DNA of 64,000 nucleotides. It comes from Planctomycetota bacterium. Its GTDB lineage: Bacteria > Planctomycetota > UBA8108 > SXIK01. The first letter of the stretch is position 1. Each line of letters begins with the position of its first letter. Shown here in pieces: positions 1 to 64,000 of the stretch. The notes under the pieces were generated by a model, which was not told the origin of the DNA, did no database searches, and worked only from the letters and a program-made list of their open reading frames with translations. The position numbers and the translations under genes were made by a program. Where the stretch lies: NCBI GenBank assembly GCA_965223845.1, contig CBDCXR010000004.1:6880001-6944000 (forward strand), read 5' to 3'.

Positions 1-78
1 GGCGACGGGTGGTTCGCCGAGCGAAAGCGTTTCTTGCCGCCGCGGGGGGGAGTCGAGCGTTCGGGCGAGAACCGGCGA

Positions 79-1074
79 TCAGTTGCCGCGCCGGCGTTTC
101 ACGACCGCGTCGGTGATCACCGCCGAGAGAAGGACGATTCCGATGACGGCGTCCGTGTAGTGGGTCTCGAGCCCGATGAAGACGATCATCCGCTGCAGCA
201 CCTTGAGGATCGCCGCTCCGACGAGGATGCCGAGGATCGACCCCTGGCCGCCGCGGAGCGCGCAGCCGCCGAGAACGGCCGCGGTGATGCCGTGGAGTTC
301 GTACGCCATGCCGGCCGACGACGGCGCGACGCTCTGGATCGTGCTCGCCTGGAGGATCCCCGCGAGCCCGGCGAGAAATCCGGCGAGACCGAAGGTGAAC
401 GTCCGGAGCGTGTGAATGCGGACGCCGGAGAAGCGAGCGGCTTCGAGGTTGTATCCGATTGCATAGAGATAGCGACCGTGGACGGTGAAGTGCATGAAGA
501 ACAGGAGGGCGGCCACGACGAGGATGAGCGTCCACACCGGGACCGGCACCGAAAGAATCTGTCCGTTTCCGAGCCAGAAGAACGCCTCGGACTCGAGCTC
601 TCGATAGGACACCGTCCGATCACCGGTGATCCCCCGCGCGATGCTCCGAAAGATGAGGAGCGAGCACAGCGTGACCATGAAGGGCTGGAGATTGAGTCGG
701 CAGACGAGGATCCCGTGGACGCATCCGACCGCCGTCGTGAAGACCAGCGCTAGGGGGACGACGGCGAGGACGGACCATTCCGCGCCGAACTCGGGCGAGA
801 TGAGATAGATGCAGTTGAGCCCGACGAAACAGATCACCGAGCCGACGGAGAGATCGATGCCGCCCGCCACGATGACGATTCCCTGGCCGAGCGCGAACAG
901 CGCGAGAATCGCGATCTCGCGGCTGAGAGTCTGCAGACTGTAAGCACTCAGGATCTTTGGATTGTTGAAGTACGTGATCGCGAAGAGCGCGATGAGGAGG
1001 ACGGTCATCCCGATGACCTGAATGCTGACATCGGAGACCTGTCGCGGACCGACCTTCGCTTGCTGGGCACTCAT
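79..1074 (-). CDS. Sugar ABC transporter permease (RbsC/BPD_transp_2 family)
   Basis: Multi-TM protein with family motifs GGIDLSVGS, GRYLYAIGYNLEAARFSG and YELHGITAAVLGG; third gene after the binding protein and ATPase. Confidence 0.93.
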   Translation of the reverse strand: MSAQQAKVGPRQVSDVSIQVIGMTVLLIALFAITYFNNPKILSAYSLQTLSREIAILALFALGQGIVIVAGGIDLSVGSVICFVGLNCIYLISPEFGAEWSVLAVVPLALVFTTAVGCVHGILVCRLNLQPFMVTLCSLLIFRSIARGITGDRTVSYRELESEAFFWLGNGQILSVPVPVWTLILVVAALLFFMHFTVHGRYLYAIGYNLEAARFSGVRIHTLRTFTFGLAGFLAGLAGILQASTIQSVAPSSAGMAYELHGITAAVLGGCALRGGQGSILGILVGAAILKVLQRMIVFIGLETHYTDAVIGIVLLSAVITDAVVKRRRGN

Positions 1075-1084
1075 CGCACGATTC

Positions 1085-2662
1085 TCATTGTTCCGTCTCG
1101 CGCGCTTCGGTCCCGCCGACGGCGAGATGGAGCACGCTTTCTTCGGTGATCGCGTCGCCGGAGAGCTCTCCCGTGAGGCGTCCCTCGTGCATGACGATGA
1201 CGCGATCGCTCATCGCGATCAGCTCCTCCATCTCGGAGCTCACCATGAGGATGCTGAGCCCGCGTTCGGCGAGCTCGCTCATGAGGTGATAGATTTCTTC
1301 CTTTGCGCCGACGTCGACGCCGCGCGTCGGCTCGTCGAGGACGAGGACGCGCCCGCCGAGCGAAAGCCATTTTCCGAGGACGACCTTCTGCTGGTTGCCG
1401 CCGCTCAGGTTTTTCGCGTCGACCTCGATCGACGGTGTTCGGATCCGGAGCTGAGTTTTCTGCTCCTCGGCGACGTCGAGCTCGCGCTTTCGGTCGAGTA
1501 GGCCCCAGCGCCGGTATCCCGAAAGCCCCGCCATCGAAATGTTCTCTCGCACGGACATCTCGAGCACGAGTCCCTGCGTCTTTCGGTCTTCGGGGACGAG
1601 GAGGAATCCGGCGGCGACGGCGTCGCGCGGCGAGTGAATCGAGACGGGTTCGCCGTCGATCTTCATCTCCCCGCTCTCGATCGGATCGATGCCGAAGAGC
1701 GCGCGCATGAGCTCGGTTCGTCCCGCGCCGACGAGTCCGGCGACACCGAGGATCTCGCCCTGATGGAGCTCGAACGAAACCGGCGCCGATGCCCCGGGGA
1801 GAACGATGTCGTCGACTTCGAGCACGACGGGCTGCGCGCTCGCCGCTTGATTGCGCTCGTGCGAGAAGAACTTCGAAACGTCGCGGCCGACCATCAGCCG
1901 CACCATGTTGTCATGCGTGATCGCGTCCCCGTCGAGAAAGCCGGCCATCTCGCCGTCGCGGAGAACCTGCACCCGCCGCGCGAGGCGCGCGATCTCCCCC
2001 AGCCGATGCGAGATGTAGATCACCGCGATACCGCGAGCGCGAAGCTCTTCGATCCGCTCGAAGAGAATCTCGGCCTCCTTCGTCGAGAGTGAGCTCGTCG
2101 GCTCGTCGAAGATGAGGAGCTGCGCGTTCTGCGAGAGTGCCTTCGCGATCTCGACGAGCTGCTTCTGTCCCGGGCTCAGATCGCCGAGGAGCGTTCGCGG
2201 GGCGATGTCGAGGCCGATCTGATCGAGCGCTTCCGACGCGCCGGAATAGAGCTTCCGCCGCGAGCGCACGCCGAGCGTGACATCTCCGAAGAGAGCCTGT
2301 CGCGGCTGCCGGCCGAGAAAGATGTTCTCGGCGAGCGACAGATTGTCCGCGAGATTCAGCTCTTGATGGATGATCGCGATGCCCGCGCGGAGCGACTCCG
2401 TCACGGACGGGAAGACGACGGTCTCTCCGCCGACGCGAATCTCGCCCGCCTCCGGCTGATAGATCCCGCCGACGATCTTCATCAGCGTGCTTTTTCCCGC
2501 GCCGTTCTCGCCGATGAGTGCGAGGACTTCGCCCGGGCTCGCGGCGAGATCGACATCCCGGAGAGCTTGCACTCCGGGAAACGCCTTCGAGATGCCGCGC
2601 ACCTCGAGAAACGGATCACCCGAAGTCGCCGGAGCTGGAGGAGGAGACGAATCCGCGCTCAT
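1085..2662 (-). CDS. Sugar ABC transporter ATP-binding protein (RbsA/MglA type, two NBDs)
   Basis: Walker A GENGAGKST, FDEPTSSL, second NBD with GLVGAGRTE, LSGGNQQK and LDEPTRGVDVGAK. Confidence 0.95.
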   Translation of the reverse strand: MSADSSPPPAPATSGDPFLEVRGISKAFPGVQALRDVDLAASPGEVLALIGENGAGKSTLMKIVGGIYQPEAGEIRVGGETVVFPSVTESLRAGIAIIHQELNLADNLSLAENIFLGRQPRQALFGDVTLGVRSRRKLYSGASEALDQIGLDIAPRTLLGDLSPGQKQLVEIAKALSQNAQLLIFDEPTSSLSTKEAEILFERIEELRARGIAVIYISHRLGEIARLARRVQVLRDGEMAGFLDGDAITHDNMVRLMVGRDVSKFFSHERNQAASAQPVVLEVDDIVLPGASAPVSFELHQGEILGVAGLVGAGRTELMRALFGIDPIESGEMKIDGEPVSIHSPRDAVAAGFLLVPEDRKTQGLVLEMSVRENISMAGLSGYRRWGLLDRKRELDVAEEQKTQLRIRTPSIEVDAKNLSGGNQQKVVLGKWLSLGGRVLVLDEPTRGVDVGAKEEIYHLMSELAERGLSILMVSSEMEELIAMSDRVIVMHEGRLTGELSGDAITEESVLHLAVGGTEARETEQ

Positions 2663-2705
2663 TCCGTCGGATCACCCCGTCAGACGGAAGAATCGCCGCG
2701 GGTGA

Positions 2706-3662
2706 TCACTGACCTTCCTTGAGGAGTCCGGTCAGCTTCGTCTTGAACGCCGCGACGTTGCTCGGGTCGATGACCTCGACGGGGACGTAGTGAAGCTTGT
2801 TCGCCGGGAGCCCCGGATCTTCGCCGCGCGAAAGCATCGCGAGCGCGCGGATCGACTGGAAGCCGAACTCGTACGGCTGCTGAACGACGGTCGACTGCAC
2901 GTGGCCCTTTTCGATGCCGTCGAGCGTCGGCATCTCCTCGTCGAACCCGATGATCTTGATCTTGCCGAGCAAGCCCTTCTCGTCGAGTACCTTCAGAATC
3001 GCCGGCGGATTGTACGACCAGAGACCCACGAGACACTTGAGGTCCGGATACTTGTCGAGAGCGTTCCGAACATTGTCCTGCGCGCGAGCGCGATCCGTCT
3101 CATCGGTGAACGTCTCGACGATTTCGATGCCCTTCGGCTCGACGATCTCCGCGACGCCCTGCCTTCGCTCGCGCGCGTTCGCGACGTCGAGCTTGCCGAC
3201 GAAAACGGCGATCTTGCCGCCCTCCGGGATCGCCTTCAGCACTTCGCGTCCGGCGACGCGGCCCGCTTCGACGTTGTCGGTGCCGATGTAGGCGATGCGA
3301 TTCGATTCTGGGCAGTCGGAGTCCTGCGTGATCACCGGCATGTGCTTCGCAGCTTCGTTGAGGATGCCGATCGCGCCCTTCGGATCGAGGACACTCACGG
3401 CCATTCCCTTCACTCCCTTCGAGATCAAGGTCTCGATGATCTGACGCTGCCGCGCGGCCGTGCCGTCCGGGGTTTCGAACGCGACCTCGACGTCGAATGC
3501 CTTCTCGGCTTTCCGCACTCCGGCGCGCGCGAGGGTCCAAAAATCGCTCGACGTATTGATGACGAAGGCGAGCTGCGTCTTCGCGGTCTCGTTGCGACAG
3601 CCGGCGGTCGAGAGGATGAGAGCGCCGAAGAACACAAACAGAATGCGGGCGAGTAACTTCAT
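2706..3662 (-). CDS. Sugar ABC transporter substrate-binding lipoprotein (Peripla_BP_4 type)
   Basis: Start reassigned to MKLLARIL (ATG 3662); lipobox-like STAGC; motifs YIGTDN..AG, IIGFD, VVQQPYEFG. Confidence 0.9.
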   Translation of the reverse strand: MKLLARILFVFFGALILSTAGCRNETAKTQLAFVINTSSDFWTLARAGVRKAEKAFDVEVAFETPDGTAARQRQIIETLISKGVKGMAVSVLDPKGAIGILNEAAKHMPVITQDSDCPESNRIAYIGTDNVEAGRVAGREVLKAIPEGGKIAVFVGKLDVANARERRQGVAEIVEPKGIEIVETFTDETDRARAQDNVRNALDKYPDLKCLVGLWSYNPPAILKVLDEKGLLGKIKIIGFDEEMPTLDGIEKGHVQSTVVQQPYEFGFQSIRALAMLSRGEDPGLPANKLHYVPVEVIDPSNVAAFKTKLTGLLKEGQ

Positions 3663-3876
3663 GCTCGATCCCTTGATGGTGCGAGTTGGGGCGAGCCGGA
3701 GGCGAACGTCGCGCGCGCTTGGCGCGCGAAGCGGATGGAGCGGAGCACCCGGAGTGCTCCGTCTCGAACCCCGGTCGACGGAGACGGTGAAGCGGGAAAT
3801 GGTAGCCCGCCCACCCGTCACCCATCAAGGGGAGCGGCGGTGCCGCCGACCGCGCGGAGGGCTCCGGTAATCCGGG

Positions 3877-4815
3877 CTACGCGGGTTCGCTCACCGCCTC
3901 GCGGCATTCCGCCCGCTGGCCGGGCGAGGGGTCGTCGGAGGAGGCCGGTTCGCTCGGCGATTCTTCGTCCGCGTTCTCGCGCGCGTCTGCGGGCGCCGGT
4001 GGGTTCGCGCTGGGCGAGCCAACCCCGTCGCGGCGTTCGTTCTCCGCGACGCCTTCGCGGAGGATCGCGTCGATCGGCTTCGCCGGACGGTAGAAGAGTC
4101 CGTAGCGAAGGACGCAGCGGAACGCGGAGACCGCGTCGCGCCAGCCGATCTTCTTTCCTTCGCCGTAGCTGCGGCCGTCGTAGGCGATTCCGACTTCGTA
4201 GATCCGGCAGCCGAGGCGAGCGATCTTGGCTGTGATCTCGGGCTCGAACCCGAAGCGGTTTTCTCGGATCTCGATCGCGCGGACGACCTCGGTGCGGAAT
4301 ACCTTGTAGCAGGTCTCCATGTCGGTGAGGTTCAGGTTCGTAAACATGTTCGAGATCAGAGTCAGGGTCCGGTTCGCAACCGCATGCCAGAAGAAGAGGA
4401 CCCGGTGTGCCGAGCCGGTGAGGAACCGCGAACCGTAGACGACGTCGGCCTTTCCCTCGAAGAAGGGGAGGAGGAGCTTCGAGTACTCCGAAGGGTCGTA
4501 TTCGAGGTCGGCGTCCTGGATCAGCGTGAGATCGCCGGTCACCTCCCGGAATCCCGATCGCAGCGCCGCCCCCTTGCCTTGGTTCTTCTCGTGCAGGACG
4601 AGGCGCTGGATCGCGCCTTCGGAGTGAAGCGACTGCAGCTTCTCGCGCGTGCCGTCGGTCGAGAAGTCGTCGACCGCGACGATCTCGGTCTCGTACGGAA
4701 CCGCACGCACTCGTGAGACGATCTCCTCGATCGTCGAGCGCTCGTTGTAAACGGGAATCACGACCGACAGTCGAAGCTTCTCGGGACGGATCGGGGTGCG
4801 GTGGGGGTTCGACAT
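3877..4815 (-). CDS. Glycosyltransferase family 2 (DPM1/polyprenol-phosphate glycosyltransferase-like)
   Basis: Start MSNPHRT (ATG 4815); SVVIPVYNE, VDDFSTDGT, NQGKGAA, QDADLEY, VYGSRF, LTDMETCYK, FGFEPEIT. Confidence 0.92.
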   Translation of the reverse strand: MSNPHRTPIRPEKLRLSVVIPVYNERSTIEEIVSRVRAVPYETEIVAVDDFSTDGTREKLQSLHSEGAIQRLVLHEKNQGKGAALRSGFREVTGDLTLIQDADLEYDPSEYSKLLLPFFEGKADVVYGSRFLTGSAHRVLFFWHAVANRTLTLISNMFTNLNLTDMETCYKVFRTEVVRAIEIRENRFGFEPEITAKIARLGCRIYEVGIAYDGRSYGEGKKIGWRDAVSAFRCVLRYGLFYRPAKPIDAILREGVAENERRDGVGSPSANPPAPADARENADEESPSEPASSDDPSPGQRAECREAVSEPA

Positions 4816-4968
4816 CGGGTTCGACTCTTGAGCAGGCGAGAGAGACCGCCCGGACGGACGGGCGCCGAGCGGACGTCGCGGCGCGGGTAACGTGGTTATC
4901 GCCCGCGGCTGTGTCCGATCTGAACCGCGTTCCGGGATGCTGAGAGACTCGCTGCTACAATACCGGCC

Positions 4969-5967
4969 ATGAAAGAGACTGAGTACCGCGACTTGCTCGG
5001 CGACCTCGGCCGAATGCTTCGCGCCGGCCTGCCGATTCGGGAGTCGCTCGCGAGTCTCGGAGACGCGCGCCGTCCGGAGCAGCCGGTGGGGGTCGTCCGG
5101 CGCCGTCTCGCCGCTCGCGACGTCGTCGCGGGACTTCGCGCGCGAATCGAGGACGGTGCGACGCTCGCCGAAGCCGCCGCCGACTTTCCCCACGATATTC
5201 CGCGGACGGACGCTGCGCTCATCCGCGCGGGCGAGGAAGGAGGAACGCTTCCCGCGACGCTCGAGTCGATCGCAGACGCGATCGATCATCGCCGCGCGCT
5301 CCGCGAAGCGCACGGCGGCGAGATCAAGTGGAGCCTCGTCACTCTCTACGCGGCGATCGTGCTCCTTCCCCTCGCGAGTGTTGCGAGCGACGGTTGGCTC
5401 AGTTATCTCGCCATCGAGATCCCGCTCCTCGCGGCGGTCGGGCTCGTCATTCTGGTGATCCGTGTCGGCCCAAAGCTCGCGCCCGAGTCCTCGTCGTTCC
5501 GCGAATCCGCCGAGAAGTGGTATCTGCGGATTCCGGTGTGGGGACGGCTCGCCGCCAAGCTCGAGCTCGCGCGACTCTTCGACGCGCTCGGACGGCTTCT
5601 CGCCGCCGGCGTTCCGCTCTCGGGCGGAGTGCCGCTCGCCGCCGAGACCGTGCGCTGGCTCCGGCTCCGGCGCCGGATCCTCGCCGTGAGTGGAGAGCTC
5701 GAAGCGGGGAGCTCGGTCGCCGACGCGCTGCGTCCCTTGGACGCCGAGCTTTCGGGGGGGAGCTGGCGCGCTCGGATCGCGGCCGGGGAGGCGGCGGGGA
5801 AACTCGACGCGGCGTTTGTCGACGTCGCTCGCGGGTGGGAAGAGGACTACCGGCGCGGGATGCGCCGCGTCATGAGATGGATCCCCATCGTCATGACGCT
5901 GGTTGTCGGCGCTTTCGTCTTGTGGTTTGCTCTCGGCTTGGTCGAGCGGCTCACGAGTCTGCTGTGA
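4969..5967 (+). CDS. Type II secretion system F / PilC family inner-membrane platform protein
   Basis: Two T2SSF-like repeats (MLRAGLPI...AGEEGGTL; LLAAGVPL...AGEAAGKL) with TM segments. Confidence 0.8.
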   Translation: MKETEYRDLLGDLGRMLRAGLPIRESLASLGDARRPEQPVGVVRRRLAARDVVAGLRARIEDGATLAEAAADFPHDIPRTDAALIRAGEEGGTLPATLESIADAIDHRRALREAHGGEIKWSLVTLYAAIVLLPLASVASDGWLSYLAIEIPLLAAVGLVILVIRVGPKLAPESSSFRESAEKWYLRIPVWGRLAAKLELARLFDALGRLLAAGVPLSGGVPLAAETVRWLRLRRRILAVSGELEAGSSVADALRPLDAELSGGSWRARIAAGEAAGKLDAAFVDVARGWEEDYRRGMRRVMRWIPIVMTLVVGAFVLWFALGLVERLTSLL

Positions 5968-6082
5968 GCGAGAGTTGATTTCGGTCGAAGGAATCCGGTG
6001 CCGCAGGATGGCGCAGCGATCGTCGGAGCATCGGTCTCGATCGAGCGAAGCTGCCGCGAACGGACGAGCGAGAGTTGCCGCG

Positions 6083-7114
6083 ATGGTACGTTCGCTCGCG
6101 CTCGCGCTCGCGCTCGCGCTCGCGGTCGCCGGATCGGCGTGCTACGAGATCCCTCCGGATCTTGCGATGATCGAGAGCGAGCGTCCCCCGACCCCTCCGC
6201 GCGCCTACGATCCCGCGGCGTTCGCGCCGGAGAACCTCTGGTTCACCCGGGCGTGGCTCGGAGAGCGACCGGCGGACGGACAGCTCTCCGAACCGGCGCC
6301 GCCGGGAGGAAGATTCACGATCGATGACTACGGTGAGGTCGATCGTGCGGAGATGATCGCGTTTCTCGATGCCGCGTGCGCGCGCGCGGCCGACGAGACG
6401 AGCGAGGCCGACTCGCTCGGTCGCGCGATGTTCCACGCGGACGTCGTCAGCCTCTTGGCGGCGCGCGGCGAGACGTCTTCGCCCGCGTCGGTCTCCGAGC
6501 GGGCCACGCGGGAAGCGTTCGGTGCGGCACTCACCGAGGCCGCGCGAGCGACCGCGCCTCATTCGTCCGTGCTCGACTCGGAGCGCGCCTTGTTGCCGCC
6601 GCCTCTCCGCGAGAGCGGGTGGCGCGCGACGGAACGAGATCTCCCCCGAGGCCTCCTCCCGAGCGGCTTCGACTTCCGCTGGACGGAGACGCTCGAGCGA
6701 TCGACGGAGAAGGCGGTCGAGAGCGCGCTCGTTCGCTATCGCATCGCGTGGCGGGGCGAAATTGTCGCGACGAGACTCCCTTCGGAGTGCTGGGTGCTCC
6801 GGCGGGTGAACGGCGGCGTCGAGCCGTCGGTCTGGCGCGTCGATCGGGCGCGACTCGCTCGGGGCGAAGACCCTTGGGTCGAGTGGGATGCGGACGCAAC
6901 GATCGAGATTCGGAATCCGTCATCCCCCGAGCTCTGGGTGAAGGGGCCGATGGCCGCGGTGTGCACTCAGTGCCACGACGGGGCGACGCCGGAGCTCGGT
7001 CGTCCCGACGCGCGTGAGGACGCGCGGCTCGCGGCGCAAGTCGCGCGCGCGAGAGAGATCATCGCGAAGCTCGGAGAGCGGCCGGCGGTCGCCCCGGAAA
7101 CGGACGCGCCATGA
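6083..7114 (+). CDS. Hypothetical lipoprotein with a single C-terminal CXXCH (possible c-type cytochrome)
   Basis: MVRSLALALALALAVAGSAC lipoprotein signal; CTQCH near the C-terminus; alternative start at 6008; stop overlaps the next ATG (ATGA). Confidence 0.6.
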   Translation: MVRSLALALALALAVAGSACYEIPPDLAMIESERPPTPPRAYDPAAFAPENLWFTRAWLGERPADGQLSEPAPPGGRFTIDDYGEVDRAEMIAFLDAACARAADETSEADSLGRAMFHADVVSLLAARGETSSPASVSERATREAFGAALTEAARATAPHSSVLDSERALLPPPLRESGWRATERDLPRGLLPSGFDFRWTETLERSTEKAVESALVRYRIAWRGEIVATRLPSECWVLRRVNGGVEPSVWRVDRARLARGEDPWVEWDADATIEIRNPSSPELWVKGPMAAVCTQCHDGATPELGRPDAREDARLAAQVARAREIIAKLGERPAVAPETDAP

Positions 7115-8649
7115 TTCGACGTGCGGCGCTCGTCGTGCCGCTTCGCGAGCGCGACGGCGAGCGAGAGTGCTTCCTGGTTGCGCGCTCGCCCGAGCTGAAG
7201 TTCTTCGGCGGCTACGACTCGTTCCCGGGCGGCTGTGTCGAGGACGGCGACGGCGAGTTCGAAGCGCCGGCGAGGTCCGGCGTCGATCCGTCCGTCGACG
7301 AGAGCGATGGGTCGGATTCGGAACTGTCCGCAGTGCTCGGCTGTGCCGTTCGCGAACTCTTCGAGGAGACGGGCGTCTTACTCGCCGAAGGGGAACTCTC
7401 TCCGCGAGAGCGAGACGAGATGCGCTCGCGGCTGTCGTCGGGCGAAGCGGACGCGAGCGCGTTCGCGCGGTTTCTCGCCGAGCGTCGCCTCCGCGCGGAG
7501 AGCGATCGACTGCACCTGCTGACTCGACTCCTCACGCCGGCGTTCGTCCACGTGCGTTACGACGCGACGTTCTTTCTTCTCGAAATGACGGACTCTGACG
7601 CCGAGCCGGTGATTCATCCGGGGGAGCTGGTCGGCGGGAGCTGGATTCGTCCGGCGGACGCACTCGCCGAGTGGCGCCGCGGTGAGCGTCGGATCGCCCC
7701 GACGGCACTCGCCGTTCTCGAAGCGTTCGCGCAGTCCTCCGTCGACGACGCCCGCCGCGTCCTCGGCGAGATCCCGCGCGAGTACTCGGGCTCCGGCTTC
7801 GGGATCCAGTTCGCACCCGGCTACGCCCTCCTTCCACTCCACGCGCCGCCGCTACCCCCGTCGATTCCCACGAACGCGTTTCTCCTCGGGTGGGAGCGAA
7901 AGATCCTCGTCGATCCCGGATACAAGAACGAGCGCGAGGTGCGTCACCTGATCGATGCGACGCGGCGGGCGCTCGACGGCCGATCGCTCGATGCGATCGT
8001 TCTCACGCACCATCACATCGATCACGTCGCCGCTCTCGACGCCGTGGTCGAAGAGTTTCGGGCGCCGGTGTGGGCGCACTCGATCACGGGAGAGCTTCTC
8101 GAGCGCTCGCTCGACCGTGAGCTCGCGGAGGGAGACGAGATCGAGCTCGGCGCATCGGCCGACGGGCGGCCGGACTGGCGCCTCGAGGTCTGCTTCACGC
8201 CCGGGCACGCGCGCGGCCACATCACTCTTTACGACTCGCGCTTCCGGCGCCTCCTCGCCGGGGACCTCGTCTCGACGCTCGTCAGCATGTACGTCGGGGC
8301 TCCGGGGGGCGACCTTCACGACTACTTCGAATCGCTCGAGCGGATGCTCGAGCTCGACATCGCGACCCTGTTTCCGTCCCACGGGGCCCCGACCGATGAC
8401 GCCGAGCGCACTCTCCGCGGCGCGCTCGAACGGCGGCGAGCTCGAGTGGAGGAGACGGCGGCGTTTCTCACATCGTCGCCGCAGTCCGTCCAGGACCTCG
8501 CCCTGCTGGTCTACCCGAAGATCGATCGCGAGATGCGACCGCTCATCGAGCGTACGACGCGCGCCGTCCTCCTCTACCTCGCGCGCGAGGGGCGCGCGAT
8601 CGAGTCGGCCGAGGATCGGTTTACGGCGGCAACTCGAACGTCGCACTAG
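7111..8649 (+). CDS. NUDIX hydrolase-metallo-beta-lactamase (LACTB2-like) fusion with C-terminal winged-helix-like segment
   Basis: Split NUDIX box FPGG...AVRELFEETG; MBL motifs THHHIDH, TPGHARGH, LAGD, PSHG. Confidence 0.88.
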   Translation: MIRRAALVVPLRERDGERECFLVARSPELKFFGGYDSFPGGCVEDGDGEFEAPARSGVDPSVDESDGSDSELSAVLGCAVRELFEETGVLLAEGELSPRERDEMRSRLSSGEADASAFARFLAERRLRAESDRLHLLTRLLTPAFVHVRYDATFFLLEMTDSDAEPVIHPGELVGGSWIRPADALAEWRRGERRIAPTALAVLEAFAQSSVDDARRVLGEIPREYSGSGFGIQFAPGYALLPLHAPPLPPSIPTNAFLLGWERKILVDPGYKNEREVRHLIDATRRALDGRSLDAIVLTHHHIDHVAALDAVVEEFRAPVWAHSITGELLERSLDRELAEGDEIELGASADGRPDWRLEVCFTPGHARGHITLYDSRFRRLLAGDLVSTLVSMYVGAPGGDLHDYFESLERMLELDIATLFPSHGAPTDDAERTLRGALERRRARVEETAAFLTSSPQSVQDLALLVYPKIDREMRPLIERTTRAVLLYLAREGRAIESAEDRFTAATRTSH

Positions 8650-8875
8650 TGAGGCTCGCCGAGGACCGAGCCTTCTCCGGATCTCCGCGCTCGGCATCGA
8701 AGCGAGCGGAGCTCGTGCTCGCCGTGACCGGCGGATCGAGCGCTGCGCTCATGTTCGCCGAGCGCTCCGCGTAGAGACGCGCCCAGTGGAGCGCGGAGAT
8801 CGCGAGAGCGCTGAGGACGAAGGTGAGCGCGATGGCCATGCTGGCAAATCGTGCTAGGCGTCGTAGCGATTTCAT
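8621..8875 (-). CDS. Possible small membrane protein
   Basis: MKSLRRLARFASMAIALTFVLSALAISALHW gives a basic N-terminus plus one hydrophobic helix; 3' end overlaps the convergent NUDIX-MBL gene. Confidence 0.3.
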   Translation of the reverse strand: MKSLRRLARFASMAIALTFVLSALAISALHWARLYAERSANMSAALDPPVTASTSSARFDAERGDPEKARSSASLTSATFELPP

Positions 8876-9346
8876 CTCGAGGCTCTTTCCGGCTGACGGA
8901 CCTCCGATTCCGAGGCCGCGGCGTCGCCGACCGAACGTGGGGCGAAGATCAGCCCGCCCTCGGCACCGGGACTCAACGAGACGAGTCGGGGAGCGCGTTG
9001 TTACAGAGAATCGCGCCCACCGGCGCGCCAGCGGGAATGGGCGTTGGCATTCGCAGTCCGCTCGGCTTCGATGAGTGAGCACGCGAAGACGATCGCTGCT
9101 GCGGAGGGAGCGCCTCGGCTGCTACAATTTCGGGTGGGGATCGCTGACAGGGACCCTCCGGCTCCGACCACATTCACCCCGCTCGTTCGTCCCCGACGGG
9201 GGCGGTTTTCTGCGCGAGGGGTTCTCGCCCGATGGGGACGGATGCCGTGACCTCGACTGCGAACTGCGCAGCTCCGCGTTCTCCGCTCGCGATGACCTCC
9301 CTCGATCCCTCCAAGCTGCGACTCACCGTTGGATCGCGAAACATCG

Positions 9347-12300
9347 ATGTCGACCATTCCTGAAGGGGCACGGCTTTCTGCGCCGACTCCGAGGCGGCGC
9401 GTTCTCGCCGCTGCGCTCGTTCTTGCGTGGACCGCGACGAACACGATCGGCGCGAGCGAGTTCGACGTCGTCATCAGCGAGATCCACTACCATCCCTTCG
9501 GGCCGTCCGATCCGACCGGAGAGTTCATCGAGCTCTACAACAGCGGATTGAGCGCAGTCGCGATGGCCGGTTGGCGGTTCGTCTCCGGGGTGGACTTCGA
9601 GTTCCCCGAATCGGCTTCGCTCGCACCCGGCGAGTACGCGGTCGTCGCGGCTACGGTCGGTCGGGTCGATGTCGAAGCCGGCGTGCAGGTCTTCGGGCCC
9701 TACGCGGGTCGACTCGACAACGACGGCGAGACGCTCATCCTCGCCGACGCGGCCGGTCGCGAAATCTCGCGCGTTCACTATCGCGACGGTCCGCCGTGGT
9801 CGGTGGCCGCCGACGGCGCGGGTCCGAGCCTCGAGCGCGCGCTCGCGCCGCGCGAGATTCACGCCGGTAGCGACGCGGATCGCGCACAAGTATGGCGCGC
9901 GAGCCGCGAACTCGGCGGCACGCCGGGACGAGCGAACACGCGATCGAGTGCCGAGCTCCCCTTTCCACCGGATCGACCCGCGCTTCAAATCGTCGAAGTC
10001 GCCGTCGGTGCCGACGGCTTCGTCGAGCTCCTCCATCGATCGGGCTCAACGATCGACGTGAGCGGCTACTCCATCGTGAACGGCGCCGGTCAGCGCGCGA
10101 CGATCGCGGCGGGGACCGTCGCACCTCCCGGAGATCCGCTCGCATTCGACGCGGATCGTCTCGGCTTCGCGCCGGCGCTCGACACCGAGTACATTTTGTT
10201 CTCCGAGAGTGGCGAGTGGGTGGATACGTTCGCCGCCGCCGACGTTCCACCCGGGCGAAGCATCGGCCGCATCGCGCTTCCGGCCGGACTCGAGACCGGG
10301 CGTGACGAGATCCTCCCGCTTCTTCCTTCTCCGGGAGTCGAGAACCGGCTCGAGTTCAGTGGCGCTCCGGTCGTCGTTCACGAAGTCTTCTACGGTGCGG
10401 CGTACGAAGAGCCCGCCGGCGACTGCATCGACGAGTGCGAGGACCGACGGCAGTGGATCGAGCTTCACAATCCGGCCGCCGCTGCCGCTGTGCTCACGGG
10501 CTGGAGCCTCACGGGTGGGATCGACTTCGACTTCCCCGCCGACGCGTCGATCGCCGCGGGCGGGTACCTCGTCGTCTGCGCGTCGCTCGAGGACTTCGCG
10601 GCTGAGTATCCCGAGGTCGAGAACGTCGTCGGCGATTGGGACGGGCGCCTCGGTCACCGCAGCGATCGCATCGTCCTTCGTGACGCGCTCGGGATTCCCG
10701 CCGACACCGTCCGCTACGGGAGCGGCCGGCCGGGGAACGATCTCGATCCGGACGACGGAGTCGACGACGGAACCGTGCGCCTCAGCGCGTGGCCGCCCGA
10801 CATCGACGGCAGCGACCGTTCGATCGAGCTGGTGCACCCGCGGCTCGAGAACGCGAGCGGCGATGCGTGGCGAGCCGGCGAGGTCGGTGGAACGCCTGGT
10901 GCAGCGAACGGAACTGCGGAAGAAGCGCCGCTCGCGGTCGTTTTCGACGTGACGCACGTCCCTCCAGTTCCCGACGCGATGACGCCGGTGCGCGTTGAAT
11001 GCGCGGTCGATGGCGTGACCGCGATCGACTCGGTCGCGATCGAGTGGAAGATCGACGGCGCGGAGGGGGAAGCGAGCGTCGCCGCCGCCGAGCCGATCCC
11101 CGGAACGGTCGGCCCGGCCGAGGCACGGCGGTACACGGCCGAGATTCCGCCGCAGGCGAGCGGGAGCGTCGTCTCGATCCGAATCGTGGTTCGATCGGGC
11201 GATGTCGACGCGTCGTACCCCCTCGCGCCGCCCGCGGCGGAGTCGGCGCCGGCGTTTCTCTACGCGGTCGACGATGCTCCGCCGCTCGCGAACGGAGCGG
11301 CCGACTACCGCATCATCCTCACGGCGGCGGATCTCGAGCGACTCCGGTCGCGCGACGTACAGTCGAACGTCCTTCTCCACGGTACGTTCATCGGTGACGG
11401 CGCGGTCCATCACCTCGTCGGCGTTCGCTACCGCGGTGAGAACTCGCGCAACCGCCGGCGGAAGTCGTACCGCGTCGCCTTCCCGCCCGAGCGTCCGTTC
11501 CAGGGCATCGAGCGCCTCAACTTGAACGCGGGCCACCCGAGCGAAGACGTCCCGGACACTCAACTGCGCGAATACCTCTCGCTCGATCTCTTCCGGCGGG
11601 CAGGGTTGCCGGCGTCGCAAGCCTGGCCCGTCAACCTCTACTTCCCCGGCGGCGTCGAAAACGATCTCCCGGGTCGAGACGGCGTCAACCCGTTCTACGT
11701 TCGGAAAGAGGCTTTCGATCGCAATTTTCTCCGCCGGTACTACGAAGGGGCGACGGGCGGGAATCTCTACCGTGCGCGCGATCCCGCCGGACGAGGAAGC
11801 GGCGATCTCAGCTTCCGCAGTCTCGATCCCCTCGACTACGTGCCGTTCTACGAAAAGGAAACGCGGCGCGATGCCGCCGACTACTCCGACCTGGTCGAGC
11901 TCGCGCGGGTGTTCAGTCCCGGACAGACGCCGGACTCGATCTTCGAGGCGGAGCTGCATCGGGTGCTCGACGTCGAACAGTGGGCGAGATTCTTTGCGGT
12001 GCAGGCCTTTCTCACGAACGTCGACGGTGGCATCCATACGAACAACGGCGAAGACTACGCGCTCTATCACTTTGCCGAGTTCGACCGCCACGAGAACGCC
12101 GGTCGATGGGTGATTCTTCCCTGGGACCTCGAAGAGACGTTTCGATCGTCCGACGAGCGGCTCTTCCGGCCGACCGTCGCCGCGATCGAGCGATTCCTTT
12201 CCCATCCCGGTGTGGCCCCACTCTACCTCGGGGCGGTCGAGGACCTGCGCGAGCGCGCGGCGGCGAGTACGGAGTTTGCGAAGCGGAGCGAAGATTACTC

Positions 12301-14656
12301 GATCTACGCGGAGATCGGAGCCGGGGCCGAGACCCGCCGATTGCGCGACCGGACGCGCGACCGCGCGGAGTGGATCCGACAGCGGATCGTCCGGGAGCTC
12401 AGCTTGGGAATCACGGGGAGCGCACTCGTCGGCGATTCGAACTTCGTGCCCTCCGGCGCGCTCTGGCGCTACTTCCCCGGCACGGCGGAGCCGAGCGAGG
12501 TTCCGCTCGACTGGACGACACTCGAGTTCTCCGCCGAGAGCTGGCTCGAGGGCGCCGGTGGATTTGGGTACGGCGATGACGACGACCAGACCATCCTCGA
12601 TGACATGGAGAACTCGTACTCGAGTCTCTACATCCGGCGCGAGTTTACGCTGAGCGGACTCGAGAACTTTCGGCGGCTCGTGCTCACGATGGACTACGAC
12701 GACGCCTACGTCGCTTATCTGAACGGCGTCGAGATCGCTCGGAGTGCGAACCTCGACGGGTTCGGCGAACCGGGCGAGCCGCTCCCTTACGATCTGATCC
12801 TCGGGAACGACATCAACCACGAAGCATCGGCCGGATCGGGCGATCCGCCGGAGAGGGTCGTGTTCGACAACGTCACCGACATCGTCCGAGAAGGGGAGAA
12901 CGTTCTCGCGGTCCACGCGCTCAACTCGACCATCGATTCGAGCGACTTCACGATCATCGCTTCCCTCCGCGGTGTCGAGAACGTCGAAAACATCCGCATC
13001 GGGTGGAGCGATCCACTGGTTACGACGCACGAATCGGTCACGCTCTCGGGCCTGGCGGATCCGGTGAACGCACGGTCGGTGACGATCGGCGGAGCGCTGG
13101 CGCGCACGGAATCAGTGCCGCCGGCGGGTGACACGCCGTACGCGATCCGCTGGTCCGCCGAGGTCGAGCTCGCCGTCGGAACGAACGAGGTGGCGATCGA
13201 GATGTGGACCGGGCCGGTGGGGGACGGGGAGAGGCTCGAGCGCCGCGATGTTCGCATCACTCGCGTCGCGGACGTGCCGCGCCGCGTCGGGGGTGCGCTC
13301 ACCGGGGATGTCGCGTGGACGGCCGACGACGGGCCGTACCTCGTCGACGAAACGATCGTCGTCGAGGCGGGGGCGTCGCTCGCGATCGGACCCGGAACGG
13401 AGGTCTACTTCGGGCGCTCGGCGAGCGTCGTCGCGACGGGTCGCTTGGAGATCCGCGGAACGGCAGAAGAGCCCGTCGTCCTGCGACCGCAAGAGTTCGG
13501 GCGACGCTGGGAGGGAATCGCAGTCCGCGATTCCGGCATCGAGCCCGAGGCGATCACGCACACCATCGAGCATGTCGATTTGCGTCTAGCGAGCGGCGCG
13601 CTCGGAGCGAACGCGGCGGTCGAGGTTCGGAATGCGAAGCTCACCGTGTCGAGCTCGCGCTTCAGCGATCTCAGCCGACTCGCGATCGAGGGCATCGACT
13701 CAGTGATCGACATCGATGCCACGCGCTTCGAACGAACCGACGGCGCGATTTCTACGCTCGGGACGACGCTCCGCGTGCGCGACTCTCAGTTCGTCGACAC
13801 GCCCCATGCGTTCGCGGCGATCGCGATCGACGGTGACGGCCCCGAACCATCCGCGATCGAGAACTGCGACCTGCTCGCCGGTTGGGACGGCATCGTCGCT
13901 CGCGCCTCATCCGTTCGGATCGAGTCGAATCGTATCGCGGACTTTTGCTCCGAAGGGATTGCGCTCGAAAGCGTCGGTGCGCTCGGGTTGCCCGTGGTCC
14001 GCGGCAACGAGCTCATCCGCTGCGCCACTGCGATCGCGATCGATGCGATCGACGGACTCGCCGCGCACCACAACTCGATCGTGAGCTCGGCCTGCGCCCT
14101 GCGACTGATCGATTCGCGGGGGGAACAGGACCCCCCGGCGTACGTTTTCGTGCTGCACAGCTCGATTCTCTGGAGCGTCGAGCAGGCGATTTGCGTCGGA
14201 GGCCGCTGGGCCGTAGCGATCGATCACTCTCTCCTCGACGGGACGGATCTGTGGCCAGGACAGAACATCCTCCGCGAGGATCCGCGCTTCGTCGAATTCG
14301 GCGCTGACAACTTGGCGCTAGCCGGCGACTCTCCGTGCCGACGAGCAGGGCGCGACGGGAGCGATATGGGAGCGACGGGGGTCGGTGGTCCGCCCCCGCC
14401 GGTCACGTTTGTTCGCGGCGATGCCAACGCGGACAGTCGAGTGAACATCGCCGACGCCATCGCGATCCTCGAGCACCTCTTTCAGGACTTCGGACCGCTT
14501 GCGTGCCAGAAGACGGGCGATGCGAACGACGATGGCGGGGTGAACATCGCCGACGCGATCTCGCTGCTCAATTTTCTCTTCCTGAACGACGATCCGCCGC
14601 CGCCGCCGTTCCCGGAGCCGGGCGAGGATCCGACTCCGGACGAGCTCGATTGTTGA
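9347..14656 (+). CDS. Large exported protein: lamin-tail domains, CotH kinase, jelly-roll/PA14-like domain, right-handed beta-helix, dockerin-like C-terminal tail
   Basis: VVISEIHYHP..GEFIELYN and VVVHEVFY..QWIELHN (LTD); GVRYRGENSR and ILPWDLEETF (CotH); DYDDAYVAYLNGVEIARS; C-terminal FVRGDANADSRVNIADAI..GDANDDGGVNIADAI. Confidence 0.85.
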   Translation: MSTIPEGARLSAPTPRRRVLAAALVLAWTATNTIGASEFDVVISEIHYHPFGPSDPTGEFIELYNSGLSAVAMAGWRFVSGVDFEFPESASLAPGEYAVVAATVGRVDVEAGVQVFGPYAGRLDNDGETLILADAAGREISRVHYRDGPPWSVAADGAGPSLERALAPREIHAGSDADRAQVWRASRELGGTPGRANTRSSAELPFPPDRPALQIVEVAVGADGFVELLHRSGSTIDVSGYSIVNGAGQRATIAAGTVAPPGDPLAFDADRLGFAPALDTEYILFSESGEWVDTFAAADVPPGRSIGRIALPAGLETGRDEILPLLPSPGVENRLEFSGAPVVVHEVFYGAAYEEPAGDCIDECEDRRQWIELHNPAAAAAVLTGWSLTGGIDFDFPADASIAAGGYLVVCASLEDFAAEYPEVENVVGDWDGRLGHRSDRIVLRDALGIPADTVRYGSGRPGNDLDPDDGVDDGTVRLSAWPPDIDGSDRSIELVHPRLENASGDAWRAGEVGGTPGAANGTAEEAPLAVVFDVTHVPPVPDAMTPVRVECAVDGVTAIDSVAIEWKIDGAEGEASVAAAEPIPGTVGPAEARRYTAEIPPQASGSVVSIRIVVRSGDVDASYPLAPPAAESAPAFLYAVDDAPPLANGAADYRIILTAADLERLRSRDVQSNVLLHGTFIGDGAVHHLVGVRYRGENSRNRRRKSYRVAFPPERPFQGIERLNLNAGHPSEDVPDTQLREYLSLDLFRRAGLPASQAWPVNLYFPGGVENDLPGRDGVNPFYVRKEAFDRNFLRRYYEGATGGNLYRARDPAGRGSGDLSFRSLDPLDYVPFYEKETRRDAADYSDLVELARVFSPGQTPDSIFEAELHRVLDVEQWARFFAVQAFLTNVDGGIHTNNGEDYALYHFAEFDRHENAGRWVILPWDLEETFRSSDERLFRPTVAAIERFLSHPGVAPLYLGAVEDLRERAAASTEFAKRSEDYSIYAEIGAGAETRRLRDRTRDRAEWIRQRIVRELSLGITGSALVGDSNFVPSGALWRYFPGTAEPSEVPLDWTTLEFSAESWLEGAGGFGYGDDDDQTILDDMENSYSSLYIRREFTLSGLENFRRLVLTMDYDDAYVAYLNGVEIARSANLDGFGEPGEPLPYDLILGNDINHEASAGSGDPPERVVFDNVTDIVREGENVLAVHALNSTIDSSDFTIIASLRGVENVENIRIGWSDPLVTTHESVTLSGLADPVNARSVTIGGALARTESVPPAGDTPYAIRWSAEVELAVGTNEVAIEMWTGPVGDGERLERRDVRITRVADVPRRVGGALTGDVAWTADDGPYLVDETIVVEAGASLAIGPGTEVYFGRSASVVATGRLEIRGTAEEPVVLRPQEFGRRWEGIAVRDSGIEPEAITHTIEHVDLRLASGALGANAAVEVRNAKLTVSSSRFSDLSRLAIEGIDSVIDIDATRFERTDGAISTLGTTLRVRDSQFVDTPHAFAAIAIDGDGPEPSAIENCDLLAGWDGIVARASSVRIESNRIADFCSEGIALESVGALGLPVVRGNELIRCATAIAIDAIDGLAAHHNSIVSSACALRLIDSRGEQDPPAYVFVLHSSILWSVEQAICVGGRWAVAIDHSLLDGTDLWPGQNILREDPRFVEFGADNLALAGDSPCRRAGRDGSDMGATGVGGPPPPVTFVRGDANADSRVNIADAIAILEHLFQDFGPLACQKTGDANDDGGVNIADAISLLNFLFLNDDPPPPPFPEPGEDPTPDELDC

Positions 14657-14752
14657 ACCGCTCGCGCGGCCCAACCCGGCGCGAGGTTCAGGCGAAGCGG
14701 AAGAAACCGAGAGGCGGAATTCGTTCGCCTCGAGAACGCTAGAGAGAAGCCG

Positions 14753-14983
14753 ATGGCGATGCGAAAGAAGCGCGGGAAGCGCGATATCGAGAAGGACTAT
14801 CCGCGGCGTCAACTCATCGTAAAGCTCCGCCGATTGGCGCAGTGCCTCGAAGACGGGACACGGTTTCGGATTCAGGTGGCGGGCGAGCGAGTGTCGGTTC
14901 CTCCGAACGCCACGATCAATCTCGAGCACGAGCGGAGCTCGTCGGAGGAAGAGATCGAGTTTCAGCTTCGCTGGGAGCTCTGA
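14753..14983 (+). CDS. Amphi-Trp domain-containing protein
   Basis: 76 aa; KLRRLAQCLE..FRIQVAGERVSVP..LEHE..EIEFQLRW matches the family pattern with a C-terminal Trp. Confidence 0.8.
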   Translation: MAMRKKRGKRDIEKDYPRRQLIVKLRRLAQCLEDGTRFRIQVAGERVSVPPNATINLEHERSSSEEEIEFQLRWEL

Positions 14984-15180
14984 TCTTCCGGCCGAACGCC
15001 CGAACGGCTCGTGAACGTTCCGCTGCTCTCGACTCCAGCCGTTTGCCCGTCGGTCCGTGCTGAGTAAGCGTCCGTTGACTTCGCCGAGGTCGACGGCGAC
15101 CCTGAATGGGCGTGGCGGCTGCCGCGGTCGACGCCGAATGCGCGGGCGAGTCGCTTCCGAATCCCTTCGAAGGTGATTCC

Positions 15181-16557
15181 ATGAAGATCTCGAGGCGGAG
15201 ATTCCTCCGGGCCAACGGAGCCGTGCTCACGCTGCCGTTTCTGCCGTCGCTCGCACCTCGTCTCGACGGGGCGGGATTCGCTCGCTCGGGCGAGAACCGC
15301 CCGGACAAGAAGCTCGTCGTCATCTACATCCCGAACGGGATCGTTCGCCGCTGCTTCTTTCCCGGTGAAGAGAACGCCCAGCTTCCGGGATTCGTCGGCG
15401 GGTTCGACGCCGATAAGTTCAAGGACGAGAAGCGAGTCCGAAACGATCCGGGCGTTTATCCGCTCGAGCTCACATCGACGATGCGTCCGCTCGCGGATTA
15501 CACCGGCGATGTCACGCTCGTCACCGGCCTCGACCGGAGCTTCAAGCACGGCCAGGACGTGCACGCCCAAGGCGCGTCGTGCTACTTGACGAGTCTCTCG
15601 CCGGTTGAAGCCTCCGAGCGAGGAATCCGACATCCAAACGGCCGCAGCCTCGACCAGGTGATCGGCGATGCGATCGGCGGCTCGACGGTGTTCCGCACGC
15701 TCGAGATCAGCTGTAACGGCTTCAAGGCGGGGAAGGAGTCGATCTATTTCGACAACATCTCGTGGTACGGACCAGGGCGCATCGCACCGTCGATCAAGGA
15801 TCCGAAGAAGCTCTACCATCGCCTCTTCATGGCCGATGGCTACCGAAAGCACGTGAGCGACGTCACCGAGCTCATGCTCGAGGACGCGCGGTCTCTCGCC
15901 GGAAAGCTCGGCCGCGATGACCGCCGCAAGCTCGACGAGTTCATGAGCATGGTGCGCGAGATCGAGGTTCGGATCGCGAAGCTCGAGAAGAAGATCGCGG
16001 ACGCTGGAATCGAGCAGCCGACCGACGCGGTCTTGCCGCGCGGCGAGTACATCCGTCTGCAGGCCGACCTCATGCTCCTCGCCCTGCAGATGGGAATCAC
16101 GAACATCTGCACCTTCATGATCGGCCCAGAACGGTGGGACGCGACGCTCCTCTACGAAGGAGTGTTCCCGAAGCCGGTCCAGCACCACAACATGACCCAC
16201 AATCAGAAGGGCGATGGATACAAGGAACTCCAGAAGATCGACATCTTCCACATGGAGCAGTTTGCCTACATTCTCTCGCGGATGAAGGCGATCAAGGAAT
16301 CGGATGGCTCGAGCCTCCTCGACAACTCGCTCGTCACCTACGGTGCCGGTCTCGGTGACGGTGCAACGCATCAGTACTTCGATCTGCCGATGATCCTCGC
16401 CGGTCGCGGACAGGGACAGATCAAGCAGGGCCGCTTCGTGAAGTGCAGAAGCGGCACGCTCAATTCGAACCTGTGGCTTACGCTCGCGAAGCTCATGGGG
16501 CTCGAGATCGATCGATTCGCGGACAGCTCGGGCGTCCTCTCTGATCTTTGGACGTGA
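15181..16557 (+). CDS. DUF1552 (HXXSHH-type) Tat-exported protein
   Basis: Twin-arginine MKISRRRFLR..LTLPFLPSL; YIPNG, SLDQVI, DRRKLDEF, HHNMTH, LLDNSLVTYG, LPMILAG. Confidence 0.88.
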   Translation: MKISRRRFLRANGAVLTLPFLPSLAPRLDGAGFARSGENRPDKKLVVIYIPNGIVRRCFFPGEENAQLPGFVGGFDADKFKDEKRVRNDPGVYPLELTSTMRPLADYTGDVTLVTGLDRSFKHGQDVHAQGASCYLTSLSPVEASERGIRHPNGRSLDQVIGDAIGGSTVFRTLEISCNGFKAGKESIYFDNISWYGPGRIAPSIKDPKKLYHRLFMADGYRKHVSDVTELMLEDARSLAGKLGRDDRRKLDEFMSMVREIEVRIAKLEKKIADAGIEQPTDAVLPRGEYIRLQADLMLLALQMGITNICTFMIGPERWDATLLYEGVFPKPVQHHNMTHNQKGDGYKELQKIDIFHMEQFAYILSRMKAIKESDGSSLLDNSLVTYGAGLGDGATHQYFDLPMILAGRGQGQIKQGRFVKCRSGTLNSNLWLTLAKLMGLEIDRFADSSGVLSDLWT

Positions 16558-16564
16558 GGAGCGG

Positions 16565-19450
16565 ATGTCTTCGTCGCGTATCTTCCCGCAGTGCTGCTTC
16601 GCGTTCGTGCTCGCGGTCGCCGGCGCCGACGCTCGCGCGGACGCCGTCTTCGACGAGTTCGTGAAACCGCTTTTCGCCGCCAACTGCACGAAGTGCCACG
16701 GGACGAAGCGGACGAAAGGCGAGATCAACCTCGAAGAGATTCGGACGCGCGGCGATCTCCTCTCCCGGCCGCGTCTCATTCGAGACATCATCGAGGTGAT
16801 CGACGCCGCGGACATGCCGCCCGAAAGCGAACCCGGACTGAGTGAGGCGGAGCGCGCCCGGCTTCTTCTCGGTCTGAAGAGCCTGCTGCGCGAATCGGCC
16901 ACCGGAGAATCGGGTGGCGATGCGCCCCTCCGGCGCCTCAATCGGTTTCAGTACAACAACGCGGTCCGGGATCTGTTCGACCTCAAAAGGGAAGTGTTTC
17001 GCCTTCCGGAGAAACTCCTCACGCGGCACGACGCTGCGTATCTGACATCCGATCGCATGCCGGATCGCGTCGACGCTGAGTGTCGCTCCTTGCGAAGCGA
17101 AGGTGGGCTTCGCGGCGTGAGCGCGTATCCGAAGGACCTTCGCGCGGCGCACGGGTTCGACAATCAAGCGGATCAGCTCACGCTATCGCCGCTCCTCCTC
17201 GATGCGTTTCTGAGACTCAGCGTCTCGATCGTCGAGAGCCCGGATTTCCACGCGGATTCGGTCGGCGCCTGGGACGATCTCTTCGCCGCTCCGGCCGGCG
17301 GCGTCGAGCCGGACGCGGAATTCTCGCGACGCCTGGCGCGCTTTCTTCGCCGAGCGTTTCGCCGGCCCGTCGAACCCGCCGTGCTCGAGCGTTACACCGC
17401 CTACGTCCGCGCGAAGCTCGCCGAGGGACTTTCATTCACCGAGAGCATGAAGAGGCTCGCGTCGGCGGTGCTGTCGTCGCCCCTCTTTCTCTATCGATAC
17501 GAGGCGGGAGCTCCGGGCGAAGACGCCTTCGCGTTCGCGTCCGATCTGTCATTCCTTCTCTGGGGCAGTGGACCGGACGACGAGCTCTTGCGGCTCGCCG
17601 AATCGGGCGAGCTGCTGCAGCCGTCGACCGTGCGAGAATCGTTTGAGCGGATGCTCGCCGATCCGAAGATCGAGCGTTTCCTCGACGCATTTCCCGCGCA
17701 ATGGATGCAGCTCGAGAACGTCCTCGCGGCGACGCCGGATCCGCGGAAGAACCGTTTGTTCAGCCTCGACAAGAGCTATCCGGCCAGCCTTCAAATGGTC
17801 GTCGAGCCTCTTCTACTCTTCGATGCGGTGTTCGTCGAGAATCGGCCGATCGTCGAGCTCATAGCGCCGTCCTTCAGCTACCGAAGCGATTTCCTGAAGA
17901 CCTGGTACGGCTCCGATCTCGCCCCACCGCCGCTCGACCTCGCGGCGATCGAGGTAGAGAATCTTGCCCGAGTGGAGCGGCGACGCGAACTCGAGGGGAA
18001 GGTCGCCGCGATCCGCGCCGAGATCGCGGCGCTCGACCAGTCGTTCCCGGGTCGCATCGCCGCGGCGCTCGGGGCGTTGGACGTCGAGAAGGGGCAGGCG
18101 AAATGGGAATCGACACAGCGGCGGATCCTCGCCGAGCGCGTCACCTTCTCTACGTGGCATCGCATCGGTCCGTTCGGCGCGGGCAGCCTCGAGGAGGCGC
18201 ACCGGAAGGCGTTCATCGACGAGGGGAGGGTCGATCTCGAGCGACGCTACGAAGGCCGCGAGTGGATCGAGACGAGCGCGTTCGTCGACGGGAAAGTGCA
18301 TTCGCTCCCCGGTGCGAACTGCGCGACGTATCTCTACCGTAAGATCGAGTCGCCCACCGATCGACCCCTCCGGATTGCGATCGGAAGCGACGACAGCTTC
18401 AAGCTCTGGCTCAACGGCCAGCTCGCGGTCGATGAATACGTGTCTCGGGGCGTAGCACCGAATCAGAACCGACTGCGCCTCGAGCTGAGGAAAGGCGAAA
18501 ACACGCTTCTCATGAAGGTCTCGAACGGAGGTGGCGGGTACGGATTCTATTTTAGCGGCGAATCGACGACGCTGCCTTTCGCCGTGCTCGCGGCGCTCAA
18601 GATGCGACCGGAGGCGCGGACCGAAGCCGAGAGCGCGGCACTCGCCGAGCATTACCACTCGGTCGCACCGGAGCTCGAACCCCTTCGAGCGCGGTACGCG
18701 AAGGACAAGACGGAGCTCGAGGGGAGACTCGCGCGAGCGCAGGAACAGGTGAAGCAGGCGCCGAAGCCCGAGGATCTGAACCAGCGCCGGAAGCGAGCAC
18801 AAAGGCGCTTCGATGACGAGATGCGCGAGCGGCTCCGATCACGAACGTTCGAGCGCGTCCCGGCCGAGGACCCGCGCTTCGGCGGCGTCATTACCAACGC
18901 GGCGATGCTCAGCATGACGTCGGGTCCGAAACGGACGCATCCCATAGCGCGCGGCGCCTGGTTGATCGAGGTCGTGTTCAACGATCCTCCGCCGCCGCCC
19001 CCGAACGACGTCCCGCCGCTCAACGAAGAGGACGAGAGGGACGAACTGACGATCCGGGAGAGATTTGCGCAGCACCGGGAGAACCCCGACTGCGCGGGTT
19101 GCCACTCGCGGCTCGATCCCCTCGGTTTCGCGCTCGAGAACTACGACCTCACGGGGAGATGGCGGGATGTCTACGAGAACGGAAGAGACGTGGACGCGAG
19201 CGGGAAGATTCTGCGACGGCACGAGTTTGACGGCGCCGTTCAGTTCAAGGCCGCGCTCGTCAAGGAGGAGCGGCGCTTCGCGAGGGCGTTCACGGGGCAT
19301 CTCCTTCGCTTCGCACTCGCGCGGGAGCTTGCCCCCGCCGATTCGATCGCGGTCGACGAGATCGTGGAGAAGGCGGCGAAGAACGGATACCGACTGAGGT
19401 CCCTCCTGCAAGAGGTCGTCTTGAGCGATCGATTTCGGCGAGCGCGCTGA
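16565..19450 (+). CDS. Planctomycete cytochrome c / DUF1587-1595-1592-1588-1585 multidomain protein with internal insertion
   Basis: Signal peptide; CTKCH...MPP; LRRLNRFQYNNAVRDL; RRAFRRP; LSFLLWGSGPDDEL; THPIARG..PPPPP; CAGCH..DPLGFALENYD. Confidence 0.9.
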   Translation: MSSSRIFPQCCFAFVLAVAGADARADAVFDEFVKPLFAANCTKCHGTKRTKGEINLEEIRTRGDLLSRPRLIRDIIEVIDAADMPPESEPGLSEAERARLLLGLKSLLRESATGESGGDAPLRRLNRFQYNNAVRDLFDLKREVFRLPEKLLTRHDAAYLTSDRMPDRVDAECRSLRSEGGLRGVSAYPKDLRAAHGFDNQADQLTLSPLLLDAFLRLSVSIVESPDFHADSVGAWDDLFAAPAGGVEPDAEFSRRLARFLRRAFRRPVEPAVLERYTAYVRAKLAEGLSFTESMKRLASAVLSSPLFLYRYEAGAPGEDAFAFASDLSFLLWGSGPDDELLRLAESGELLQPSTVRESFERMLADPKIERFLDAFPAQWMQLENVLAATPDPRKNRLFSLDKSYPASLQMVVEPLLLFDAVFVENRPIVELIAPSFSYRSDFLKTWYGSDLAPPPLDLAAIEVENLARVERRRELEGKVAAIRAEIAALDQSFPGRIAAALGALDVEKGQAKWESTQRRILAERVTFSTWHRIGPFGAGSLEEAHRKAFIDEGRVDLERRYEGREWIETSAFVDGKVHSLPGANCATYLYRKIESPTDRPLRIAIGSDDSFKLWLNGQLAVDEYVSRGVAPNQNRLRLELRKGENTLLMKVSNGGGGYGFYFSGESTTLPFAVLAALKMRPEARTEAESAALAEHYHSVAPELEPLRARYAKDKTELEGRLARAQEQVKQAPKPEDLNQRRKRAQRRFDDEMRERLRSRTFERVPAEDPRFGGVITNAAMLSMTSGPKRTHPIARGAWLIEVVFNDPPPPPPNDVPPLNEEDERDELTIRERFAQHRENPDCAGCHSRLDPLGFALENYDLTGRWRDVYENGRDVDASGKILRRHEFDGAVQFKAALVKEERRFARAFTGHLLRFALARELAPADSIAVDEIVEKAAKNGYRLRSLLQEVVLSDRFRRAR

Positions 19451-19703
19451 GTCGCGAGCGAACGCCGCTGCCTCGATTCGACGACTCACCCGCGTCGGTC
19501 GAGCGCGGCCCGGGCTCCTCCCCGCGCTGCGCTCCGTGCCGGTGAGCCGGGCGAATCGGAGAGCCACCCCGCTCGCCGGAGCGGGAGGAAAGCGTGGTCG
19601 ATTGCGTTCGCGGCGGGCGCCGGTCGCCCCCCCTTTTGCGTTTCTTCGTGATTTTCCGTCCGGTCGGGCGCGGCGGCGGCGGCTCGATGGGTGAGGCTCA
19701 CGA

Positions 19704-22700
19704 ATGAGAACCACATCCGATCCGCTCTTTCGCTATCTGAAGCGTCCGACTCGACGGCGACTCGCTCGAGTCGTCGCGGCCTACCACGACATCGTGTGGC
19801 GGGTCGCGCTTCGAACGACGCGTGACGCGGAAGACGCGGAGGACGTTTGCCAGGAAGTCTTCCTGAAGCTCCTTCTCGATCCGCCCGCGGCCGATACGGT
19901 CGAATCGCCACGCGGATTTCTCGCCTGGAGAGTCGTCAGCGTGGCGGGTCGCCAGCGCCGGAGCGCCGCGCGCCGTGTCCGCCGGGAGGCGGAGTACGCG
20001 CGCCGGCTGGCGGCGACCGCGCTCGGTGGGGAGAGTCCGGGCGACGAGTTCGTGGACGGCGAGGCGCTTCGCGGGGCGATCGAGTCGCTTCCCGAGCGCC
20101 TTCGGCTGCCGCTCGAACTTCGCTACATCGCCGAGATTCCGGTCGCGGAGATCGCGAGAGTGCTCGGCGTCTCGGAGCGCGAAGTGAGGCGGCGCCAAGA
20201 AGACGCGCGCGAACGTCTCCGGCGGCGGTTCCCTCGTATCCTCCTTCCGGCGATCGTCGCCGGGAGTGTCGCCGAGGACGTCGCGGCGGCTCCGCCGTCG
20301 CTCGTTGCGAGTCTCTTCGAGATCGCCAAGAGCGGTGGAGCACTCGCAGCGCCGACGGGGACGAGCGGCACCGTGCTCGCGAGCGCGGGCCTGACGCCCA
20401 AGACCCTCACGGGAACCGCAGGAGGTGCGCTCATGAGCGCGAAGAAGATGGCGCTCGTCGTGGGCGCGGCCGGCATGTTGATCGTTCTCTCGACCCAGGC
20501 GGTTCTCTGGGTGATGGATCCGTCGAGCGGCGAACGAATCGACGACGGGGAAGCGCCGGTCGTCGCGTCTCCCGCGTCTCCGCGAGCGGATCGCTCGAGC
20601 GACGGTGAACTCGAGACCGCAGTCGACGGTGTCGCGAAACCCATCGACGATCCCGCCGCGCCGAAACCGCTCATTTCGGGTCGCGTGACCGACGCGAGAG
20701 GCGACCCCGTCGTCGGCGCGAAGTTGTTCGCGCTCGACGCGAACGCTTGGGCGAACGTCGTCGCTCCGAACGAGCTCGAGGCGGCGCGATCGGGCGACAG
20801 CGCGGCGCTCATCGGCGTCCAGCGCGCGTATCGAAAGGCCGCCGGCGACGTTCCCACGGTGACGACCGACCTCGCGGGTGCCTACTCCTTCCCGGCGCTC
20901 CGTCGCGTCGACTATCGGGTGATCGTCGTCCACCCGGAGCACGTTCCGCACGAAGAGACTCTCGTCGAGAGCGAAGCGCTTCCCGGCGTCGTCGACGTGC
21001 GCCTTTTCGACGCGCACGGAATCAGCGGCACCGTCCTCGACACCGCGGGAGCTCCGCTCGCCGGGGTTTCGGTGCGAGCCGAAGAGCACGACTCGGCACT
21101 CGCCGCGGTCGGTCTCGGAAGCGGGGATCGCGCCGCGCGCTACGTCCAGCGTTGGGAGCGCGGTCGCATTTTGTTCGAGCCGGCCCGAGTCGAGACCGAT
21201 CGCCACGGGCGCTTTCACCTCGGTTCGCTCGCGCCGGCGCGGTTTCGCCTTTCCGCCCAGCGAAGCGGGTACGCGACGGTCGAGCGGAGTCAGGTTGCGG
21301 CCGGTACCGCGGACCTCGTGCTCACGCTCGAGTTGAGCAGTCTCGTCACCGGCATCGTCGTCGACGCCGGTGGACAGCCTGTCCGCGGAGCGAGCGTCGC
21401 GCTCGTTCGTGCGCGCGAACGCGAAGTGCACCGCTTCTACGATCCGAGTCTCGAGCGCGTCCGGCCGTTCGACGCGGCGGAAGACGAGGCGGTGCTCACG
21501 GGACCCGACGGACGATTTCGAATCCACGCGAGCGACGTGGGACCGCACGACTTGCGAGTGCGAGCGGAGGGTTTTGCTTCACTTCTCGCGGAGATCACCG
21601 TCGCGGAGGGTCCTCACGACGCGGGCGCGCTCGAACTGACTCGCGGCCGCGAGATCTCGGGGATCGTTCGCGACTCGGCCGGCGGCGCCGTTGCCGACGC
21701 CCGGGTGTGGGTCCCCGAAGGAGGGCGCAGCGTGAGGCCCGCGGCCATCCTCGGGCGTAACGAATCCGCCGTCGACAGCGAGACGCGCACGGGCGGCGAC
21801 GGTCGATTCGTGCTTCGTGCGGTCACCGAGCGCGCGGTCGAGCTGCTCGCCACGCACCCGGACTACGGCCGAGGTCGGGTGTCGCTCGGGGAGAAGAGCG
21901 CGGAGCTGACGATCGTCATGCCACCGCCTCTGCGCGTTCGCGGGCGAGTGATCGATGCGGCGAGTGGCGACCCGGTCGCCGGCGCGGAGGTCGCGACCGG
22001 ATTCGGACGCCCCGCCGGCGCGGTTACGGACGAGAGTGGAGAGTTCGAGTGCACGGACATCACGGCCGACGATCTCTACGTTCACACGCTCAACGTGCGG
22101 GTTTCACACCCCGCATACCCGACCGCGAGGACGAACGTGGTCGTCGGCAGTCGCTCGCCGGAACCCATCACCGTGCTCCTGTCGAGAGAGGCGATGCTCT
22201 CGGGGCGCGTCGAGACTCCATCCGGTACGCCACTCGCTGACGTGTCGGTCTACTACGAAGTGCGCGGGATGGCGCCGGAGGCGTATCACAATCCCGTCCG
22301 CGGCCTCGCCGCCCGGACGAACGAGCTCGGCGAGTTTGCGCTTCCGGCTCCGGACGGCACGCGGCACTTGATCGTGCGCCCTCAAGTCTTTCTCGTGGTC
22401 GAGCCGCCGGACTTCGCGACCGAGCGCATCGGTCCGCTTCGGTATCCGGAAGTCGGCTCGGCCTGGCCGGAGCTCGAGGTCGTCGTCACTCCGGGCGTCA
22501 GCGTGACGGGTCGAGTTCTCGATGGCGACGGCGACCCGGTGAGCGGCGCGAGCATCGCGCTCGTCCCGGAGTTCGAGGGCGAAGTGAAGGGACTCCTGAC
22601 GCGCTTGTCGGCTTTGCCGCGGAACGAGACCGCACGCAGTGGATCGGACGGCGAGTTTCGACTTTCGCACGTGGCGGCCGGCTCCTATCGCCTTCTCGTC

Positions 22701-24068
22701 GCAGCTCCGGGATATGCGTCGGCGAGCCTCGACGGAATCGACGTCGCAGATGCCGACGTGAGCCGCGATGTCGTTCTCGAATCGGGGACGACGGTCGAAG
22801 GGCGAGTCGTCGATCGGACCGGCGAACCGCTTCCCTTCGTCGAAGTGATCGCAATCGATGCTGCTTCACCGAATCCTCCGGCCGCCGCCAGCTCGCCGTT
22901 CGGTCGCCGAATGAATCTTCTTCGTCTCGCCGGTACGACCGGTGCGACCACGGGACCGGACGGACGATTCCGATTGTCCGGTCTTCCCGACCGCGAACTG
23001 TCGGTGATCGCGCGCGCGGAGGGTTACGAGGCGGGCCTCGCGGAGAACGTGGTGCCGGGCGCCGCGCCGATCGAGATCGTTCTCGAACGGTTCTCCGCCG
23101 TCGGAGGCCGCGTCGTATCGCGCGGCACAGGAGCTCCCGTGCGCGAGTTCGTGATCGAGATCATCGATGTCCTCGAGCGAAAGCGCCGGCAGAGCGTCCG
23201 CGGTGCGATGAGCGACTATCGCATGGGCTCGGTCGGTTCCCTGCGATTCCGCGATCCGAATGGGAGGTACTTCTTCGACGGGCTTGTCGCGAGCGAGTAC
23301 GAGCTGCTTCTGATCGCTCCGGGGTTTCGACTCGAGAAGAAGAGCTGTCGATTGGAAAGCGGCCAAGAGCTAGACGTCGACTTCGAGCTCGATCCGGGCG
23401 TCGAGCTCGCTGGGAACGTGATCGATGCGGAGACGGGCGGGCCGGTGATGAACGCGATCGTGAACGTCGCCCCGCGAACGGTCCAGGACATGACCGCCCT
23501 CATGCGCGCGAACGCTCGCGAACGGATTCGAACGGGCGGCGACGGTTCGTTCCGCGTCGGCGGACTCGCAGACGGTGACCACGTGGTGGGGGTGGCGCAT
23601 CCCTTCTACGAGCTCGGTCTCGACGGGTACGTGGTGAACATCCCACGTGGCGAACCGTTCGTGGTCGAGCTCGAGCCGGCCGGCGGTCTCGTCGGGCGTC
23701 TCACTGGGCTCGCGGTCGAAGGCGAAGCCGGCTCTCGGGTTCGCCACTCGATCGAGCTCGTACCGATCGGATTCGAGACGGGCGACGGAGAAGCGGGCGA
23801 AGACGAGCCGGTCCCGTACGCCCTCCGGCACGTCGGCGTCCGGGACGACGGCCGCTTCTCGCAGTACCGACTGCCGGCGGGCGAGTATCGGATTCTCGTT
23901 ACGCGCCAGGAGTTCGAGTTCGGAAAGTCGACGGCGATCGGTCCGACCGGCGGATTCGTGGCGCACGAAGAGAAGGGAGAGCCGCAGGAGTTCGACCTCG
24001 GTACCGTGACGGTCCGCGCGCGAGAGACGGTCCGGGTCGAGCGGGCGCTTCCGTCGGCCAACCGTTGA
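19704..24068 (+). CDS. ECF sigma-70 factor fused via a TM/signal segment to an array of carboxypeptidase-regulatory-like (transthyretin-fold) repeats
   Basis: Sigma2 DAEDVCQEVFLKL..FLAWRV; sigma4 LPERLRLPLELRY..EIARVLGVS; hydrophobic MALVVGAAGMLIVLSTQAVLW; about ten repeats of (I/V)xGxVxDxxGxP(V/L)xGA..TDxxGxF. Confidence 0.88.
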   Translation: MRTTSDPLFRYLKRPTRRRLARVVAAYHDIVWRVALRTTRDAEDAEDVCQEVFLKLLLDPPAADTVESPRGFLAWRVVSVAGRQRRSAARRVRREAEYARRLAATALGGESPGDEFVDGEALRGAIESLPERLRLPLELRYIAEIPVAEIARVLGVSEREVRRRQEDARERLRRRFPRILLPAIVAGSVAEDVAAAPPSLVASLFEIAKSGGALAAPTGTSGTVLASAGLTPKTLTGTAGGALMSAKKMALVVGAAGMLIVLSTQAVLWVMDPSSGERIDDGEAPVVASPASPRADRSSDGELETAVDGVAKPIDDPAAPKPLISGRVTDARGDPVVGAKLFALDANAWANVVAPNELEAARSGDSAALIGVQRAYRKAAGDVPTVTTDLAGAYSFPALRRVDYRVIVVHPEHVPHEETLVESEALPGVVDVRLFDAHGISGTVLDTAGAPLAGVSVRAEEHDSALAAVGLGSGDRAARYVQRWERGRILFEPARVETDRHGRFHLGSLAPARFRLSAQRSGYATVERSQVAAGTADLVLTLELSSLVTGIVVDAGGQPVRGASVALVRAREREVHRFYDPSLERVRPFDAAEDEAVLTGPDGRFRIHASDVGPHDLRVRAEGFASLLAEITVAEGPHDAGALELTRGREISGIVRDSAGGAVADARVWVPEGGRSVRPAAILGRNESAVDSETRTGGDGRFVLRAVTERAVELLATHPDYGRGRVSLGEKSAELTIVMPPPLRVRGRVIDAASGDPVAGAEVATGFGRPAGAVTDESGEFECTDITADDLYVHTLNVRVSHPAYPTARTNVVVGSRSPEPITVLLSREAMLSGRVETPSGTPLADVSVYYEVRGMAPEAYHNPVRGLAARTNELGEFALPAPDGTRHLIVRPQVFLVVEPPDFATERIGPLRYPEVGSAWPELEVVVTPGVSVTGRVLDGDGDPVSGASIALVPEFEGEVKGLLTRLSALPRNETARSGSDGEFRLSHVAAGSYRLLVAAPGYASASLDGIDVADADVSRDVVLESGTTVEGRVVDRTGEPLPFVEVIAIDAASPNPPAAASSPFGRRMNLLRLAGTTGATTGPDGRFRLSGLPDRELSVIARAEGYEAGLAENVVPGAAPIEIVLERFSAVGGRVVSRGTGAPVREFVIEIIDVLERKRRQSVRGAMSDYRMGSVGSLRFRDPNGRYFFDGLVASEYELLLIAPGFRLEKKSCRLESGQELDVDFELDPGVELAGNVIDAETGGPVMNAIVNVAPRTVQDMTALMRANARERIRTGGDGSFRVGGLADGDHVVGVAHPFYELGLDGYVVNIPRGEPFVVELEPAGGLVGRLTGLAVEGEAGSRVRHSIELVPIGFETGDGEAGEDEPVPYALRHVGVRDDGRFSQYRLPAGEYRILVTRQEFEFGKSTAIGPTGGFVAHEEKGEPQEFDLGTVTVRARETVRVERALPSANR
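20420..20435 (+). promoter_or_regulatory. Putative internal ribosome-binding site (AGGAGGT) and in-frame ATG within the ECF-fusion gene
   Basis: AGGAGGT at 20420-20426, 6-nt spacer, ATG at 20433 in frame with 19704 (offset 729), directly before MSAKK and the hydrophobic segment. Confidence 0.5.
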
Positions 24069-24092
24069 GGGTTCGAACTCGGTTCTCGAACA

Positions 24093-25079
24093 TCAGGCGC
24101 CGGTTTGCTTCGCTCTCTCCGCCGTTCGGTTCTGCCGCTCGAAAAACGGAACGAGCAGTGTGTCGACGACGAGCTGGAAGAGATGAAACAAGACGAGCGG
24201 AACCGCGCCCGCGGCGTTCGCGCTGAAGAACCGGTTCCAAAGATCGATTCCGTTCGGAAGCGTCTTCTGCGCGCCGCAGAAGACGATCGCCGTCCGCGCG
24301 GACACGGGAAGCCCGGCGATCGTAGCGGCCGCGTAGTTCCAGGCGAGGAGAAGGGTGTGAAGCAGTGCGCAGGCGGCGAAATAGCGGAGAGCGAGCGCCA
24401 CCTCGGAACGAACCTGATCCGCAGCTGCCGCCACGCCGGTGTAGACGAAGACGAGAATGATGAGTTGAGGGACGACGCGAAGCGCCGGGACGATTCTCTG
24501 CGCGCGCGACCAGAGTGCGCGTCTGAGCGCTTGCCCGAGCACGACCGGAAGCAGGACGACCGTGCACATGCGGGCGATCATCGCGAGGGCGTCGAACTCG
24601 ACGTTGGCGCCGATCGCGATCTTGAGGACGAGCGGAGTGAGGACGACGGTGAGCGCGTTCGAGAGGAGCGTGAGAACGAGCGCGAGTTCTTGATCACCGC
24701 GGGTCATGATGGTCAGCGCCAACGCTGAGGCGAGCGTGCCCGCCTGAGCCGCGACGAGCATCATTCCCTGCGTGAACGCGGCCGATTCGCCGCCGCTCGG
24801 CCCGAAGACGCGAGCGAGGCCGAACGCGAGAATCGGAGCGACGAGATAGGTCGACCCGAGTGCGAGCCCGATCGCGCGGAGATTCGTCGCTTGGCGGACG
24901 AGTCGGCTCGTATCGAGGAGGAACCCCGATATCGCGAGGGTGGTCGCGACGAAGATCGGGATCGCCCAGTCGACCTCGCGGAGCGCGTTGCCGCCGGCGG
25001 GCCAGAGCGTTCCGATCGGAAGAAGAAGGACGAGGAGAGTGAGGAACCAGTACCGGCGAAGGACGCGCGAGAGCTTCAT
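24093..25079 (-). CDS. Bile acid:sodium symporter (BASS/SBF-like) family transporter
   Basis: About 9-10 TM helices; TLASALALT..RGD, LSNALTVVLTP, VFCGAQKTLPNG, PLVLFHLFQL typical of the SBF_like family. Confidence 0.85.
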   Translation of the reverse strand: MKLSRVLRRYWFLTLLVLLLPIGTLWPAGGNALREVDWAIPIFVATTLAISGFLLDTSRLVRQATNLRAIGLALGSTYLVAPILAFGLARVFGPSGGESAAFTQGMMLVAAQAGTLASALALTIMTRGDQELALVLTLLSNALTVVLTPLVLKIAIGANVEFDALAMIARMCTVVLLPVVLGQALRRALWSRAQRIVPALRVVPQLIILVFVYTGVAAAADQVRSEVALALRYFAACALLHTLLLAWNYAAATIAGLPVSARTAIVFCGAQKTLPNGIDLWNRFFSANAAGAVPLVLFHLFQLVVDTLLVPFFERQNRTAERAKQTGA

Positions 25080-25088
25080 GCGGGGTGA

Positions 25089-25922
25089 TCAGTTCCCCGC
25101 GGAATCATCGTCCGTGGCTGCGTCCGCGGATCTCCCGCGGGGCTTTTTCTTCGGTGGCTTCTTCTTTTCCCACTTGCCCTTCTTGACCTCGATCCACCAG
25201 CCGGTCTTGCACTTCTTCTGCCAGGCTTTCGCGAAGATCTTGCCGATGTCGACGACGCGCTTCGGGTCGATCTTGTTCGCCCGGGCGAGCTCGCTGTAGA
25301 GATCTTGTCGATTCCGATTCTCGGCGCCGATGAGGGCGAGCACGGCTCGGCGCTTCTTGAGCGTGAGGTCTTTGAGATCGCGCTTCACGAGGAGTCCGGT
25401 GTGGCCTTCGCCCACGCGACCCTCTCGGTAGAGAGGGAGCAGCTTCTGGTAGCGCTTCTTCAGCTCGGCCTTGATCTTCTTGATCTTCGGCGTCGCGATG
25501 TCGAGATCGAATTCGCTCGGCGGCGGCTTGAGCTCGTCCCTATCGCCCTTCTCCTTGTCGCCCTCTTTGTCGTCGTCGTTCTCCGGAGGGCTGCTCGCGA
25601 CGACTCCGGCGAGAGCGGCCGGAACGCCGGCGCTGATCCAGGCCGTCGCCGGAAAGAGAGGAGGCGATTCGGCCGGACTCCACCGAGCCGCTTTCGGTTC
25701 GCTCTCGCCCTCTCCGTTCTCGCCGTCGATCGACGGCGAATCCGACGCGGCGAGATCGGGGCGGACTTCGTCGACGATCGCATCCGCTGCTCGTTCGATC
25801 TGGCGCGTCGGAAAGTACACGTTGATCGTGACACAGCCGATCGCGACGAGGACGGCCGCGCCCGCCGCGATCGGCTGCGCGCGGCGAGGGACGCGTCCAC
25901 GGTTCGTTCGAAACGAGTTCAC
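25089..25922 (-). CDS. YnbE-like lipoprotein fused to YdbL/DUF1318 domain
   Basis: GTG start at 25922 with GAGGA RBS; lipobox AIGC followed by VTINVYFP..ERAADAIVDEV; C-terminal GRVGEG..G..AENRNR..LY..LA..W..GWW. Confidence 0.78.
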   Translation of the reverse strand: MNSFRTNRGRVPRRAQPIAAGAAVLVAIGCVTINVYFPTRQIERAADAIVDEVRPDLAASDSPSIDGENGEGESEPKAARWSPAESPPLFPATAWISAGVPAALAGVVASSPPENDDDKEGDKEKGDRDELKPPPSEFDLDIATPKIKKIKAELKKRYQKLLPLYREGRVGEGHTGLLVKRDLKDLTLKKRRAVLALIGAENRNRQDLYSELARANKIDPKRVVDIGKIFAKAWQKKCKTGWWIEVKKGKWEKKKPPKKKPRGRSADAATDDDSAGN

Positions 25923-26046
25923 CGGGTTTTCCTCAAGAGTTTCGTCGTCATGGAGGCCATTCAAGAGGCATTTCGTTGCGAGATGGACTCTCTCTCGGGA
26001 GAGGTTTTTTTTCCAAGTGAGATCGACGAGTGATTCTCGTCTCCCT

Positions 26047-29000
26047 CTAGTCTTCACCTTCGTAGATCGCGCGCAGGCTCGCCGAGATCGCCTCCCAATC
26101 GTAGTCGATGCCAGGATTCGCGTTGATGATACTGATCCTCGGGAGGCGGTACCACTCCCCGAGCATGATGCCTTCCTTGCCGTTCTCGCGGTACTTCCCG
26201 CGGAGTCGAAACCGGCCGTTCGCAAGTGAGGCATCGAAACCGAATCGATCGTAGTAGAAGCGCGAGAAGAGCGACTCTTCGACATCGCCGAGGGGTCCTT
26301 CGAGCACGCGACGGATGCTCTCGATCGCTCGTCGATCGACATACTGGCGAACTCCTTTCTTCCGCTCGGTCGCGACGGACACGCGAAACGCCGCCAGCTC
26401 GCCACCGACGATCTCGACACCGTCGACTCGTCCACTCAGGACTCCGCTGAAGAGTCCGAATTGAAACGTCTCTCCGAGCGCCTTCAGATCGAGATCGCGG
26501 AGTCGACCCGAGCGCAGTTCGAGACTGACGTAGGGCTTCAAGGGATCTTCGACGGCGAGGTCCTCGAAACGAATCTCGCCGCCGAACGCGCGGCAGTCGA
26601 TCGAGCCGTTCCACTCGAGGCGTTGCCCGCGAAAGTGCGCGGGACGCGCGACCGCCGAGACGCGGCCCGCGACCGGCGGCAGATCGGCGGCGCGAAGAAT
26701 CTCCGCGAGGTCGAGGTCGTTCGCGCGAACGACGGTTCGCCACGTCGGACCACCCTTCGAGCGGAGGAAGAGATCGAGCGCAGAGACGTCCAGGACACCG
26801 CCGAAGAGACGGAGCCGCTGCGGCTCGACGAGTCCGTAGACGCCTTCGTAGAGTCTCACCGGACTCGCGATCGGACCGACCGACCAGGTCTCACCGCCGA
26901 TCCGCGAGATCGCGAGATGTCCGTTTCGTGCTCGCGCGCGAGCGGCGGGTTCACCGGCGGATTGCGACTCGAACGGGAGGGAGAGCGACACGCCGCTCAG
27001 TGCCGTTCCTCCGGCGCTCCACTCGCCCGCGTCGAGTCGAGCTTCGCCGAAGTGCTCACCGCGCGCAGTGTCACCGAGCGCGCGCGAATAGCGCCAATCG
27101 AGCTCGAGCTCCCCGTCGAGGCGCGATGACTCGAGCCAGCCGAAGCTCGGCGAGAGAGGGTCGACGACGAACGCTCGGTAAGCGCGCGAGAGGGGAACCG
27201 CGCGCGTTCGAAGATCGATCGTGAGGCGCGGCGATGGGACGGAGGATCCGCCCGCGGACCAGTCGAGCGCGATCGAGCCCGTCGAACGGCCGGTGATCGG
27301 AGTCTCGACATCGAGAGCGAGAATCCGCAGGGCGCGAGTCTCCGTCGTCTCTGCGCTCCAATCGAACTCCCCCGACAGTTCCGCGGTGCTCCATTCGTCC
27401 GACATGCCGGCACCGACGGCTCCCGCGATGAACTCGTCGATCTCGATTCTTGCGCGGGCGTCGTACACGACCCGTGCGCGCGGCGGAGCGACGCGGTAGT
27501 CGACGCTCGCGTCGAGCTCGAGTGCACCGTCGACGCCGGCCGCTTCGAACCAGTCCGCCGCGGCGCGAACGTGCCCGCGGGTCAGGTTCGCGCTCGCGGC
27601 GATCGTCCCGCTCCAGCCGATCTCGCTTCCTCGCACGTCGCAGAAAAGAGACTCGGCGGAAAGGAGTCCCGCATCGAACGCGAGGGAGTTCGTCGCCGGA
27701 AGATGCGACGACAGGGAATCGCTGAGCGCCTCCGCCGGGAACGCGTCGAGGAAGGCGATCGACCCGGCCGCGATCTCGATGCTCGACCGGGAAGACGAGA
27801 CGGCGGCGTCTTCGACGCTCACTCGCGCGACTGCGCCGCCTCTCGTCGGCACGAATGCGGTAGCCGTTACTGCGAGCCGGGCCGCGTCGCCGACGACGCG
27901 ACCGTTGATCTCGACCGGGCCCGAAACGAGATCGAGGTCGGAGCTTCGCTCGAACTCTCGCACGAACGCTTCGTCGAGACTTGCGGCGAACTCGAGCTCG
28001 TGGTTCGGCGCCGCGCGTTCGAGGCCGTCGATCGTTCCGTGGGCTCGGAGCCAGACGTCTCCGCTCCGCGCGGCGAGGCTCTCGAGCCGGAGCTCGCCGC
28101 CGCGCTCGCCGCGCGTGTACTCGCCCCGGCCCGTCACCTCCACGGAAACCGCTTCGGGGGCACGGATCCGAGCGACTCTCCCGCTCGCGGTGACGCGAGC
28201 GCTGAATCGAGTGCGTGCGAGCGCGTTTGCGGCGGTCGCGTTCATCTGAACGGAAATCTCGTCGAGTCGAGCGAGCTGACCATCCGCGAGTGCGACGGGC
28301 TCCGCGTCAGCCGCCGTCGCCGCCGCGTTCGCTTGCAGCTCGACTTCGAGCGCGTCCGGCCAGGTGCCGCTCACTCGACCGGAGATTCGAGTGCGCGGGT
28401 TTCGCGCGAGCGCTGAAGTGAGGATCTCGGCTCCGCGGTCGCTCGAGGACGTGAGGGGACGAAGCCAATGCTCCGACCCGGCCCACGCTAGAAGCTCGCC
28501 GAGCGGAAGATGCGATCCGGAGATCTGAGCCCGGGAGATGCGGTAGGCGTCCGGGCCGATCTTCGCGATCGATCCGACGATCCGGCAGCTTCCGCCGAGC
28601 ACGCGAACGCGCAGATCGAAGCGCTGGGGACCCGAGCGACCGAGGTTGCGGAGGCGCAACTCGAGAGAGTGGAGGACGAGAGTTCGTCCGCCGAGCTGGA
28701 CGTCGAGGCGTCCGCTCCTCACGAGTGCGCTGTCGATGACGAGCGGGGTCGACCCTCTCGCCGGGGCTTCGGACGTCGCCCCCGGTGATCCACTGTCGAT
28801 GCCCCCGGCTGGGCTCTCCAAGGTTGCGAGCCCCGACAGATCCGCGTCGAGATTGAGCGCGAGCGCTGGCCCTTCGACCTCGAGGCGGTGGATCCGGCTC
28901 TGGAGGAGACTCAGCGGATCGTACTCGAGCGTGATGCGCGCCGCGCGAAACTGCGCGCGCCCCTCTGCCTCGGCGGAAACGGAGTGGAGCTCGGTCGCCG

Positions 29001-29244
29001 TGAACTCGCGCAGCGGATTCGTCTCGATGCGACCGATCTTGACCGGAATCGCGAAGTGCGATTGAACGAGGTTTTCGACGAAGCGGTTGAGGTCGCCGCG
29101 GCGACCGAGCCACGGCACTCCCCACTGGAGGAACGCGAGCGCGAGCGTCGCGACGAGGAGAACGCTCAGTCCGGCGCGGAAGAGGCGGCGCGTCCAGCGC
29201 CTTCCCCATCGCGCGGGTTTCGATTCGTTCGACTCGGCGGACAT
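26047..29244 (-). CDS. AsmA-like / YdbH-like intermembrane lipid-bridge protein
   Basis: N-terminal TM anchor, long beta-rich body, C-terminal FGGEIRF..LDLKAL..FGLFSGVLSGRV..YYDRFG..LPRISII..DW; lies directly upstream of the YdbL-like gene. Confidence 0.7.
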   Translation of the reverse strand: MSAESNESKPARWGRRWTRRLFRAGLSVLLVATLALAFLQWGVPWLGRRGDLNRFVENLVQSHFAIPVKIGRIETNPLREFTATELHSVSAEAEGRAQFRAARITLEYDPLSLLQSRIHRLEVEGPALALNLDADLSGLATLESPAGGIDSGSPGATSEAPARGSTPLVIDSALVRSGRLDVQLGGRTLVLHSLELRLRNLGRSGPQRFDLRVRVLGGSCRIVGSIAKIGPDAYRISRAQISGSHLPLGELLAWAGSEHWLRPLTSSSDRGAEILTSALARNPRTRISGRVSGTWPDALEVELQANAAATAADAEPVALADGQLARLDEISVQMNATAANALARTRFSARVTASGRVARIRAPEAVSVEVTGRGEYTRGERGGELRLESLAARSGDVWLRAHGTIDGLERAAPNHELEFAASLDEAFVREFERSSDLDLVSGPVEINGRVVGDAARLAVTATAFVPTRGGAVARVSVEDAAVSSSRSSIEIAAGSIAFLDAFPAEALSDSLSSHLPATNSLAFDAGLLSAESLFCDVRGSEIGWSGTIAASANLTRGHVRAAADWFEAAGVDGALELDASVDYRVAPPRARVVYDARARIEIDEFIAGAVGAGMSDEWSTAELSGEFDWSAETTETRALRILALDVETPITGRSTGSIALDWSAGGSSVPSPRLTIDLRTRAVPLSRAYRAFVVDPLSPSFGWLESSRLDGELELDWRYSRALGDTARGEHFGEARLDAGEWSAGGTALSGVSLSLPFESQSAGEPAARARARNGHLAISRIGGETWSVGPIASPVRLYEGVYGLVEPQRLRLFGGVLDVSALDLFLRSKGGPTWRTVVRANDLDLAEILRAADLPPVAGRVSAVARPAHFRGQRLEWNGSIDCRAFGGEIRFEDLAVEDPLKPYVSLELRSGRLRDLDLKALGETFQFGLFSGVLSGRVDGVEIVGGELAAFRVSVATERKKGVRQYVDRRAIESIRRVLEGPLGDVEESLFSRFYYDRFGFDASLANGRFRLRGKYRENGKEGIMLGEWYRLPRISIINANPGIDYDWEAISASLRAIYEGED

Positions 29245-29372
29245 CGGGCGCTTCTCCAGCCGCTTCCGGTCGATCCCCCTCGACCGGACATCTCCTGGCT
29301 GCCCGTTCCGTTGGACGTCGATCCGGGTGCGTCATTCATCCCGGAGACGACGCACGACCCGGCGCGGACGGC

Positions 29373-30632
29373 TCAGTAAGCTTCGTCTTCACCGGCGAGA
29401 TCGACCGACTCCGGCGGCAGGCGGTGGCCGAGCTTGTCGCGCTTTGCCTGTAGATAACGCGCGCGTTCGGGGCGCGGCGGGGCGACGAGCGGGACCTGAT
29501 CGACGACGGAAAGCTCGTAGCCTTCGTAGATCGACGAGTCGACCTTCTTTGGATTGTTCGTGAGGAGCCGGATGTCGGAGAGGCCGAGATCCTTGAGGAT
29601 CTGAATGCCGACGCCGTAGTCGCGCATGTCGGCGCGGTAGCCGAGCAGGATATTCGCTTCGACGGTGTCGTGGCCGTCGTCCTGGAGCGCGTAGGCTTTG
29701 ACCTTCTCGCTCAGTCCGATGCCGCGGCCTTCTTGCGGCAGGTAGACGACCGCGCCGACCCCGTCGGAGGCGATCATCTCGAGCGCGATGCGAAGTTGGT
29801 CGCCGCAGTCGCAGCGGAGACTCTCGAGGACATCGCCCGTGAAGCACGACGAGTGCATCCGGACGAGCGGCGCCTTCGCCGAGGCGAGATCACCCATCGC
29901 AAGGACGAGCGGCTCCTGGGCCTCGTACTTCACTTTGTACGCGTAGATGCGAAAGGATCCGAGTTTCGTCGGCAGATCGGCGCTCGCAACGCGCTCGACG
30001 AGCTGCGTGCGCCGGCTGCGGTAGCGGATGAGATCGGCGATCGTGATGATCGGCATGTCGTGCTCGCGCGCGATCTCGTGGAGACGGGCGCGGCGCGCCA
30101 TGCGTCCGTCGTCATCGAGGATTTCGATGAGGACTCCGACGGGCTTGAGTCCGGCGAGCTCGGCGAGGTCGACCGCCGCCTCGGTGTGTCCGGCGCGCCG
30201 GAGGACCCCACCCTCCTGCGCGATGATCGGAAAGACGTGGCCCGGCCGCGCGAACTCTTGCGGCCGCGCACCGTCTCGCGCGAGCGCGCGCACGGTCTCG
30301 GCGCGCTCGGCCGCCGAAACGCCCGTAGTCGCCGAGCGTAGATCGACCGACTCAGTGAACGCCGTGCGATGGAGAGCGCTATTTCGTTCCGTGGCGGGCT
30401 GGAGGTCGAGTGCTCGCGCCCGCTCCGGGCGGAGTGGAACACAGAGGACCCCGCCCCCGCGGCGCACCATGAAGTGGATCATCTCCGGCGTGACCGACTC
30501 GGCCGCCGAGATGAAATCGCCCTCGTTCTCACGGTCTTCGTCGTCGACGACGATGACCGTGCCGCCGGAGCGGATGCGGTCGATCGCCTCTTCGACGCGG
30601 GAAAATTCGTGCTGGGGGTCCGGGGTCGTCAT
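29373..30632 (-). CDS. ribBA: Bifunctional 3,4-dihydroxy-2-butanone-4-phosphate synthase / GTP cyclohydrolase II
   Basis: DDEDRENEGD, RPGHVFP, RRAGHTEA; RMHSSCFTGD..RCDCG, QEGRGIG, DTVEAN, LLTNNPKK; start MTTPDPQ at 30632. Confidence 0.96.
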   Translation of the reverse strand: MTTPDPQHEFSRVEEAIDRIRSGGTVIVVDDEDRENEGDFISAAESVTPEMIHFMVRRGGGVLCVPLRPERARALDLQPATERNSALHRTAFTESVDLRSATTGVSAAERAETVRALARDGARPQEFARPGHVFPIIAQEGGVLRRAGHTEAAVDLAELAGLKPVGVLIEILDDDGRMARRARLHEIAREHDMPIITIADLIRYRSRRTQLVERVASADLPTKLGSFRIYAYKVKYEAQEPLVLAMGDLASAKAPLVRMHSSCFTGDVLESLRCDCGDQLRIALEMIASDGVGAVVYLPQEGRGIGLSEKVKAYALQDDGHDTVEANILLGYRADMRDYGVGIQILKDLGLSDIRLLTNNPKKVDSSIYEGYELSVVDQVPLVAPPRPERARYLQAKRDKLGHRLPPESVDLAGEDEAY

Positions 30633-30850
30633 AGTCGTTCCGTCTGTCAGGTAGTCCCTCCATCCCGCATCATACGCGCCGTCTCTCGCGCGAGCCACCT
30701 CGCCGCGCGCTCCCGCGGCGACAGAGCGCATGCGAGGTTTTCGCGTCGAGTGGATTGTGATAGAAGATTCCCCACTTTTCCCGAACCGGTCTCGCCTCCG
30801 TCGCTCGCCTTGTCGTCGGACGATTCTGGCCGCTCCTCCCTCACCGAATC

Positions 30851-33592
30851 ATGGCCGAACCCGAGCTCCGCGACGACGCTCCTTCGCCCCCCGCCCCGCC
30901 CGATGAATCGAGGCGCTGGGCCGTGCGCGTGCTCGCCCTCGTCGGACATCTGTCGGCGCGTAGGAGCGGGCTCGTCATCGCGTCGTTCGTCGTCCTCGCT
31001 CTCCTTGCGCTCGCGGCGACCTTCGTTCGCCTCGAGCTCCGCACGGATCAGAACGAGCTCGTGTCGACGGACGCGGAATACCACCAGCGGTACGTCGACT
31101 ATCTCGAGGCCTTCGGCGATCAGGAGTACCTCTACCTCGTCATCGAGGTCGACGGCGATCCCGCGCGCGCCGCGCGCGCCGCCGAGGAGATCGCCGCCGA
31201 GCTCGCGCGGATGACGGAGCACATCCGCGAGGTCCACTACCGCGTGCCGCCCGGCGCCTTCGCCGATCGTTTTCTCCTTCTCCCGCGCTTTTCGCACGCC
31301 GATCTCTCGGCGATCGCGGGCGCCGTCGCCGAGAATCGCGAGCTCCTCTCGAGTTTCGTCCGCGCCGGCCGTCTGAGCGACGTGTTCGCGCTGTTCGCCG
31401 CGCAAGCCGAGCGTTTCGGCGAGGGCGGCGACCCTCGACTCGCCGAGTGGGGCGAGCGCACGATGGAAACGCTCGTCGGATCGCTCGCCGCCGCGGCGCG
31501 CGGCGAGCCGAGACCGCCGCTCCTCGAGCAGCTCGAGACGCTTCAGGAGAGCGAGGGACATCCGCGCGATCGCGGCTATCTTTTCACGGAGAACGGGGAG
31601 CTCGCGTTCGTCCTCGTGATGCCGGCGAAGGACTTTCAGTCGCTCGGCGTGATCCGTGGCCCCCTCGCGGAGATCCGCGGCGCCGTCGATCGATTGCGAG
31701 AGCGGTATCCCGGACTCGAGATGGGTCTCACGGGACGGCCCGTGCTCCATACCGATGAGATGCTGACGACCGAGCGCGATATGCGACTCGGCACCGTGCT
31801 CGCTCTCGTGTGCGTGCTCAGTCTCTTCGTTCTTTTCTTCCGGCGCCTTCGGCGTCCGCTCCTCGCGGGCCTCGCTCTCGTCGTCGCCGTGATCCTCACG
31901 TTCGGCGCAGTCGCCGTTACGATCGGATACCTGACGCTGCTCTCGATCGTGTTCGCGGCGATGCTCGTCGGGCTCGGGATCGACTTTGGCATCCACTTCC
32001 TTGCGCGTTACCAGGACGAGCTCCGTGCGGGGAGCGACGTCGAGGGAGCGATCGTTCGATCGCTCTCGACGACCGGCGCGGGAATCTTCACCGGCGGGGT
32101 GACGACGGCCGGCGCGTTCTACACGGCGGTGCTCGTCGAGTTCAAAGGCCTCCGCGAGCTCGGCTTCGTCGCGGGGACGGGGGTCTTGATCTGCCTGGGC
32201 ACCATGCTCGTTCTCCTGCCGGCGCTGATCGCGGCGACCGACCGCCGCCGCGCGCAGCGCCGCCGGCTCGAACCGGCGCGTCGGATCCGCGTCCCCGGGC
32301 TCGTCGCGCTCCTCCGGTTTCGCTGGGGCGTGCTCGCAGTGCTCGCGCTCTTTACCGGTGTGGGAGCCTATTGGTTTCCCGGTGTCGCGTTCAACTTCAA
32401 CTTGCTCGAGCTGCAGGCAGAGGGACTCGAGTCCGTGCGCTACGAGCTCCTCGTCGCGGAGAAGTCGAGTGCGTCGACGTGGCAGGCGGTCTACGTGGTC
32501 GACAGCCTCGAGGAGGTCGACGACGTGATCGCGAAGCTAGGAGACGGCCGCGCGGCCGGCGTGATCGGCGCGGTCGAAAGCGTCCGCGATTCCGTCGCGC
32601 GCGACCAGCCGGAGCGACGCGCCATCCTCGCGCCCGCGGCTCAGCTCGTCGAGTCTCTCCCCGAAGCCGAGCGGGCTCCCTTCGACCGGGAACTCCTCGC
32701 CGAAGCGCTCGAGGCGCTCCTCGACCGACTCGACACCGGCCAGAGTCAACTCGCCCTCAGCACGGAGCCGGGCCGAGAGGAGAAGATCGCGACGCTCGAC
32801 CGCTGGATCGGCGATCTCGAGTCGGTGATCGACGGACTCGAGAACGAGGAGACGCTCGCTCGCGTGCGCGCGTACGAGGAGTCGTGGCTGAACGAAGTCG
32901 CCGAGCTTCGTCGCAGCGCCGTCCGCATCCTTCGTCCGCCCGAGCTCCGGCCGGACGACCTGCCGGCGGTCGTCCGCGATCGCTTCGTGTCGGAGTCGGG
33001 AAAGTTCGTCGTGTTCGCGTCGCCTCAGAAGGACATCTGGCGCGAAGACAATATGCTCGAGTTCGTTCAAGTTACCCGCGCGGTTCGCCCGGGCGTGACG
33101 GGAACACCGATCGAGGTCTACGAATCGACGAAGATCATGCGCGACGATTTCATTCGGGCCGCACTCTACTCGGCCGCGCTCGTCTTCGCGTTTCTTCTGT
33201 TCGATTTTCGTCACGTGGGCCACGCGCTGCTCGCGATGGTGCCGGTGGTGGTCGGGCTCGTCTGGCTCCTCGAGCTCATGCCGCACTTCGGTCTGTCGTT
33301 GAATCTCGCGAACTTTTTCGCGCTCCCCATCCTCATCGGCTGCGGCGTCGACGGCGGCGTGCACATGGTGCACCGCTACCGTGAGGCACCGGATCCTCGG
33401 GAAGTCGCGCGAACGGCGGCTTCCGCCGTCACGCTTTCCTTCATCACGACGATCGCGGGATTCGGCGCGCTTTCGATCGCGAGTCACCGCGGCGTCTCGA
33501 GCCTTGGTCTCGTGATGGCGCTCGGTTGCATCACCGTGCTCGTCGCAACCGTCGTGCTTCTTCCGGCGCTTCTCCCTTCGCGCCGTGCGTAG
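30851..33592 (+). CDS. MMPL/RND-family transporter, HpnN/BstA-like (hopanoid/sterol exporter)
   Basis: Two MMPL repeats (1 TM, periplasmic domain, 5 TM); GLTGRPVL, GLGIDFGIH, GCGVDGGVH; near squalene-hopene cyclase. Confidence 0.88.
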   Translation: MAEPELRDDAPSPPAPPDESRRWAVRVLALVGHLSARRSGLVIASFVVLALLALAATFVRLELRTDQNELVSTDAEYHQRYVDYLEAFGDQEYLYLVIEVDGDPARAARAAEEIAAELARMTEHIREVHYRVPPGAFADRFLLLPRFSHADLSAIAGAVAENRELLSSFVRAGRLSDVFALFAAQAERFGEGGDPRLAEWGERTMETLVGSLAAAARGEPRPPLLEQLETLQESEGHPRDRGYLFTENGELAFVLVMPAKDFQSLGVIRGPLAEIRGAVDRLRERYPGLEMGLTGRPVLHTDEMLTTERDMRLGTVLALVCVLSLFVLFFRRLRRPLLAGLALVVAVILTFGAVAVTIGYLTLLSIVFAAMLVGLGIDFGIHFLARYQDELRAGSDVEGAIVRSLSTTGAGIFTGGVTTAGAFYTAVLVEFKGLRELGFVAGTGVLICLGTMLVLLPALIAATDRRRAQRRRLEPARRIRVPGLVALLRFRWGVLAVLALFTGVGAYWFPGVAFNFNLLELQAEGLESVRYELLVAEKSSASTWQAVYVVDSLEEVDDVIAKLGDGRAAGVIGAVESVRDSVARDQPERRAILAPAAQLVESLPEAERAPFDRELLAEALEALLDRLDTGQSQLALSTEPGREEKIATLDRWIGDLESVIDGLENEETLARVRAYEESWLNEVAELRRSAVRILRPPELRPDDLPAVVRDRFVSESGKFVVFASPQKDIWREDNMLEFVQVTRAVRPGVTGTPIEVYESTKIMRDDFIRAALYSAALVFAFLLFDFRHVGHALLAMVPVVVGLVWLLELMPHFGLSLNLANFFALPILIGCGVDGGVHMVHRYREAPDPREVARTAASAVTLSFITTIAGFGALSIASHRGVSSLGLVMALGCITVLVATVVLLPALLPSRRA

Positions 33593-33793
33593 TGCGATTG
33601 GACGCCGCCGACCGACGCTCGGTGTGCGGCGGAATTCGCGCGTCTCTCTTCGTCGCTCTCCTCGCTCCCCGAGCGATCGGACGCGGGAGATCGTGACAAG
33701 ACCGGGGTGGGAAGAGGAACGGAGATGGAGCGCGCTCGAGGTAGACTGAGAGTTCCTTAGTTCCCCGCCGTCGACCCCGCCGAGAGGAGAGCT

Positions 33794-34915
33794 GTGTTGT
33801 CCCTGCGATCTCGTCGTCCCGCGGAAGGCTGCTTAGCCTCGCTCTCGTCTCGTCTCGCCGCGCCGATCCTCGCGCTAGCTTGTCTCTCGCCCTGGGCGGC
33901 CGCGCAAGACGAGAACGGTGACGCCAGCGCCTCCGCCTCGATCGACTCGCCGAACTGGGTCGTCGTTCAACCCGGCTACCCGGGTTCCACCGAAGAGGCC
34001 GCCGGCTTCATGGAGACGTTTTCCGAGTTCGTCGGAACCGCGGCCGAGCTTCCGCGCCTCCGGGGGAGCTATTACAACGTGCCGAAGCTCGCGCGCGAGG
34101 CGATCCGCCGCGGCGGGCCGGCCTTCGGCATCGTGAGCCTCGGGTTCTACCTCGAACGGCGTCGCGAGCTCGGGCTCACCGCTCTCCTCGAGGCCGAACC
34201 CGCAGATCGATTCTTCGCCGTGGCACCGGAGGGGGCGGTACCGAAGCCGGCAGAGCTCGCCGGCGCTGCGGTCGCGGGCGGACCGCTCTACGAGCCGCTC
34301 TTTCTCGAGCGCGTCGCGTTCGCCGAGAAGCTTCCGGTCGCCGAGTGGCGCGGCGAGCCGGTGCTTCGTACGACTCGCGCGCTCCGTCGACTCGTTCGCG
34401 GGCGGTACCGCGCCGTCGTCTTGACGGGACGTGAGCTCAGCGCGCTCCGCGGGGTCTACCGGGGGAAAAAACTGGAGAACATCGCGGTGTCGGACTACTA
34501 TCCACCCGCTTTGCTCGTTGTTTTCGGAACTTCCGCGCGACCGCCGGACGACGAGAACGCGCGCAAGAGCGGGCTCGGCGACGAGCCGGAGCCCGCGAGT
34601 GGAGAGACGGAGAATCGAGCGGGCGGTGGGAACGTGAAGAGCGGAGGCGCCGCAGCGAGCGGAGCATCCGAGAGGAGCACGACAGCCGATCCGGACGGGG
34701 ACGGCGGAGGCGGGACGCCTGCTGCGCGTTCGTCCGCGGAGAGGTTGTCGAAAGAGGAGACCGAGCGGGTCCGCGCGGCCTTTGCGGGCATGGCCGACGA
34801 TCCACGCGGTAGGGAGTTACTCCAGAAGATGGGAGCGCGCGGCTTTCGTCCGGTGCGCGCGGAGTGGCTGAAGTCCACGGAGAGGACCTTCGATGCCTAC
34901 GAGAAAAAGAAGTGA
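33794..34915 (+). CDS. Periplasmic substrate-binding protein, PhnD/Phosphonate-bd-like (BstB-like)
   Basis: GAGGAG RBS plus GTG; Sec signal ending AAA-Q; PGYPGSTEEA..M..F, and PhnD-like C-terminus PP..V..RAAF..MADDPRGRELL..MG..GF.P. Confidence 0.62.
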   Translation: MLSLRSRRPAEGCLASLSSRLAAPILALACLSPWAAAQDENGDASASASIDSPNWVVVQPGYPGSTEEAAGFMETFSEFVGTAAELPRLRGSYYNVPKLAREAIRRGGPAFGIVSLGFYLERRRELGLTALLEAEPADRFFAVAPEGAVPKPAELAGAAVAGGPLYEPLFLERVAFAEKLPVAEWRGEPVLRTTRALRRLVRGRYRAVVLTGRELSALRGVYRGKKLENIAVSDYYPPALLVVFGTSARPPDDENARKSGLGDEPEPASGETENRAGGGNVKSGGAAASGASERSTTADPDGDGGGGTPAARSSAERLSKEETERVRAAFAGMADDPRGRELLQKMGARGFRPVRAEWLKSTERTFDAYEKKK

Positions 34916-35735
34916 CGGGATCTGGGTGTGCGTTGCGGCGGGGTGGATGGTGTTGAGCGGTTGCCAGTTCGTCCAGGACGTCGCGCCGCCGATCGAGGAG
35001 GTCCTCGATCCCGGCCGACTCCAGTACGAGCAGACGGCGCTCGCGGGAACGAGCCTCGAGCGGCGCATGGAGGAGATCGAGCGGTCCTACGCCGAGCCAC
35101 GCAGCCCGGAGAAGGTCGAGTACTCGCTCGAGACGTGCAGCTTCTCGATCTCGCCGGAGAACGACTATGCGGCGCTCCACTGTGGCGCTCGCGCCTGTGT
35201 GTGGCTCGCGGAGAACGCGACGTCACGCGCGGCAAAGGAGCGTTGGGCGCTGAAGGGCGTCTCCTGGGGGAAGGCTGCCGTCGACAAAGCTCAGACGCAG
35301 GCCGAATCGTACTACTACTTGGGTCGGAGTCTCGCGCTCCTCCTCGAAGCGCGCGGAATGAACTCGAAGCGAAACGTCCGGGACGCGCGCGGTCACCTCA
35401 GCATGGCGCGGAACCTCAAGCCCGACCTCGACCACTGCGGGCCGGATCGGTATCTCGGTCGACTCATCATCCGGACGCGGGAGTACCCGACGCTCCAGGC
35501 CGGATCCGTCGCGGAAGGCATCAACCGGCTCGAGCGCGCGGCGCGGGAGTGCCCGACCTACGGGGAGAATCTCGTCGACCTCGCGGAGGGTTTGATCGCG
35601 ATCGAGGACTTCGAGCGGGCGCACCAGGTTCTCGATGCGCTGCAGGAGCTTCCGAGCCCTCCCGGGCATACGGCGGATCACCAGGCTTGGCTCGTCCGGG
35701 CATCCGAGCTGCGGATCGAGCTCCCGGGTTTGTGA
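34893..35735 (+). CDS. TPR lipoprotein, TRAP-T TatT / BstC-like
   Basis: Lipobox VLSGC; helical TPR-like repeats ESYYYLG.., PDLDHCGPDRYLGRL, G..RLERA..CP.Y.EN..LAE; overlaps the upstream gene by 23 bp. Confidence 0.65.
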   Translation: MPTRKRSDGIWVCVAAGWMVLSGCQFVQDVAPPIEEVLDPGRLQYEQTALAGTSLERRMEEIERSYAEPRSPEKVEYSLETCSFSISPENDYAALHCGARACVWLAENATSRAAKERWALKGVSWGKAAVDKAQTQAESYYYLGRSLALLLEARGMNSKRNVRDARGHLSMARNLKPDLDHCGPDRYLGRLIIRTREYPTLQAGSVAEGINRLERAARECPTYGENLVDLAEGLIAIEDFERAHQVLDALQELPSPPGHTADHQAWLVRASELRIELPGL

Positions 35736-35843
35736 TCTCTTCGCCGCCGTTCCCGATCAGCTTCACCTCGAGATCGCGTACTTGATCGAGGAGCCGTTCG
35801 ACGGCGAGCGTAGGTCTTCGCGTTCTCCCAAGAGGGAGTCCGC

Positions 35844-35976
35844 CACGAAGGACAGAAAGGAAGACGAGGGACTCTGAGCGTAGCTCCAGGCGGCGAGATC
35901 GATCTTCTATCTCGAGCTCTCTACCTCAATTCCCCTCGTCTTCCTTTTCCTGCGTGTCCTTCGCGCTCTTCGTGTG
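35844..35976. repeat. Degenerate REP-like inverted repeat (same family as the 56073-56250 element)
   Basis: Minus strand from 35975 reads ACACGAAGAGCGCGAAGG (18 nt identical to the 56 kb arms); AAAGGAAGACGAGGG at 35856-35870 is mirrored at about 35933-35947. Confidence 0.6.
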
Positions 35977-36513
35977 CATCTCTTCATCCGAAAGCGCCGC
36001 CCCCACCTCGACCGCACTCGCGAGAACCCGGTCCGCGTGATCGAATAGCCGATCGACAGTCTCGAGCGCCTCGAGGCCCTCGCGCGAACAAATCGCGCGG
36101 AGCGAACGGATGCGCCGGAGATCGAACCAGCGGCGGCCGATCGCGATCGCGATGAAGATCACGGCGCCGGTCGCCACGCTCGCGGTGAGCCACGTCGCTG
36201 CCGACACCGTAGCCGGGTCGATCACGACCGGGCGGCCCCACGTGATCGCGATCGCGAGTGCCGCTGCGAGAGCGATCCCCATTCCGAGGACTTCCCGCAC
36301 CGTGAGCGCGTGGGCGTCGGCGAGTCGCCGCTCGAACACCTCGAGTCCACGATCGATGCGAACTCGGATCGCGTCGACCTGATCCGTGACCGCGAGATCG
36401 ACGCTTCGTCGGTCGAGGTAGCGAGTGAGATCCGGCGCCAGCATCGCTCGCCGCGCCGCTCGGCCGAGCAGCGGACGCGGAGTCGTCGGACGCGATTCGC
36501 TTTCGTCGTTCAC
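35926..36513 (-). CDS. Hypothetical two-TM membrane protein
   Basis: GTG at 36513 with upstream GAGGA; two hydrophobic helices (VLGMGIALAAALAIAITW; WLTASVATGAVIFIAIAI); downstream of the shc-phosphorylase pair. Confidence 0.55.
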   Translation of the reverse strand: MNDESESRPTTPRPLLGRAARRAMLAPDLTRYLDRRSVDLAVTDQVDAIRVRIDRGLEVFERRLADAHALTVREVLGMGIALAAALAIAITWGRPVVIDPATVSAATWLTASVATGAVIFIAIAIGRRWFDLRRIRSLRAICSREGLEALETVDRLFDHADRVLASAVEVGAALSDEEMHTKSAKDTQEKEDEGN

Positions 36514-36586
36514 GAGCGAAGCGGTTCCTCGATGGACGGACTCGCCGAGGGCGAGGAGTTCGCCGCCGTCGGTCGATCGACGGGCA

Positions 36587-37384
36587 CTACGAGACGAGCG
36601 TCCGGACGAGCTCGGGAACGGTCGCGCCGAGCACGGCGGCCGCCCGCTGGGCACGGCGCGCGAGCGCCGCGATGGATCGCCATCGTTCGGGCCGCGCTCC
36701 GACCTCGACCATCGCTTGAATGGGCCGTGGTCGTCCTTCAGCGGTGAGGATCTTACCGAAATCGACCGGCAACTCGAAATCGCTTTCGTCGAGGATCACG
36801 CGCGCGCACACGGTCGGAACGGAGGCCGCCGTCATCGCCGCGAGAAGCGCGGCGGACTCCATCTCGACCGCGTCGCCACCGAACGAGCGATGGAGCGTGG
36901 CCTTCTCCGCGACGTCGTTGACGACCGAGTCGGTCGAGAGCAGACGACCGTAGCGAGCGACTCCGCGCCCGACTAGCTCGTCGAGGAGCTCGCGGTGGTG
37001 AGCCGAGAGCTCCCAATTTTCGCCTGCGAATCGGAGTGGACCGCGCTCCGACGTACGCGTTGCGAGTGCCGTGGTCGTCTCCGCGATGATGACGTCCTCG
37101 CAGCGCCAAGCCGGAGACAGTCCGCCGGCGAAGCCGGTAGCGAGTGCGACGCGCGGCCGAAACTGAGCGAGAAAGAGGGAGGCGCGCTGGCCGGCGAGTT
37201 CGCCGCCGATTCCCGTCCGGCAGAGAGCGACGCGCGCACCGGCGAGCTCACCGATCGTGTACTTCAGGCCGTCGCGCTTGTGAGAGCTCCGGCGTGCGAG
37301 GGCCGGGACGAGCGGTCGAAGTTCCTCGCGAAGAGCAACGAAGACGACGCAGTCGACGCGGTCCGCCGCGTTCGTGCTCGTCAT
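36587..37384 (-). CDS. Nucleoside phosphorylase family protein (PNP_UDP_1; HpnG/MTAN-like)
   Basis: VALREE, TGIG, TGFAGGL, EKA.L, AVEMESAA, ARVILD; 12 bp downstream of the cyclase, as for hpnG in hopanoid loci. Confidence 0.8.
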   Translation of the reverse strand: MTSTNAADRVDCVVFVALREELRPLVPALARRSSHKRDGLKYTIGELAGARVALCRTGIGGELAGQRASLFLAQFRPRVALATGFAGGLSPAWRCEDVIIAETTTALATRTSERGPLRFAGENWELSAHHRELLDELVGRGVARYGRLLSTDSVVNDVAEKATLHRSFGGDAVEMESAALLAAMTAASVPTVCARVILDESDFELPVDFGKILTAEGRPRPIQAMVEVGARPERWRSIAALARRAQRAAAVLGATVPELVRTLVS

Positions 37385-37396
37385 CGCGCGTCGCCG

Positions 37397-39616
37397 TTAC
37401 GGGGCGGGGCTACGAGCCGCACGACGCTTCGGGAGCGCAACGGTCTTCCCTGGGACGCCGCGAAACGTCTTTCCGGTGCACGCGTTTTTGTAGTACCCGA
37501 GCGCGAAGAGGGGAAACGTCACTCGGTAGTAGTGGTACCGAAGGTAGTAGACGTCCGGAAACCCGGTGCCGGTGAAGTGAGGCTCGTCCCAGGTTCCGTC
37601 CTCATTCTGCGAATCGAGGAGAAAGGCGATGCCGCGCTCGACCTCTGGCGATTCGATCTCGCCGGCCGCGATGAGGCCCATGACGGCCCACGCGGTCTGG
37701 GATGCGGTCGGTTCTCCCTTCCCCTTGAGCGCTGCATCCTTGTAGGAGTCGCAGGATTCACCCCAGCCGCCACTCGGCTGCTGCGTCGATTTCAGCCAGG
37801 ACACCGCGCGCCGGATCGGCGCGGATTTCGGATCGGTCCCGACCGCCATGAGACCCTTCAGCGTCTGCCACGTGCCGTAGACGTAATTGACTCCCCACCG
37901 CGCGTACCACGAGCCATCGTCTTCCTGCTCCTCGAGTAGAAAGGTCACGCCGCGCTCGATCGACGTCCGAACCTCGGGTTCGTCGTGGAGGTGTGGGAAG
38001 CGCCCGAGCATCTCGAGGACGCGACCGGTGATGTCGGCACAGGCCGGATCGAGCATCGCGTTGTGGTCGGCGTAGGGGACGTGATTGAACACTTGATGGT
38101 CGATGTCCGCATCGAACGCGGCCCAGCCGCCGTTCGTGCACTGCATGCGGACGACCCAGTGTACGGCGCGCGAGATCGTCTCGCCGAGCCCGTCGACGGC
38201 GCGAGGATCGCACCGATCGAGCGCGAGAACGACGGCGGCGGTGTCGTCGATATCGGGATAGAACTCGTTCCGAAACTGAAACGGCCAACCGCTTGTCTCC
38301 GCGTCGCGAACGCGGAGCTGCCAATCGCCGGGCTTGCGAACTTCCTTCGTGAGGAGCCAGCGCGTCGCTTCGGCAACTTCGGGCGCGGATGGCGAGCAGC
38401 CCGCTTCGACGAGCGCGTTCAAGATCAACGCCGTGTCCCAAACCGGCGAGAGACACGGCTGGAGACGCGTCGCGCCGTCTTCCTCGACTTCGAGCTCGCG
38501 CACCTTCTCGAGGTTCTTCACGATCGCGGGGTGGTCGACGTCGTGCCCGAGCGACTGGAGCGCTAGCACGCTGTTGACCATCGACGGGAAGATTCCCCCG
38601 AGGCCGTCGGAGTCCTCGGATCGCTTGACGACCCAGTCCTCGGCCTTCTTGAGTGCGATGCTGCGGAGCGGCTTGAGCGGAGTCTTCTCGATGAGTCGCA
38701 GGATGCGGTCGGTGAGCGTAAAGAAGTTGCGCCACGAGAGAAGATTGGGATCGAGCTGGAAGCGCCCGCGGATGCCGTTCCCGCGTTTCTTCCCGTTGCC
38801 GTTGCCGTTCCCGTTTCGTTTTCCGTTCGCTGGGCTCTTCGACGCGGGCTCGTTCTCGTCCCCGCCGCGGAAGATCTCCTCGAGCGTGATCTCTGGATGC
38901 ACCTTCCCTTGCGGCTTCTTCGCGTAGAGGATCGAGAGCGGAATGAGAATCGCGCGCGACCAATACGAAATCTCGTACACGTTGAAGTAGAAGAAGCGCG
39001 GGAGGAGGATGATCTCGGGGGGGATGGCGGGAATCTCGTCCCAATCGAATTGATTGAGGAACGAGAGGTAGATCTTTGTGTAGCTATTCGCCTGCTCGAC
39101 TCCGCCCATCCCGAGGATGGCCTCGCGCGCTCGCAGGAGGCGCTCGTCGTCCGGGGAGAACCCGGCGAGCTTGAGCGCGAAGTATGCCTTCACCGACGCG
39201 CTGATTTCGTCCGGTCCGCCGTGGTAGAGATTCCACCCGCCCGACGGGCTCTGTTCGCGCAGGATGTGCCGAGCGAGACTCTGAATCTTCTCGTGGTGAG
39301 CATCCGCGTCGAGGAAGGAGAGAAAGAGGATGTAGTCCGAACCGACGGTCGTGTCTCCCTCGAGCTCCCCGATCCAGTAGCCCCCCTCGTTCGGCCGAAC
39401 GCGAGTTCGCCCCTCCGCCACCTCGATCGCCGAGGGCCAACGGAGCTGCGACGGGTGGTAGGTGTCACCCGGGACGAACGCCGCGCGGAAAAACCGCAGA
39501 GTCCGATCGATCGCGCCGTCGACGCGCGCGAGATCGCGGCGCGCGACCGCCTGCGGACTCCGCTCGGACTCGGCGAGATCAGCGTTCGACAAGTTCTGCG
39601 ACAATGGAGGGCTCAA
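37397..39616 (-). CDS. shc: Squalene-hopene cyclase
   Basis: Catalytic YPDIDDTA (DxDD at 38243-38254); QW repeats (QSPSGGW, QCTNGGW, QEDDGSW, QQPSGGW, QNEDGTW); QPCLSPVWDT; RWGVNYVYGT; FTGTGFP. Confidence 0.96.
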   Translation of the reverse strand: MSPPLSQNLSNADLAESERSPQAVARRDLARVDGAIDRTLRFFRAAFVPGDTYHPSQLRWPSAIEVAEGRTRVRPNEGGYWIGELEGDTTVGSDYILFLSFLDADAHHEKIQSLARHILREQSPSGGWNLYHGGPDEISASVKAYFALKLAGFSPDDERLLRAREAILGMGGVEQANSYTKIYLSFLNQFDWDEIPAIPPEIILLPRFFYFNVYEISYWSRAILIPLSILYAKKPQGKVHPEITLEEIFRGGDENEPASKSPANGKRNGNGNGNGKKRGNGIRGRFQLDPNLLSWRNFFTLTDRILRLIEKTPLKPLRSIALKKAEDWVVKRSEDSDGLGGIFPSMVNSVLALQSLGHDVDHPAIVKNLEKVRELEVEEDGATRLQPCLSPVWDTALILNALVEAGCSPSAPEVAEATRWLLTKEVRKPGDWQLRVRDAETSGWPFQFRNEFYPDIDDTAAVVLALDRCDPRAVDGLGETISRAVHWVVRMQCTNGGWAAFDADIDHQVFNHVPYADHNAMLDPACADITGRVLEMLGRFPHLHDEPEVRTSIERGVTFLLEEQEDDGSWYARWGVNYVYGTWQTLKGLMAVGTDPKSAPIRRAVSWLKSTQQPSGGWGESCDSYKDAALKGKGEPTASQTAWAVMGLIAAGEIESPEVERGIAFLLDSQNEDGTWDEPHFTGTGFPDVYYLRYHYYRVTFPLFALGYYKNACTGKTFRGVPGKTVALPKRRAARSPAP

Positions 39617-40078
39617 CGAGAGTGTTTCGCTCGGTTCTCGCAGCGCGCGAGTTCACTGGAGCACTGCCGGTGCGTGGGTATGCGGATGCGGCGATCTTTG
39701 ATAGTCTCGGACTCGCGAGCCGTTCCGAACCAGCGGGCGGGCACCGCCCCCGACTTCGCCGCGTCCGTACGTGAGTGACGATCGGACTTCCGATGGTATC
39801 GGCTGGCGAAGCGTGAATCGCTCGCGCGGACCCGGGATCCCATCGCGTCAGGTCGCAACCGATCGTCCCAACCGACGTATCGCCGCGCCCGCGGCGTCGA
39901 TGCTGATCGAACCACCGCAGTGCCCGCCGCGAGATACGCTCGTTGCAGTTACGAACGTCACGAATACGAAGCTGTGCGAATCAGACCGGGTCGATTCGGG
40001 CGGTATCTTTACGGGCCGTGCTCTCTAACGAGACGTGCTTCGCGGTCGGCTCTACAAACGAACGCGACCCCTTCTGAG

Positions 40079-41587
40079 ATGTGGCCAGAGTGTACCAGAG
40101 GCCCCTGGGTTTTCCAGGTCAATTCGCACCGCCGAGCGGAGCCCGGAGCGCGCGTCGGAAACCGTGCCGCGACGGTTCCGATCCTCGTGATCGGGGTGGC
40201 CTCGCTGCTCGCGCCGGGCGCCTTCGCGGGCGATGAAAACGCGCTGGTTTATCGGAACTGGGGTGCGCTCGATGTGTACGTCGATCCCGCTCCCGGTCGC
40301 GTCGCAATTCTCCGCAGCGGAGAGCCGCTTCTCGCCGAGCGGGCCGGCCGGCGAGGGACATCGTTCGCCGCGCTCACCGCCTCCGGTTGGCTCGCGTTTT
40401 CTCGCGTCGACTCCGTTCGAGATCGAGCCGGCGCGGACGGAAGGCGCGGACTTACGGTCGCGTTCGTCCGGCGGCGCGGGATCGGTGCGGAGCTCCAGCT
40501 CGATTGGGATCCGCGCCAGCCGGCGGTCGTTCGCTGGCGTTGGCGTGCTCACGGCGGAGTGGTGCGGGGGCTTCGGAACGATTTCGTTACGCTCTCGGGT
40601 GAGCAGTTTCAGGGCGACATCTCATCGCGGGTGATCGCCGGTCCCGAGATCGCGGCGCCGCGCGATGCGCTCGAGACCGCGACGATCCTTTCGTCCCGCG
40701 GTCTCGCGGCTCGAGTGAGCGCACGCGACGGCGCGAACGTGCGCGCGTTCCGGCCGGATCCGGACGCGTTCCGCATCCAATCTTCGGGACCGCGTCTCGA
40801 CCTCGTGATCGCCGGGGGGGAGCCGCGGTCCACGCTCGCGGCCGTTCGGTCGGATCGCGTCGCGGCTTCGCCGGCGGTCGAGGGAAGCGTCGTCCTCGGC
40901 GACGTCGCTTCGGATCTCGCGGCGCGGTTGGAGGAGCGCGGCTGGTCGTTCGAAGCGAATCCCGCCCGGCTCCGCGCGCACCTTGCCGCACCGCCGCCGG
41001 AGGATTGGTCCGGTCTCGGCCGGGCGGTCGCGAGGGCGAGGCGAGGCTCGTTCCGCGGCGATCCCGCGTGGCTCTGGGTCGACGCGCGAGCCAACGCTGC
41101 CCTTCGCGCGCGCGCGCTTCACCTCGCGGCGCTCCAGCCCGTGTTCGCGCTCGACGCTCGGGTGGTCGAGAACGCACTCGCTCAGAACGCGCGCGCCGGC
41201 GAGCTCGCCCGCAACCTCGAAGCCGCTGTCGAGACATCGCGCGCCGTGCGCTCACTCGTTCGCGCCCTCGCGGCTGACCCGACGGAGCGACAGCTCCCCG
41301 TGTGGCGCCCCGTCGCCGTCGAGTTTCCCGAGGACGCGCGCTCCTGGGAAGCGGACGCGTGGCTCCTCGGCCCCGACGTCTTCGTCGTTGCCGCGCTCGA
41401 GCGCGGCAACGATCAGCGCATCGTGCACTTTCCGCCGGTCGACTGGATCTCCGTCACGGACGGAGCGCTCCGCCGAGGCGGCGGCAGTCAACTGGTGAAC
41501 CTCGGGCCGACCGGCGTCGCGCTGTTCGAACGCTCGCGTGCGCGGTTCGGACTCCGCGACCGGTTGGCGCGACCCGCGGCGGAGTAG
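40079..41587 (+). CDS. Divergent, probably catalytically incomplete GH31-like protein
   Basis: GH31-type C-terminal segment LPVWRPVAVEFPED..WLLGPDVFVV..VHFP..W; no recognisable WxDMNE or WxGD catalytic motifs; start uncertain. Confidence 0.5.
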   Translation: MWPECTRGPWVFQVNSHRRAEPGARVGNRAATVPILVIGVASLLAPGAFAGDENALVYRNWGALDVYVDPAPGRVAILRSGEPLLAERAGRRGTSFAALTASGWLAFSRVDSVRDRAGADGRRGLTVAFVRRRGIGAELQLDWDPRQPAVVRWRWRAHGGVVRGLRNDFVTLSGEQFQGDISSRVIAGPEIAAPRDALETATILSSRGLAARVSARDGANVRAFRPDPDAFRIQSSGPRLDLVIAGGEPRSTLAAVRSDRVAASPAVEGSVVLGDVASDLAARLEERGWSFEANPARLRAHLAAPPPEDWSGLGRAVARARRGSFRGDPAWLWVDARANAALRARALHLAALQPVFALDARVVENALAQNARAGELARNLEAAVETSRAVRSLVRALAADPTERQLPVWRPVAVEFPEDARSWEADAWLLGPDVFVVAALERGNDQRIVHFPPVDWISVTDGALRRGGGSQLVNLGPTGVALFERSRARFGLRDRLARPAAE

Positions 41588-41603
41588 ACGTCGACGCGAG
41601 CTC

Positions 41604-43637
41604 TTAGCGCACCGGCGCGTCGTCTTCTGCGTCACAGAGAACGGGACCTGCCGCCGTTCGAAGCGGTTTTCCCGCGTAGCTGACGCGACCACCTTGGACC
41701 GTGAGCGGCGCCTTCTCGAACTCACTTTTCGAGAGCTTCTTCTTCGGCGCGCTCTCGATGCCCTCGACCCCGACCTCGACGCCGATCTCCGCGTCTCCCG
41801 GGTCGACCGGCACGACGGCGCCGTCCTTGCGATCGCTCGCGAGGATCATGCCGCGACTCTCGATGCCGCGAAGCTTCGCCGGCTTCAGGTTGGCGAGGAC
41901 GACCACCATTCGGTCCTGCAGATCCGATGCGGGGAGATACTCACGGAGACCGGCACAGATCGAGCGCGGCTCGTCCTCGCCGAGATCGACCGTCATCGCG
42001 TAGAGGCTATCGGCATCCGGGTGCTCGTTCACCTCGACGATGCGGCCGACTCGGAGCGCGAGCTTCGCGAACGGATCGACGGGGGCGGGGGGACCCTTCT
42101 TCGGCTTGTGTGATTCGTCCATGCGTTTTTCTTTCGTCTTCGGTTCCTTCGCCGTCTCGCGTCGCGGGAAGAGCGGGGGTTTCTCTTCAACGCGGTAGGT
42201 CGACGGTTCGCGTCTCCGTTCACTGAGCGTGCCGAGCGTGAACCCGAGGGAAGAGCCGATGGCTGCGGCGGTCTTCGGCATCGCCGGAGAAAGGAGATGG
42301 GACACCGTTCGCAGCGCTTCGAAGCACTCGGCGAGAACGGCGGTGAACTCGCCGGGATCCTTGAGCTTCCACGGTTCGGTCTCGTTGAGGTACGCGTTGC
42401 TTCGCTTGATGTACGACCAGAGACGCTCCATCGCGCGGTGATGCTCACGGCCGTCGACGAGCGCGAAGAACTCTTCGATGAGCTCCTCGTCTCCGAGCAC
42501 TTCCGGTCGACCAGGAGTCGCGATCTCGCCGCCGAGTCGCGTCGCGATGAGCTTCACCACGCGGAGAACGAGATTCCCGAGCTCGTTGGCGAGCTCGGCG
42601 TGGTAGCGGTCTTCGAGCTCCGCGCGCGAGAACTTGCCGTCGTGGCCGCTCGCGAAGCTCCGGAGAAAGTAGAAACGGAGCACTTCGACCCCGTACTCGC
42701 CGACGATCTCAAGCGGATCGACGACGTTCCCGAGGTGCTTCGCCATCTTTCGGCCGTCTTCGTCGAGGATGAAGCCGTGCACGTAGACTTGTGCGGGAAG
42801 CTCTTCGCCGGCCGAGAGCAACATTGCCGGCCAGATCACGCTGTGGAACCAGTTGATGTCCTTCCCGATGACGTGGCAGCTCGCCGGCCAGAACGTCGCC
42901 GAGAGGTCTTCGGGCGCGTGGAGGGCGGAGAGATAATTCTCGAGCGCGTCGAACCAGACGTAGAGCACGTGTCCCGGATCGTCGGGAACGGGGATGCCCC
43001 AGTCGAACGTCGAGCGGGATATCGACAGGTCGCGTACGTCTTCACGAAGACGTGCGACGATTTCGTTGCGGCGCTCCCGCGGGTAGACGAACGCCGGATT
43101 CGCCTCGATGTGCCGGAGGATCGCCTCGCGGTACTTGCTGAGACGGAAGAAATAAGACTCTTCCTTGACCGGCGTCGTCGGCCGCTCGTGGATCGGGCAG
43201 CGGCCGTCGACGAGCTCCGACGCGGTGTAGAACTTCTCGCAGGATATGCAGTAATCGCCCTCGTAGAATCCCTTGTACACGTCGCCGGCGTCGCGGATTC
43301 GCTCGTAAAACCGCTGGCAGAATTCGCGGTGTCGGGGTTCCGAGGTGCGGACGAAATCGTCGTACGAGATGTCGAGGAGCGCGTAGAGTTCGCGAAACGC
43401 GGTGGCTTTCTCGTCGACGAACTCCTGCGGTGACAGACCGCCCTGCTCGGCGGCTTCCTGAATCTTCTGGCCGTGCTCATCGAGTCCGATGAGAAAGCGC
43501 GTCGGCACGCCGCGAAGGCGACTCGCACGCGCGTAAAAATCGGCGACCACCTTCTCGTACGCGTGCCCCATATGGGGGACACTGTTCGGATAATCGATCG
43601 CTGTCGTGATGTAGAAGGGCGCCGGATTCTCGTTCAT
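41604..43637 (-). CDS. metG: Methionine--tRNA ligase with C-terminal tRNA-binding (Trbp111/EMAPII-like) domain
   Basis: FYITTAIDYPN..PHMGH, GLDEHGQK, CISC..CPIH knuckle, YVWFDAL, IGKDI, KMAKH; C-terminal LRVGRI..HPDADSLY..NLKPAKLRGIESRGM. Confidence 0.96.
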   Translation of the reverse strand: MNENPAPFYITTAIDYPNSVPHMGHAYEKVVADFYARASRLRGVPTRFLIGLDEHGQKIQEAAEQGGLSPQEFVDEKATAFRELYALLDISYDDFVRTSEPRHREFCQRFYERIRDAGDVYKGFYEGDYCISCEKFYTASELVDGRCPIHERPTTPVKEESYFFRLSKYREAILRHIEANPAFVYPRERRNEIVARLREDVRDLSISRSTFDWGIPVPDDPGHVLYVWFDALENYLSALHAPEDLSATFWPASCHVIGKDINWFHSVIWPAMLLSAGEELPAQVYVHGFILDEDGRKMAKHLGNVVDPLEIVGEYGVEVLRFYFLRSFASGHDGKFSRAELEDRYHAELANELGNLVLRVVKLIATRLGGEIATPGRPEVLGDEELIEEFFALVDGREHHRAMERLWSYIKRSNAYLNETEPWKLKDPGEFTAVLAECFEALRTVSHLLSPAMPKTAAAIGSSLGFTLGTLSERRREPSTYRVEEKPPLFPRRETAKEPKTKEKRMDESHKPKKGPPAPVDPFAKLALRVGRIVEVNEHPDADSLYAMTVDLGEDEPRSICAGLREYLPASDLQDRMVVVLANLKPAKLRGIESRGMILASDRKDGAVVPVDPGDAEIGVEVGVEGIESAPKKKLSKSEFEKAPLTVQGGRVSYAGKPLRTAAGPVLCDAEDDAPVR

Positions 43638-43647
43638 GGCGGACAGT

Positions 43648-46600
43648 ATGACAGGTTCGACTTCGGGTTGGAAGCGGAGCGCGATCGCGGGTGCAGTGCT
43701 CGTCGTGCTCGCGCTTGTCGCGTGGCGAGCGATCGAACGCGGTGAAGATGTCGATCGAAACTCCGCGCAAACTCCAGACGATGCCGCTGCGATCGATGCG
43801 GGCGAACGTTCGACGGGGAGCGGTACGTCGTCCGACGGGGAGACGCCCGGAGAAGCATCCGCGAGCGGGCCGGCGAACGATCGAGTCGACGGGATCTCTC
43901 GGCTCGTCAGCGGCCGCGTCCTCGGGGAGGGCGCGCCGATTGCGGCCGCCGAGGTGTTGCTGATCGACTTCGAGTTCTCCGCGGAGCTCCTTCGTTTGTT
44001 CGACTCGATCGAGGAGGATCCGCGGCACGGCTCCATTCCAAACATCGAAGCGCTCATTCCTCGCCTTCGATCGATCGTCGCTCGCGCGCGTGAGACCGCA
44101 CCTCGCGCGAAGGCCGACGCCGACGGACGATTCGCGTTCTCCGCCGTCGAGCCGGGCGCGTACCGACTTCTCGCGCACCGCGCCGGCTGGCAGTTTCGCC
44201 TCGGTGACGGACTGCTCGTTCGGCGCGGAACCCCGGTCGAGCGCGATGTCGAGCTCGTTCGTGGGGCCACGATAGCGGGACGCGTCATCGCGGCCGGAAA
44301 CACACCGGTCGCGGGTCGCGTCGTTCGAGCCGAGATTTCCGCGGGTTCCTCGATGTACGGCTTCCTCGTCGAACAGTTCCGCTCGCTGTTCGACGGCGCG
44401 GCCTTTCGGGGTGATCTCGAGGCGACGACCGACGCCGAGGGTCGATTCGTCTTCGATACGCTCGCTCCGGGGCGCTACGACTTGCTGACCCGCGACCGCG
44501 GCGGAGTCATCGTGCGCGCGGGCGGCGTCGCGACGGGATCGAACGACGTTCTCCTCGCGGCCCGCGCTCCGGGCTCGGTCGAAGGTACGCTGCTCGATGA
44601 ACTCGATGCGCCGCTCGTCGGGATCGTCGTCGAACTCGCGCCGAGTCAAGGCACCGAAGGCCTCGGACCGTTCGGCGCCGACTTCGGCACACTGTTCGAG
44701 CGGGCCCGGGTCGCTCTCGAAGGAAGCTCCGTCCGCGTGAAGACGAATCGCGGCGGCGAGTTTCGCCTGGGTCCGCTTGCGCCGGGTTCGTATCGAATGA
44801 ACATCGAGTCGCCCGAGATCCGCACCGTGGACCGCCGCGTCGACGTCCCGAGTGGAGAGCCGGTGCGACTCGGAGTCCTTCGCGCCTCGCGGGGCGGTAC
44901 GATCCGCGGACGCGTTTCGTCCCCCGAAGGTGCGCCGATCGCCGGGGCCGCGGTGGTGAGTGTTCCGGAGAATTCCGCGTCCGAGTGGGCGGTGTTCTCC
45001 GAAGGCGAAGTCCGTCGAGCGACGACCGACGCGAACGGCGAGTTCATCCTCGCGGGGCTCGCCGGCGGTACTCAGCGGTTGCTCGTTCGCGCGCGAGGTC
45101 GGTATCCCTTTCGAATCGATGCCGACCCGGGCGCGACGCTGGACGACATCCGACTCGAGCCCGGGATCACGGTCTCGGGGCGCGTTCGTTCGGCCGCCAC
45201 GGACGGGCCGATCGCCGGGGCGCGCGTGCGCGGCGGAAACTCGAGCGTCGAGACCGACGGGGAGGGGCGGTTTCGTCTCGACGGCTTCGTCTCATGGTTC
45301 GCCTCCGACGTGGAGCTCGCCTCGAGTCCGGTCGAGGTGGTCGCTGCGGGAGCGAACGGAATCGATGACTCGGACCGCTGGTTCGTCAAGGTGTCGGCGA
45401 GAGGGTTCGAATCGACGATGGTGCACTTCGAAGCCCGCGCGTCGGGCGAGCTGGACATCGTTCTCTCCCCGTCGAGGTTCGTTCGCGGGCGGCTGCTCGC
45501 GCCGAGCGGTGAGCCGGTCTCGGGCGTTCCCGTACGGCTGGCTCGATCGCTCGATGAAGCAGAGGCGCTGTTCGACCTCGCGCTTCTCACCGAGCGCGTG
45601 ACTTTGAGCGGCGATGAAGGTCGTTTCCGAATCTCGACGGAAGGACTCGTCTCCTCGGCCTACCGCGTCCTCGCGGACCACCGAGAGTTCGCCCGCGCGG
45701 AGGAGCGGATCTACGTGCCGCTCGAGAACGACGAGGCAGAGCTCGAGCTCCGCTTTCGTCCCGGATCCATCGTCCGGGGTGTCGTTCGAGTCGGAGCGCA
45801 TCCCTACGCGGGCGCGAAAGTTGTTCTCGCGCGTATCAACAAGGAGGCGCGCGACGATCCGGCGGAGATCGTGACGCGGATGATGGGGTTCGCTCGCCAG
45901 GGACGCGTCGTGGTTTCGGGCGCCGAAGGGAAGTTCGAGATCCCGCGCGTCGGAGAGGGCGACTACGTGATCCGTGCGGATGCGTTCGACATCGGCGAGT
46001 CGCGCGAGCTGGAGGTGCGGGTGCATCCCGGTGAGGACAGCGAGGTCGAGCTCGTACTCACCCCCGGCGGCGAAATCGGCGGCGAAGTGGTCGATGACTC
46101 GGGCGCTCCGATCGAGGGGGCGACGATAAAGCTCTTTCGCGAGGAGAGCGTCGACCCGGAGGACGAACTCGACGTGTCGCGCGAGGAAGCGCTCGCTCAG
46201 CGCCTCACGTTCGGAGTTCCGGCGAAGACCACGACGACCGACCGAGCGGGAGTGTTTCTCTTCGAAGGTGTCCCCGCGGGGAGCTTCTCGCTCGTGGCCG
46301 GAAAGCCGAGCTACTCACGCGCGGTCGTCAACGGAACCGAGGCCGGCGATGAAGACGTCGAAATCATGCTCGCCGCGCTCGGTGGGATCGCGGGGCAAGT
46401 GCTCGCGCGGGATTCGGGTGACGCTTTGGGCGAGTTTCGCGTGCTCTACACCCGAACCGATCCGTCCCCTGAAGATCTCGCCGATTTGGTGGCGACGGAC
46501 AACTCGCTCGTCGGTGCGGTCGACGGCGGTTCCCTCGATGGGAGATTCGTCGTGCGCGGACTCTCGGCCGGCGACTACGAGATCGAAGTCCACGCACCTG

Positions 46601-47277
46601 GGTTCGTCTCGCAACAAAGGACGGTCTTCGTCGAGCCCGGACGCATCCACGAGGCTGATTTCGAGCTCGATCGCGCGGCGCGCGTCACCGGAACCGTGCT
46701 CGACAAGGTGACCGGTGCTCCCGTCTCGGGCGCGAGCGTCCATTACGCCGAGCAGGGAGACGGGCCGGTCTGGTCGTTTCCGCGGGCGGACGCCACCACG
46801 ACCGGCCCGGACGGTCGCTTCTCGCTGTGGGCGGACCCGAAATCGTTGCGGATCTTCGTCCACAGCTCGGCGTTTCTTCCGCTCGAAGTGACGGTCGAGC
46901 TGAGCGTGGCGACACCGCTCGAGCTTCGTCTCGAGCTCGATCCAGGGATCTCCGCCGCGGGGCTCGTGCGCGATGCGAACGGTCGTCCGTATGCGCACCG
47001 CCACCTCCTGATCATCGGTGAAGAGACGAAACGGAGTTCCTCGACGCTGAAGGCCGTGATCACCGACGAGAACGGAAAGTTCAGTGTCGGTGGACTCGTC
47101 CCGGGTTCCTACGTCCTCCGCGACCCACGCATGGGCGTCGAGCCGGGTGAAGTCCCCGAGTTCGAGCCGCCAACGGACCAGGAAGGGCTCGAATCGTTTT
47201 GGGCGCGGCGCGACATTCGGCTCGAGCTTCGCGAAAGTCGGAGTGACTGGGACTTGACGTTTCCTAGCGGGAGTTGA
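43648..47277 (+). CDS. Membrane-anchored protein of tandem carboxypeptidase-regulatory-like repeats
   Basis: N-terminal TM SAIAGAVLVVLALVAW; about ten GRV..G.PI.GA..TD..G.F repeats; ATG at 43648 (alternative 43636 overlaps the metG start). Confidence 0.8.
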   Translation: MTGSTSGWKRSAIAGAVLVVLALVAWRAIERGEDVDRNSAQTPDDAAAIDAGERSTGSGTSSDGETPGEASASGPANDRVDGISRLVSGRVLGEGAPIAAAEVLLIDFEFSAELLRLFDSIEEDPRHGSIPNIEALIPRLRSIVARARETAPRAKADADGRFAFSAVEPGAYRLLAHRAGWQFRLGDGLLVRRGTPVERDVELVRGATIAGRVIAAGNTPVAGRVVRAEISAGSSMYGFLVEQFRSLFDGAAFRGDLEATTDAEGRFVFDTLAPGRYDLLTRDRGGVIVRAGGVATGSNDVLLAARAPGSVEGTLLDELDAPLVGIVVELAPSQGTEGLGPFGADFGTLFERARVALEGSSVRVKTNRGGEFRLGPLAPGSYRMNIESPEIRTVDRRVDVPSGEPVRLGVLRASRGGTIRGRVSSPEGAPIAGAAVVSVPENSASEWAVFSEGEVRRATTDANGEFILAGLAGGTQRLLVRARGRYPFRIDADPGATLDDIRLEPGITVSGRVRSAATDGPIAGARVRGGNSSVETDGEGRFRLDGFVSWFASDVELASSPVEVVAAGANGIDDSDRWFVKVSARGFESTMVHFEARASGELDIVLSPSRFVRGRLLAPSGEPVSGVPVRLARSLDEAEALFDLALLTERVTLSGDEGRFRISTEGLVSSAYRVLADHREFARAEERIYVPLENDEAELELRFRPGSIVRGVVRVGAHPYAGAKVVLARINKEARDDPAEIVTRMMGFARQGRVVVSGAEGKFEIPRVGEGDYVIRADAFDIGESRELEVRVHPGEDSEVELVLTPGGEIGGEVVDDSGAPIEGATIKLFREESVDPEDELDVSREEALAQRLTFGVPAKTTTTDRAGVFLFEGVPAGSFSLVAGKPSYSRAVVNGTEAGDEDVEIMLAALGGIAGQVLARDSGDALGEFRVLYTRTDPSPEDLADLVATDNSLVGAVDGGSLDGRFVVRGLSAGDYEIEVHAPGFVSQQRTVFVEPGRIHEADFELDRAARVTGTVLDKVTGAPVSGASVHYAEQGDGPVWSFPRADATTTGPDGRFSLWADPKSLRIFVHSSAFLPLEVTVELSVATPLELRLELDPGISAAGLVRDANGRPYAHRHLLIIGEETKRSSSTLKAVITDENGKFSVGGLVPGSYVLRDPRMGVEPGEVPEFEPPTDQEGLESFWARRDIRLELRESRSDWDLTFPSGS

Positions 47278-47363
47278 GGGAACGTCGGGAGGTCGTACGA
47301 CGTCGCGTCTGCGGCGTCTTCCACTGTCGTCGGAGAGTTGTCATGAGCTCAGCCGAAGACTCT

Positions 47364-50300
47364 ATGTCGCGAGCGGTGTCATGCGCCGCCGTGGCAGCGT
47401 TCGCACTCGCAGCCTGTTCGATGACGGAGTCTGTTGTCGCTCCGGAGCCGCTCGTCGAGCCGGTGAACGAATCGAGCCGACCCGGAGGAACGATCGTCCA
47501 CGGTCGAATCGAAGGGGAAGGCGCTGGGCTCGCGGGGATCGAGGTCCTGCTTGTTCCTACGAGCTACCAGCGCGACCTTCTGCGTATTCTCGATTCGGCC
47601 CAGGGGCTCCGGTCGTCGACTCACGAGCCGGAGATCGAGGACACACTACGTGCTATACAAGATCTCGTCGACCGAACGCGCGCGTCGGCACCTCGAACCA
47701 CGACCGGGGCAGACGGGAGATTCCGATTCGGTGGAGTCGCGCCGGGAACCTACCGAGCCCTCGCCTTCGGCGCCGGCTGGCGACTTGATTTCGGCGCACC
47801 GGTCTTCGCGGATCGCGCGAAGTCGTTCGAGCTCCGAATTGCGCTAATCCGCGCCGAGCGCATCTCCGGTCAAGTGATCTCAGTCGACGGATCACCCGCC
47901 GCGAACGTCTCAGTACGCGCGCGAGTATTCTACGTTGGTTCTTTCGGGTTTAGCCTCGAAGCCAGTCTTCGCGAACTTTTCGACGGCTCGGCGCTCCGGG
48001 GTCCCCTCGAAACACGGACGGACGCGACGGGACGTTTCGAGTTCGATGCACTCAGTCCCGGACGCTGGAGCGTCCGTGCATCTTCGGCCGATCAATCCGT
48101 GGCGCGGGTCCACGAGATCGACGCGGGCTCGGAGGGCCTCGTGCTCGAGCTTCAGGCTCCAGGCGAGATCTTCGGTACGCTCGAAGACGATCTCGGATCC
48201 CCGATCGCCGACGCTTCCCTAGCGCTCGAGCCGGAGAGGTATCAAATCACGCTCGGTCGATTTCTGGGCATCTACGGCGGCGGTGATTGGAGGCGGCGGG
48301 CGAGAGAGGGACTTACGCTCACCGGTGCGCGTCTCGCGACGGATGAACAGGGGCGATTTCGGTTCGGGTCCGTGGCGCCGGGTGACTACCGGCTCACCAT
48401 CCGCACTCCGTTCGCGCGCACGATCGAGGAGCGATTCCAAGTCGGGCCGGGGGAAGTCGTCGACTTCGGTGTGCTTCGAGCGGCGCGCGGTGACTCGATC
48501 AGGGGGCGCGTCGAGTCGCCGGACGGTACGCCGATCGCTAACGCTCGCTTGACCGCGTCGCTCGAGGGCTCGATGGCCGAATACTTTAAGACGTCGCGTT
48601 TGGATCGACGGCGATCTACGAACACCCGAGACGACGGCACGTTTGCCGTTCACGGAATAGTGCCGGGAGAACACTCCGTGCGAGTTTTCGCCGCGAGTTG
48701 GGAGCCACGGAATGTCCGGGTGAAGTCGGGGGAGAGCGCAACCAACATCACCTTGGAACCGGGGAAGACAATCGCGGGAACGGTTCTCGACGCGGAGACC
48801 GGCGTACCGATCCCGGGGGCGACGATCGCGGGCGGTGGTGTGTCAGCGACCGCCGATGAATCGGGGCGCTTCCGGCTGGTTGGCTTCGTCGCGGAGCACA
48901 TCGACAACGTGTTGTTCGCGGCGCAACTCGCGTCGCCGACGGACGACGGAGCGTTTGTGTGGGACGACGATACCACCACCGCGTTTCTTGAGGCGAGAGC
49001 AGAGGGATTCGGGCCGAGTATCGTCGAAGTGCCGGACTTTGACCGCGTCCGCGACGTTGCGATTCGACTCAAGGAAGTCTCGGTTGTCCGCGGTCGAGTG
49101 TTCTCTCCAAGTGGAGAACCACTGCGTGCCGCGACCGTCCAGCTCGCGCTGTCCAGTGATCCGATCGAAGAGGGTTTTGGGGCCGTCACCGTGGGCGTGC
49201 GGCTCGGGCGGACCGACGAACAGGGCGTATTCGAGTTCACGGGTGCAGGCTTGTTCGATCGGGAATACGTGGCGTACGCCGATCACCCTCAGTTTGGAGA
49301 TGTGAGGAGCGAAAGATCCTCGCTCCGGCGCGGCGAATTGCCGGAGCTCGAGCTTCGCCTGCCGGGCCTTGAAGACCTTAGGGGAATCGTGCGCACCGGC
49401 GACCGAACAGTCGCGGGAGCGAAGATCGTTCTTCGCCGACCGCACGGCCGCGAAAGAACGGTACGTTCGGATTCCGAGGGGAGGTTTGCGTTCGAGGACG
49501 TACCGATCGGCGCCCACCGAATCCAGGCTTTGGCTACCGGCCTCGGCGAGTCACGGGCACGCGGAATCCTGATCGAAGAGGGACGGGAGAACGCCGTTGA
49601 GCTCGAGCTCGACGAGGGGAGGGATCTTCACGTCGAGGTCGTCGACTCTTCCGGAAAACCAGTGGAAGGCGCCTCGGTGAGACTCTATCGAGAAGAGTCC
49701 GCGCGGAAGAGTCGTTGGGACCGAGTACGTTCCCGAATCGCGAACGGGACTCCGTGGCGGGCACGAACGACCGGCCGAGACGGTGCATGTCGCTTTGCTC
49801 AGTTGCCTCCCGTTCTCTTCACCGTTCTCGTTTCTCGCGCCGGCTACTCGGCTTGGTGCGTCTCCGGGCAGCGGGCGTCCGAAACACTCGTTCGGATTCG
49901 CATCGATAAGCTCGCGAGAATCGCGGGGCGATTCGTCTCGAAGGCGACCGGGCAGCCGATTCGTTCGTTCTTCGTCTTGGGGGCTCACCGCGAGCTGTTC
50001 GACAACAAGGGGGCGCACGACCTTGCACGGTTCTCTGTTGGTATCGACGGCGTGGCCGCGGATGGCCGATTCGCGGCCGCCGAGCTCATGCCCGGCCCCT
50101 ACGATTTCTGGTTCGTCCCGCGCGGTTTCGTCGGGCGACGCATGCGCGTTGATCTCGAGCCGGGGGAGGAACGGGTGTTCGATCTCGAGCTAGATCCGGC
50201 GGCAGTCGTACGCGGAGTCATCGTCGATGCGGACACCGGACGACCAGTGCCCGAGGTGGAAGTCGAACTTCGGGTGGAGGGTGACGAGGAGGGCGAACCT

Positions 50301-50774
50301 GAGCCTGAGCCCGATCCGGACGGAGATTTGCTTCTGCGTCGGTGGCGATCCGACAAGTTCGGTCGCTTCGATCTCTCCGCTCGCTCGCTACCGGTCGAGT
50401 TGGTCGTTCGCAGCGAGGAGCACGTTCCGTATCGTCGAACGATCGAGTCCGGAGATCGAGAGACCACCGAGGATCTCCGGGTCGAGCTTCGGGCGGGACT
50501 GTCGCTGTCCGGTCGACTCCTAGATGCCGGCGGCGTGCCGCTAGCGCGAGAGCACTGTTATCTGACGCCGCGAAACGGCACGGCGCCCGACGATTCTCGT
50601 CGGGTCGATACCGAAGGTGACGGGAGCTTTCGATTCGCTGGGCTTCTCCCGGGAGAATACCGTTTCTCTACGCGGCTGTCGTTTCCGGAGAACCCTCACA
50701 CGGCCCGTAGCACCTTCGAATTCTCACTATCTGAAAGTCGAGACGACGTCGAGATCCGCCTGCCGAAGAGATGA
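47364..50774 (+). CDS. Lipoprotein of tandem carboxypeptidase-regulatory-like repeats (paralog of the upstream gene)
   Basis: MSRAVSCAAVAAFALAAC lipobox; collinear with the upstream protein (LFDGSALRGPLETRTDATGRFEFDAL vs LFDGAAFRGDLEATTDAEGRFVFDTL). Confidence 0.8.
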   Translation: MSRAVSCAAVAAFALAACSMTESVVAPEPLVEPVNESSRPGGTIVHGRIEGEGAGLAGIEVLLVPTSYQRDLLRILDSAQGLRSSTHEPEIEDTLRAIQDLVDRTRASAPRTTTGADGRFRFGGVAPGTYRALAFGAGWRLDFGAPVFADRAKSFELRIALIRAERISGQVISVDGSPAANVSVRARVFYVGSFGFSLEASLRELFDGSALRGPLETRTDATGRFEFDALSPGRWSVRASSADQSVARVHEIDAGSEGLVLELQAPGEIFGTLEDDLGSPIADASLALEPERYQITLGRFLGIYGGGDWRRRAREGLTLTGARLATDEQGRFRFGSVAPGDYRLTIRTPFARTIEERFQVGPGEVVDFGVLRAARGDSIRGRVESPDGTPIANARLTASLEGSMAEYFKTSRLDRRRSTNTRDDGTFAVHGIVPGEHSVRVFAASWEPRNVRVKSGESATNITLEPGKTIAGTVLDAETGVPIPGATIAGGGVSATADESGRFRLVGFVAEHIDNVLFAAQLASPTDDGAFVWDDDTTTAFLEARAEGFGPSIVEVPDFDRVRDVAIRLKEVSVVRGRVFSPSGEPLRAATVQLALSSDPIEEGFGAVTVGVRLGRTDEQGVFEFTGAGLFDREYVAYADHPQFGDVRSERSSLRRGELPELELRLPGLEDLRGIVRTGDRTVAGAKIVLRRPHGRERTVRSDSEGRFAFEDVPIGAHRIQALATGLGESRARGILIEEGRENAVELELDEGRDLHVEVVDSSGKPVEGASVRLYREESARKSRWDRVRSRIANGTPWRARTTGRDGACRFAQLPPVLFTVLVSRAGYSAWCVSGQRASETLVRIRIDKLARIAGRFVSKATGQPIRSFFVLGAHRELFDNKGAHDLARFSVGIDGVAADGRFAAAELMPGPYDFWFVPRGFVGRRMRVDLEPGEERVFDLELDPAAVVRGVIVDADTGRPVPEVEVELRVEGDEEGEPEPEPDPDGDLLLRRWRSDKFGRFDLSARSLPVELVVRSEEHVPYRRTIESGDRETTEDLRVELRAGLSLSGRLLDAGGVPLAREHCYLTPRNGTAPDDSRRVDTEGDGSFRFAGLLPGEYRFSTRLSFPENPHTARSTFEFSLSESRDDVEIRLPKR

Positions 50775-50854
50775 CGCACCATCCTTCGGCCAGACGCGAC
50801 GAGACCCACACTTGTGCCGAAAGTGTGTGGCGCGTACACTCCTCCCCAATTGGA

Positions 50855-51146
50855 GCTCAGGTGTCCCCCCGAGCCAGCAACTCGGTGGGACGGCAAGAGG
50901 GAAGCCGGTGTACGAGGCTTCGATACGCGGCCGCCGCTGTGAGCGGTGATCGCGAGCCGAAGCGTCCGAGTCCGGCGCGGGCCCCGCCACTGTGACTGGG
51001 GACTGCTTCTCCTCCCGGCGCGACAACGCGCGCCGGTACGCGAACGCCACTGAGGTTTGCGATCGCCCGCATGCGCGGACGGTTGGTTCCTTGGGAAGGC
51101 GCGAGGAGAGGCGGGACGATCCAGGAGCCAGGAGACCTGCCTGAGC
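50855..51146 (+). ncRNA. Cobalamin (AdoCbl/B12) riboswitch
   Basis: Closing stem GCTCAGG/CCTGAGC; AAGAGGGAAGCCGGTG..AGTCCGGCGCGGGCCCCGCCACTGTGA; GCCACTG; TGGGAAGG; B12 box GAGCCAGGAGACCTGCC at 51125-51141. Confidence 0.92.
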
Positions 51147-51337
51147 GGTTTCTTCCGAGAAGCGTCTTCGGACGCAGAACGGAGCCTTCGGGGACGGAGG
51201 CGAAACGAGACGCGGAAGCACACGCGAGAGCGCGTGGCGTCGCCGCGACTCTCTCGCTCTCGTCGTCGATGCGAGGCTGGTAGCGGACGATCCATCGCCG
51301 CCCCGACTTCGATCCGTCCTGCGTTCGAGGCGCGGTC

Positions 51338-51359
51338 CCCTTTGCGGTGAGAAAGGGAG
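51338..51359 (+). promoter_or_regulatory. Putative SD-sequestering hairpin (riboswitch expression platform)
   Basis: CCCTTT(51338-43)-GCGGTGAG-AAAGGG(51352-57) overlaps the AAGGGAG RBS of the ATG at 51366. Confidence 0.5.
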
Positions 51360-51365
51360 TTCTCT

Positions 51366-52673
51366 ATGTCTCGTTCGTTTCCCGCCAGCCCCGAGTCCGC
51401 CTCTCGGACCCGTTCCCGTTCTCGTTCCCGACAAACCTCTTCTCTTCCTTCTCTGCTTGCTCTCCCTCCATCGCCCCAGCTCCAACGCATTCTCACCCTC
51501 GCCGCCTTCTTTTTCTGCGGAACCTCCACCTCCCGCGCCACCGAGCCCGTCGTCGTCTCACCCGACTGCTTCGTTGCCCGCGACGTCACGACCTTTGCCG
51601 CGAGCGCCGGGGGCGCTCAAGGGATGGCAATCTCACCGGACGGCGAGCTCATCGCTCACGAGAGCGGATCCGTTCGCGAGATTCGGACGGATCGGGAGCT
51701 CTTTCGATTTAGCGAAGACACCTTCGGCTCGTTCGTCGTCGTCCATCCGGACCACGAGCGCATCTTCGTCGGGGAGAGCTCGCGCGGAACGATCCGCTCC
51801 GTTCCGATCGCCGGCGGCGACGCGACACTCGTCGACTCGATCGTCTTCAATTACGACCTCGCCTTCGACGAGGATGGAAACGGTTACGTCTCCGCGCCGG
51901 ACCCCGAGTTCGTCTTCAATCAGGTCTATCTCGTCGACGGCGATCCTTCGACACCGAGCCCCGCGATCGTGATCGGCATCCCGGGCTTCTCGGGGCCACT
52001 AGCGATGCACGATGGATTTCTTTACTACGGAACGGCGCGAGGCGACGGCGGTGCGGAAGCGCTCGCGCGGTTTTCCCCCGCGCAGCTCGCCGCGGCGCGG
52101 GGCGGAACTCCGATCGCTTACGTCGATGGCCAAGAGATCTTCGCCGAGGCTTCCGGGTTCAATTCCTTCGCGTTCGTCGGCGGCACCCTCTACTACTCCG
52201 ACCTCGGTTTCAACGCGACACCGTCGATCGGACGGATCTGGTCGCTCGACGTCACGAAGAGCGATGCGCCGAGCGCGTTCGTCGACTTTCCGATCGCGGG
52301 CGGAGTGCTCTCCCCGACGTACCTCGCGTTTCGCCCGGGAACGCACGACTTCGCCGGTGGCGTCGGGCCGGACGGCGGCAGTCTCTTCGTCGCGTACTCA
52401 GACTTTGCGTCCGTCGCCGCGGTCGCGGCGATTCGCCCGGGCGAAATGTTCGTCCGCGGTGAGACGAACGGCGACGGGTCCGTCGACATCGCCGATGCTC
52501 TCACCGTGCTCAACTTCCTCTTCGCCGACGGCGCGGAGCCGAGTCCGCGCATCGCTGCGGACATCAACGGAGACGATCGACTCGATATCTCCGACGCGAT
52601 CTATCTGCTCGAGTTTCTCTTCGGCGACGGGCCCGACGTCCCGGAGCCGCACTCGGCACCGGGCTGCGGATAG
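51366..52673 (+). CDS. B12-riboswitch-associated exported protein: beta-propeller-like repeats plus dockerin-like C-terminal tail
   Basis: RBS AAGGGAG; blade-like segments GMAISPDGEL, YDLAFDEDGNGYVS, GPLAMHDGFLYYG, SFAFVGGTLYYSD; tail FVRGETNGDGSVDIADAL..ADINGDDRLDISDAI. Confidence 0.72.
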   Translation: MSRSFPASPESASRTRSRSRSRQTSSLPSLLALPPSPQLQRILTLAAFFFCGTSTSRATEPVVVSPDCFVARDVTTFAASAGGAQGMAISPDGELIAHESGSVREIRTDRELFRFSEDTFGSFVVVHPDHERIFVGESSRGTIRSVPIAGGDATLVDSIVFNYDLAFDEDGNGYVSAPDPEFVFNQVYLVDGDPSTPSPAIVIGIPGFSGPLAMHDGFLYYGTARGDGGAEALARFSPAQLAAARGGTPIAYVDGQEIFAEASGFNSFAFVGGTLYYSDLGFNATPSIGRIWSLDVTKSDAPSAFVDFPIAGGVLSPTYLAFRPGTHDFAGGVGPDGGSLFVAYSDFASVAAVAAIRPGEMFVRGETNGDGSVDIADALTVLNFLFADGAEPSPRIAADINGDDRLDISDAIYLLEFLFGDGPDVPEPHSAPGCG

Positions 52674-52792
52674 TTTCGCTAGGGAAATCTTTTCTCCGCG
52701 AGCGTCTCAGGTCTCGTCCGCGCGCGTTCCGCCGAGCGCGGACGAGTCCTTTTTCCTTGCTCGCTTTTCCTCGCTCCAAGAGACTCGGCGGC

Positions 52793-55360
52793 ATGACGCC
52801 TGGTGACGATCGAGATCGAGTCAGCCGAAGGGGCGACGGAGCGGACGAACCGGCCGGATCCGGCGCCGAGACCGAGATCACGGACGGTCGGGACGCGATC
52901 GATGCGGACGCTTCGGAAGCTCGCGCCGAGTTCGTGCCGTCGACATCCCCCTCGGACTGCACGGTGATCTCACGCCTCCGCGACGTTCTCGGTTATGAGC
53001 CCGCGATCGATCTTCGCACTCTTTCCTCCGAGCACGACGTCTCGGTCGGCGCCGAGGGGACGCAAGGGAAGTACGTGATCGAGCGCGTGATCGGCGAGGG
53101 CGGCATGGGAAAGGTCTACCTCGCCGTCGATCGCGATCTTCGTCGTCCCGTCGCTCTCAAGGTCATCAAGGATCACCTCGCCCGCGATTCCGATCACCTC
53201 GCTCGGTTCGTCGAAGAAGCGCAGGTCACGGGGCAGCTCGAGCATCCGGGGATTCCCCCGGTGCACGAGATCGCGATGAATCAGAACGGCGAGGTGTTCT
53301 TCACGCTGAAGCTGCTTCGGGGACGCACGCTCAAGGAGGTGATTCACGACGTTCACGTCGGCCGGCGGGAAACGCGCGAACGGTTCACGCGAAAGCGCCT
53401 TCTTCAGGTGGTCGTTGCGGTCGCGAACGCGGTTCACTTCGCGCACGAGAAGGGCGTCGTCCACCGCGACATCAAGCCGGCGAACATCATGATCGGCGAC
53501 TTCGGCGAAGTTCAGCTCATGGACTGGGGACTCGCGAAGGTGATCGGCGAACGCCGGGAGGAAGTGGTCGTCGAGCCCGTCGAGACGGTTCGCTCCGAGC
53601 AGCAGATGTCGACCCTCCACGGGCAGGTGCGGGGGACGCTCCAATACATGGCTCCCGAGCAGGCACAGGGGCGCGTCGAGTTCATCGACCGGCGGAGCGA
53701 CGTCTACTCGCTCGGCGCGACGCTCTACGAAGTGCTCACCATGCTTCCGCCGAAGACGGGTGGTTCGCTCGAGGAGATTCTCGAGGAGTCGCGCCTCGGT
53801 CTCGTGATTCCGCCGACGGTTCGCGCGCCGAAGCAGCGGATACCGTCCGAGCTCGAAGAGATCTGCGTGCGCGCGCTCGAATACCATCCGGACGATCGCT
53901 ACGAGACCGCGCTAGAGTTCGCCGAGTCGATCCAGGTTTACCTCGACGGGACGCTCGAAGAGGAGCGCCGCCGCGCCGAGTCGGAGCGGCTCCTCAAAGA
54001 GGCGCTCCAGGTTCTCCGCGAGCACGAGATCGAGAAGGGGCGACAGCAAAAGGCGGCGGCGAGGCTCGAAGATCTCGAGCGCACCTCGGGGCACTACCCG
54101 TCGCCCGAGACGAAGCGCGAGCTTCTTCGCGCGCGTGGCGAACTCGACGAGGCGGAGCTCTCCGTCGCTCGGCTCGGGGCGCGCGCTCAGTCGCTTCTCT
54201 CGGCGTCGCTCACCGCGCACGCAGAGAACGCGCGCGCCCGACGCACGCTCGGCGACCTCTACCTCGAGCGATTCCTGCGCGCCGAACGCGAGCGAAACCA
54301 AACGGACATGATCTTCTATCAGGGCCTCATCGAGCAGGTGAACGACGGGAGCTTCGATCGCGTCCTCAAGGGCGACGGCGCGCTCGTGCTCGCGTCGGAG
54401 CCGCGGAACGCGCGGCTCGTCCTCAGGCCCGTCGAGGAGCGCGACGGTCGATTGCTTCCCGGAGACGCCATCGCGGAGGCGACCGATCGCCTCGAGCTCC
54501 CCGATCTCGCGATGGGAAGCTACTGCGTCGAGCTAACCGCCGATAATCGCTGTCCCACACTCTATCCGGTCTTCGTCGAGCGAAATCAAACGACGCGCGA
54601 CCGCATCGAGCTCCACACGCGGGATCGTGTGCCGGAGCGCTTCGTCTACATCCCGCGCGGAAGCTTCATCATGTACGGCGATCCGAACGTCGTCTCGACG
54701 TTTCAGAGTCGAGCGCGCGTTCAGGTCGAAGGCTTCGCGATCGGACGCTATCCCGTAACTTGCGGAGAGTACCTCGAGTTCTTGAGCGATCTTCACCGGC
54801 GCGATCCGGACGAAGCCGAGCGGCGGGCCCCCCGCGAGTCCGAGGCGGCGGGGATCTTCTGGTCCGCCGGCGCCGATGGCTACTCCCTCCCGGAGGCGGA
54901 CCGTTACCCCTGGTCGACCGAGCTTCCGATCTTCGGCGTATCGTTCGCCGATGCCCTCGCTTACTGCGCGTACATCGGCGCGCGCGACGGTCGAACTTAC
55001 GATCTACCGACCGAGGCCGAGTGGGAAAAGGCCGCGAAGGGCGTCGACGGCCGGTACTACAGTTGGGGAAACGTGTTCGACAACGAGTTCGCTAACAACC
55101 TTTACGCACGCGAGCACGAGCACGGGGTGCAGCCCGTCGACAGCTACCCCGCAGACTGTTCGCCCTACGGTGTGCGTGGTATGGTGGGGAACGTCGCCGA
55201 TTGGTGTTACTTCGAGGGGGCGGAGCCGACCGACATGGTCGCGGTGCGCGGCGGCAACTGGGCGCTCACGGGCGACCCGTGTCGACTCTCCGTTCGCCGG
55301 AGCACGACGGATCGGTACGTGTCCGATCGCATCGGTTTCCGCGTGAAGCTCGTTTTGTAG
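52793..55360 (+). CDS. Ser/Thr protein kinase fused to FGE-sulfatase (SUMF1/EgtB/PvdO) domain
   Basis: IGEGGMGKVY, VALK, HRDIKPAN, DWGLAK, GTLQYMAPEQ, DVYSLG; C-terminal LPTEAEWEKAA, SPYG..MVGNVADW, RGGNW, IGFR. Confidence 0.93.
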   Translation: MTPGDDRDRVSRRGDGADEPAGSGAETEITDGRDAIDADASEARAEFVPSTSPSDCTVISRLRDVLGYEPAIDLRTLSSEHDVSVGAEGTQGKYVIERVIGEGGMGKVYLAVDRDLRRPVALKVIKDHLARDSDHLARFVEEAQVTGQLEHPGIPPVHEIAMNQNGEVFFTLKLLRGRTLKEVIHDVHVGRRETRERFTRKRLLQVVVAVANAVHFAHEKGVVHRDIKPANIMIGDFGEVQLMDWGLAKVIGERREEVVVEPVETVRSEQQMSTLHGQVRGTLQYMAPEQAQGRVEFIDRRSDVYSLGATLYEVLTMLPPKTGGSLEEILEESRLGLVIPPTVRAPKQRIPSELEEICVRALEYHPDDRYETALEFAESIQVYLDGTLEEERRRAESERLLKEALQVLREHEIEKGRQQKAAARLEDLERTSGHYPSPETKRELLRARGELDEAELSVARLGARAQSLLSASLTAHAENARARRTLGDLYLERFLRAERERNQTDMIFYQGLIEQVNDGSFDRVLKGDGALVLASEPRNARLVLRPVEERDGRLLPGDAIAEATDRLELPDLAMGSYCVELTADNRCPTLYPVFVERNQTTRDRIELHTRDRVPERFVYIPRGSFIMYGDPNVVSTFQSRARVQVEGFAIGRYPVTCGEYLEFLSDLHRRDPDEAERRAPRESEAAGIFWSAGADGYSLPEADRYPWSTELPIFGVSFADALAYCAYIGARDGRTYDLPTEAEWEKAAKGVDGRYYSWGNVFDNEFANNLYAREHEHGVQPVDSYPADCSPYGVRGMVGNVADWCYFEGAEPTDMVAVRGGNWALTGDPCRLSVRRSTTDRYVSDRIGFRVKLVL

Positions 55361-55406
55361 GCGCGCGACGGAATCGAATCCGGAGCGGGTTGGAAGCGGT
55401 GGTGGA

Positions 55407-56009
55407 ATGGACAAGACCGGGCGGATCACCGTCGAGATCATCGAGCGCATCCGGACGGAGGGAGAGTCCGGAATCGACGAGTTCGTCCGGCACTACGGTC
55501 CGCGGCTGCTCGTCTTCGTGCGCTACAAGCTCGGCGCAAAACTCGCGAAGAAGGTCGATCCGGAGGACGTCCTCCAAGACTTCTTCAGCACGCTCGTCGC
55601 AAACCCCGAGAGCTTCATCGAGAAGGTCGACGCGCGAGGGGTTCACCGCGCGGTGTTCCGCATGATCGAGAACCGCATCAAGGATCTCTACGAGCACTTC
55701 TACCGAACGGCGAAGCGGGATGCGGGTCGCGAGATCCGCGAGGGGACCGGGAGCGCACGGTTCTCGTTCTCCCAGGTCGGGGGATCGGCGTCGTTCAGCC
55801 GTCGCATCTCGAACCTCGACGAGTACCGGAGCCTCAGTCGACTCGTCGACCAGCTCGACGAGGAATCGCGGCAGCTCTTCGTGCTCAAGTTCGTCGAGGA
55901 GCTGACGAACCAGGAAATCGCGGACGAGCTCGGAGTCTCGCTGAGTACGGTGAAGCGGTCGAATGCCGACCTCGTACGGGCGATCCAGCGTGTTCGGCGG
56001 GGGGCGTAG
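55407..56009 (+). CDS. ECF sigma factor (planctomycete kinase-associated type)
   Basis: LAKKVDPEDVLQ, sigma4 LDEESRQLFVLKFVEELTNQEIADELGVSLSTVKR; 46 bp downstream of the kinase; no adjacent anti-sigma. Confidence 0.85.
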   Translation: MDKTGRITVEIIERIRTEGESGIDEFVRHYGPRLLVFVRYKLGAKLAKKVDPEDVLQDFFSTLVANPESFIEKVDARGVHRAVFRMIENRIKDLYEHFYRTAKRDAGREIREGTGSARFSFSQVGGSASFSRRISNLDEYRSLSRLVDQLDEESRQLFVLKFVEELTNQEIADELGVSLSTVKRSNADLVRAIQRVRRGA

Positions 56010-56072
56010 TCTTCGCGCGGGGCGGGGGTGGGACTATTCGTGAGCCTTCTTCCGGCCTAGGGGAAGAGTTTT

Positions 56073-56250
56073 ACACGAAGAGCGCGAAGGGGACGCGAAG
56101 GAAGACGAAGGAAAGAGAAAGAGTGATCGAAAAGAAAGATAGACAGAGTTGTCTTTGGGGAGTGCGAGCGACAACTGAACAGCCCGAGAGCTTACACTTT
56201 CAATCCACTCTTCTTCGTCTTTCTTCGCGTCCCCTTCGCGCTCTTCGTGT
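56073..56250. repeat. REP/MITE-like element: 38-bp terminal inverted repeats around a lower-GC spacer of about 100 bp
   Basis: Left arm ACACGAAGAGCGCGAAGGGGACGCGAAGGAAGACGAAG (56073-56110); right arm 56213-56250 is its reverse complement with one mismatch; lies between convergent genes. Confidence 0.8.
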
Positions 56251-56257
56251 GAAGTTC

Positions 56258-59200
56258 TCACTCGAGCCCACACACCTCGTCATCCGCCGTAGGATCGACC
56301 CCGAAGCTCACGGGACTCGAAGGCGGCAGCGGCGGAGGTCCGTCCTCGAAGATGAATTCGAGGATGTACACGGAGTCCGCGATGTCGATCTCTCCCGAGT
56401 CGTCCGCGTCCGCCGCGTCGCGGCACGGCGGCTCGGTGCCGTCTCCGAAGAGGTAGAGGAGCCCGGCGATCGCGTCGGAGATGTCGAAGCTCCGATCATT
56501 GTTCACGTCCCCACGGTCGAAGCCGTAGATGTAGCCGATCGGCGCGATATCGAACCCGAGTGAGTTCTCGACTCGGACGTCGATCTCCCGCTGAGTATCG
56601 ATCTGCGGCGCGAGGACCGTGACCGTACCCGCGCCCGCGTCGAAGTCTTGAATCTCCACCTCGACATCGTCGAATCCGACCCACACGTCGGAGACCGCCG
56701 CGCCGAGGTTATCGACCGTGATCACGACGGACTGTTCTTCGTCCCACGGCCCTGAGCTCGGGTCGATCGAGGTGATGCGCGGCGCGGCGGGAAGGCCGGA
56801 GTCGACGACCACCAGTCGCTTCGCGCTGCGATCGATCACGGCGACGGAACCGCCGGGAATGTACGCGAAGTCGGCGATGTCGTCCGAGCCCAACCCGCCG
56901 AGCGGTGTCGTCGCGCCGCCGTCTCCGAAGTCCGTGTCGAGCTTTCTGATCTCAGTGATCGTCGTCGTTCCCGGAGCCCCGACGCCGACGAGCAGCGTGT
57001 TGTCGACCGGGAATCGGGCGACTCCGATCGAGTGGTCGATCAGCATGCCGAGGTTGGCGCTCAGTGACTCGTCGACGTCCGGCGCGCCGTCCTCGATGCG
57101 AAATCCGATGAGGCACTCGACACCCGGTCCGCCGAGCGCGAAGAAAAGATCGTCGCGGATCGCGAGTCCACTGTAGCCCGCGGGATCGGGCGGCTCCGGG
57201 AGATCGATGAATGGCGCGGGGTCAGCGGCGCCGAGCCGGGCAAAGATCCGCCCATCCGCGAGGAGAAGGAAGAGGCGATTCGAATCGGCCGGGTCGACCG
57301 CCAGGCCGCGAACTTGCGTCGCGGCGAACGGATCATCCGGAAGAAGCGCGGCGTCGGCGAGATCGAGGTTCCCGTCGAAGAAGAGAAGCTCGCCGCCGCT
57401 CAGCGCGACGATGATCTCGCCCGTAGCCTCGCGAAACGCGACCGCGTCGGGCGCGATATCGAGCGGCGTCTCGTCTTCGATCGCACCTTCGCCGATCGAT
57501 ACCTGGCTCTCCGATGGAAGTGAAAACGGTTCCTCGATCTCGTCTTCATCGAACTCGATCCCGCCGGCGCCGCCGTCCGTCACGCCTTGGCCGATGACGC
57601 GATAGGTGTGAGTGCCGCCGGGAACGCCGGTGTCGCGGAATCCGCTCGGATTCTCGTCGAAGGGAAAGGGGCTCCCTCGAAGCTGCCGACCGTTCCGCAG
57701 AATGTAGAGCTGCCGGAACGCGATCGGGCTCGTCCAGCGAAGCTCGATCGTATCCCCGGCTGCGCGCGCGTCGAACGCGAGAACCGGGGGAAGGCGCTCC
57801 GCCGGTGGCGGATCGAGCGGATCGAACGGCGAGAAGACGGCGTTCGTTTCGGCGCCGTTCAAGATCCCGTCGCCGTCGCTGTCGAAGCGGCGCGCACTGA
57901 CGCTCGCCGCGGGGAACCCCGAGCCGTCGCCGTGGAGCTGATCGGCCAGAACGCGCGGTACGGCGAGGCGCACATCGAGTCTCTCCGCGGCCGGATCGAT
58001 GCGCGAAATCGCCGTCCCGCCCTCGAGGAGAGCGTGGACGCGTCCGCGTCCGTCGAACATGAGGTGCCCGGTGCGGTCGAGCGATCCGCCGTGAGCACGG
58101 CGGAGAAAGCGCGCGCCGGCAGGATCGAATCCGACGATGTCATCGCCGCTGATGACGAAGCTGTTCCCCACTCCGTCGATCGCGAGCCCATCGCCGCGAA
58201 TCGCGCGTCGCCAGACGATCCCGCCGGCGCGCGACAAGCGGACGAGCTCAGCCGAGCTGCGCGCGAAGAGATCGCCGCGCGGACCGGCCGCGATCTGGTC
58301 GACTTGCTCCGCGAATTCGCCGCCGATCCGAAACGTGAAGACGTGCTGCACCGAGAGGGTGCGCGTCAGCTTGCGCAGAGCGAACGTCGTCGTGTGATCG
58401 GTACCGAACCAGAGGCTCCCGAACGGATCGAGCGCGAGCGTCGCGCGCGCCGGCGTCGTTCGCAGCTGCAGTCGGCCGTCGACACCGGTCGCCGTGACTC
58501 GCGTGACCGCGCCGTCGTGAGCGACCCACGCAACACCGCGCGAGGCGGCGAGGTGGTGGAGCGTATTTAGGGGAAACGTCGCGAGCGGAGCTCGGTCGAC
58601 GAGGGAAAGGTCGCTCGCGCGGAGGCGCTGGACGGTGCCTTGAGAAAGCGCTACCCAGAGCACGTTCGACTCCTCGACGGCGAATGCCGCTTCCGTGCCG
58701 GCGGGAATCGCGAACGAGTTGTCGGTGACGTCGCCGTCGGGTGAGAGCTGGCGGAGGGCGCTCGCGTCGGCGAAGACGATTCCGTCCATCGGAGGCTCGA
58801 TCGCGGCTGCACCCGGAACGAGATCGACCTGGAAGATCTGCCTGACTCCTCCGGTCGGACCGGCGAGGTTCTCCGCCGCCGAAGCGAGCGCGGCCGACGT
58901 TCCATCGCGATTCAGTGACGCGTCCGTCGTCGCGGCGTCGCCGATTCCTCCCGGGATCCGCGCGAGGGGAGTCGTCGTCCCGAGAACACGGTCCCGGATG
59001 TAGACGTCGAAGGCGCCGTTCGTGTCGATGGCGTCGACCGCGATGTCGGTTGCGAACGCGACGAACCGCCCGTCCGCGGAGATGTCCCGGAGCGAAATCG
59101 TCCGCGCGGCGCGAGTCGCAGAAATCTCGCCGCCGTCCGAATCGACGCTCACCCGCTCGGTCGTTCCGGCGACGAGATCACGAACGAAGACGTCACCGAT

Positions 59201-60163
59201 TCCGTTCGTGTCCGCCGCGACCAGGTTCGACGCGTCGCTGTCGAACCCGACCCAGCGCCCGTCGTCGCTGATGCGTACATTCGTGCTCGCGCCGTTCCCT
59301 TCCGCGCCTCGGAGCCCCACGCTCACGCGCTCGACGACGCCGGTACCGCGGCGGTAGAGATAGATGTCCGAGGCGCCGTTGGTGTCGCCGGCGACGAAAC
59401 TGCTCACCGTCGACTGGAACGCGACGAGCTTCCCGTCTCCGCTGACGCGCGGCGCGGAGCTGTCGCCGTTCGGCTCCCGGCCCGCGCCGATCGGCGGAAC
59501 CTCGAACGCGTTTCCCCGGTCGAGCGTACGGGTGAGATCGCGGACGAAGATGCGCTGGCGCTTCGCGATCCCCTGGTCGGCGTCGAGATCGCTTGCGGCC
59601 GAGTCGAAGACGACGGTGGTTCCGTCCGCCGAGATCGCCGGCCGACTCGAGGCCGCGTCCGCCGCCGTCGCGTCGCCATCCGACTGACTGAGGAGGAACA
59701 ACACCGGTCCTGCTGCGCCGGTCGCGTCGCGGAGGAAGATGTCGCTCGAGCCGTTCGCATCGGTTCGCGGCGGCGCGAGATTGGTCGCCTGACTTTCGAA
59801 GACTAGGCGCGTGCCGGCGTCGTCGATCGACGCGTGAACGCTCGCGCGATTCCCCTTGGTCGCGCCCCGCGCGCTCGCGATTACGAGCGTCCCGCCTTCC
59901 GCGAGGAGAATGTCCGAGATCGCGTCGGCATCCGTGCGGAGGAGATTGGACGCGATCGTTTCGAAGGCGATCGTGTCACCGGCGGCGTCGACCGTCGGCC
60001 CGATCGACGCGCCATTGCCGAAGTTGCCGCCCGGGACACCGCTCACGAGCGAGTAGTTCTGGCCGATCGCGTCCGTTTGACCGAGCAGGACCGCGAGCGC
60101 GAGCGCCGAGGCGGCGATCGAGCGGCGAGTTCGAGTGGTTGCGGCGGAGCGGTGGAGCGGCAT
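56258..60163 (-). CDS. Large exported protein: TolB/PD40-like propeller, further propeller-like and FN3-like domains, IPT/TIG domain, dockerin-like tail
   Basis: Signal peptide; repeats of ISADG..VAF.S.ASNL..DTNG..DVFVRD; APRITSIDPSSGP (IPT); tail FDRGDVNNDRSFDISDAI..C.DAADADDSGEIDIADS..GVDPTADDEVC. Confidence 0.82.
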   Translation of the reverse strand: MPLHRSAATTRTRRSIAASALALAVLLGQTDAIGQNYSLVSGVPGGNFGNGASIGPTVDAAGDTIAFETIASNLLRTDADAISDILLAEGGTLVIASARGATKGNRASVHASIDDAGTRLVFESQATNLAPPRTDANGSSDIFLRDATGAAGPVLFLLSQSDGDATAADAASSRPAISADGTTVVFDSAASDLDADQGIAKRQRIFVRDLTRTLDRGNAFEVPPIGAGREPNGDSSAPRVSGDGKLVAFQSTVSSFVAGDTNGASDIYLYRRGTGVVERVSVGLRGAEGNGASTNVRISDDGRWVGFDSDASNLVAADTNGIGDVFVRDLVAGTTERVSVDSDGGEISATRAARTISLRDISADGRFVAFATDIAVDAIDTNGAFDVYIRDRVLGTTTPLARIPGGIGDAATTDASLNRDGTSAALASAAENLAGPTGGVRQIFQVDLVPGAAAIEPPMDGIVFADASALRQLSPDGDVTDNSFAIPAGTEAAFAVEESNVLWVALSQGTVQRLRASDLSLVDRAPLATFPLNTLHHLAASRGVAWVAHDGAVTRVTATGVDGRLQLRTTPARATLALDPFGSLWFGTDHTTTFALRKLTRTLSVQHVFTFRIGGEFAEQVDQIAAGPRGDLFARSSAELVRLSRAGGIVWRRAIRGDGLAIDGVGNSFVISGDDIVGFDPAGARFLRRAHGGSLDRTGHLMFDGRGRVHALLEGGTAISRIDPAAERLDVRLAVPRVLADQLHGDGSGFPAASVSARRFDSDGDGILNGAETNAVFSPFDPLDPPPAERLPPVLAFDARAAGDTIELRWTSPIAFRQLYILRNGRQLRGSPFPFDENPSGFRDTGVPGGTHTYRVIGQGVTDGGAGGIEFDEDEIEEPFSLPSESQVSIGEGAIEDETPLDIAPDAVAFREATGEIIVALSGGELLFFDGNLDLADAALLPDDPFAATQVRGLAVDPADSNRLFLLLADGRIFARLGAADPAPFIDLPEPPDPAGYSGLAIRDDLFFALGGPGVECLIGFRIEDGAPDVDESLSANLGMLIDHSIGVARFPVDNTLLVGVGAPGTTTITEIRKLDTDFGDGGATTPLGGLGSDDIADFAYIPGGSVAVIDRSAKRLVVVDSGLPAAPRITSIDPSSGPWDEEQSVVITVDNLGAAVSDVWVGFDDVEVEIQDFDAGAGTVTVLAPQIDTQREIDVRVENSLGFDIAPIGYIYGFDRGDVNNDRSFDISDAIAGLLYLFGDGTEPPCRDAADADDSGEIDIADSVYILEFIFEDGPPPLPPSSPVSFGVDPTADDEVCGLE

Positions 60164-60490
60164 GACGGCCTTTCGACGCGGGGAAGTCTCCATCGTACCG
60201 GCGATTGTACGTCGGGCTGCGCCCTTGCGGCAGGGCCGGGGACGGAAGGGGCACCGGTGCGGTCTTTGTTCGCGTGAGAGACGACGCGTGCACCCCGCGA
60301 GGTCTCTCTACCAGTCGGGGGAGATTCCCGCCGGGTCGGCTCACCGGGTCGTGGTGGTTCTTCTCGATTTCCCGCCCCCGCCTCGACGGCGCGGTTGATC
60401 CGAGCGCCGTGTGTCGTCAGAGTGAGTCGTTCGCGGCTTGGCGGGCGCATTCGCTCGCGCGCAAACGGACCGGTGAATGAGGAGACCGAA

Positions 60491-61696
60491 GTGAGCGAGA
60501 CCGAAGGCTTTTCCTTGGCGGCGGTTCAGGCGGCAGTTCAGGCGGCCGGGGTCGACGGTTGGCTCTCGTACGACTTTCGCGGGAGCGATCCCATCGCGCG
60601 GAAGATCCTCCGCCTCGAGGGCGGTCGGCCGTCGACCCGTCGCTGGTTCTACTACGTTCCGGCCGACGGGGAGCCCGTGCGCATCGTCCACGGCATCGAG
60701 CCCGCGAAGCTCGACTCCCTCCCCGGGCGGTCGGTTCCGTACGTGAGCTGGCCGTCGCTCGAAGATGCGCTCCGCAGCGCGCTCGCCGGGGCGTCGACGG
60801 TCGCCATGCAGTACTCCCCGCGCGGTGAGGTGCCGTACGTCTCGAAAGTCGACGCGGGTACGGTCGAGCTCGTGCGGTCGCTCGGCGTCGAGGTCGTCTC
60901 GAGCGCGGACCTCGTCCAGGAGTTCGACGCGACCCTCACGCCCGCGCAGCTCGAATCGCACCGGCGAACCGCCGCGGTGCTGCGCTCCCTCATCGATGAA
61001 GTCTTCGGACACGTGCGCGAACGCGTCGGTAGCGGCAGCCGGCTCACGGAGCGTGATCTCCAGCTTTTCCTCATGGGCCGGCTCGACGATCACGAGCTCT
61101 TCTACGATCACGAGCCGATCATCGCGGTCGACGAGAACGCGGCCGATCCGCATTTCGCCGTCCCCGAGGCGGATTCCGCGGAGATCCGCGATGGCCGTCT
61201 TCTCCTCGTCGACGTTTGGGCGAAGGAGAAGGCGCCGAAGAGTATCTACGCCGATATCAGCTGGACCGCATTCGTCGGCGCCGAGGTCCCCGAGGAAGTC
61301 GAGAAGGTCTTTCGCGCGGTGATCGCCGCGCGCGACGCGACGATCGCCCGCGCCCGCGAAGCGTTTCGTTCGGGAACGCCGGTACGGGGATTCGAGCTCG
61401 ACCGAGCGGCGCGCGAAGTGATCGACGCGGCGGGTTACGGCGAGTTCTTCATCCATCGAACGGGCCACTCGATCCACGAGGAAGGCCACGGTAACGGCGC
61501 GAATCTCGACGATCTCGAGACGCACGACACGCGTCGGATGATGCCCCGGACGCTGTTCAGCGTCGAACCGGGCATCTATCTCCCGGGCCGCTTCGGGATC
61601 CGGAGTGAGGTCGATGTCTACCACACCGGGAGCGACGCCGAGGTGACGGGCCCCCCGCACCAGACCGAAATCGAGGCCTTGCTCGCCGGGGCCTGA
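60491..61696 (+). CDS. Xaa-Pro aminopeptidase (M24 family)
   Basis: GAGGAG RBS plus GTG; AADPH, LVD..YADISWT, HRTGHSI, FSVEPGIY, GIRSE. Confidence 0.92.
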   Translation: MSETEGFSLAAVQAAVQAAGVDGWLSYDFRGSDPIARKILRLEGGRPSTRRWFYYVPADGEPVRIVHGIEPAKLDSLPGRSVPYVSWPSLEDALRSALAGASTVAMQYSPRGEVPYVSKVDAGTVELVRSLGVEVVSSADLVQEFDATLTPAQLESHRRTAAVLRSLIDEVFGHVRERVGSGSRLTERDLQLFLMGRLDDHELFYDHEPIIAVDENAADPHFAVPEADSAEIRDGRLLLVDVWAKEKAPKSIYADISWTAFVGAEVPEEVEKVFRAVIAARDATIARAREAFRSGTPVRGFELDRAAREVIDAAGYGEFFIHRTGHSIHEEGHGNGANLDDLETHDTRRMMPRTLFSVEPGIYLPGRFGIRSEVDVYHTGSDAEVTGPPHQTEIEALLAGA

Positions 61697-61912
61697 GACC
61701 GTGGCCGCGGGATGCGAGCCGGGAACTGCGGGGCACGAATCCGGCCGCGCGTCGGCCGGCCGTTCGGGCGGGAGGGCGGCCTTTCAGCGGCGACCGTGGG
61801 GCCCGAGTCCCTGACCGTGTCCGTCGACCGGCCAATCCCGCCCTAAGAAACCGGCGCCCGGCACCGTCTCGAAGGGTGGACAGTCGTTCAATCCCAGCTG
61901 GAAACGACCTCA

Positions 61913-62449
61913 GTGACCGATCGAGAGCTCCTGGACCGCTACCGCGGCGGTGACATCTCGGCGTTCGACGCTCTGATGGCCCGCTTCGAGGGACCGCTCC
62001 TCCGCTTCGTGTCGCGTTACCGCGCACACGCCGCGCAGGATCTCGTCCAGGAGGTATTCCTCCGCCTCATCCGCGAATCGGATTCCGGCGGTCTCGCGGA
62101 GGTGAACAACCTCTCGGCCTGGCTATATCGGGTCGCTCGCAACCTTGCGATCGACGACGCGCGGAAGGAGGAGCGCATGGAAGCGAGACATCAGTTCGCG
62201 GCGGCACCGGAGGCGCAGCCTGCGTCGTCGGTCTCCGTCGAAACGAAGGAGATCGCCGAAGTGGTGACCGAGAAGATCCTCGGTCTGCCGCAGAAGCAGC
62301 GCGATGTCCTGGTGCTCAAGCTCCAGGAAGAGCGGAGCTACAAGGAGATCAGCGCGATCACCGGGCTGACGGTCTCCAACGTCGGCTACCTCATCCACCA
62401 GGGGCTGAAAGGACTCGCCGGAGAACTCAAGCGAGCGGGCGTCGTTTGA
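61913..62449 (+). CDS. ECF RNA polymerase sigma factor (RpoE/SigW-like)
   Basis: AQDLVQEVFLRL, SAWLYRVARNLAID, LPQKQRDVLVLK..SYKEIS..G. Confidence 0.93.
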   Translation: MTDRELLDRYRGGDISAFDALMARFEGPLLRFVSRYRAHAAQDLVQEVFLRLIRESDSGGLAEVNNLSAWLYRVARNLAIDDARKEERMEARHQFAAAPEAQPASSVSVETKEIAEVVTEKILGLPQKQRDVLVLKLQEERSYKEISAITGLTVSNVGYLIHQGLKGLAGELKRAGVV

Positions 62450-62540
62450 TCGCCCGAAGCGGGCAGTTTGGCTTAGGACGAAACGAGCGACAACGAACTC
62501 GAGCCCGAAAGGGAGCGGCACCCCGAAAGGGAGAACTACG

Positions 62541-64000
62541 ATGACGACCGAACGAAACGAGCCGTCGGGCGACGAGCGCCCTGCGGACTGCGAACGCCTG
62601 AACGAGAACCTGAGCGCTTGGGTGCTCGGCGAGAGCGAGTTCCTCAGCTCCGAGGAGGCGAGCGAGATCGAGGCGCACGTCGCATCGTGCGATGCGTGTC
62701 GAGACGAGGTCGACCTTCTGCGCCGGACGGTGGCCGTCGTCGCCGCGACGGCTCCGGCGGACGGTGCGCTCGAGGGAAGCCGCCGGAGCGCGGTGTTGAC
62801 CGACGCGGCCAAAGCTGTCAGCGCTGCGGCGGGAACTCCGCCGGGAGGACCCGGCAGTGTCATTCTCTGGCGATTGAGTCTTCTCGCGGCTGCCGCCGTG
62901 CTGGTCGGCTGTCTCGTCCCGTTCCTCGCTCCCGAGGAAGGAGGCGACGACGCAATCGAGTCGGGAATCTCGCTGTCGGCGAACGCGAAGCGCGACGCGG
63001 CGAACGTCGAGGTCGACGTCGACGCGGCGCCGCCGGAGCTGGCGGTCGCGACCGCGCGACCGGCGGCGACGGATGAAGAGCGCCGGGCCGCGAACTTCGA
63101 AGAAGAGAGCGAATCGATCGCGGGGCCGAGCAGCGGCGGCGTTGCGGCTCGCCCTGAGCGCAGCTCCCGCGTCCGGGCGAGGGGCACCAGTGCGCTCGTC
63201 GCAGAGTCCGGCTCGGAAGCCAATCAGCTCGCCGATCGTACTCTGGCGGCGCGTGGCGGCCTCGCCCCGGCCGATGCCGGGGAGACGCAGCTCAGCGAAG
63301 AGTCCGTATTTCGCGACTATGCGGGAGCGGAGCTCGTGCTCGAGGGCGCCGTTCCCACGAATGACGACGGAGCGGGCGCATCCTCCGCTCGGCCGGGATT
63401 CGGGGCCGCGACACCGACGCCGGACGCGGCGAGTGCGGGGGGAGGGATCGCGGGCTCGGGACGCGATCCGAACAAGGCCCTCAAGCTCTCCGAGTCGGTC
63501 GAACTCTACAAGACCGTCATCGATCAGTCGGTGGATGCGTCGACGCTCGCTCGGTCTCCCGAGCGCGGTGAAGAACTGGCGAGGCTCGCGGGAATCGAGG
63601 CGAATCGAGGCGCCTACCGGCGAGCGAACGAGGCCGCACGCGAATCCGTCGAGAATCTCCACAGGCTCGATGGCAAGCAGGCTCCGCGTTTTTCCTCGAA
63701 GTGGGCGGCCGACAGGCGAGCGCTGATGGGCGATCGAGAGGTGGAGCTCGCCAAAGCGGAGCTCGAGACGAAAACTCGGCTCTTCCTCCACACAAACGGG
63801 AAGGCCTCGCGGGAGGAAGCGGACTCCGGTGTGGTGAGCGATAAGGATTTCTATTATGCGCTCGCGACGGGGTCTCCGCAGCCAGAGGCCGAGCGTGCGA
63901 GAAAGAGAGCGAAGTCTGCCTCGAAGAAGCGGAACGCTGAGCAGCTCGCCGGTGAACCGGAGTTCGCGGGGAGGCAGAAGTCGATCACCTCTCTCAATTC
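62541..64000 (+). CDS. Zinc-finger (zf-HC2/ZAS) anti-sigma factor with TM and long extracytoplasmic extension; truncated at window edge
   Basis: GGGAG RBS plus ATG 62541; C..L..LSAW..HVASCDAC (HxxxCxxC); TM LSLLAAAAVLVGCLVPFLA; frame is open where checked, including the last 200 bp. Confidence 0.8.
   Translation, partial: MTTERNEPSGDERPADCERLNENLSAWVLGESEFLSSEEASEIEAHVASCDACRDEVDLLRRTVAVVAATAPADGALEGSRRSAVLTDAAKAVSAAAGTPPGGPGSVILWRLSLLAAAAVLVGCLVPFLAPEEGGDDAIESGISLSANAKRDAANVEVDVDAAPPELAVATARPAATDEERRAANFEEESESIAGPSSGGVAARPERSSRVRARGTSALVAESGSEANQLADRTLAARGGLAPADAGETQLSEESVFRDYAGAELVLEGAVPTNDDGAGASSARPGFGAATPTPDAASAGGGIAGSGRDPNKALKLSESVELYKTVIDQSVDASTLARSPERGEELARLAGIEANRGAYRRANEAARESVENLHRLDGKQAPRFSSKWAADRRALMGDREVELAKAELETKTRLFLHTNGKASREEADSGVVSDKDFYYALATGSPQPEAERARKRAKSASKKRNAEQLAGEPEFAGRQKSITSLN

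Follow-up and report, generated by a model that had tools for sequence, protein, structure and literature searches.

In the reports cited here, the extracellular B12 capture proteins characterised so far come from gut Bacteroidetes (BtuG, BtuH and BtuJ). BtuG1, BtuG2 and BtuG3 of Bacteroides thetaiotaomicron are described as seven-bladed propellers of the PF16819/DUF5074 family (PMC6143338, PMC10404256). BtuG is reported to be an N-terminally lipidated surface lipoprotein with a lipoprotein export signal, always encoded beside btuB, that forms a lid on BtuB and captures corrinoids in the central cavity of its propeller at the cell surface (PMC6143338, PMC10404256). In BtuG2 the positively charged corrinoids are held on the negatively charged propeller face (PMC10404256). 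Wexler et al. (2018) reported that BtuG homologues were not found outside Bacteroidetes (PMC6143338), and Abellon-Ruiz et al. (2023) held lipoprotein-capped TonB-dependent transporters to be exclusive to that phylum (PMC10404256). BtuH and BtuJ (DUF4465, PF14717) are reported as B12-binding surface lipoproteins of Bacteroidetes that serve as accessory extracellular binders in riboswitch-controlled loci; by these accounts B12 capture proteins span several unrelated folds (10.1101/2025.07.01.662609).

The locus analysed here lies in a 64,000-nucleotide stretch of DNA (the window) from a Planctomycetota bacterium. Like BtuG, it would supply an exported acidic beta-propeller, encoded behind a cobalamin riboswitch in an apparent B12 auxotroph. 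Unlike BtuG as described in those reports, the planctomycete protein is predicted to have six blades instead of seven, lacks a lipobox and ends in a dockerin, and its gene normally stands alone with no adjoining btuB or TonB-dependent receptor. The features of the locus are:

50842-51158, plus strand: cobalamin riboswitch aptamer (RF00174); two of its peripheral stems contain long insertions, and the B12 box GCCACTG is at 51046-51052
51159-51365, plus strand: leader and expression platform, with a hairpin at 51338-51357 and no U-tract terminator
51366-51539, plus strand: start codon and N-terminal export signal (residues 1-58), comprising an n-region, the hydrophobic segment ILTLAAFFFCGTS and an SRA/TEP cleavage-type motif
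51540-52451, plus strand: predicted six-bladed beta-propeller (residues 59-362), for whose family Pfam has no model
52452-52670, plus strand: type-I dockerin-like tail (residues 363-435), with the Ca-binding-type repeats NGDGSVDIAD and NGDDRLDISD
52671-52673, plus strand: stop codon of the propeller gene

A sequence-only reading of the window had placed a B12 riboswitch directly upstream of a gene for a 435-residue protein with propeller-like blades and a dockerin-like tail, and had seen no TonB receptor, BtuFCD or isozyme downstream; all of these elements held up. The covariance-model search with RF00174 (cmsearch of Infernal) gave 64.5 bits (E 1.2e-13), against a gathering score of 31.5 bits, and covered model positions 1-189 of 189. 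This is a genuine, full-length riboswitch and the sole Rfam match within the window. Its B12 box lies in the aptamer core and aligns to the consensus gCCACUG. The aptamer ends 207 nt ahead of the ATG on the same strand, in the position of a 5' leader, a layout shared by related loci. Near the start codon the 3' arm of the leader hairpin (CCCTTT...AAAGGG) overlaps the Shine-Dalgarno sequence AAGGGAG (51353-51359). This hairpin was the single terminator-like match in the scan against 2.1 expected in shuffled sequences, and so not above chance; the leader fold had a z of -2.0, and the promoter scan found no promoter. Given a hairpin below shuffle expectation and a leader fold of this z, we infer rather than observe sequestration of the Shine-Dalgarno sequence: the B12-bound riboswitch probably occludes it, which would constitute translational control.

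The open reading frame encodes 435 residues (51366-52673, plus strand), with the Shine-Dalgarno sequence 6 nt ahead of its ATG and no other in-frame ATG, GTG or TTG ahead of the hydrophobic segment. The public gene call (P0001, 349 residues) begins at M87 and thereby loses the signal peptide. Signal peptides are found throughout the propeller family. Those of the homologues are ordinary, being 20-30 residues long and ending in AQ or AXA-type cleavage motifs, and they align with residues ~42-58 of the longer frame, where AF2 places a helix of low pLDDT at residues 37-50. The signal had been called atypical, which holds for its n-region of 41 Ser/Arg/Pro-rich residues but not for the h-region, which is ordinary and is followed by the SRA cleavage-type motif. 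No lipobox Cys after the signal peptide is conserved in the protein or its homologues, so the export signal is not of the lipoprotein type.

In the AF2 model (pLDDT 75.6, pTM 0.72; most 10-residue blocks of the propeller, residues 69-358, at 85-96) the strands form six four-stranded blades over ~290 residues. The best structural matches (VIA-align wide) were six-bladed propellers with Z of 20-25.5 and rmsd of about 3 Å over 240-280 residues. SGL, NHL and PQQ-sGDH structures gave Z of 22-25.5, and enzymes made up most of the nearest folds (PQQ sugar dehydrogenases, SGL lactonases and strictosidine synthase), among which were also NHL domains. Modelling and structural comparison place the protein in the six-bladed propeller class. 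The SGL, NHL and soluble PQQ-dehydrogenase propellers (6jt5_A, 2p4o_A, 3dr2_B, the PknD sensor 1rwi_B and the Pizza6 designs) have the same fold, but no member of the present family reaches their Pfam cut-offs and its conserved motifs (VFGSF, FGESS-G-I, FNYDLAFD, IPGFSGPLA and G-LYY-TA) are family-specific. The SGL and NHL models (PF08450, PF01436) gave only sub-threshold matches, in 2-3 of 37 relatives and not in the 435-residue protein, and the propeller matched no Pfam family. Only generic NHL/SGL clusters came from the ESM Atlas (scores <= 0.90), a profile of the divergent clade described below matched NHL/PknD-type blades in a PDB sequence search, and a literature search on the family found nothing. 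We know of no SGL, NHL or PQQ-dehydrogenase propeller family that is linked to a riboswitch. With a pI of 4.25 and 38 acidic versus 15 basic residues, the propeller domain is strongly acidic, as in 12 of 13 relatives checked (pI 4.05-4.48), and its conserved motifs containing E, N and D could be a metal site.

Kinship with BtuG, which the sequence-only reading had implied, fared less well and is not supported by the predicted structure or by sequence comparison: the blades number six rather than seven, and there is no PF16819 domain, no lipobox and no neighbouring btuB. PF16819 had no match in the 435-residue protein (E <= 0.01), none in the source genome and none in any of the 37 relatives even at E <= 1. 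No BtuG chain appeared among the 50 matches listed by Foldseek against the PDB or by VIA-align wide; since many propellers fill these listings, that absence taken alone is compatible with kinship. Sequence searches of the PDB at E <= 10 likewise contained no BtuG, either among all 36 matches of the close-homologue profile or among the best 60 of 90 matches of the divergent-clade profile. PF14717 had no match in the source genome or in the 435-residue protein and, to our knowledge, BtuH and BtuJ are not propellers.

The C-terminal tail matches Pfam Dockerin_1 (PF00404) at residues 367-412 (30.7 bits; cut-off 22.9), and the family profile matches solved type-I dockerins (2y3n_B, E 1.7e-5). Residues N368, D370, D374 and D377 of the first repeat and N401, D403, D407 and D410 of the second are invariant in the family alignment. 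Cellulosomal type-I dockerins (PF00404; 2y3n_B, 3ul4_B) are built of two Ca-binding-loop/helix repeats, as is the tail here, whereas the planctomycete module occurs en masse as a C-terminal tag of proteins that have no connection with polysaccharide breakdown. At least 125 Dockerin_1 matches were counted in the source genome, along with six cohesin-like matches, four of them over cut-off and none tied to the propeller protein. Surface display via the dockerin-like tag is plausible, but it is not specific. Across the family the C-terminal modules are interchangeable: a dockerin, a domain of ~110 residues or PEP-CTERM.

Downstream of the propeller gene lie a Ser/Thr kinase-FGE-sulfatase fusion and then an ECF sigma factor. 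Neither a conserved same-strand partner nor an adjacent TonB-dependent receptor was found in 16 wide loci, and none adjoins the gene here. In related families a gene for an M24 peptidase lies downstream at 14 loci; it is absent here and in other clades.

Loss of the riboswitch from homologues had been named beforehand as evidence that would count against the proposal, and the outcome was strongly the reverse: apart from the two extra copies noted below, the pairing is kept wherever a homologue locus has sufficient upstream sequence. Among genomic loci of close homologues a riboswitch lies upstream in 22 of 25, and the three exceptions (L020, L036, L041) are truncated by a contig end; in two cases the missing 5' piece, with its riboswitch, lies on another contig (L042, L051). 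Metagenomic loci gave 4 of 6, both misses starting inside the gene. A divergent clade, which has a different C-terminal domain but belongs to the same family (hhalign probability 100%, E 1.3e-51), has the riboswitch in 27 of 28 loci. At the 28th (G403) the sole riboswitch is followed on one strand by genes for a FecCD permease, an ABC ATPase and Peripla_BP_2, with the propeller last. Further relatives have it in 4 of 5 loci, the exception (L107) showing none within the ~260 nt left before the contig end, and the weakest matches in 10 of 14. Two extra paralogous copies have no riboswitch: one is the second copy in G415, the other a fragment (G269:C67) that contains an in-frame TGA. In many families of the phylum the propeller gene keeps its riboswitch whereas its downstream neighbour differs. 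Because it recurs in almost every relative examined, the propeller is a strong candidate for extracellular B12 capture. A pattern scan of the genome contigs with the family alignment found no relative. The six genome-contig records obtained with a single protein, and P0067, all come from MAGs or uncultured bins. The proteins of the f4/f6 two-gene operon match the family at hhalign probability 99.3%, mostly through the dockerin, so that common descent of the propellers is no more than a possibility.

The riboswitch is the only cobalamin riboswitch detected in the 7.93-Mb source genome by cmsearch and by nhmmer with a lineage profile. Since it is the sole one found and its pairing with the propeller gene is conserved, there is good support for B12-dependent control of a new family of exported proteins. 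Among 41 genomes of the class, 37 have one cobalamin riboswitch, one has two and three have none. Nine extra riboswitches, from genomes that have them, were examined: five precede Peripla_BP_2/FecCD/ABC (BtuFCD-type) importers, two precede an uncharacterised secreted protein plus Diphthami_syn_2 (one also with DUF6580), and no biosynthesis or isozyme genes are among the targets. Another secreted family linked to a riboswitch (A7) was modelled poorly by AF2 (pLDDT 41.4) and had no PDB sequence match, no Pfam family and no member in the source genome.

The source genome has six matches to the B12-binding domain PF02310, five TonB-dependent receptors and one BtuFCD-like operon. CbiC and CobS were not found in its assembly, and we word it so because the assembly is 91.7% complete. 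As their absence points to auxotrophy, the organism seems to use B12 but to be unable to make it. Two short MetE-like genes are present, so B12 may not be strictly essential.

We propose that the locus forms a vitamin-B12 regulon of a single gene. At low intracellular levels of (adenosyl)cobalamin the riboswitch would be unliganded and the ribosome-binding site open, and the 435-residue protein would be made and exported by the Sec pathway. Beyond the cytoplasmic membrane, and most probably on the cell surface, its acidic propeller would bind corrinoids; the dockerin-type module would anchor it there. Captured B12 would be handed to an outer-membrane transporter (one of the five TonB-dependent receptors) and then to the single BtuFCD-like ABC importer of the genome. 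When B12 is replete the riboswitch would shut the propeller gene, probably through the Shine-Dalgarno occlusion described above. On balance we lean towards this candidate role, a B12-repressed extracellular corrinoid-capture protein that resembles BtuG in action but is unrelated to it. Corrinoid scavenging fits because the G403 operon is shared with btuCDF-like genes, five of the nine other riboswitch targets are of the BtuFCD type, the host is apparently auxotrophic and the propeller is acidic.

The protein could instead be a secreted enzyme induced by B12 starvation, a hydrolase or oxidoreductase of the SGL, PQQ-dehydrogenase or lactonase type that frees corrinoids from carrier proteins or debris or modifies corrinoid analogues outside the cell. 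Its top structural neighbours are enzymes (the PQQ pyranose dehydrogenase 6jt5_A, first at Z 25.5, an AA12 enzyme, gluconolactonases, Drp35 and strictosidine synthase), but the NHL and YWTD binding domains score nearly as high. The sub-threshold SGL matches (in P0016, P0058 and L087:7998-9299) point the same way, although no Pfam enzyme family reaches its cut-off. When the AF2 strands are read against the alignment, acidic and amide motifs (GESS, FNYD) appear on inner strands and adjoining loops, yet the Glu of GESS is replaced in one relative (P0006). Every regulon partner found is a component of transport and none is an enzyme, and we consider an enzymatic role unlikely.

Much the same structural evidence bears on a starvation-induced adhesin or partner-recognition protein, which would hold the cell to B12 producers or particles through protein or glycan binding of the NHL/YWTD type and would not itself bind corrinoids. 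The high-scoring neighbours include NHL, teneurin and YWTD/LRP propellers, all protein-binding modules, surface-sorting tails (dockerin, PEP-CTERM and others) are typical of adhesins, and the gene is usually solitary with no adjoining transporter. However, it shares an operon with the btuCDF-like importer in G403, the uniformly acidic propeller suits a cationic small ligand, and we know of no precedent for a one-gene B12 regulon devoted to adhesion; this role seems to us quite improbable. Finally, the pairing might have no bearing on B12 physiology, the aptamer being a decayed relic or regulating, for instance, the downstream kinase gene, and the propeller having an unrelated function. The aptamer does score lowest among its close relatives (64.5 versus up to 111 bits) and carries large insertions, and the kinase frame begins 84 nt past the propeller stop with no terminator found between them in the terminator scan. 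Against this, the aptamer spans the full model far above the gathering score with its B12 box kept, the pairing outlasts changes of the downstream gene across many families, and the kinase is not a conserved neighbour. We regard a pairing with no bearing on B12 physiology as very improbable.

If corrinoid capture is indeed the role of the propeller, a broader picture can be put forward, tentatively and with less confidence than the role itself. Among the B12-sensed components of uptake in Planctomycetota, the main one may be a secreted six-bladed propeller unrelated to BtuG. This propeller would serve as a high-affinity extracellular 'cobalamin antenna', fixed to different envelopes by interchangeable tails (dockerin-cohesin, PEP-CTERM or the ~110-residue C-terminal domain), would feed an outer-membrane route other than the BtuB-BtuG lid, and in many lineages would be the sole B12-controlled gene.

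An environmental phylum of apparent B12 auxotrophs has thus placed a cobalamin riboswitch, often its sole one, on an uncatalogued secreted propeller. If the propeller binds corrinoids, it would represent a new B12-binding fold and family, it would explain by what means Planctomycetota compete, in water and soil, for a vitamin in short supply, and the abundant planctomycetal dockerin-like tag would gain a concrete cargo.

An earlier, sequence-only reading of this stretch proposed that a cobalamin riboswitch lies directly upstream of a 435-residue protein with propeller-like blades and a dockerin-like tail. By cmscan, the Rfam Cobalamin model (RF00174) matched with 64.5 bits, above its gathering score of 31.5 (E 1.2e-13), across all 189 model positions and on the strand of the ORF, and no other Rfam family matched anywhere in the window. 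The aptamer, which has long insertions in two peripheral stems, lies complete in the leader of the monocistronic propeller gene. The locus is composed as follows:

43636-47277, + strand: giant CarboxypepD_reg repeat protein (1213 aa)
47274-50774, + strand: second such giant (1166 aa; 9-11 repeats in the two), the pair lying directly upstream of the riboswitch
50842-51158, + strand: Cobalamin riboswitch, RF00174
51046-51052, + strand: B12 box GCCACTG, within the RF00174 match
51366-52673, + strand: propeller-protein ORF (435 aa), the next ORF on the riboswitch's strand
52757-55360, + strand: fusion of a Ser/Thr protein kinase with an FGE-sulfatase-type domain, its ORF starting 84 nt after the propeller gene's stop
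55407-56009, + strand: ECF sigma factor (Sigma70_ECF, PF07638), following the fusion
56258-60193, - strand: exported 1311-aa protein that matches PD40 and TIG and whose C-terminus carries the same dockerin-like tail as the propeller protein

The stop of the first CarboxypepD_reg giant overlaps the start of the second by 4 nt, and a similar protein likewise lies upstream of the riboswitch in a related genome (G003, locus L018). The kinase-FGE-sulfatase fusion is not conserved as a neighbour in other loci. By Pfam, none of the propeller gene's neighbours in the window is a transporter, a cob gene or a B12-independent isozyme; behind the gene, where the sequence-only reading had seen no TonB receptor, BtuFCD or isozyme, lie the fusion and the sigma factor. 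As riboswitch, ORF, dockerin tail and transporter-free neighbourhood were all found as described, the original observation is confirmed.

A Shine-Dalgarno sequence (AAGGGAG) lies 6 nt 5' of the ATG, and this ATG is the only in-frame start codon ahead of the hydrophobic signal segment. In the public annotation the gene (P0001, 349 aa) begins at Met87 and omits 51366-51623, losing the signal peptide and the propeller's first strand. Met87 lies too far downstream to be the start, since in homologues the signal peptides line up with residues ~42-58 of the 435-aa ORF. The protein carries a predicted export signal; the signal had been called atypical, which holds for its 41-residue Ser/Arg/Pro-rich n-region and not for the rest of the N-terminus. 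The sole Pfam match is Dockerin_1 (residues 367-412; 30.7 bits, cut-off 22.9), which substantiates the tail, and a profile of close, dockerin-tailed homologues (A2) matched type-I dockerins among PDB sequences. Across the whole genome (G000), scoring 150 of 421 candidates yielded at least 125 matches to Dockerin_1, for example at window positions 14417-14578. Cohesin-like matches number 6, and several of the cohesin and dockerin matches share one frame. The organism seems to use the dockerin-type module as a general tag at protein C-termini.

The pairing of riboswitch and gene is conserved, as the sequence-only reading had proposed to check. A homologue is present in 23 of 40 related genomes of the class (families f1 3/3, f2 13/14, f3 3/3, f5 4/4, f4 0/2 and f6 0/14). 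In 22 of the 25 class loci, all of them fetched, the riboswitch lies immediately 5' of the gene and on its strand, and the other three (L020, L036, L041) are each cut by a contig end; in genomes G012 and G002 the lost 5' part of the gene, together with a riboswitch, was located on a separate contig (L042, L051). Among close homologues in metagenomes, 4/6 loci have RF00174 upstream on the gene's strand, the other two (L002, L006) starting within the gene; further relatives have it in 4/5, the fifth (L107) having only ~260 nt up to the contig end. A profile of the divergent clade (A3), which has a different C-terminal domain, matched 51 of 401 genomes of the phylum at E <= 1e-10 (f10 12/12, f28 8/8). 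In the best 28 of these loci outside the class, the riboswitch is directly upstream in 27; in the 28th (G403) it is upstream as well, at a distance of 3.1 kb and on the gene's strand. Four second copies in divergent-clade genomes are also riboswitch-linked, two adjacent (G384:C335, G215:C32) and two ~1.3 kb away (G231:C1, G290:C200), the gap in G231:C1 being filled by one unknown secreted gene. Two extra copies lack the link, the second copy of G415 and a fragment with an in-frame TGA (G269:C67). Even among the 14 weakest-matching genomes, riboswitch and gene adjoin on one strand in 10; the riboswitch is on a different contig in three, and none was found in one (73% complete). Given this conservation, B12-dependent control of the propeller family is very likely. 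A small hairpin (51338-51357) covers the Shine-Dalgarno sequence, although a terminator scan does not place it above chance and the fold of the leader reaches z -2.0; the Shine-Dalgarno would be free at low B12 and trapped at high B12.

Two further observations concern these loci. A ~400-aa ORF, by its motifs taken for a putative M24 (Xaa-Pro) peptidase-like protein, follows the propeller gene at a distance of 100-130 nt in related families, where 14 loci keep it (L005:5339-6583, L023:4444-5640, L027:7207-8424 and 11 more); the window lacks it. A 2.9-kb contig (L106) labelled as a Luminiphilus sp. bin, possibly a binning error, carries a riboswitch and a propeller that shares 67% identity with a Planctomycetota member. 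The relatives checked, P0067 among them, place the family in Planctomycetota MAGs, and no cultured carrier turned up in that set.

RF00174 occurs once in 37 of 41 genomes of the class, twice in one and not in three; in G000 no second match emerged from cmsearch, which scored 150 of 607 first-look candidates, or from nhmmer at E <= 10 with a profile of 25 lineage riboswitches. Families f4 and f6 have no direct homologue; of their 15 riboswitch loci, 10 were read (L043-L050, L052, L053), and in every one the sole cobalamin riboswitch drives a two-gene operon for secreted proteins of ~420-500 aa. Both proteins bear the same dockerin-type tail, and their propeller parts are only weakly similar to the window's family. 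The sole riboswitch of G403 drives four same-strand genes encoding, in this order, a FecCD permease (E 2.1e-66), an ABC ATPase, a Peripla_BP_2 protein and the propeller. Behind nine additional riboswitches we found Peripla_BP_2/FecCD/ABC importers (five), an unknown secreted protein with Diphthami_syn_2 (two, one also with DUF6580) and proteins without a Pfam match (two); none of the nine precedes biosynthesis genes or B12-independent isozymes. By alignment, one of the two Pfam-less proteins (L114) is a further member of that unknown secreted family. This second uncatalogued family (~330-365 aa; L087:6832-7929, L108:403-1440, L109:427-1461, L114:4742-5773) lies directly behind cobalamin riboswitches in Planctomycetota and shares the motifs LG.GGSLTLGF, NGPGADF, FARFP and GSADIDAV. 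Its gene lies between riboswitch and propeller in G231 and with DUF6580 and Diphthami_syn_2 in G191; its AF2 model is poor (pLDDT 41), and G000 has no member.

The propeller-like blades found support in an AF2 model built from six sequences (mean pLDDT 75.6, pTM 0.72; most propeller 10-residue blocks 85-96), which predicts six four-stranded blades over residues 69-358, then the dockerin helices. The 50 matches that Foldseek listed were generic propellers. Compared with 48,161 chains by VIA-align, the model resembles six-bladed folds at Z 20-25.5 (240-280 residues, rmsd about 3 A), namely PQQ pyranose/glucose dehydrogenases and SGL lactonases, the NHL and YWTD domains, strictosidine synthase and the PknD sensor. 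The A3 profile likewise matched NHL/Pizza/PknD blades among PDB sequences. At E <= 1e-3, exhaustive phmmer with the propeller part gave 237 cluster representatives, of which 58 reach E <= 1e-10 and 15 reach E <= 1e-30. In a Pfam scan of 63 of 150 listed representatives, Dockerin_1 appeared in 16, no propeller family reached its cut-off (sub-threshold SGL in 2, DUF6923 in 1), and 3 were ordinary WD40 proteins, so outside the family. In more distant members the dockerin gives way to a C-terminal domain of ~110 aa or to a PEP-CTERM anchor, the latter type ending the short relatives P0048 and P0053 (312-316 aa). Some members are fused tandem double propellers of 674-725 aa with one dockerin tail each (P0008, P0019, L035:5854-7878). 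By hhalign, A2 and A3 align across the whole propeller (probability 100%, E 1.3e-51); judged by sequence, the two clades are one family. On our reading of strand order in the model, the conserved motifs VFGSF, FGESS-G-I, FNYDLAFD and IPGFSGPLA would lie on inner strands and adjoining loops of blades 2-4. The propeller is acidic (pI 4.25; 38 acidic, 15 basic residues), as are 12/13 relatives (pI 4.05-4.48).

Corrinoid capture is the best-supported function, a candidate we consider somewhat probable. The exported propeller would bind corrinoids on the face carrying the conserved motifs, for which BtuG2 is the propeller-based precedent, and could pass B12 to a TonB-dependent receptor and a BtuFCD-like importer. 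The rivals still in play are a secreted enzyme, which seems unlikely, and an adhesin, which is more unlikely still. G000 encodes five TonB-dependent receptors, none reaching the BtuB equivalog level, and one Peripla_BP_2/ABC/FecCD operon without a riboswitch. It has six B12-binding domains (PF02310), one in a 1396-aa frame, and two short MetE-like genes; CbiC and CobS were not found, which is all that absence can mean because the genome is 91.7% complete. The picture is of a B12 user dependent on import of the finished cofactor.

Functionally, the nearest known system is BtuG, the Bacteroides surface propeller, with BtuH and BtuJ more loosely comparable (preprint 10.1101/2025.07.01.662609). 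The protein departs from the BtuG family in all four features tested: HMM match, modelled blade number, lipobox and btuB adjacency. The BtuG family (PF16819) matched 0/37 A3 members even at E <= 1, neither it nor PF14717 (BtuH/BtuJ) matched in G000, and PDB sequence searches with A2 and A3 had no BtuG among the matches listed. In the full-text literature, with subscription journals outside its coverage, we found no paper linking a cobalamin riboswitch to such proteins in Planctomycetota. The propeller protein is best described as a non-homologous analogue of BtuG, placed among riboswitch-controlled extracellular B12-capture proteins, with capture here as the candidate function.
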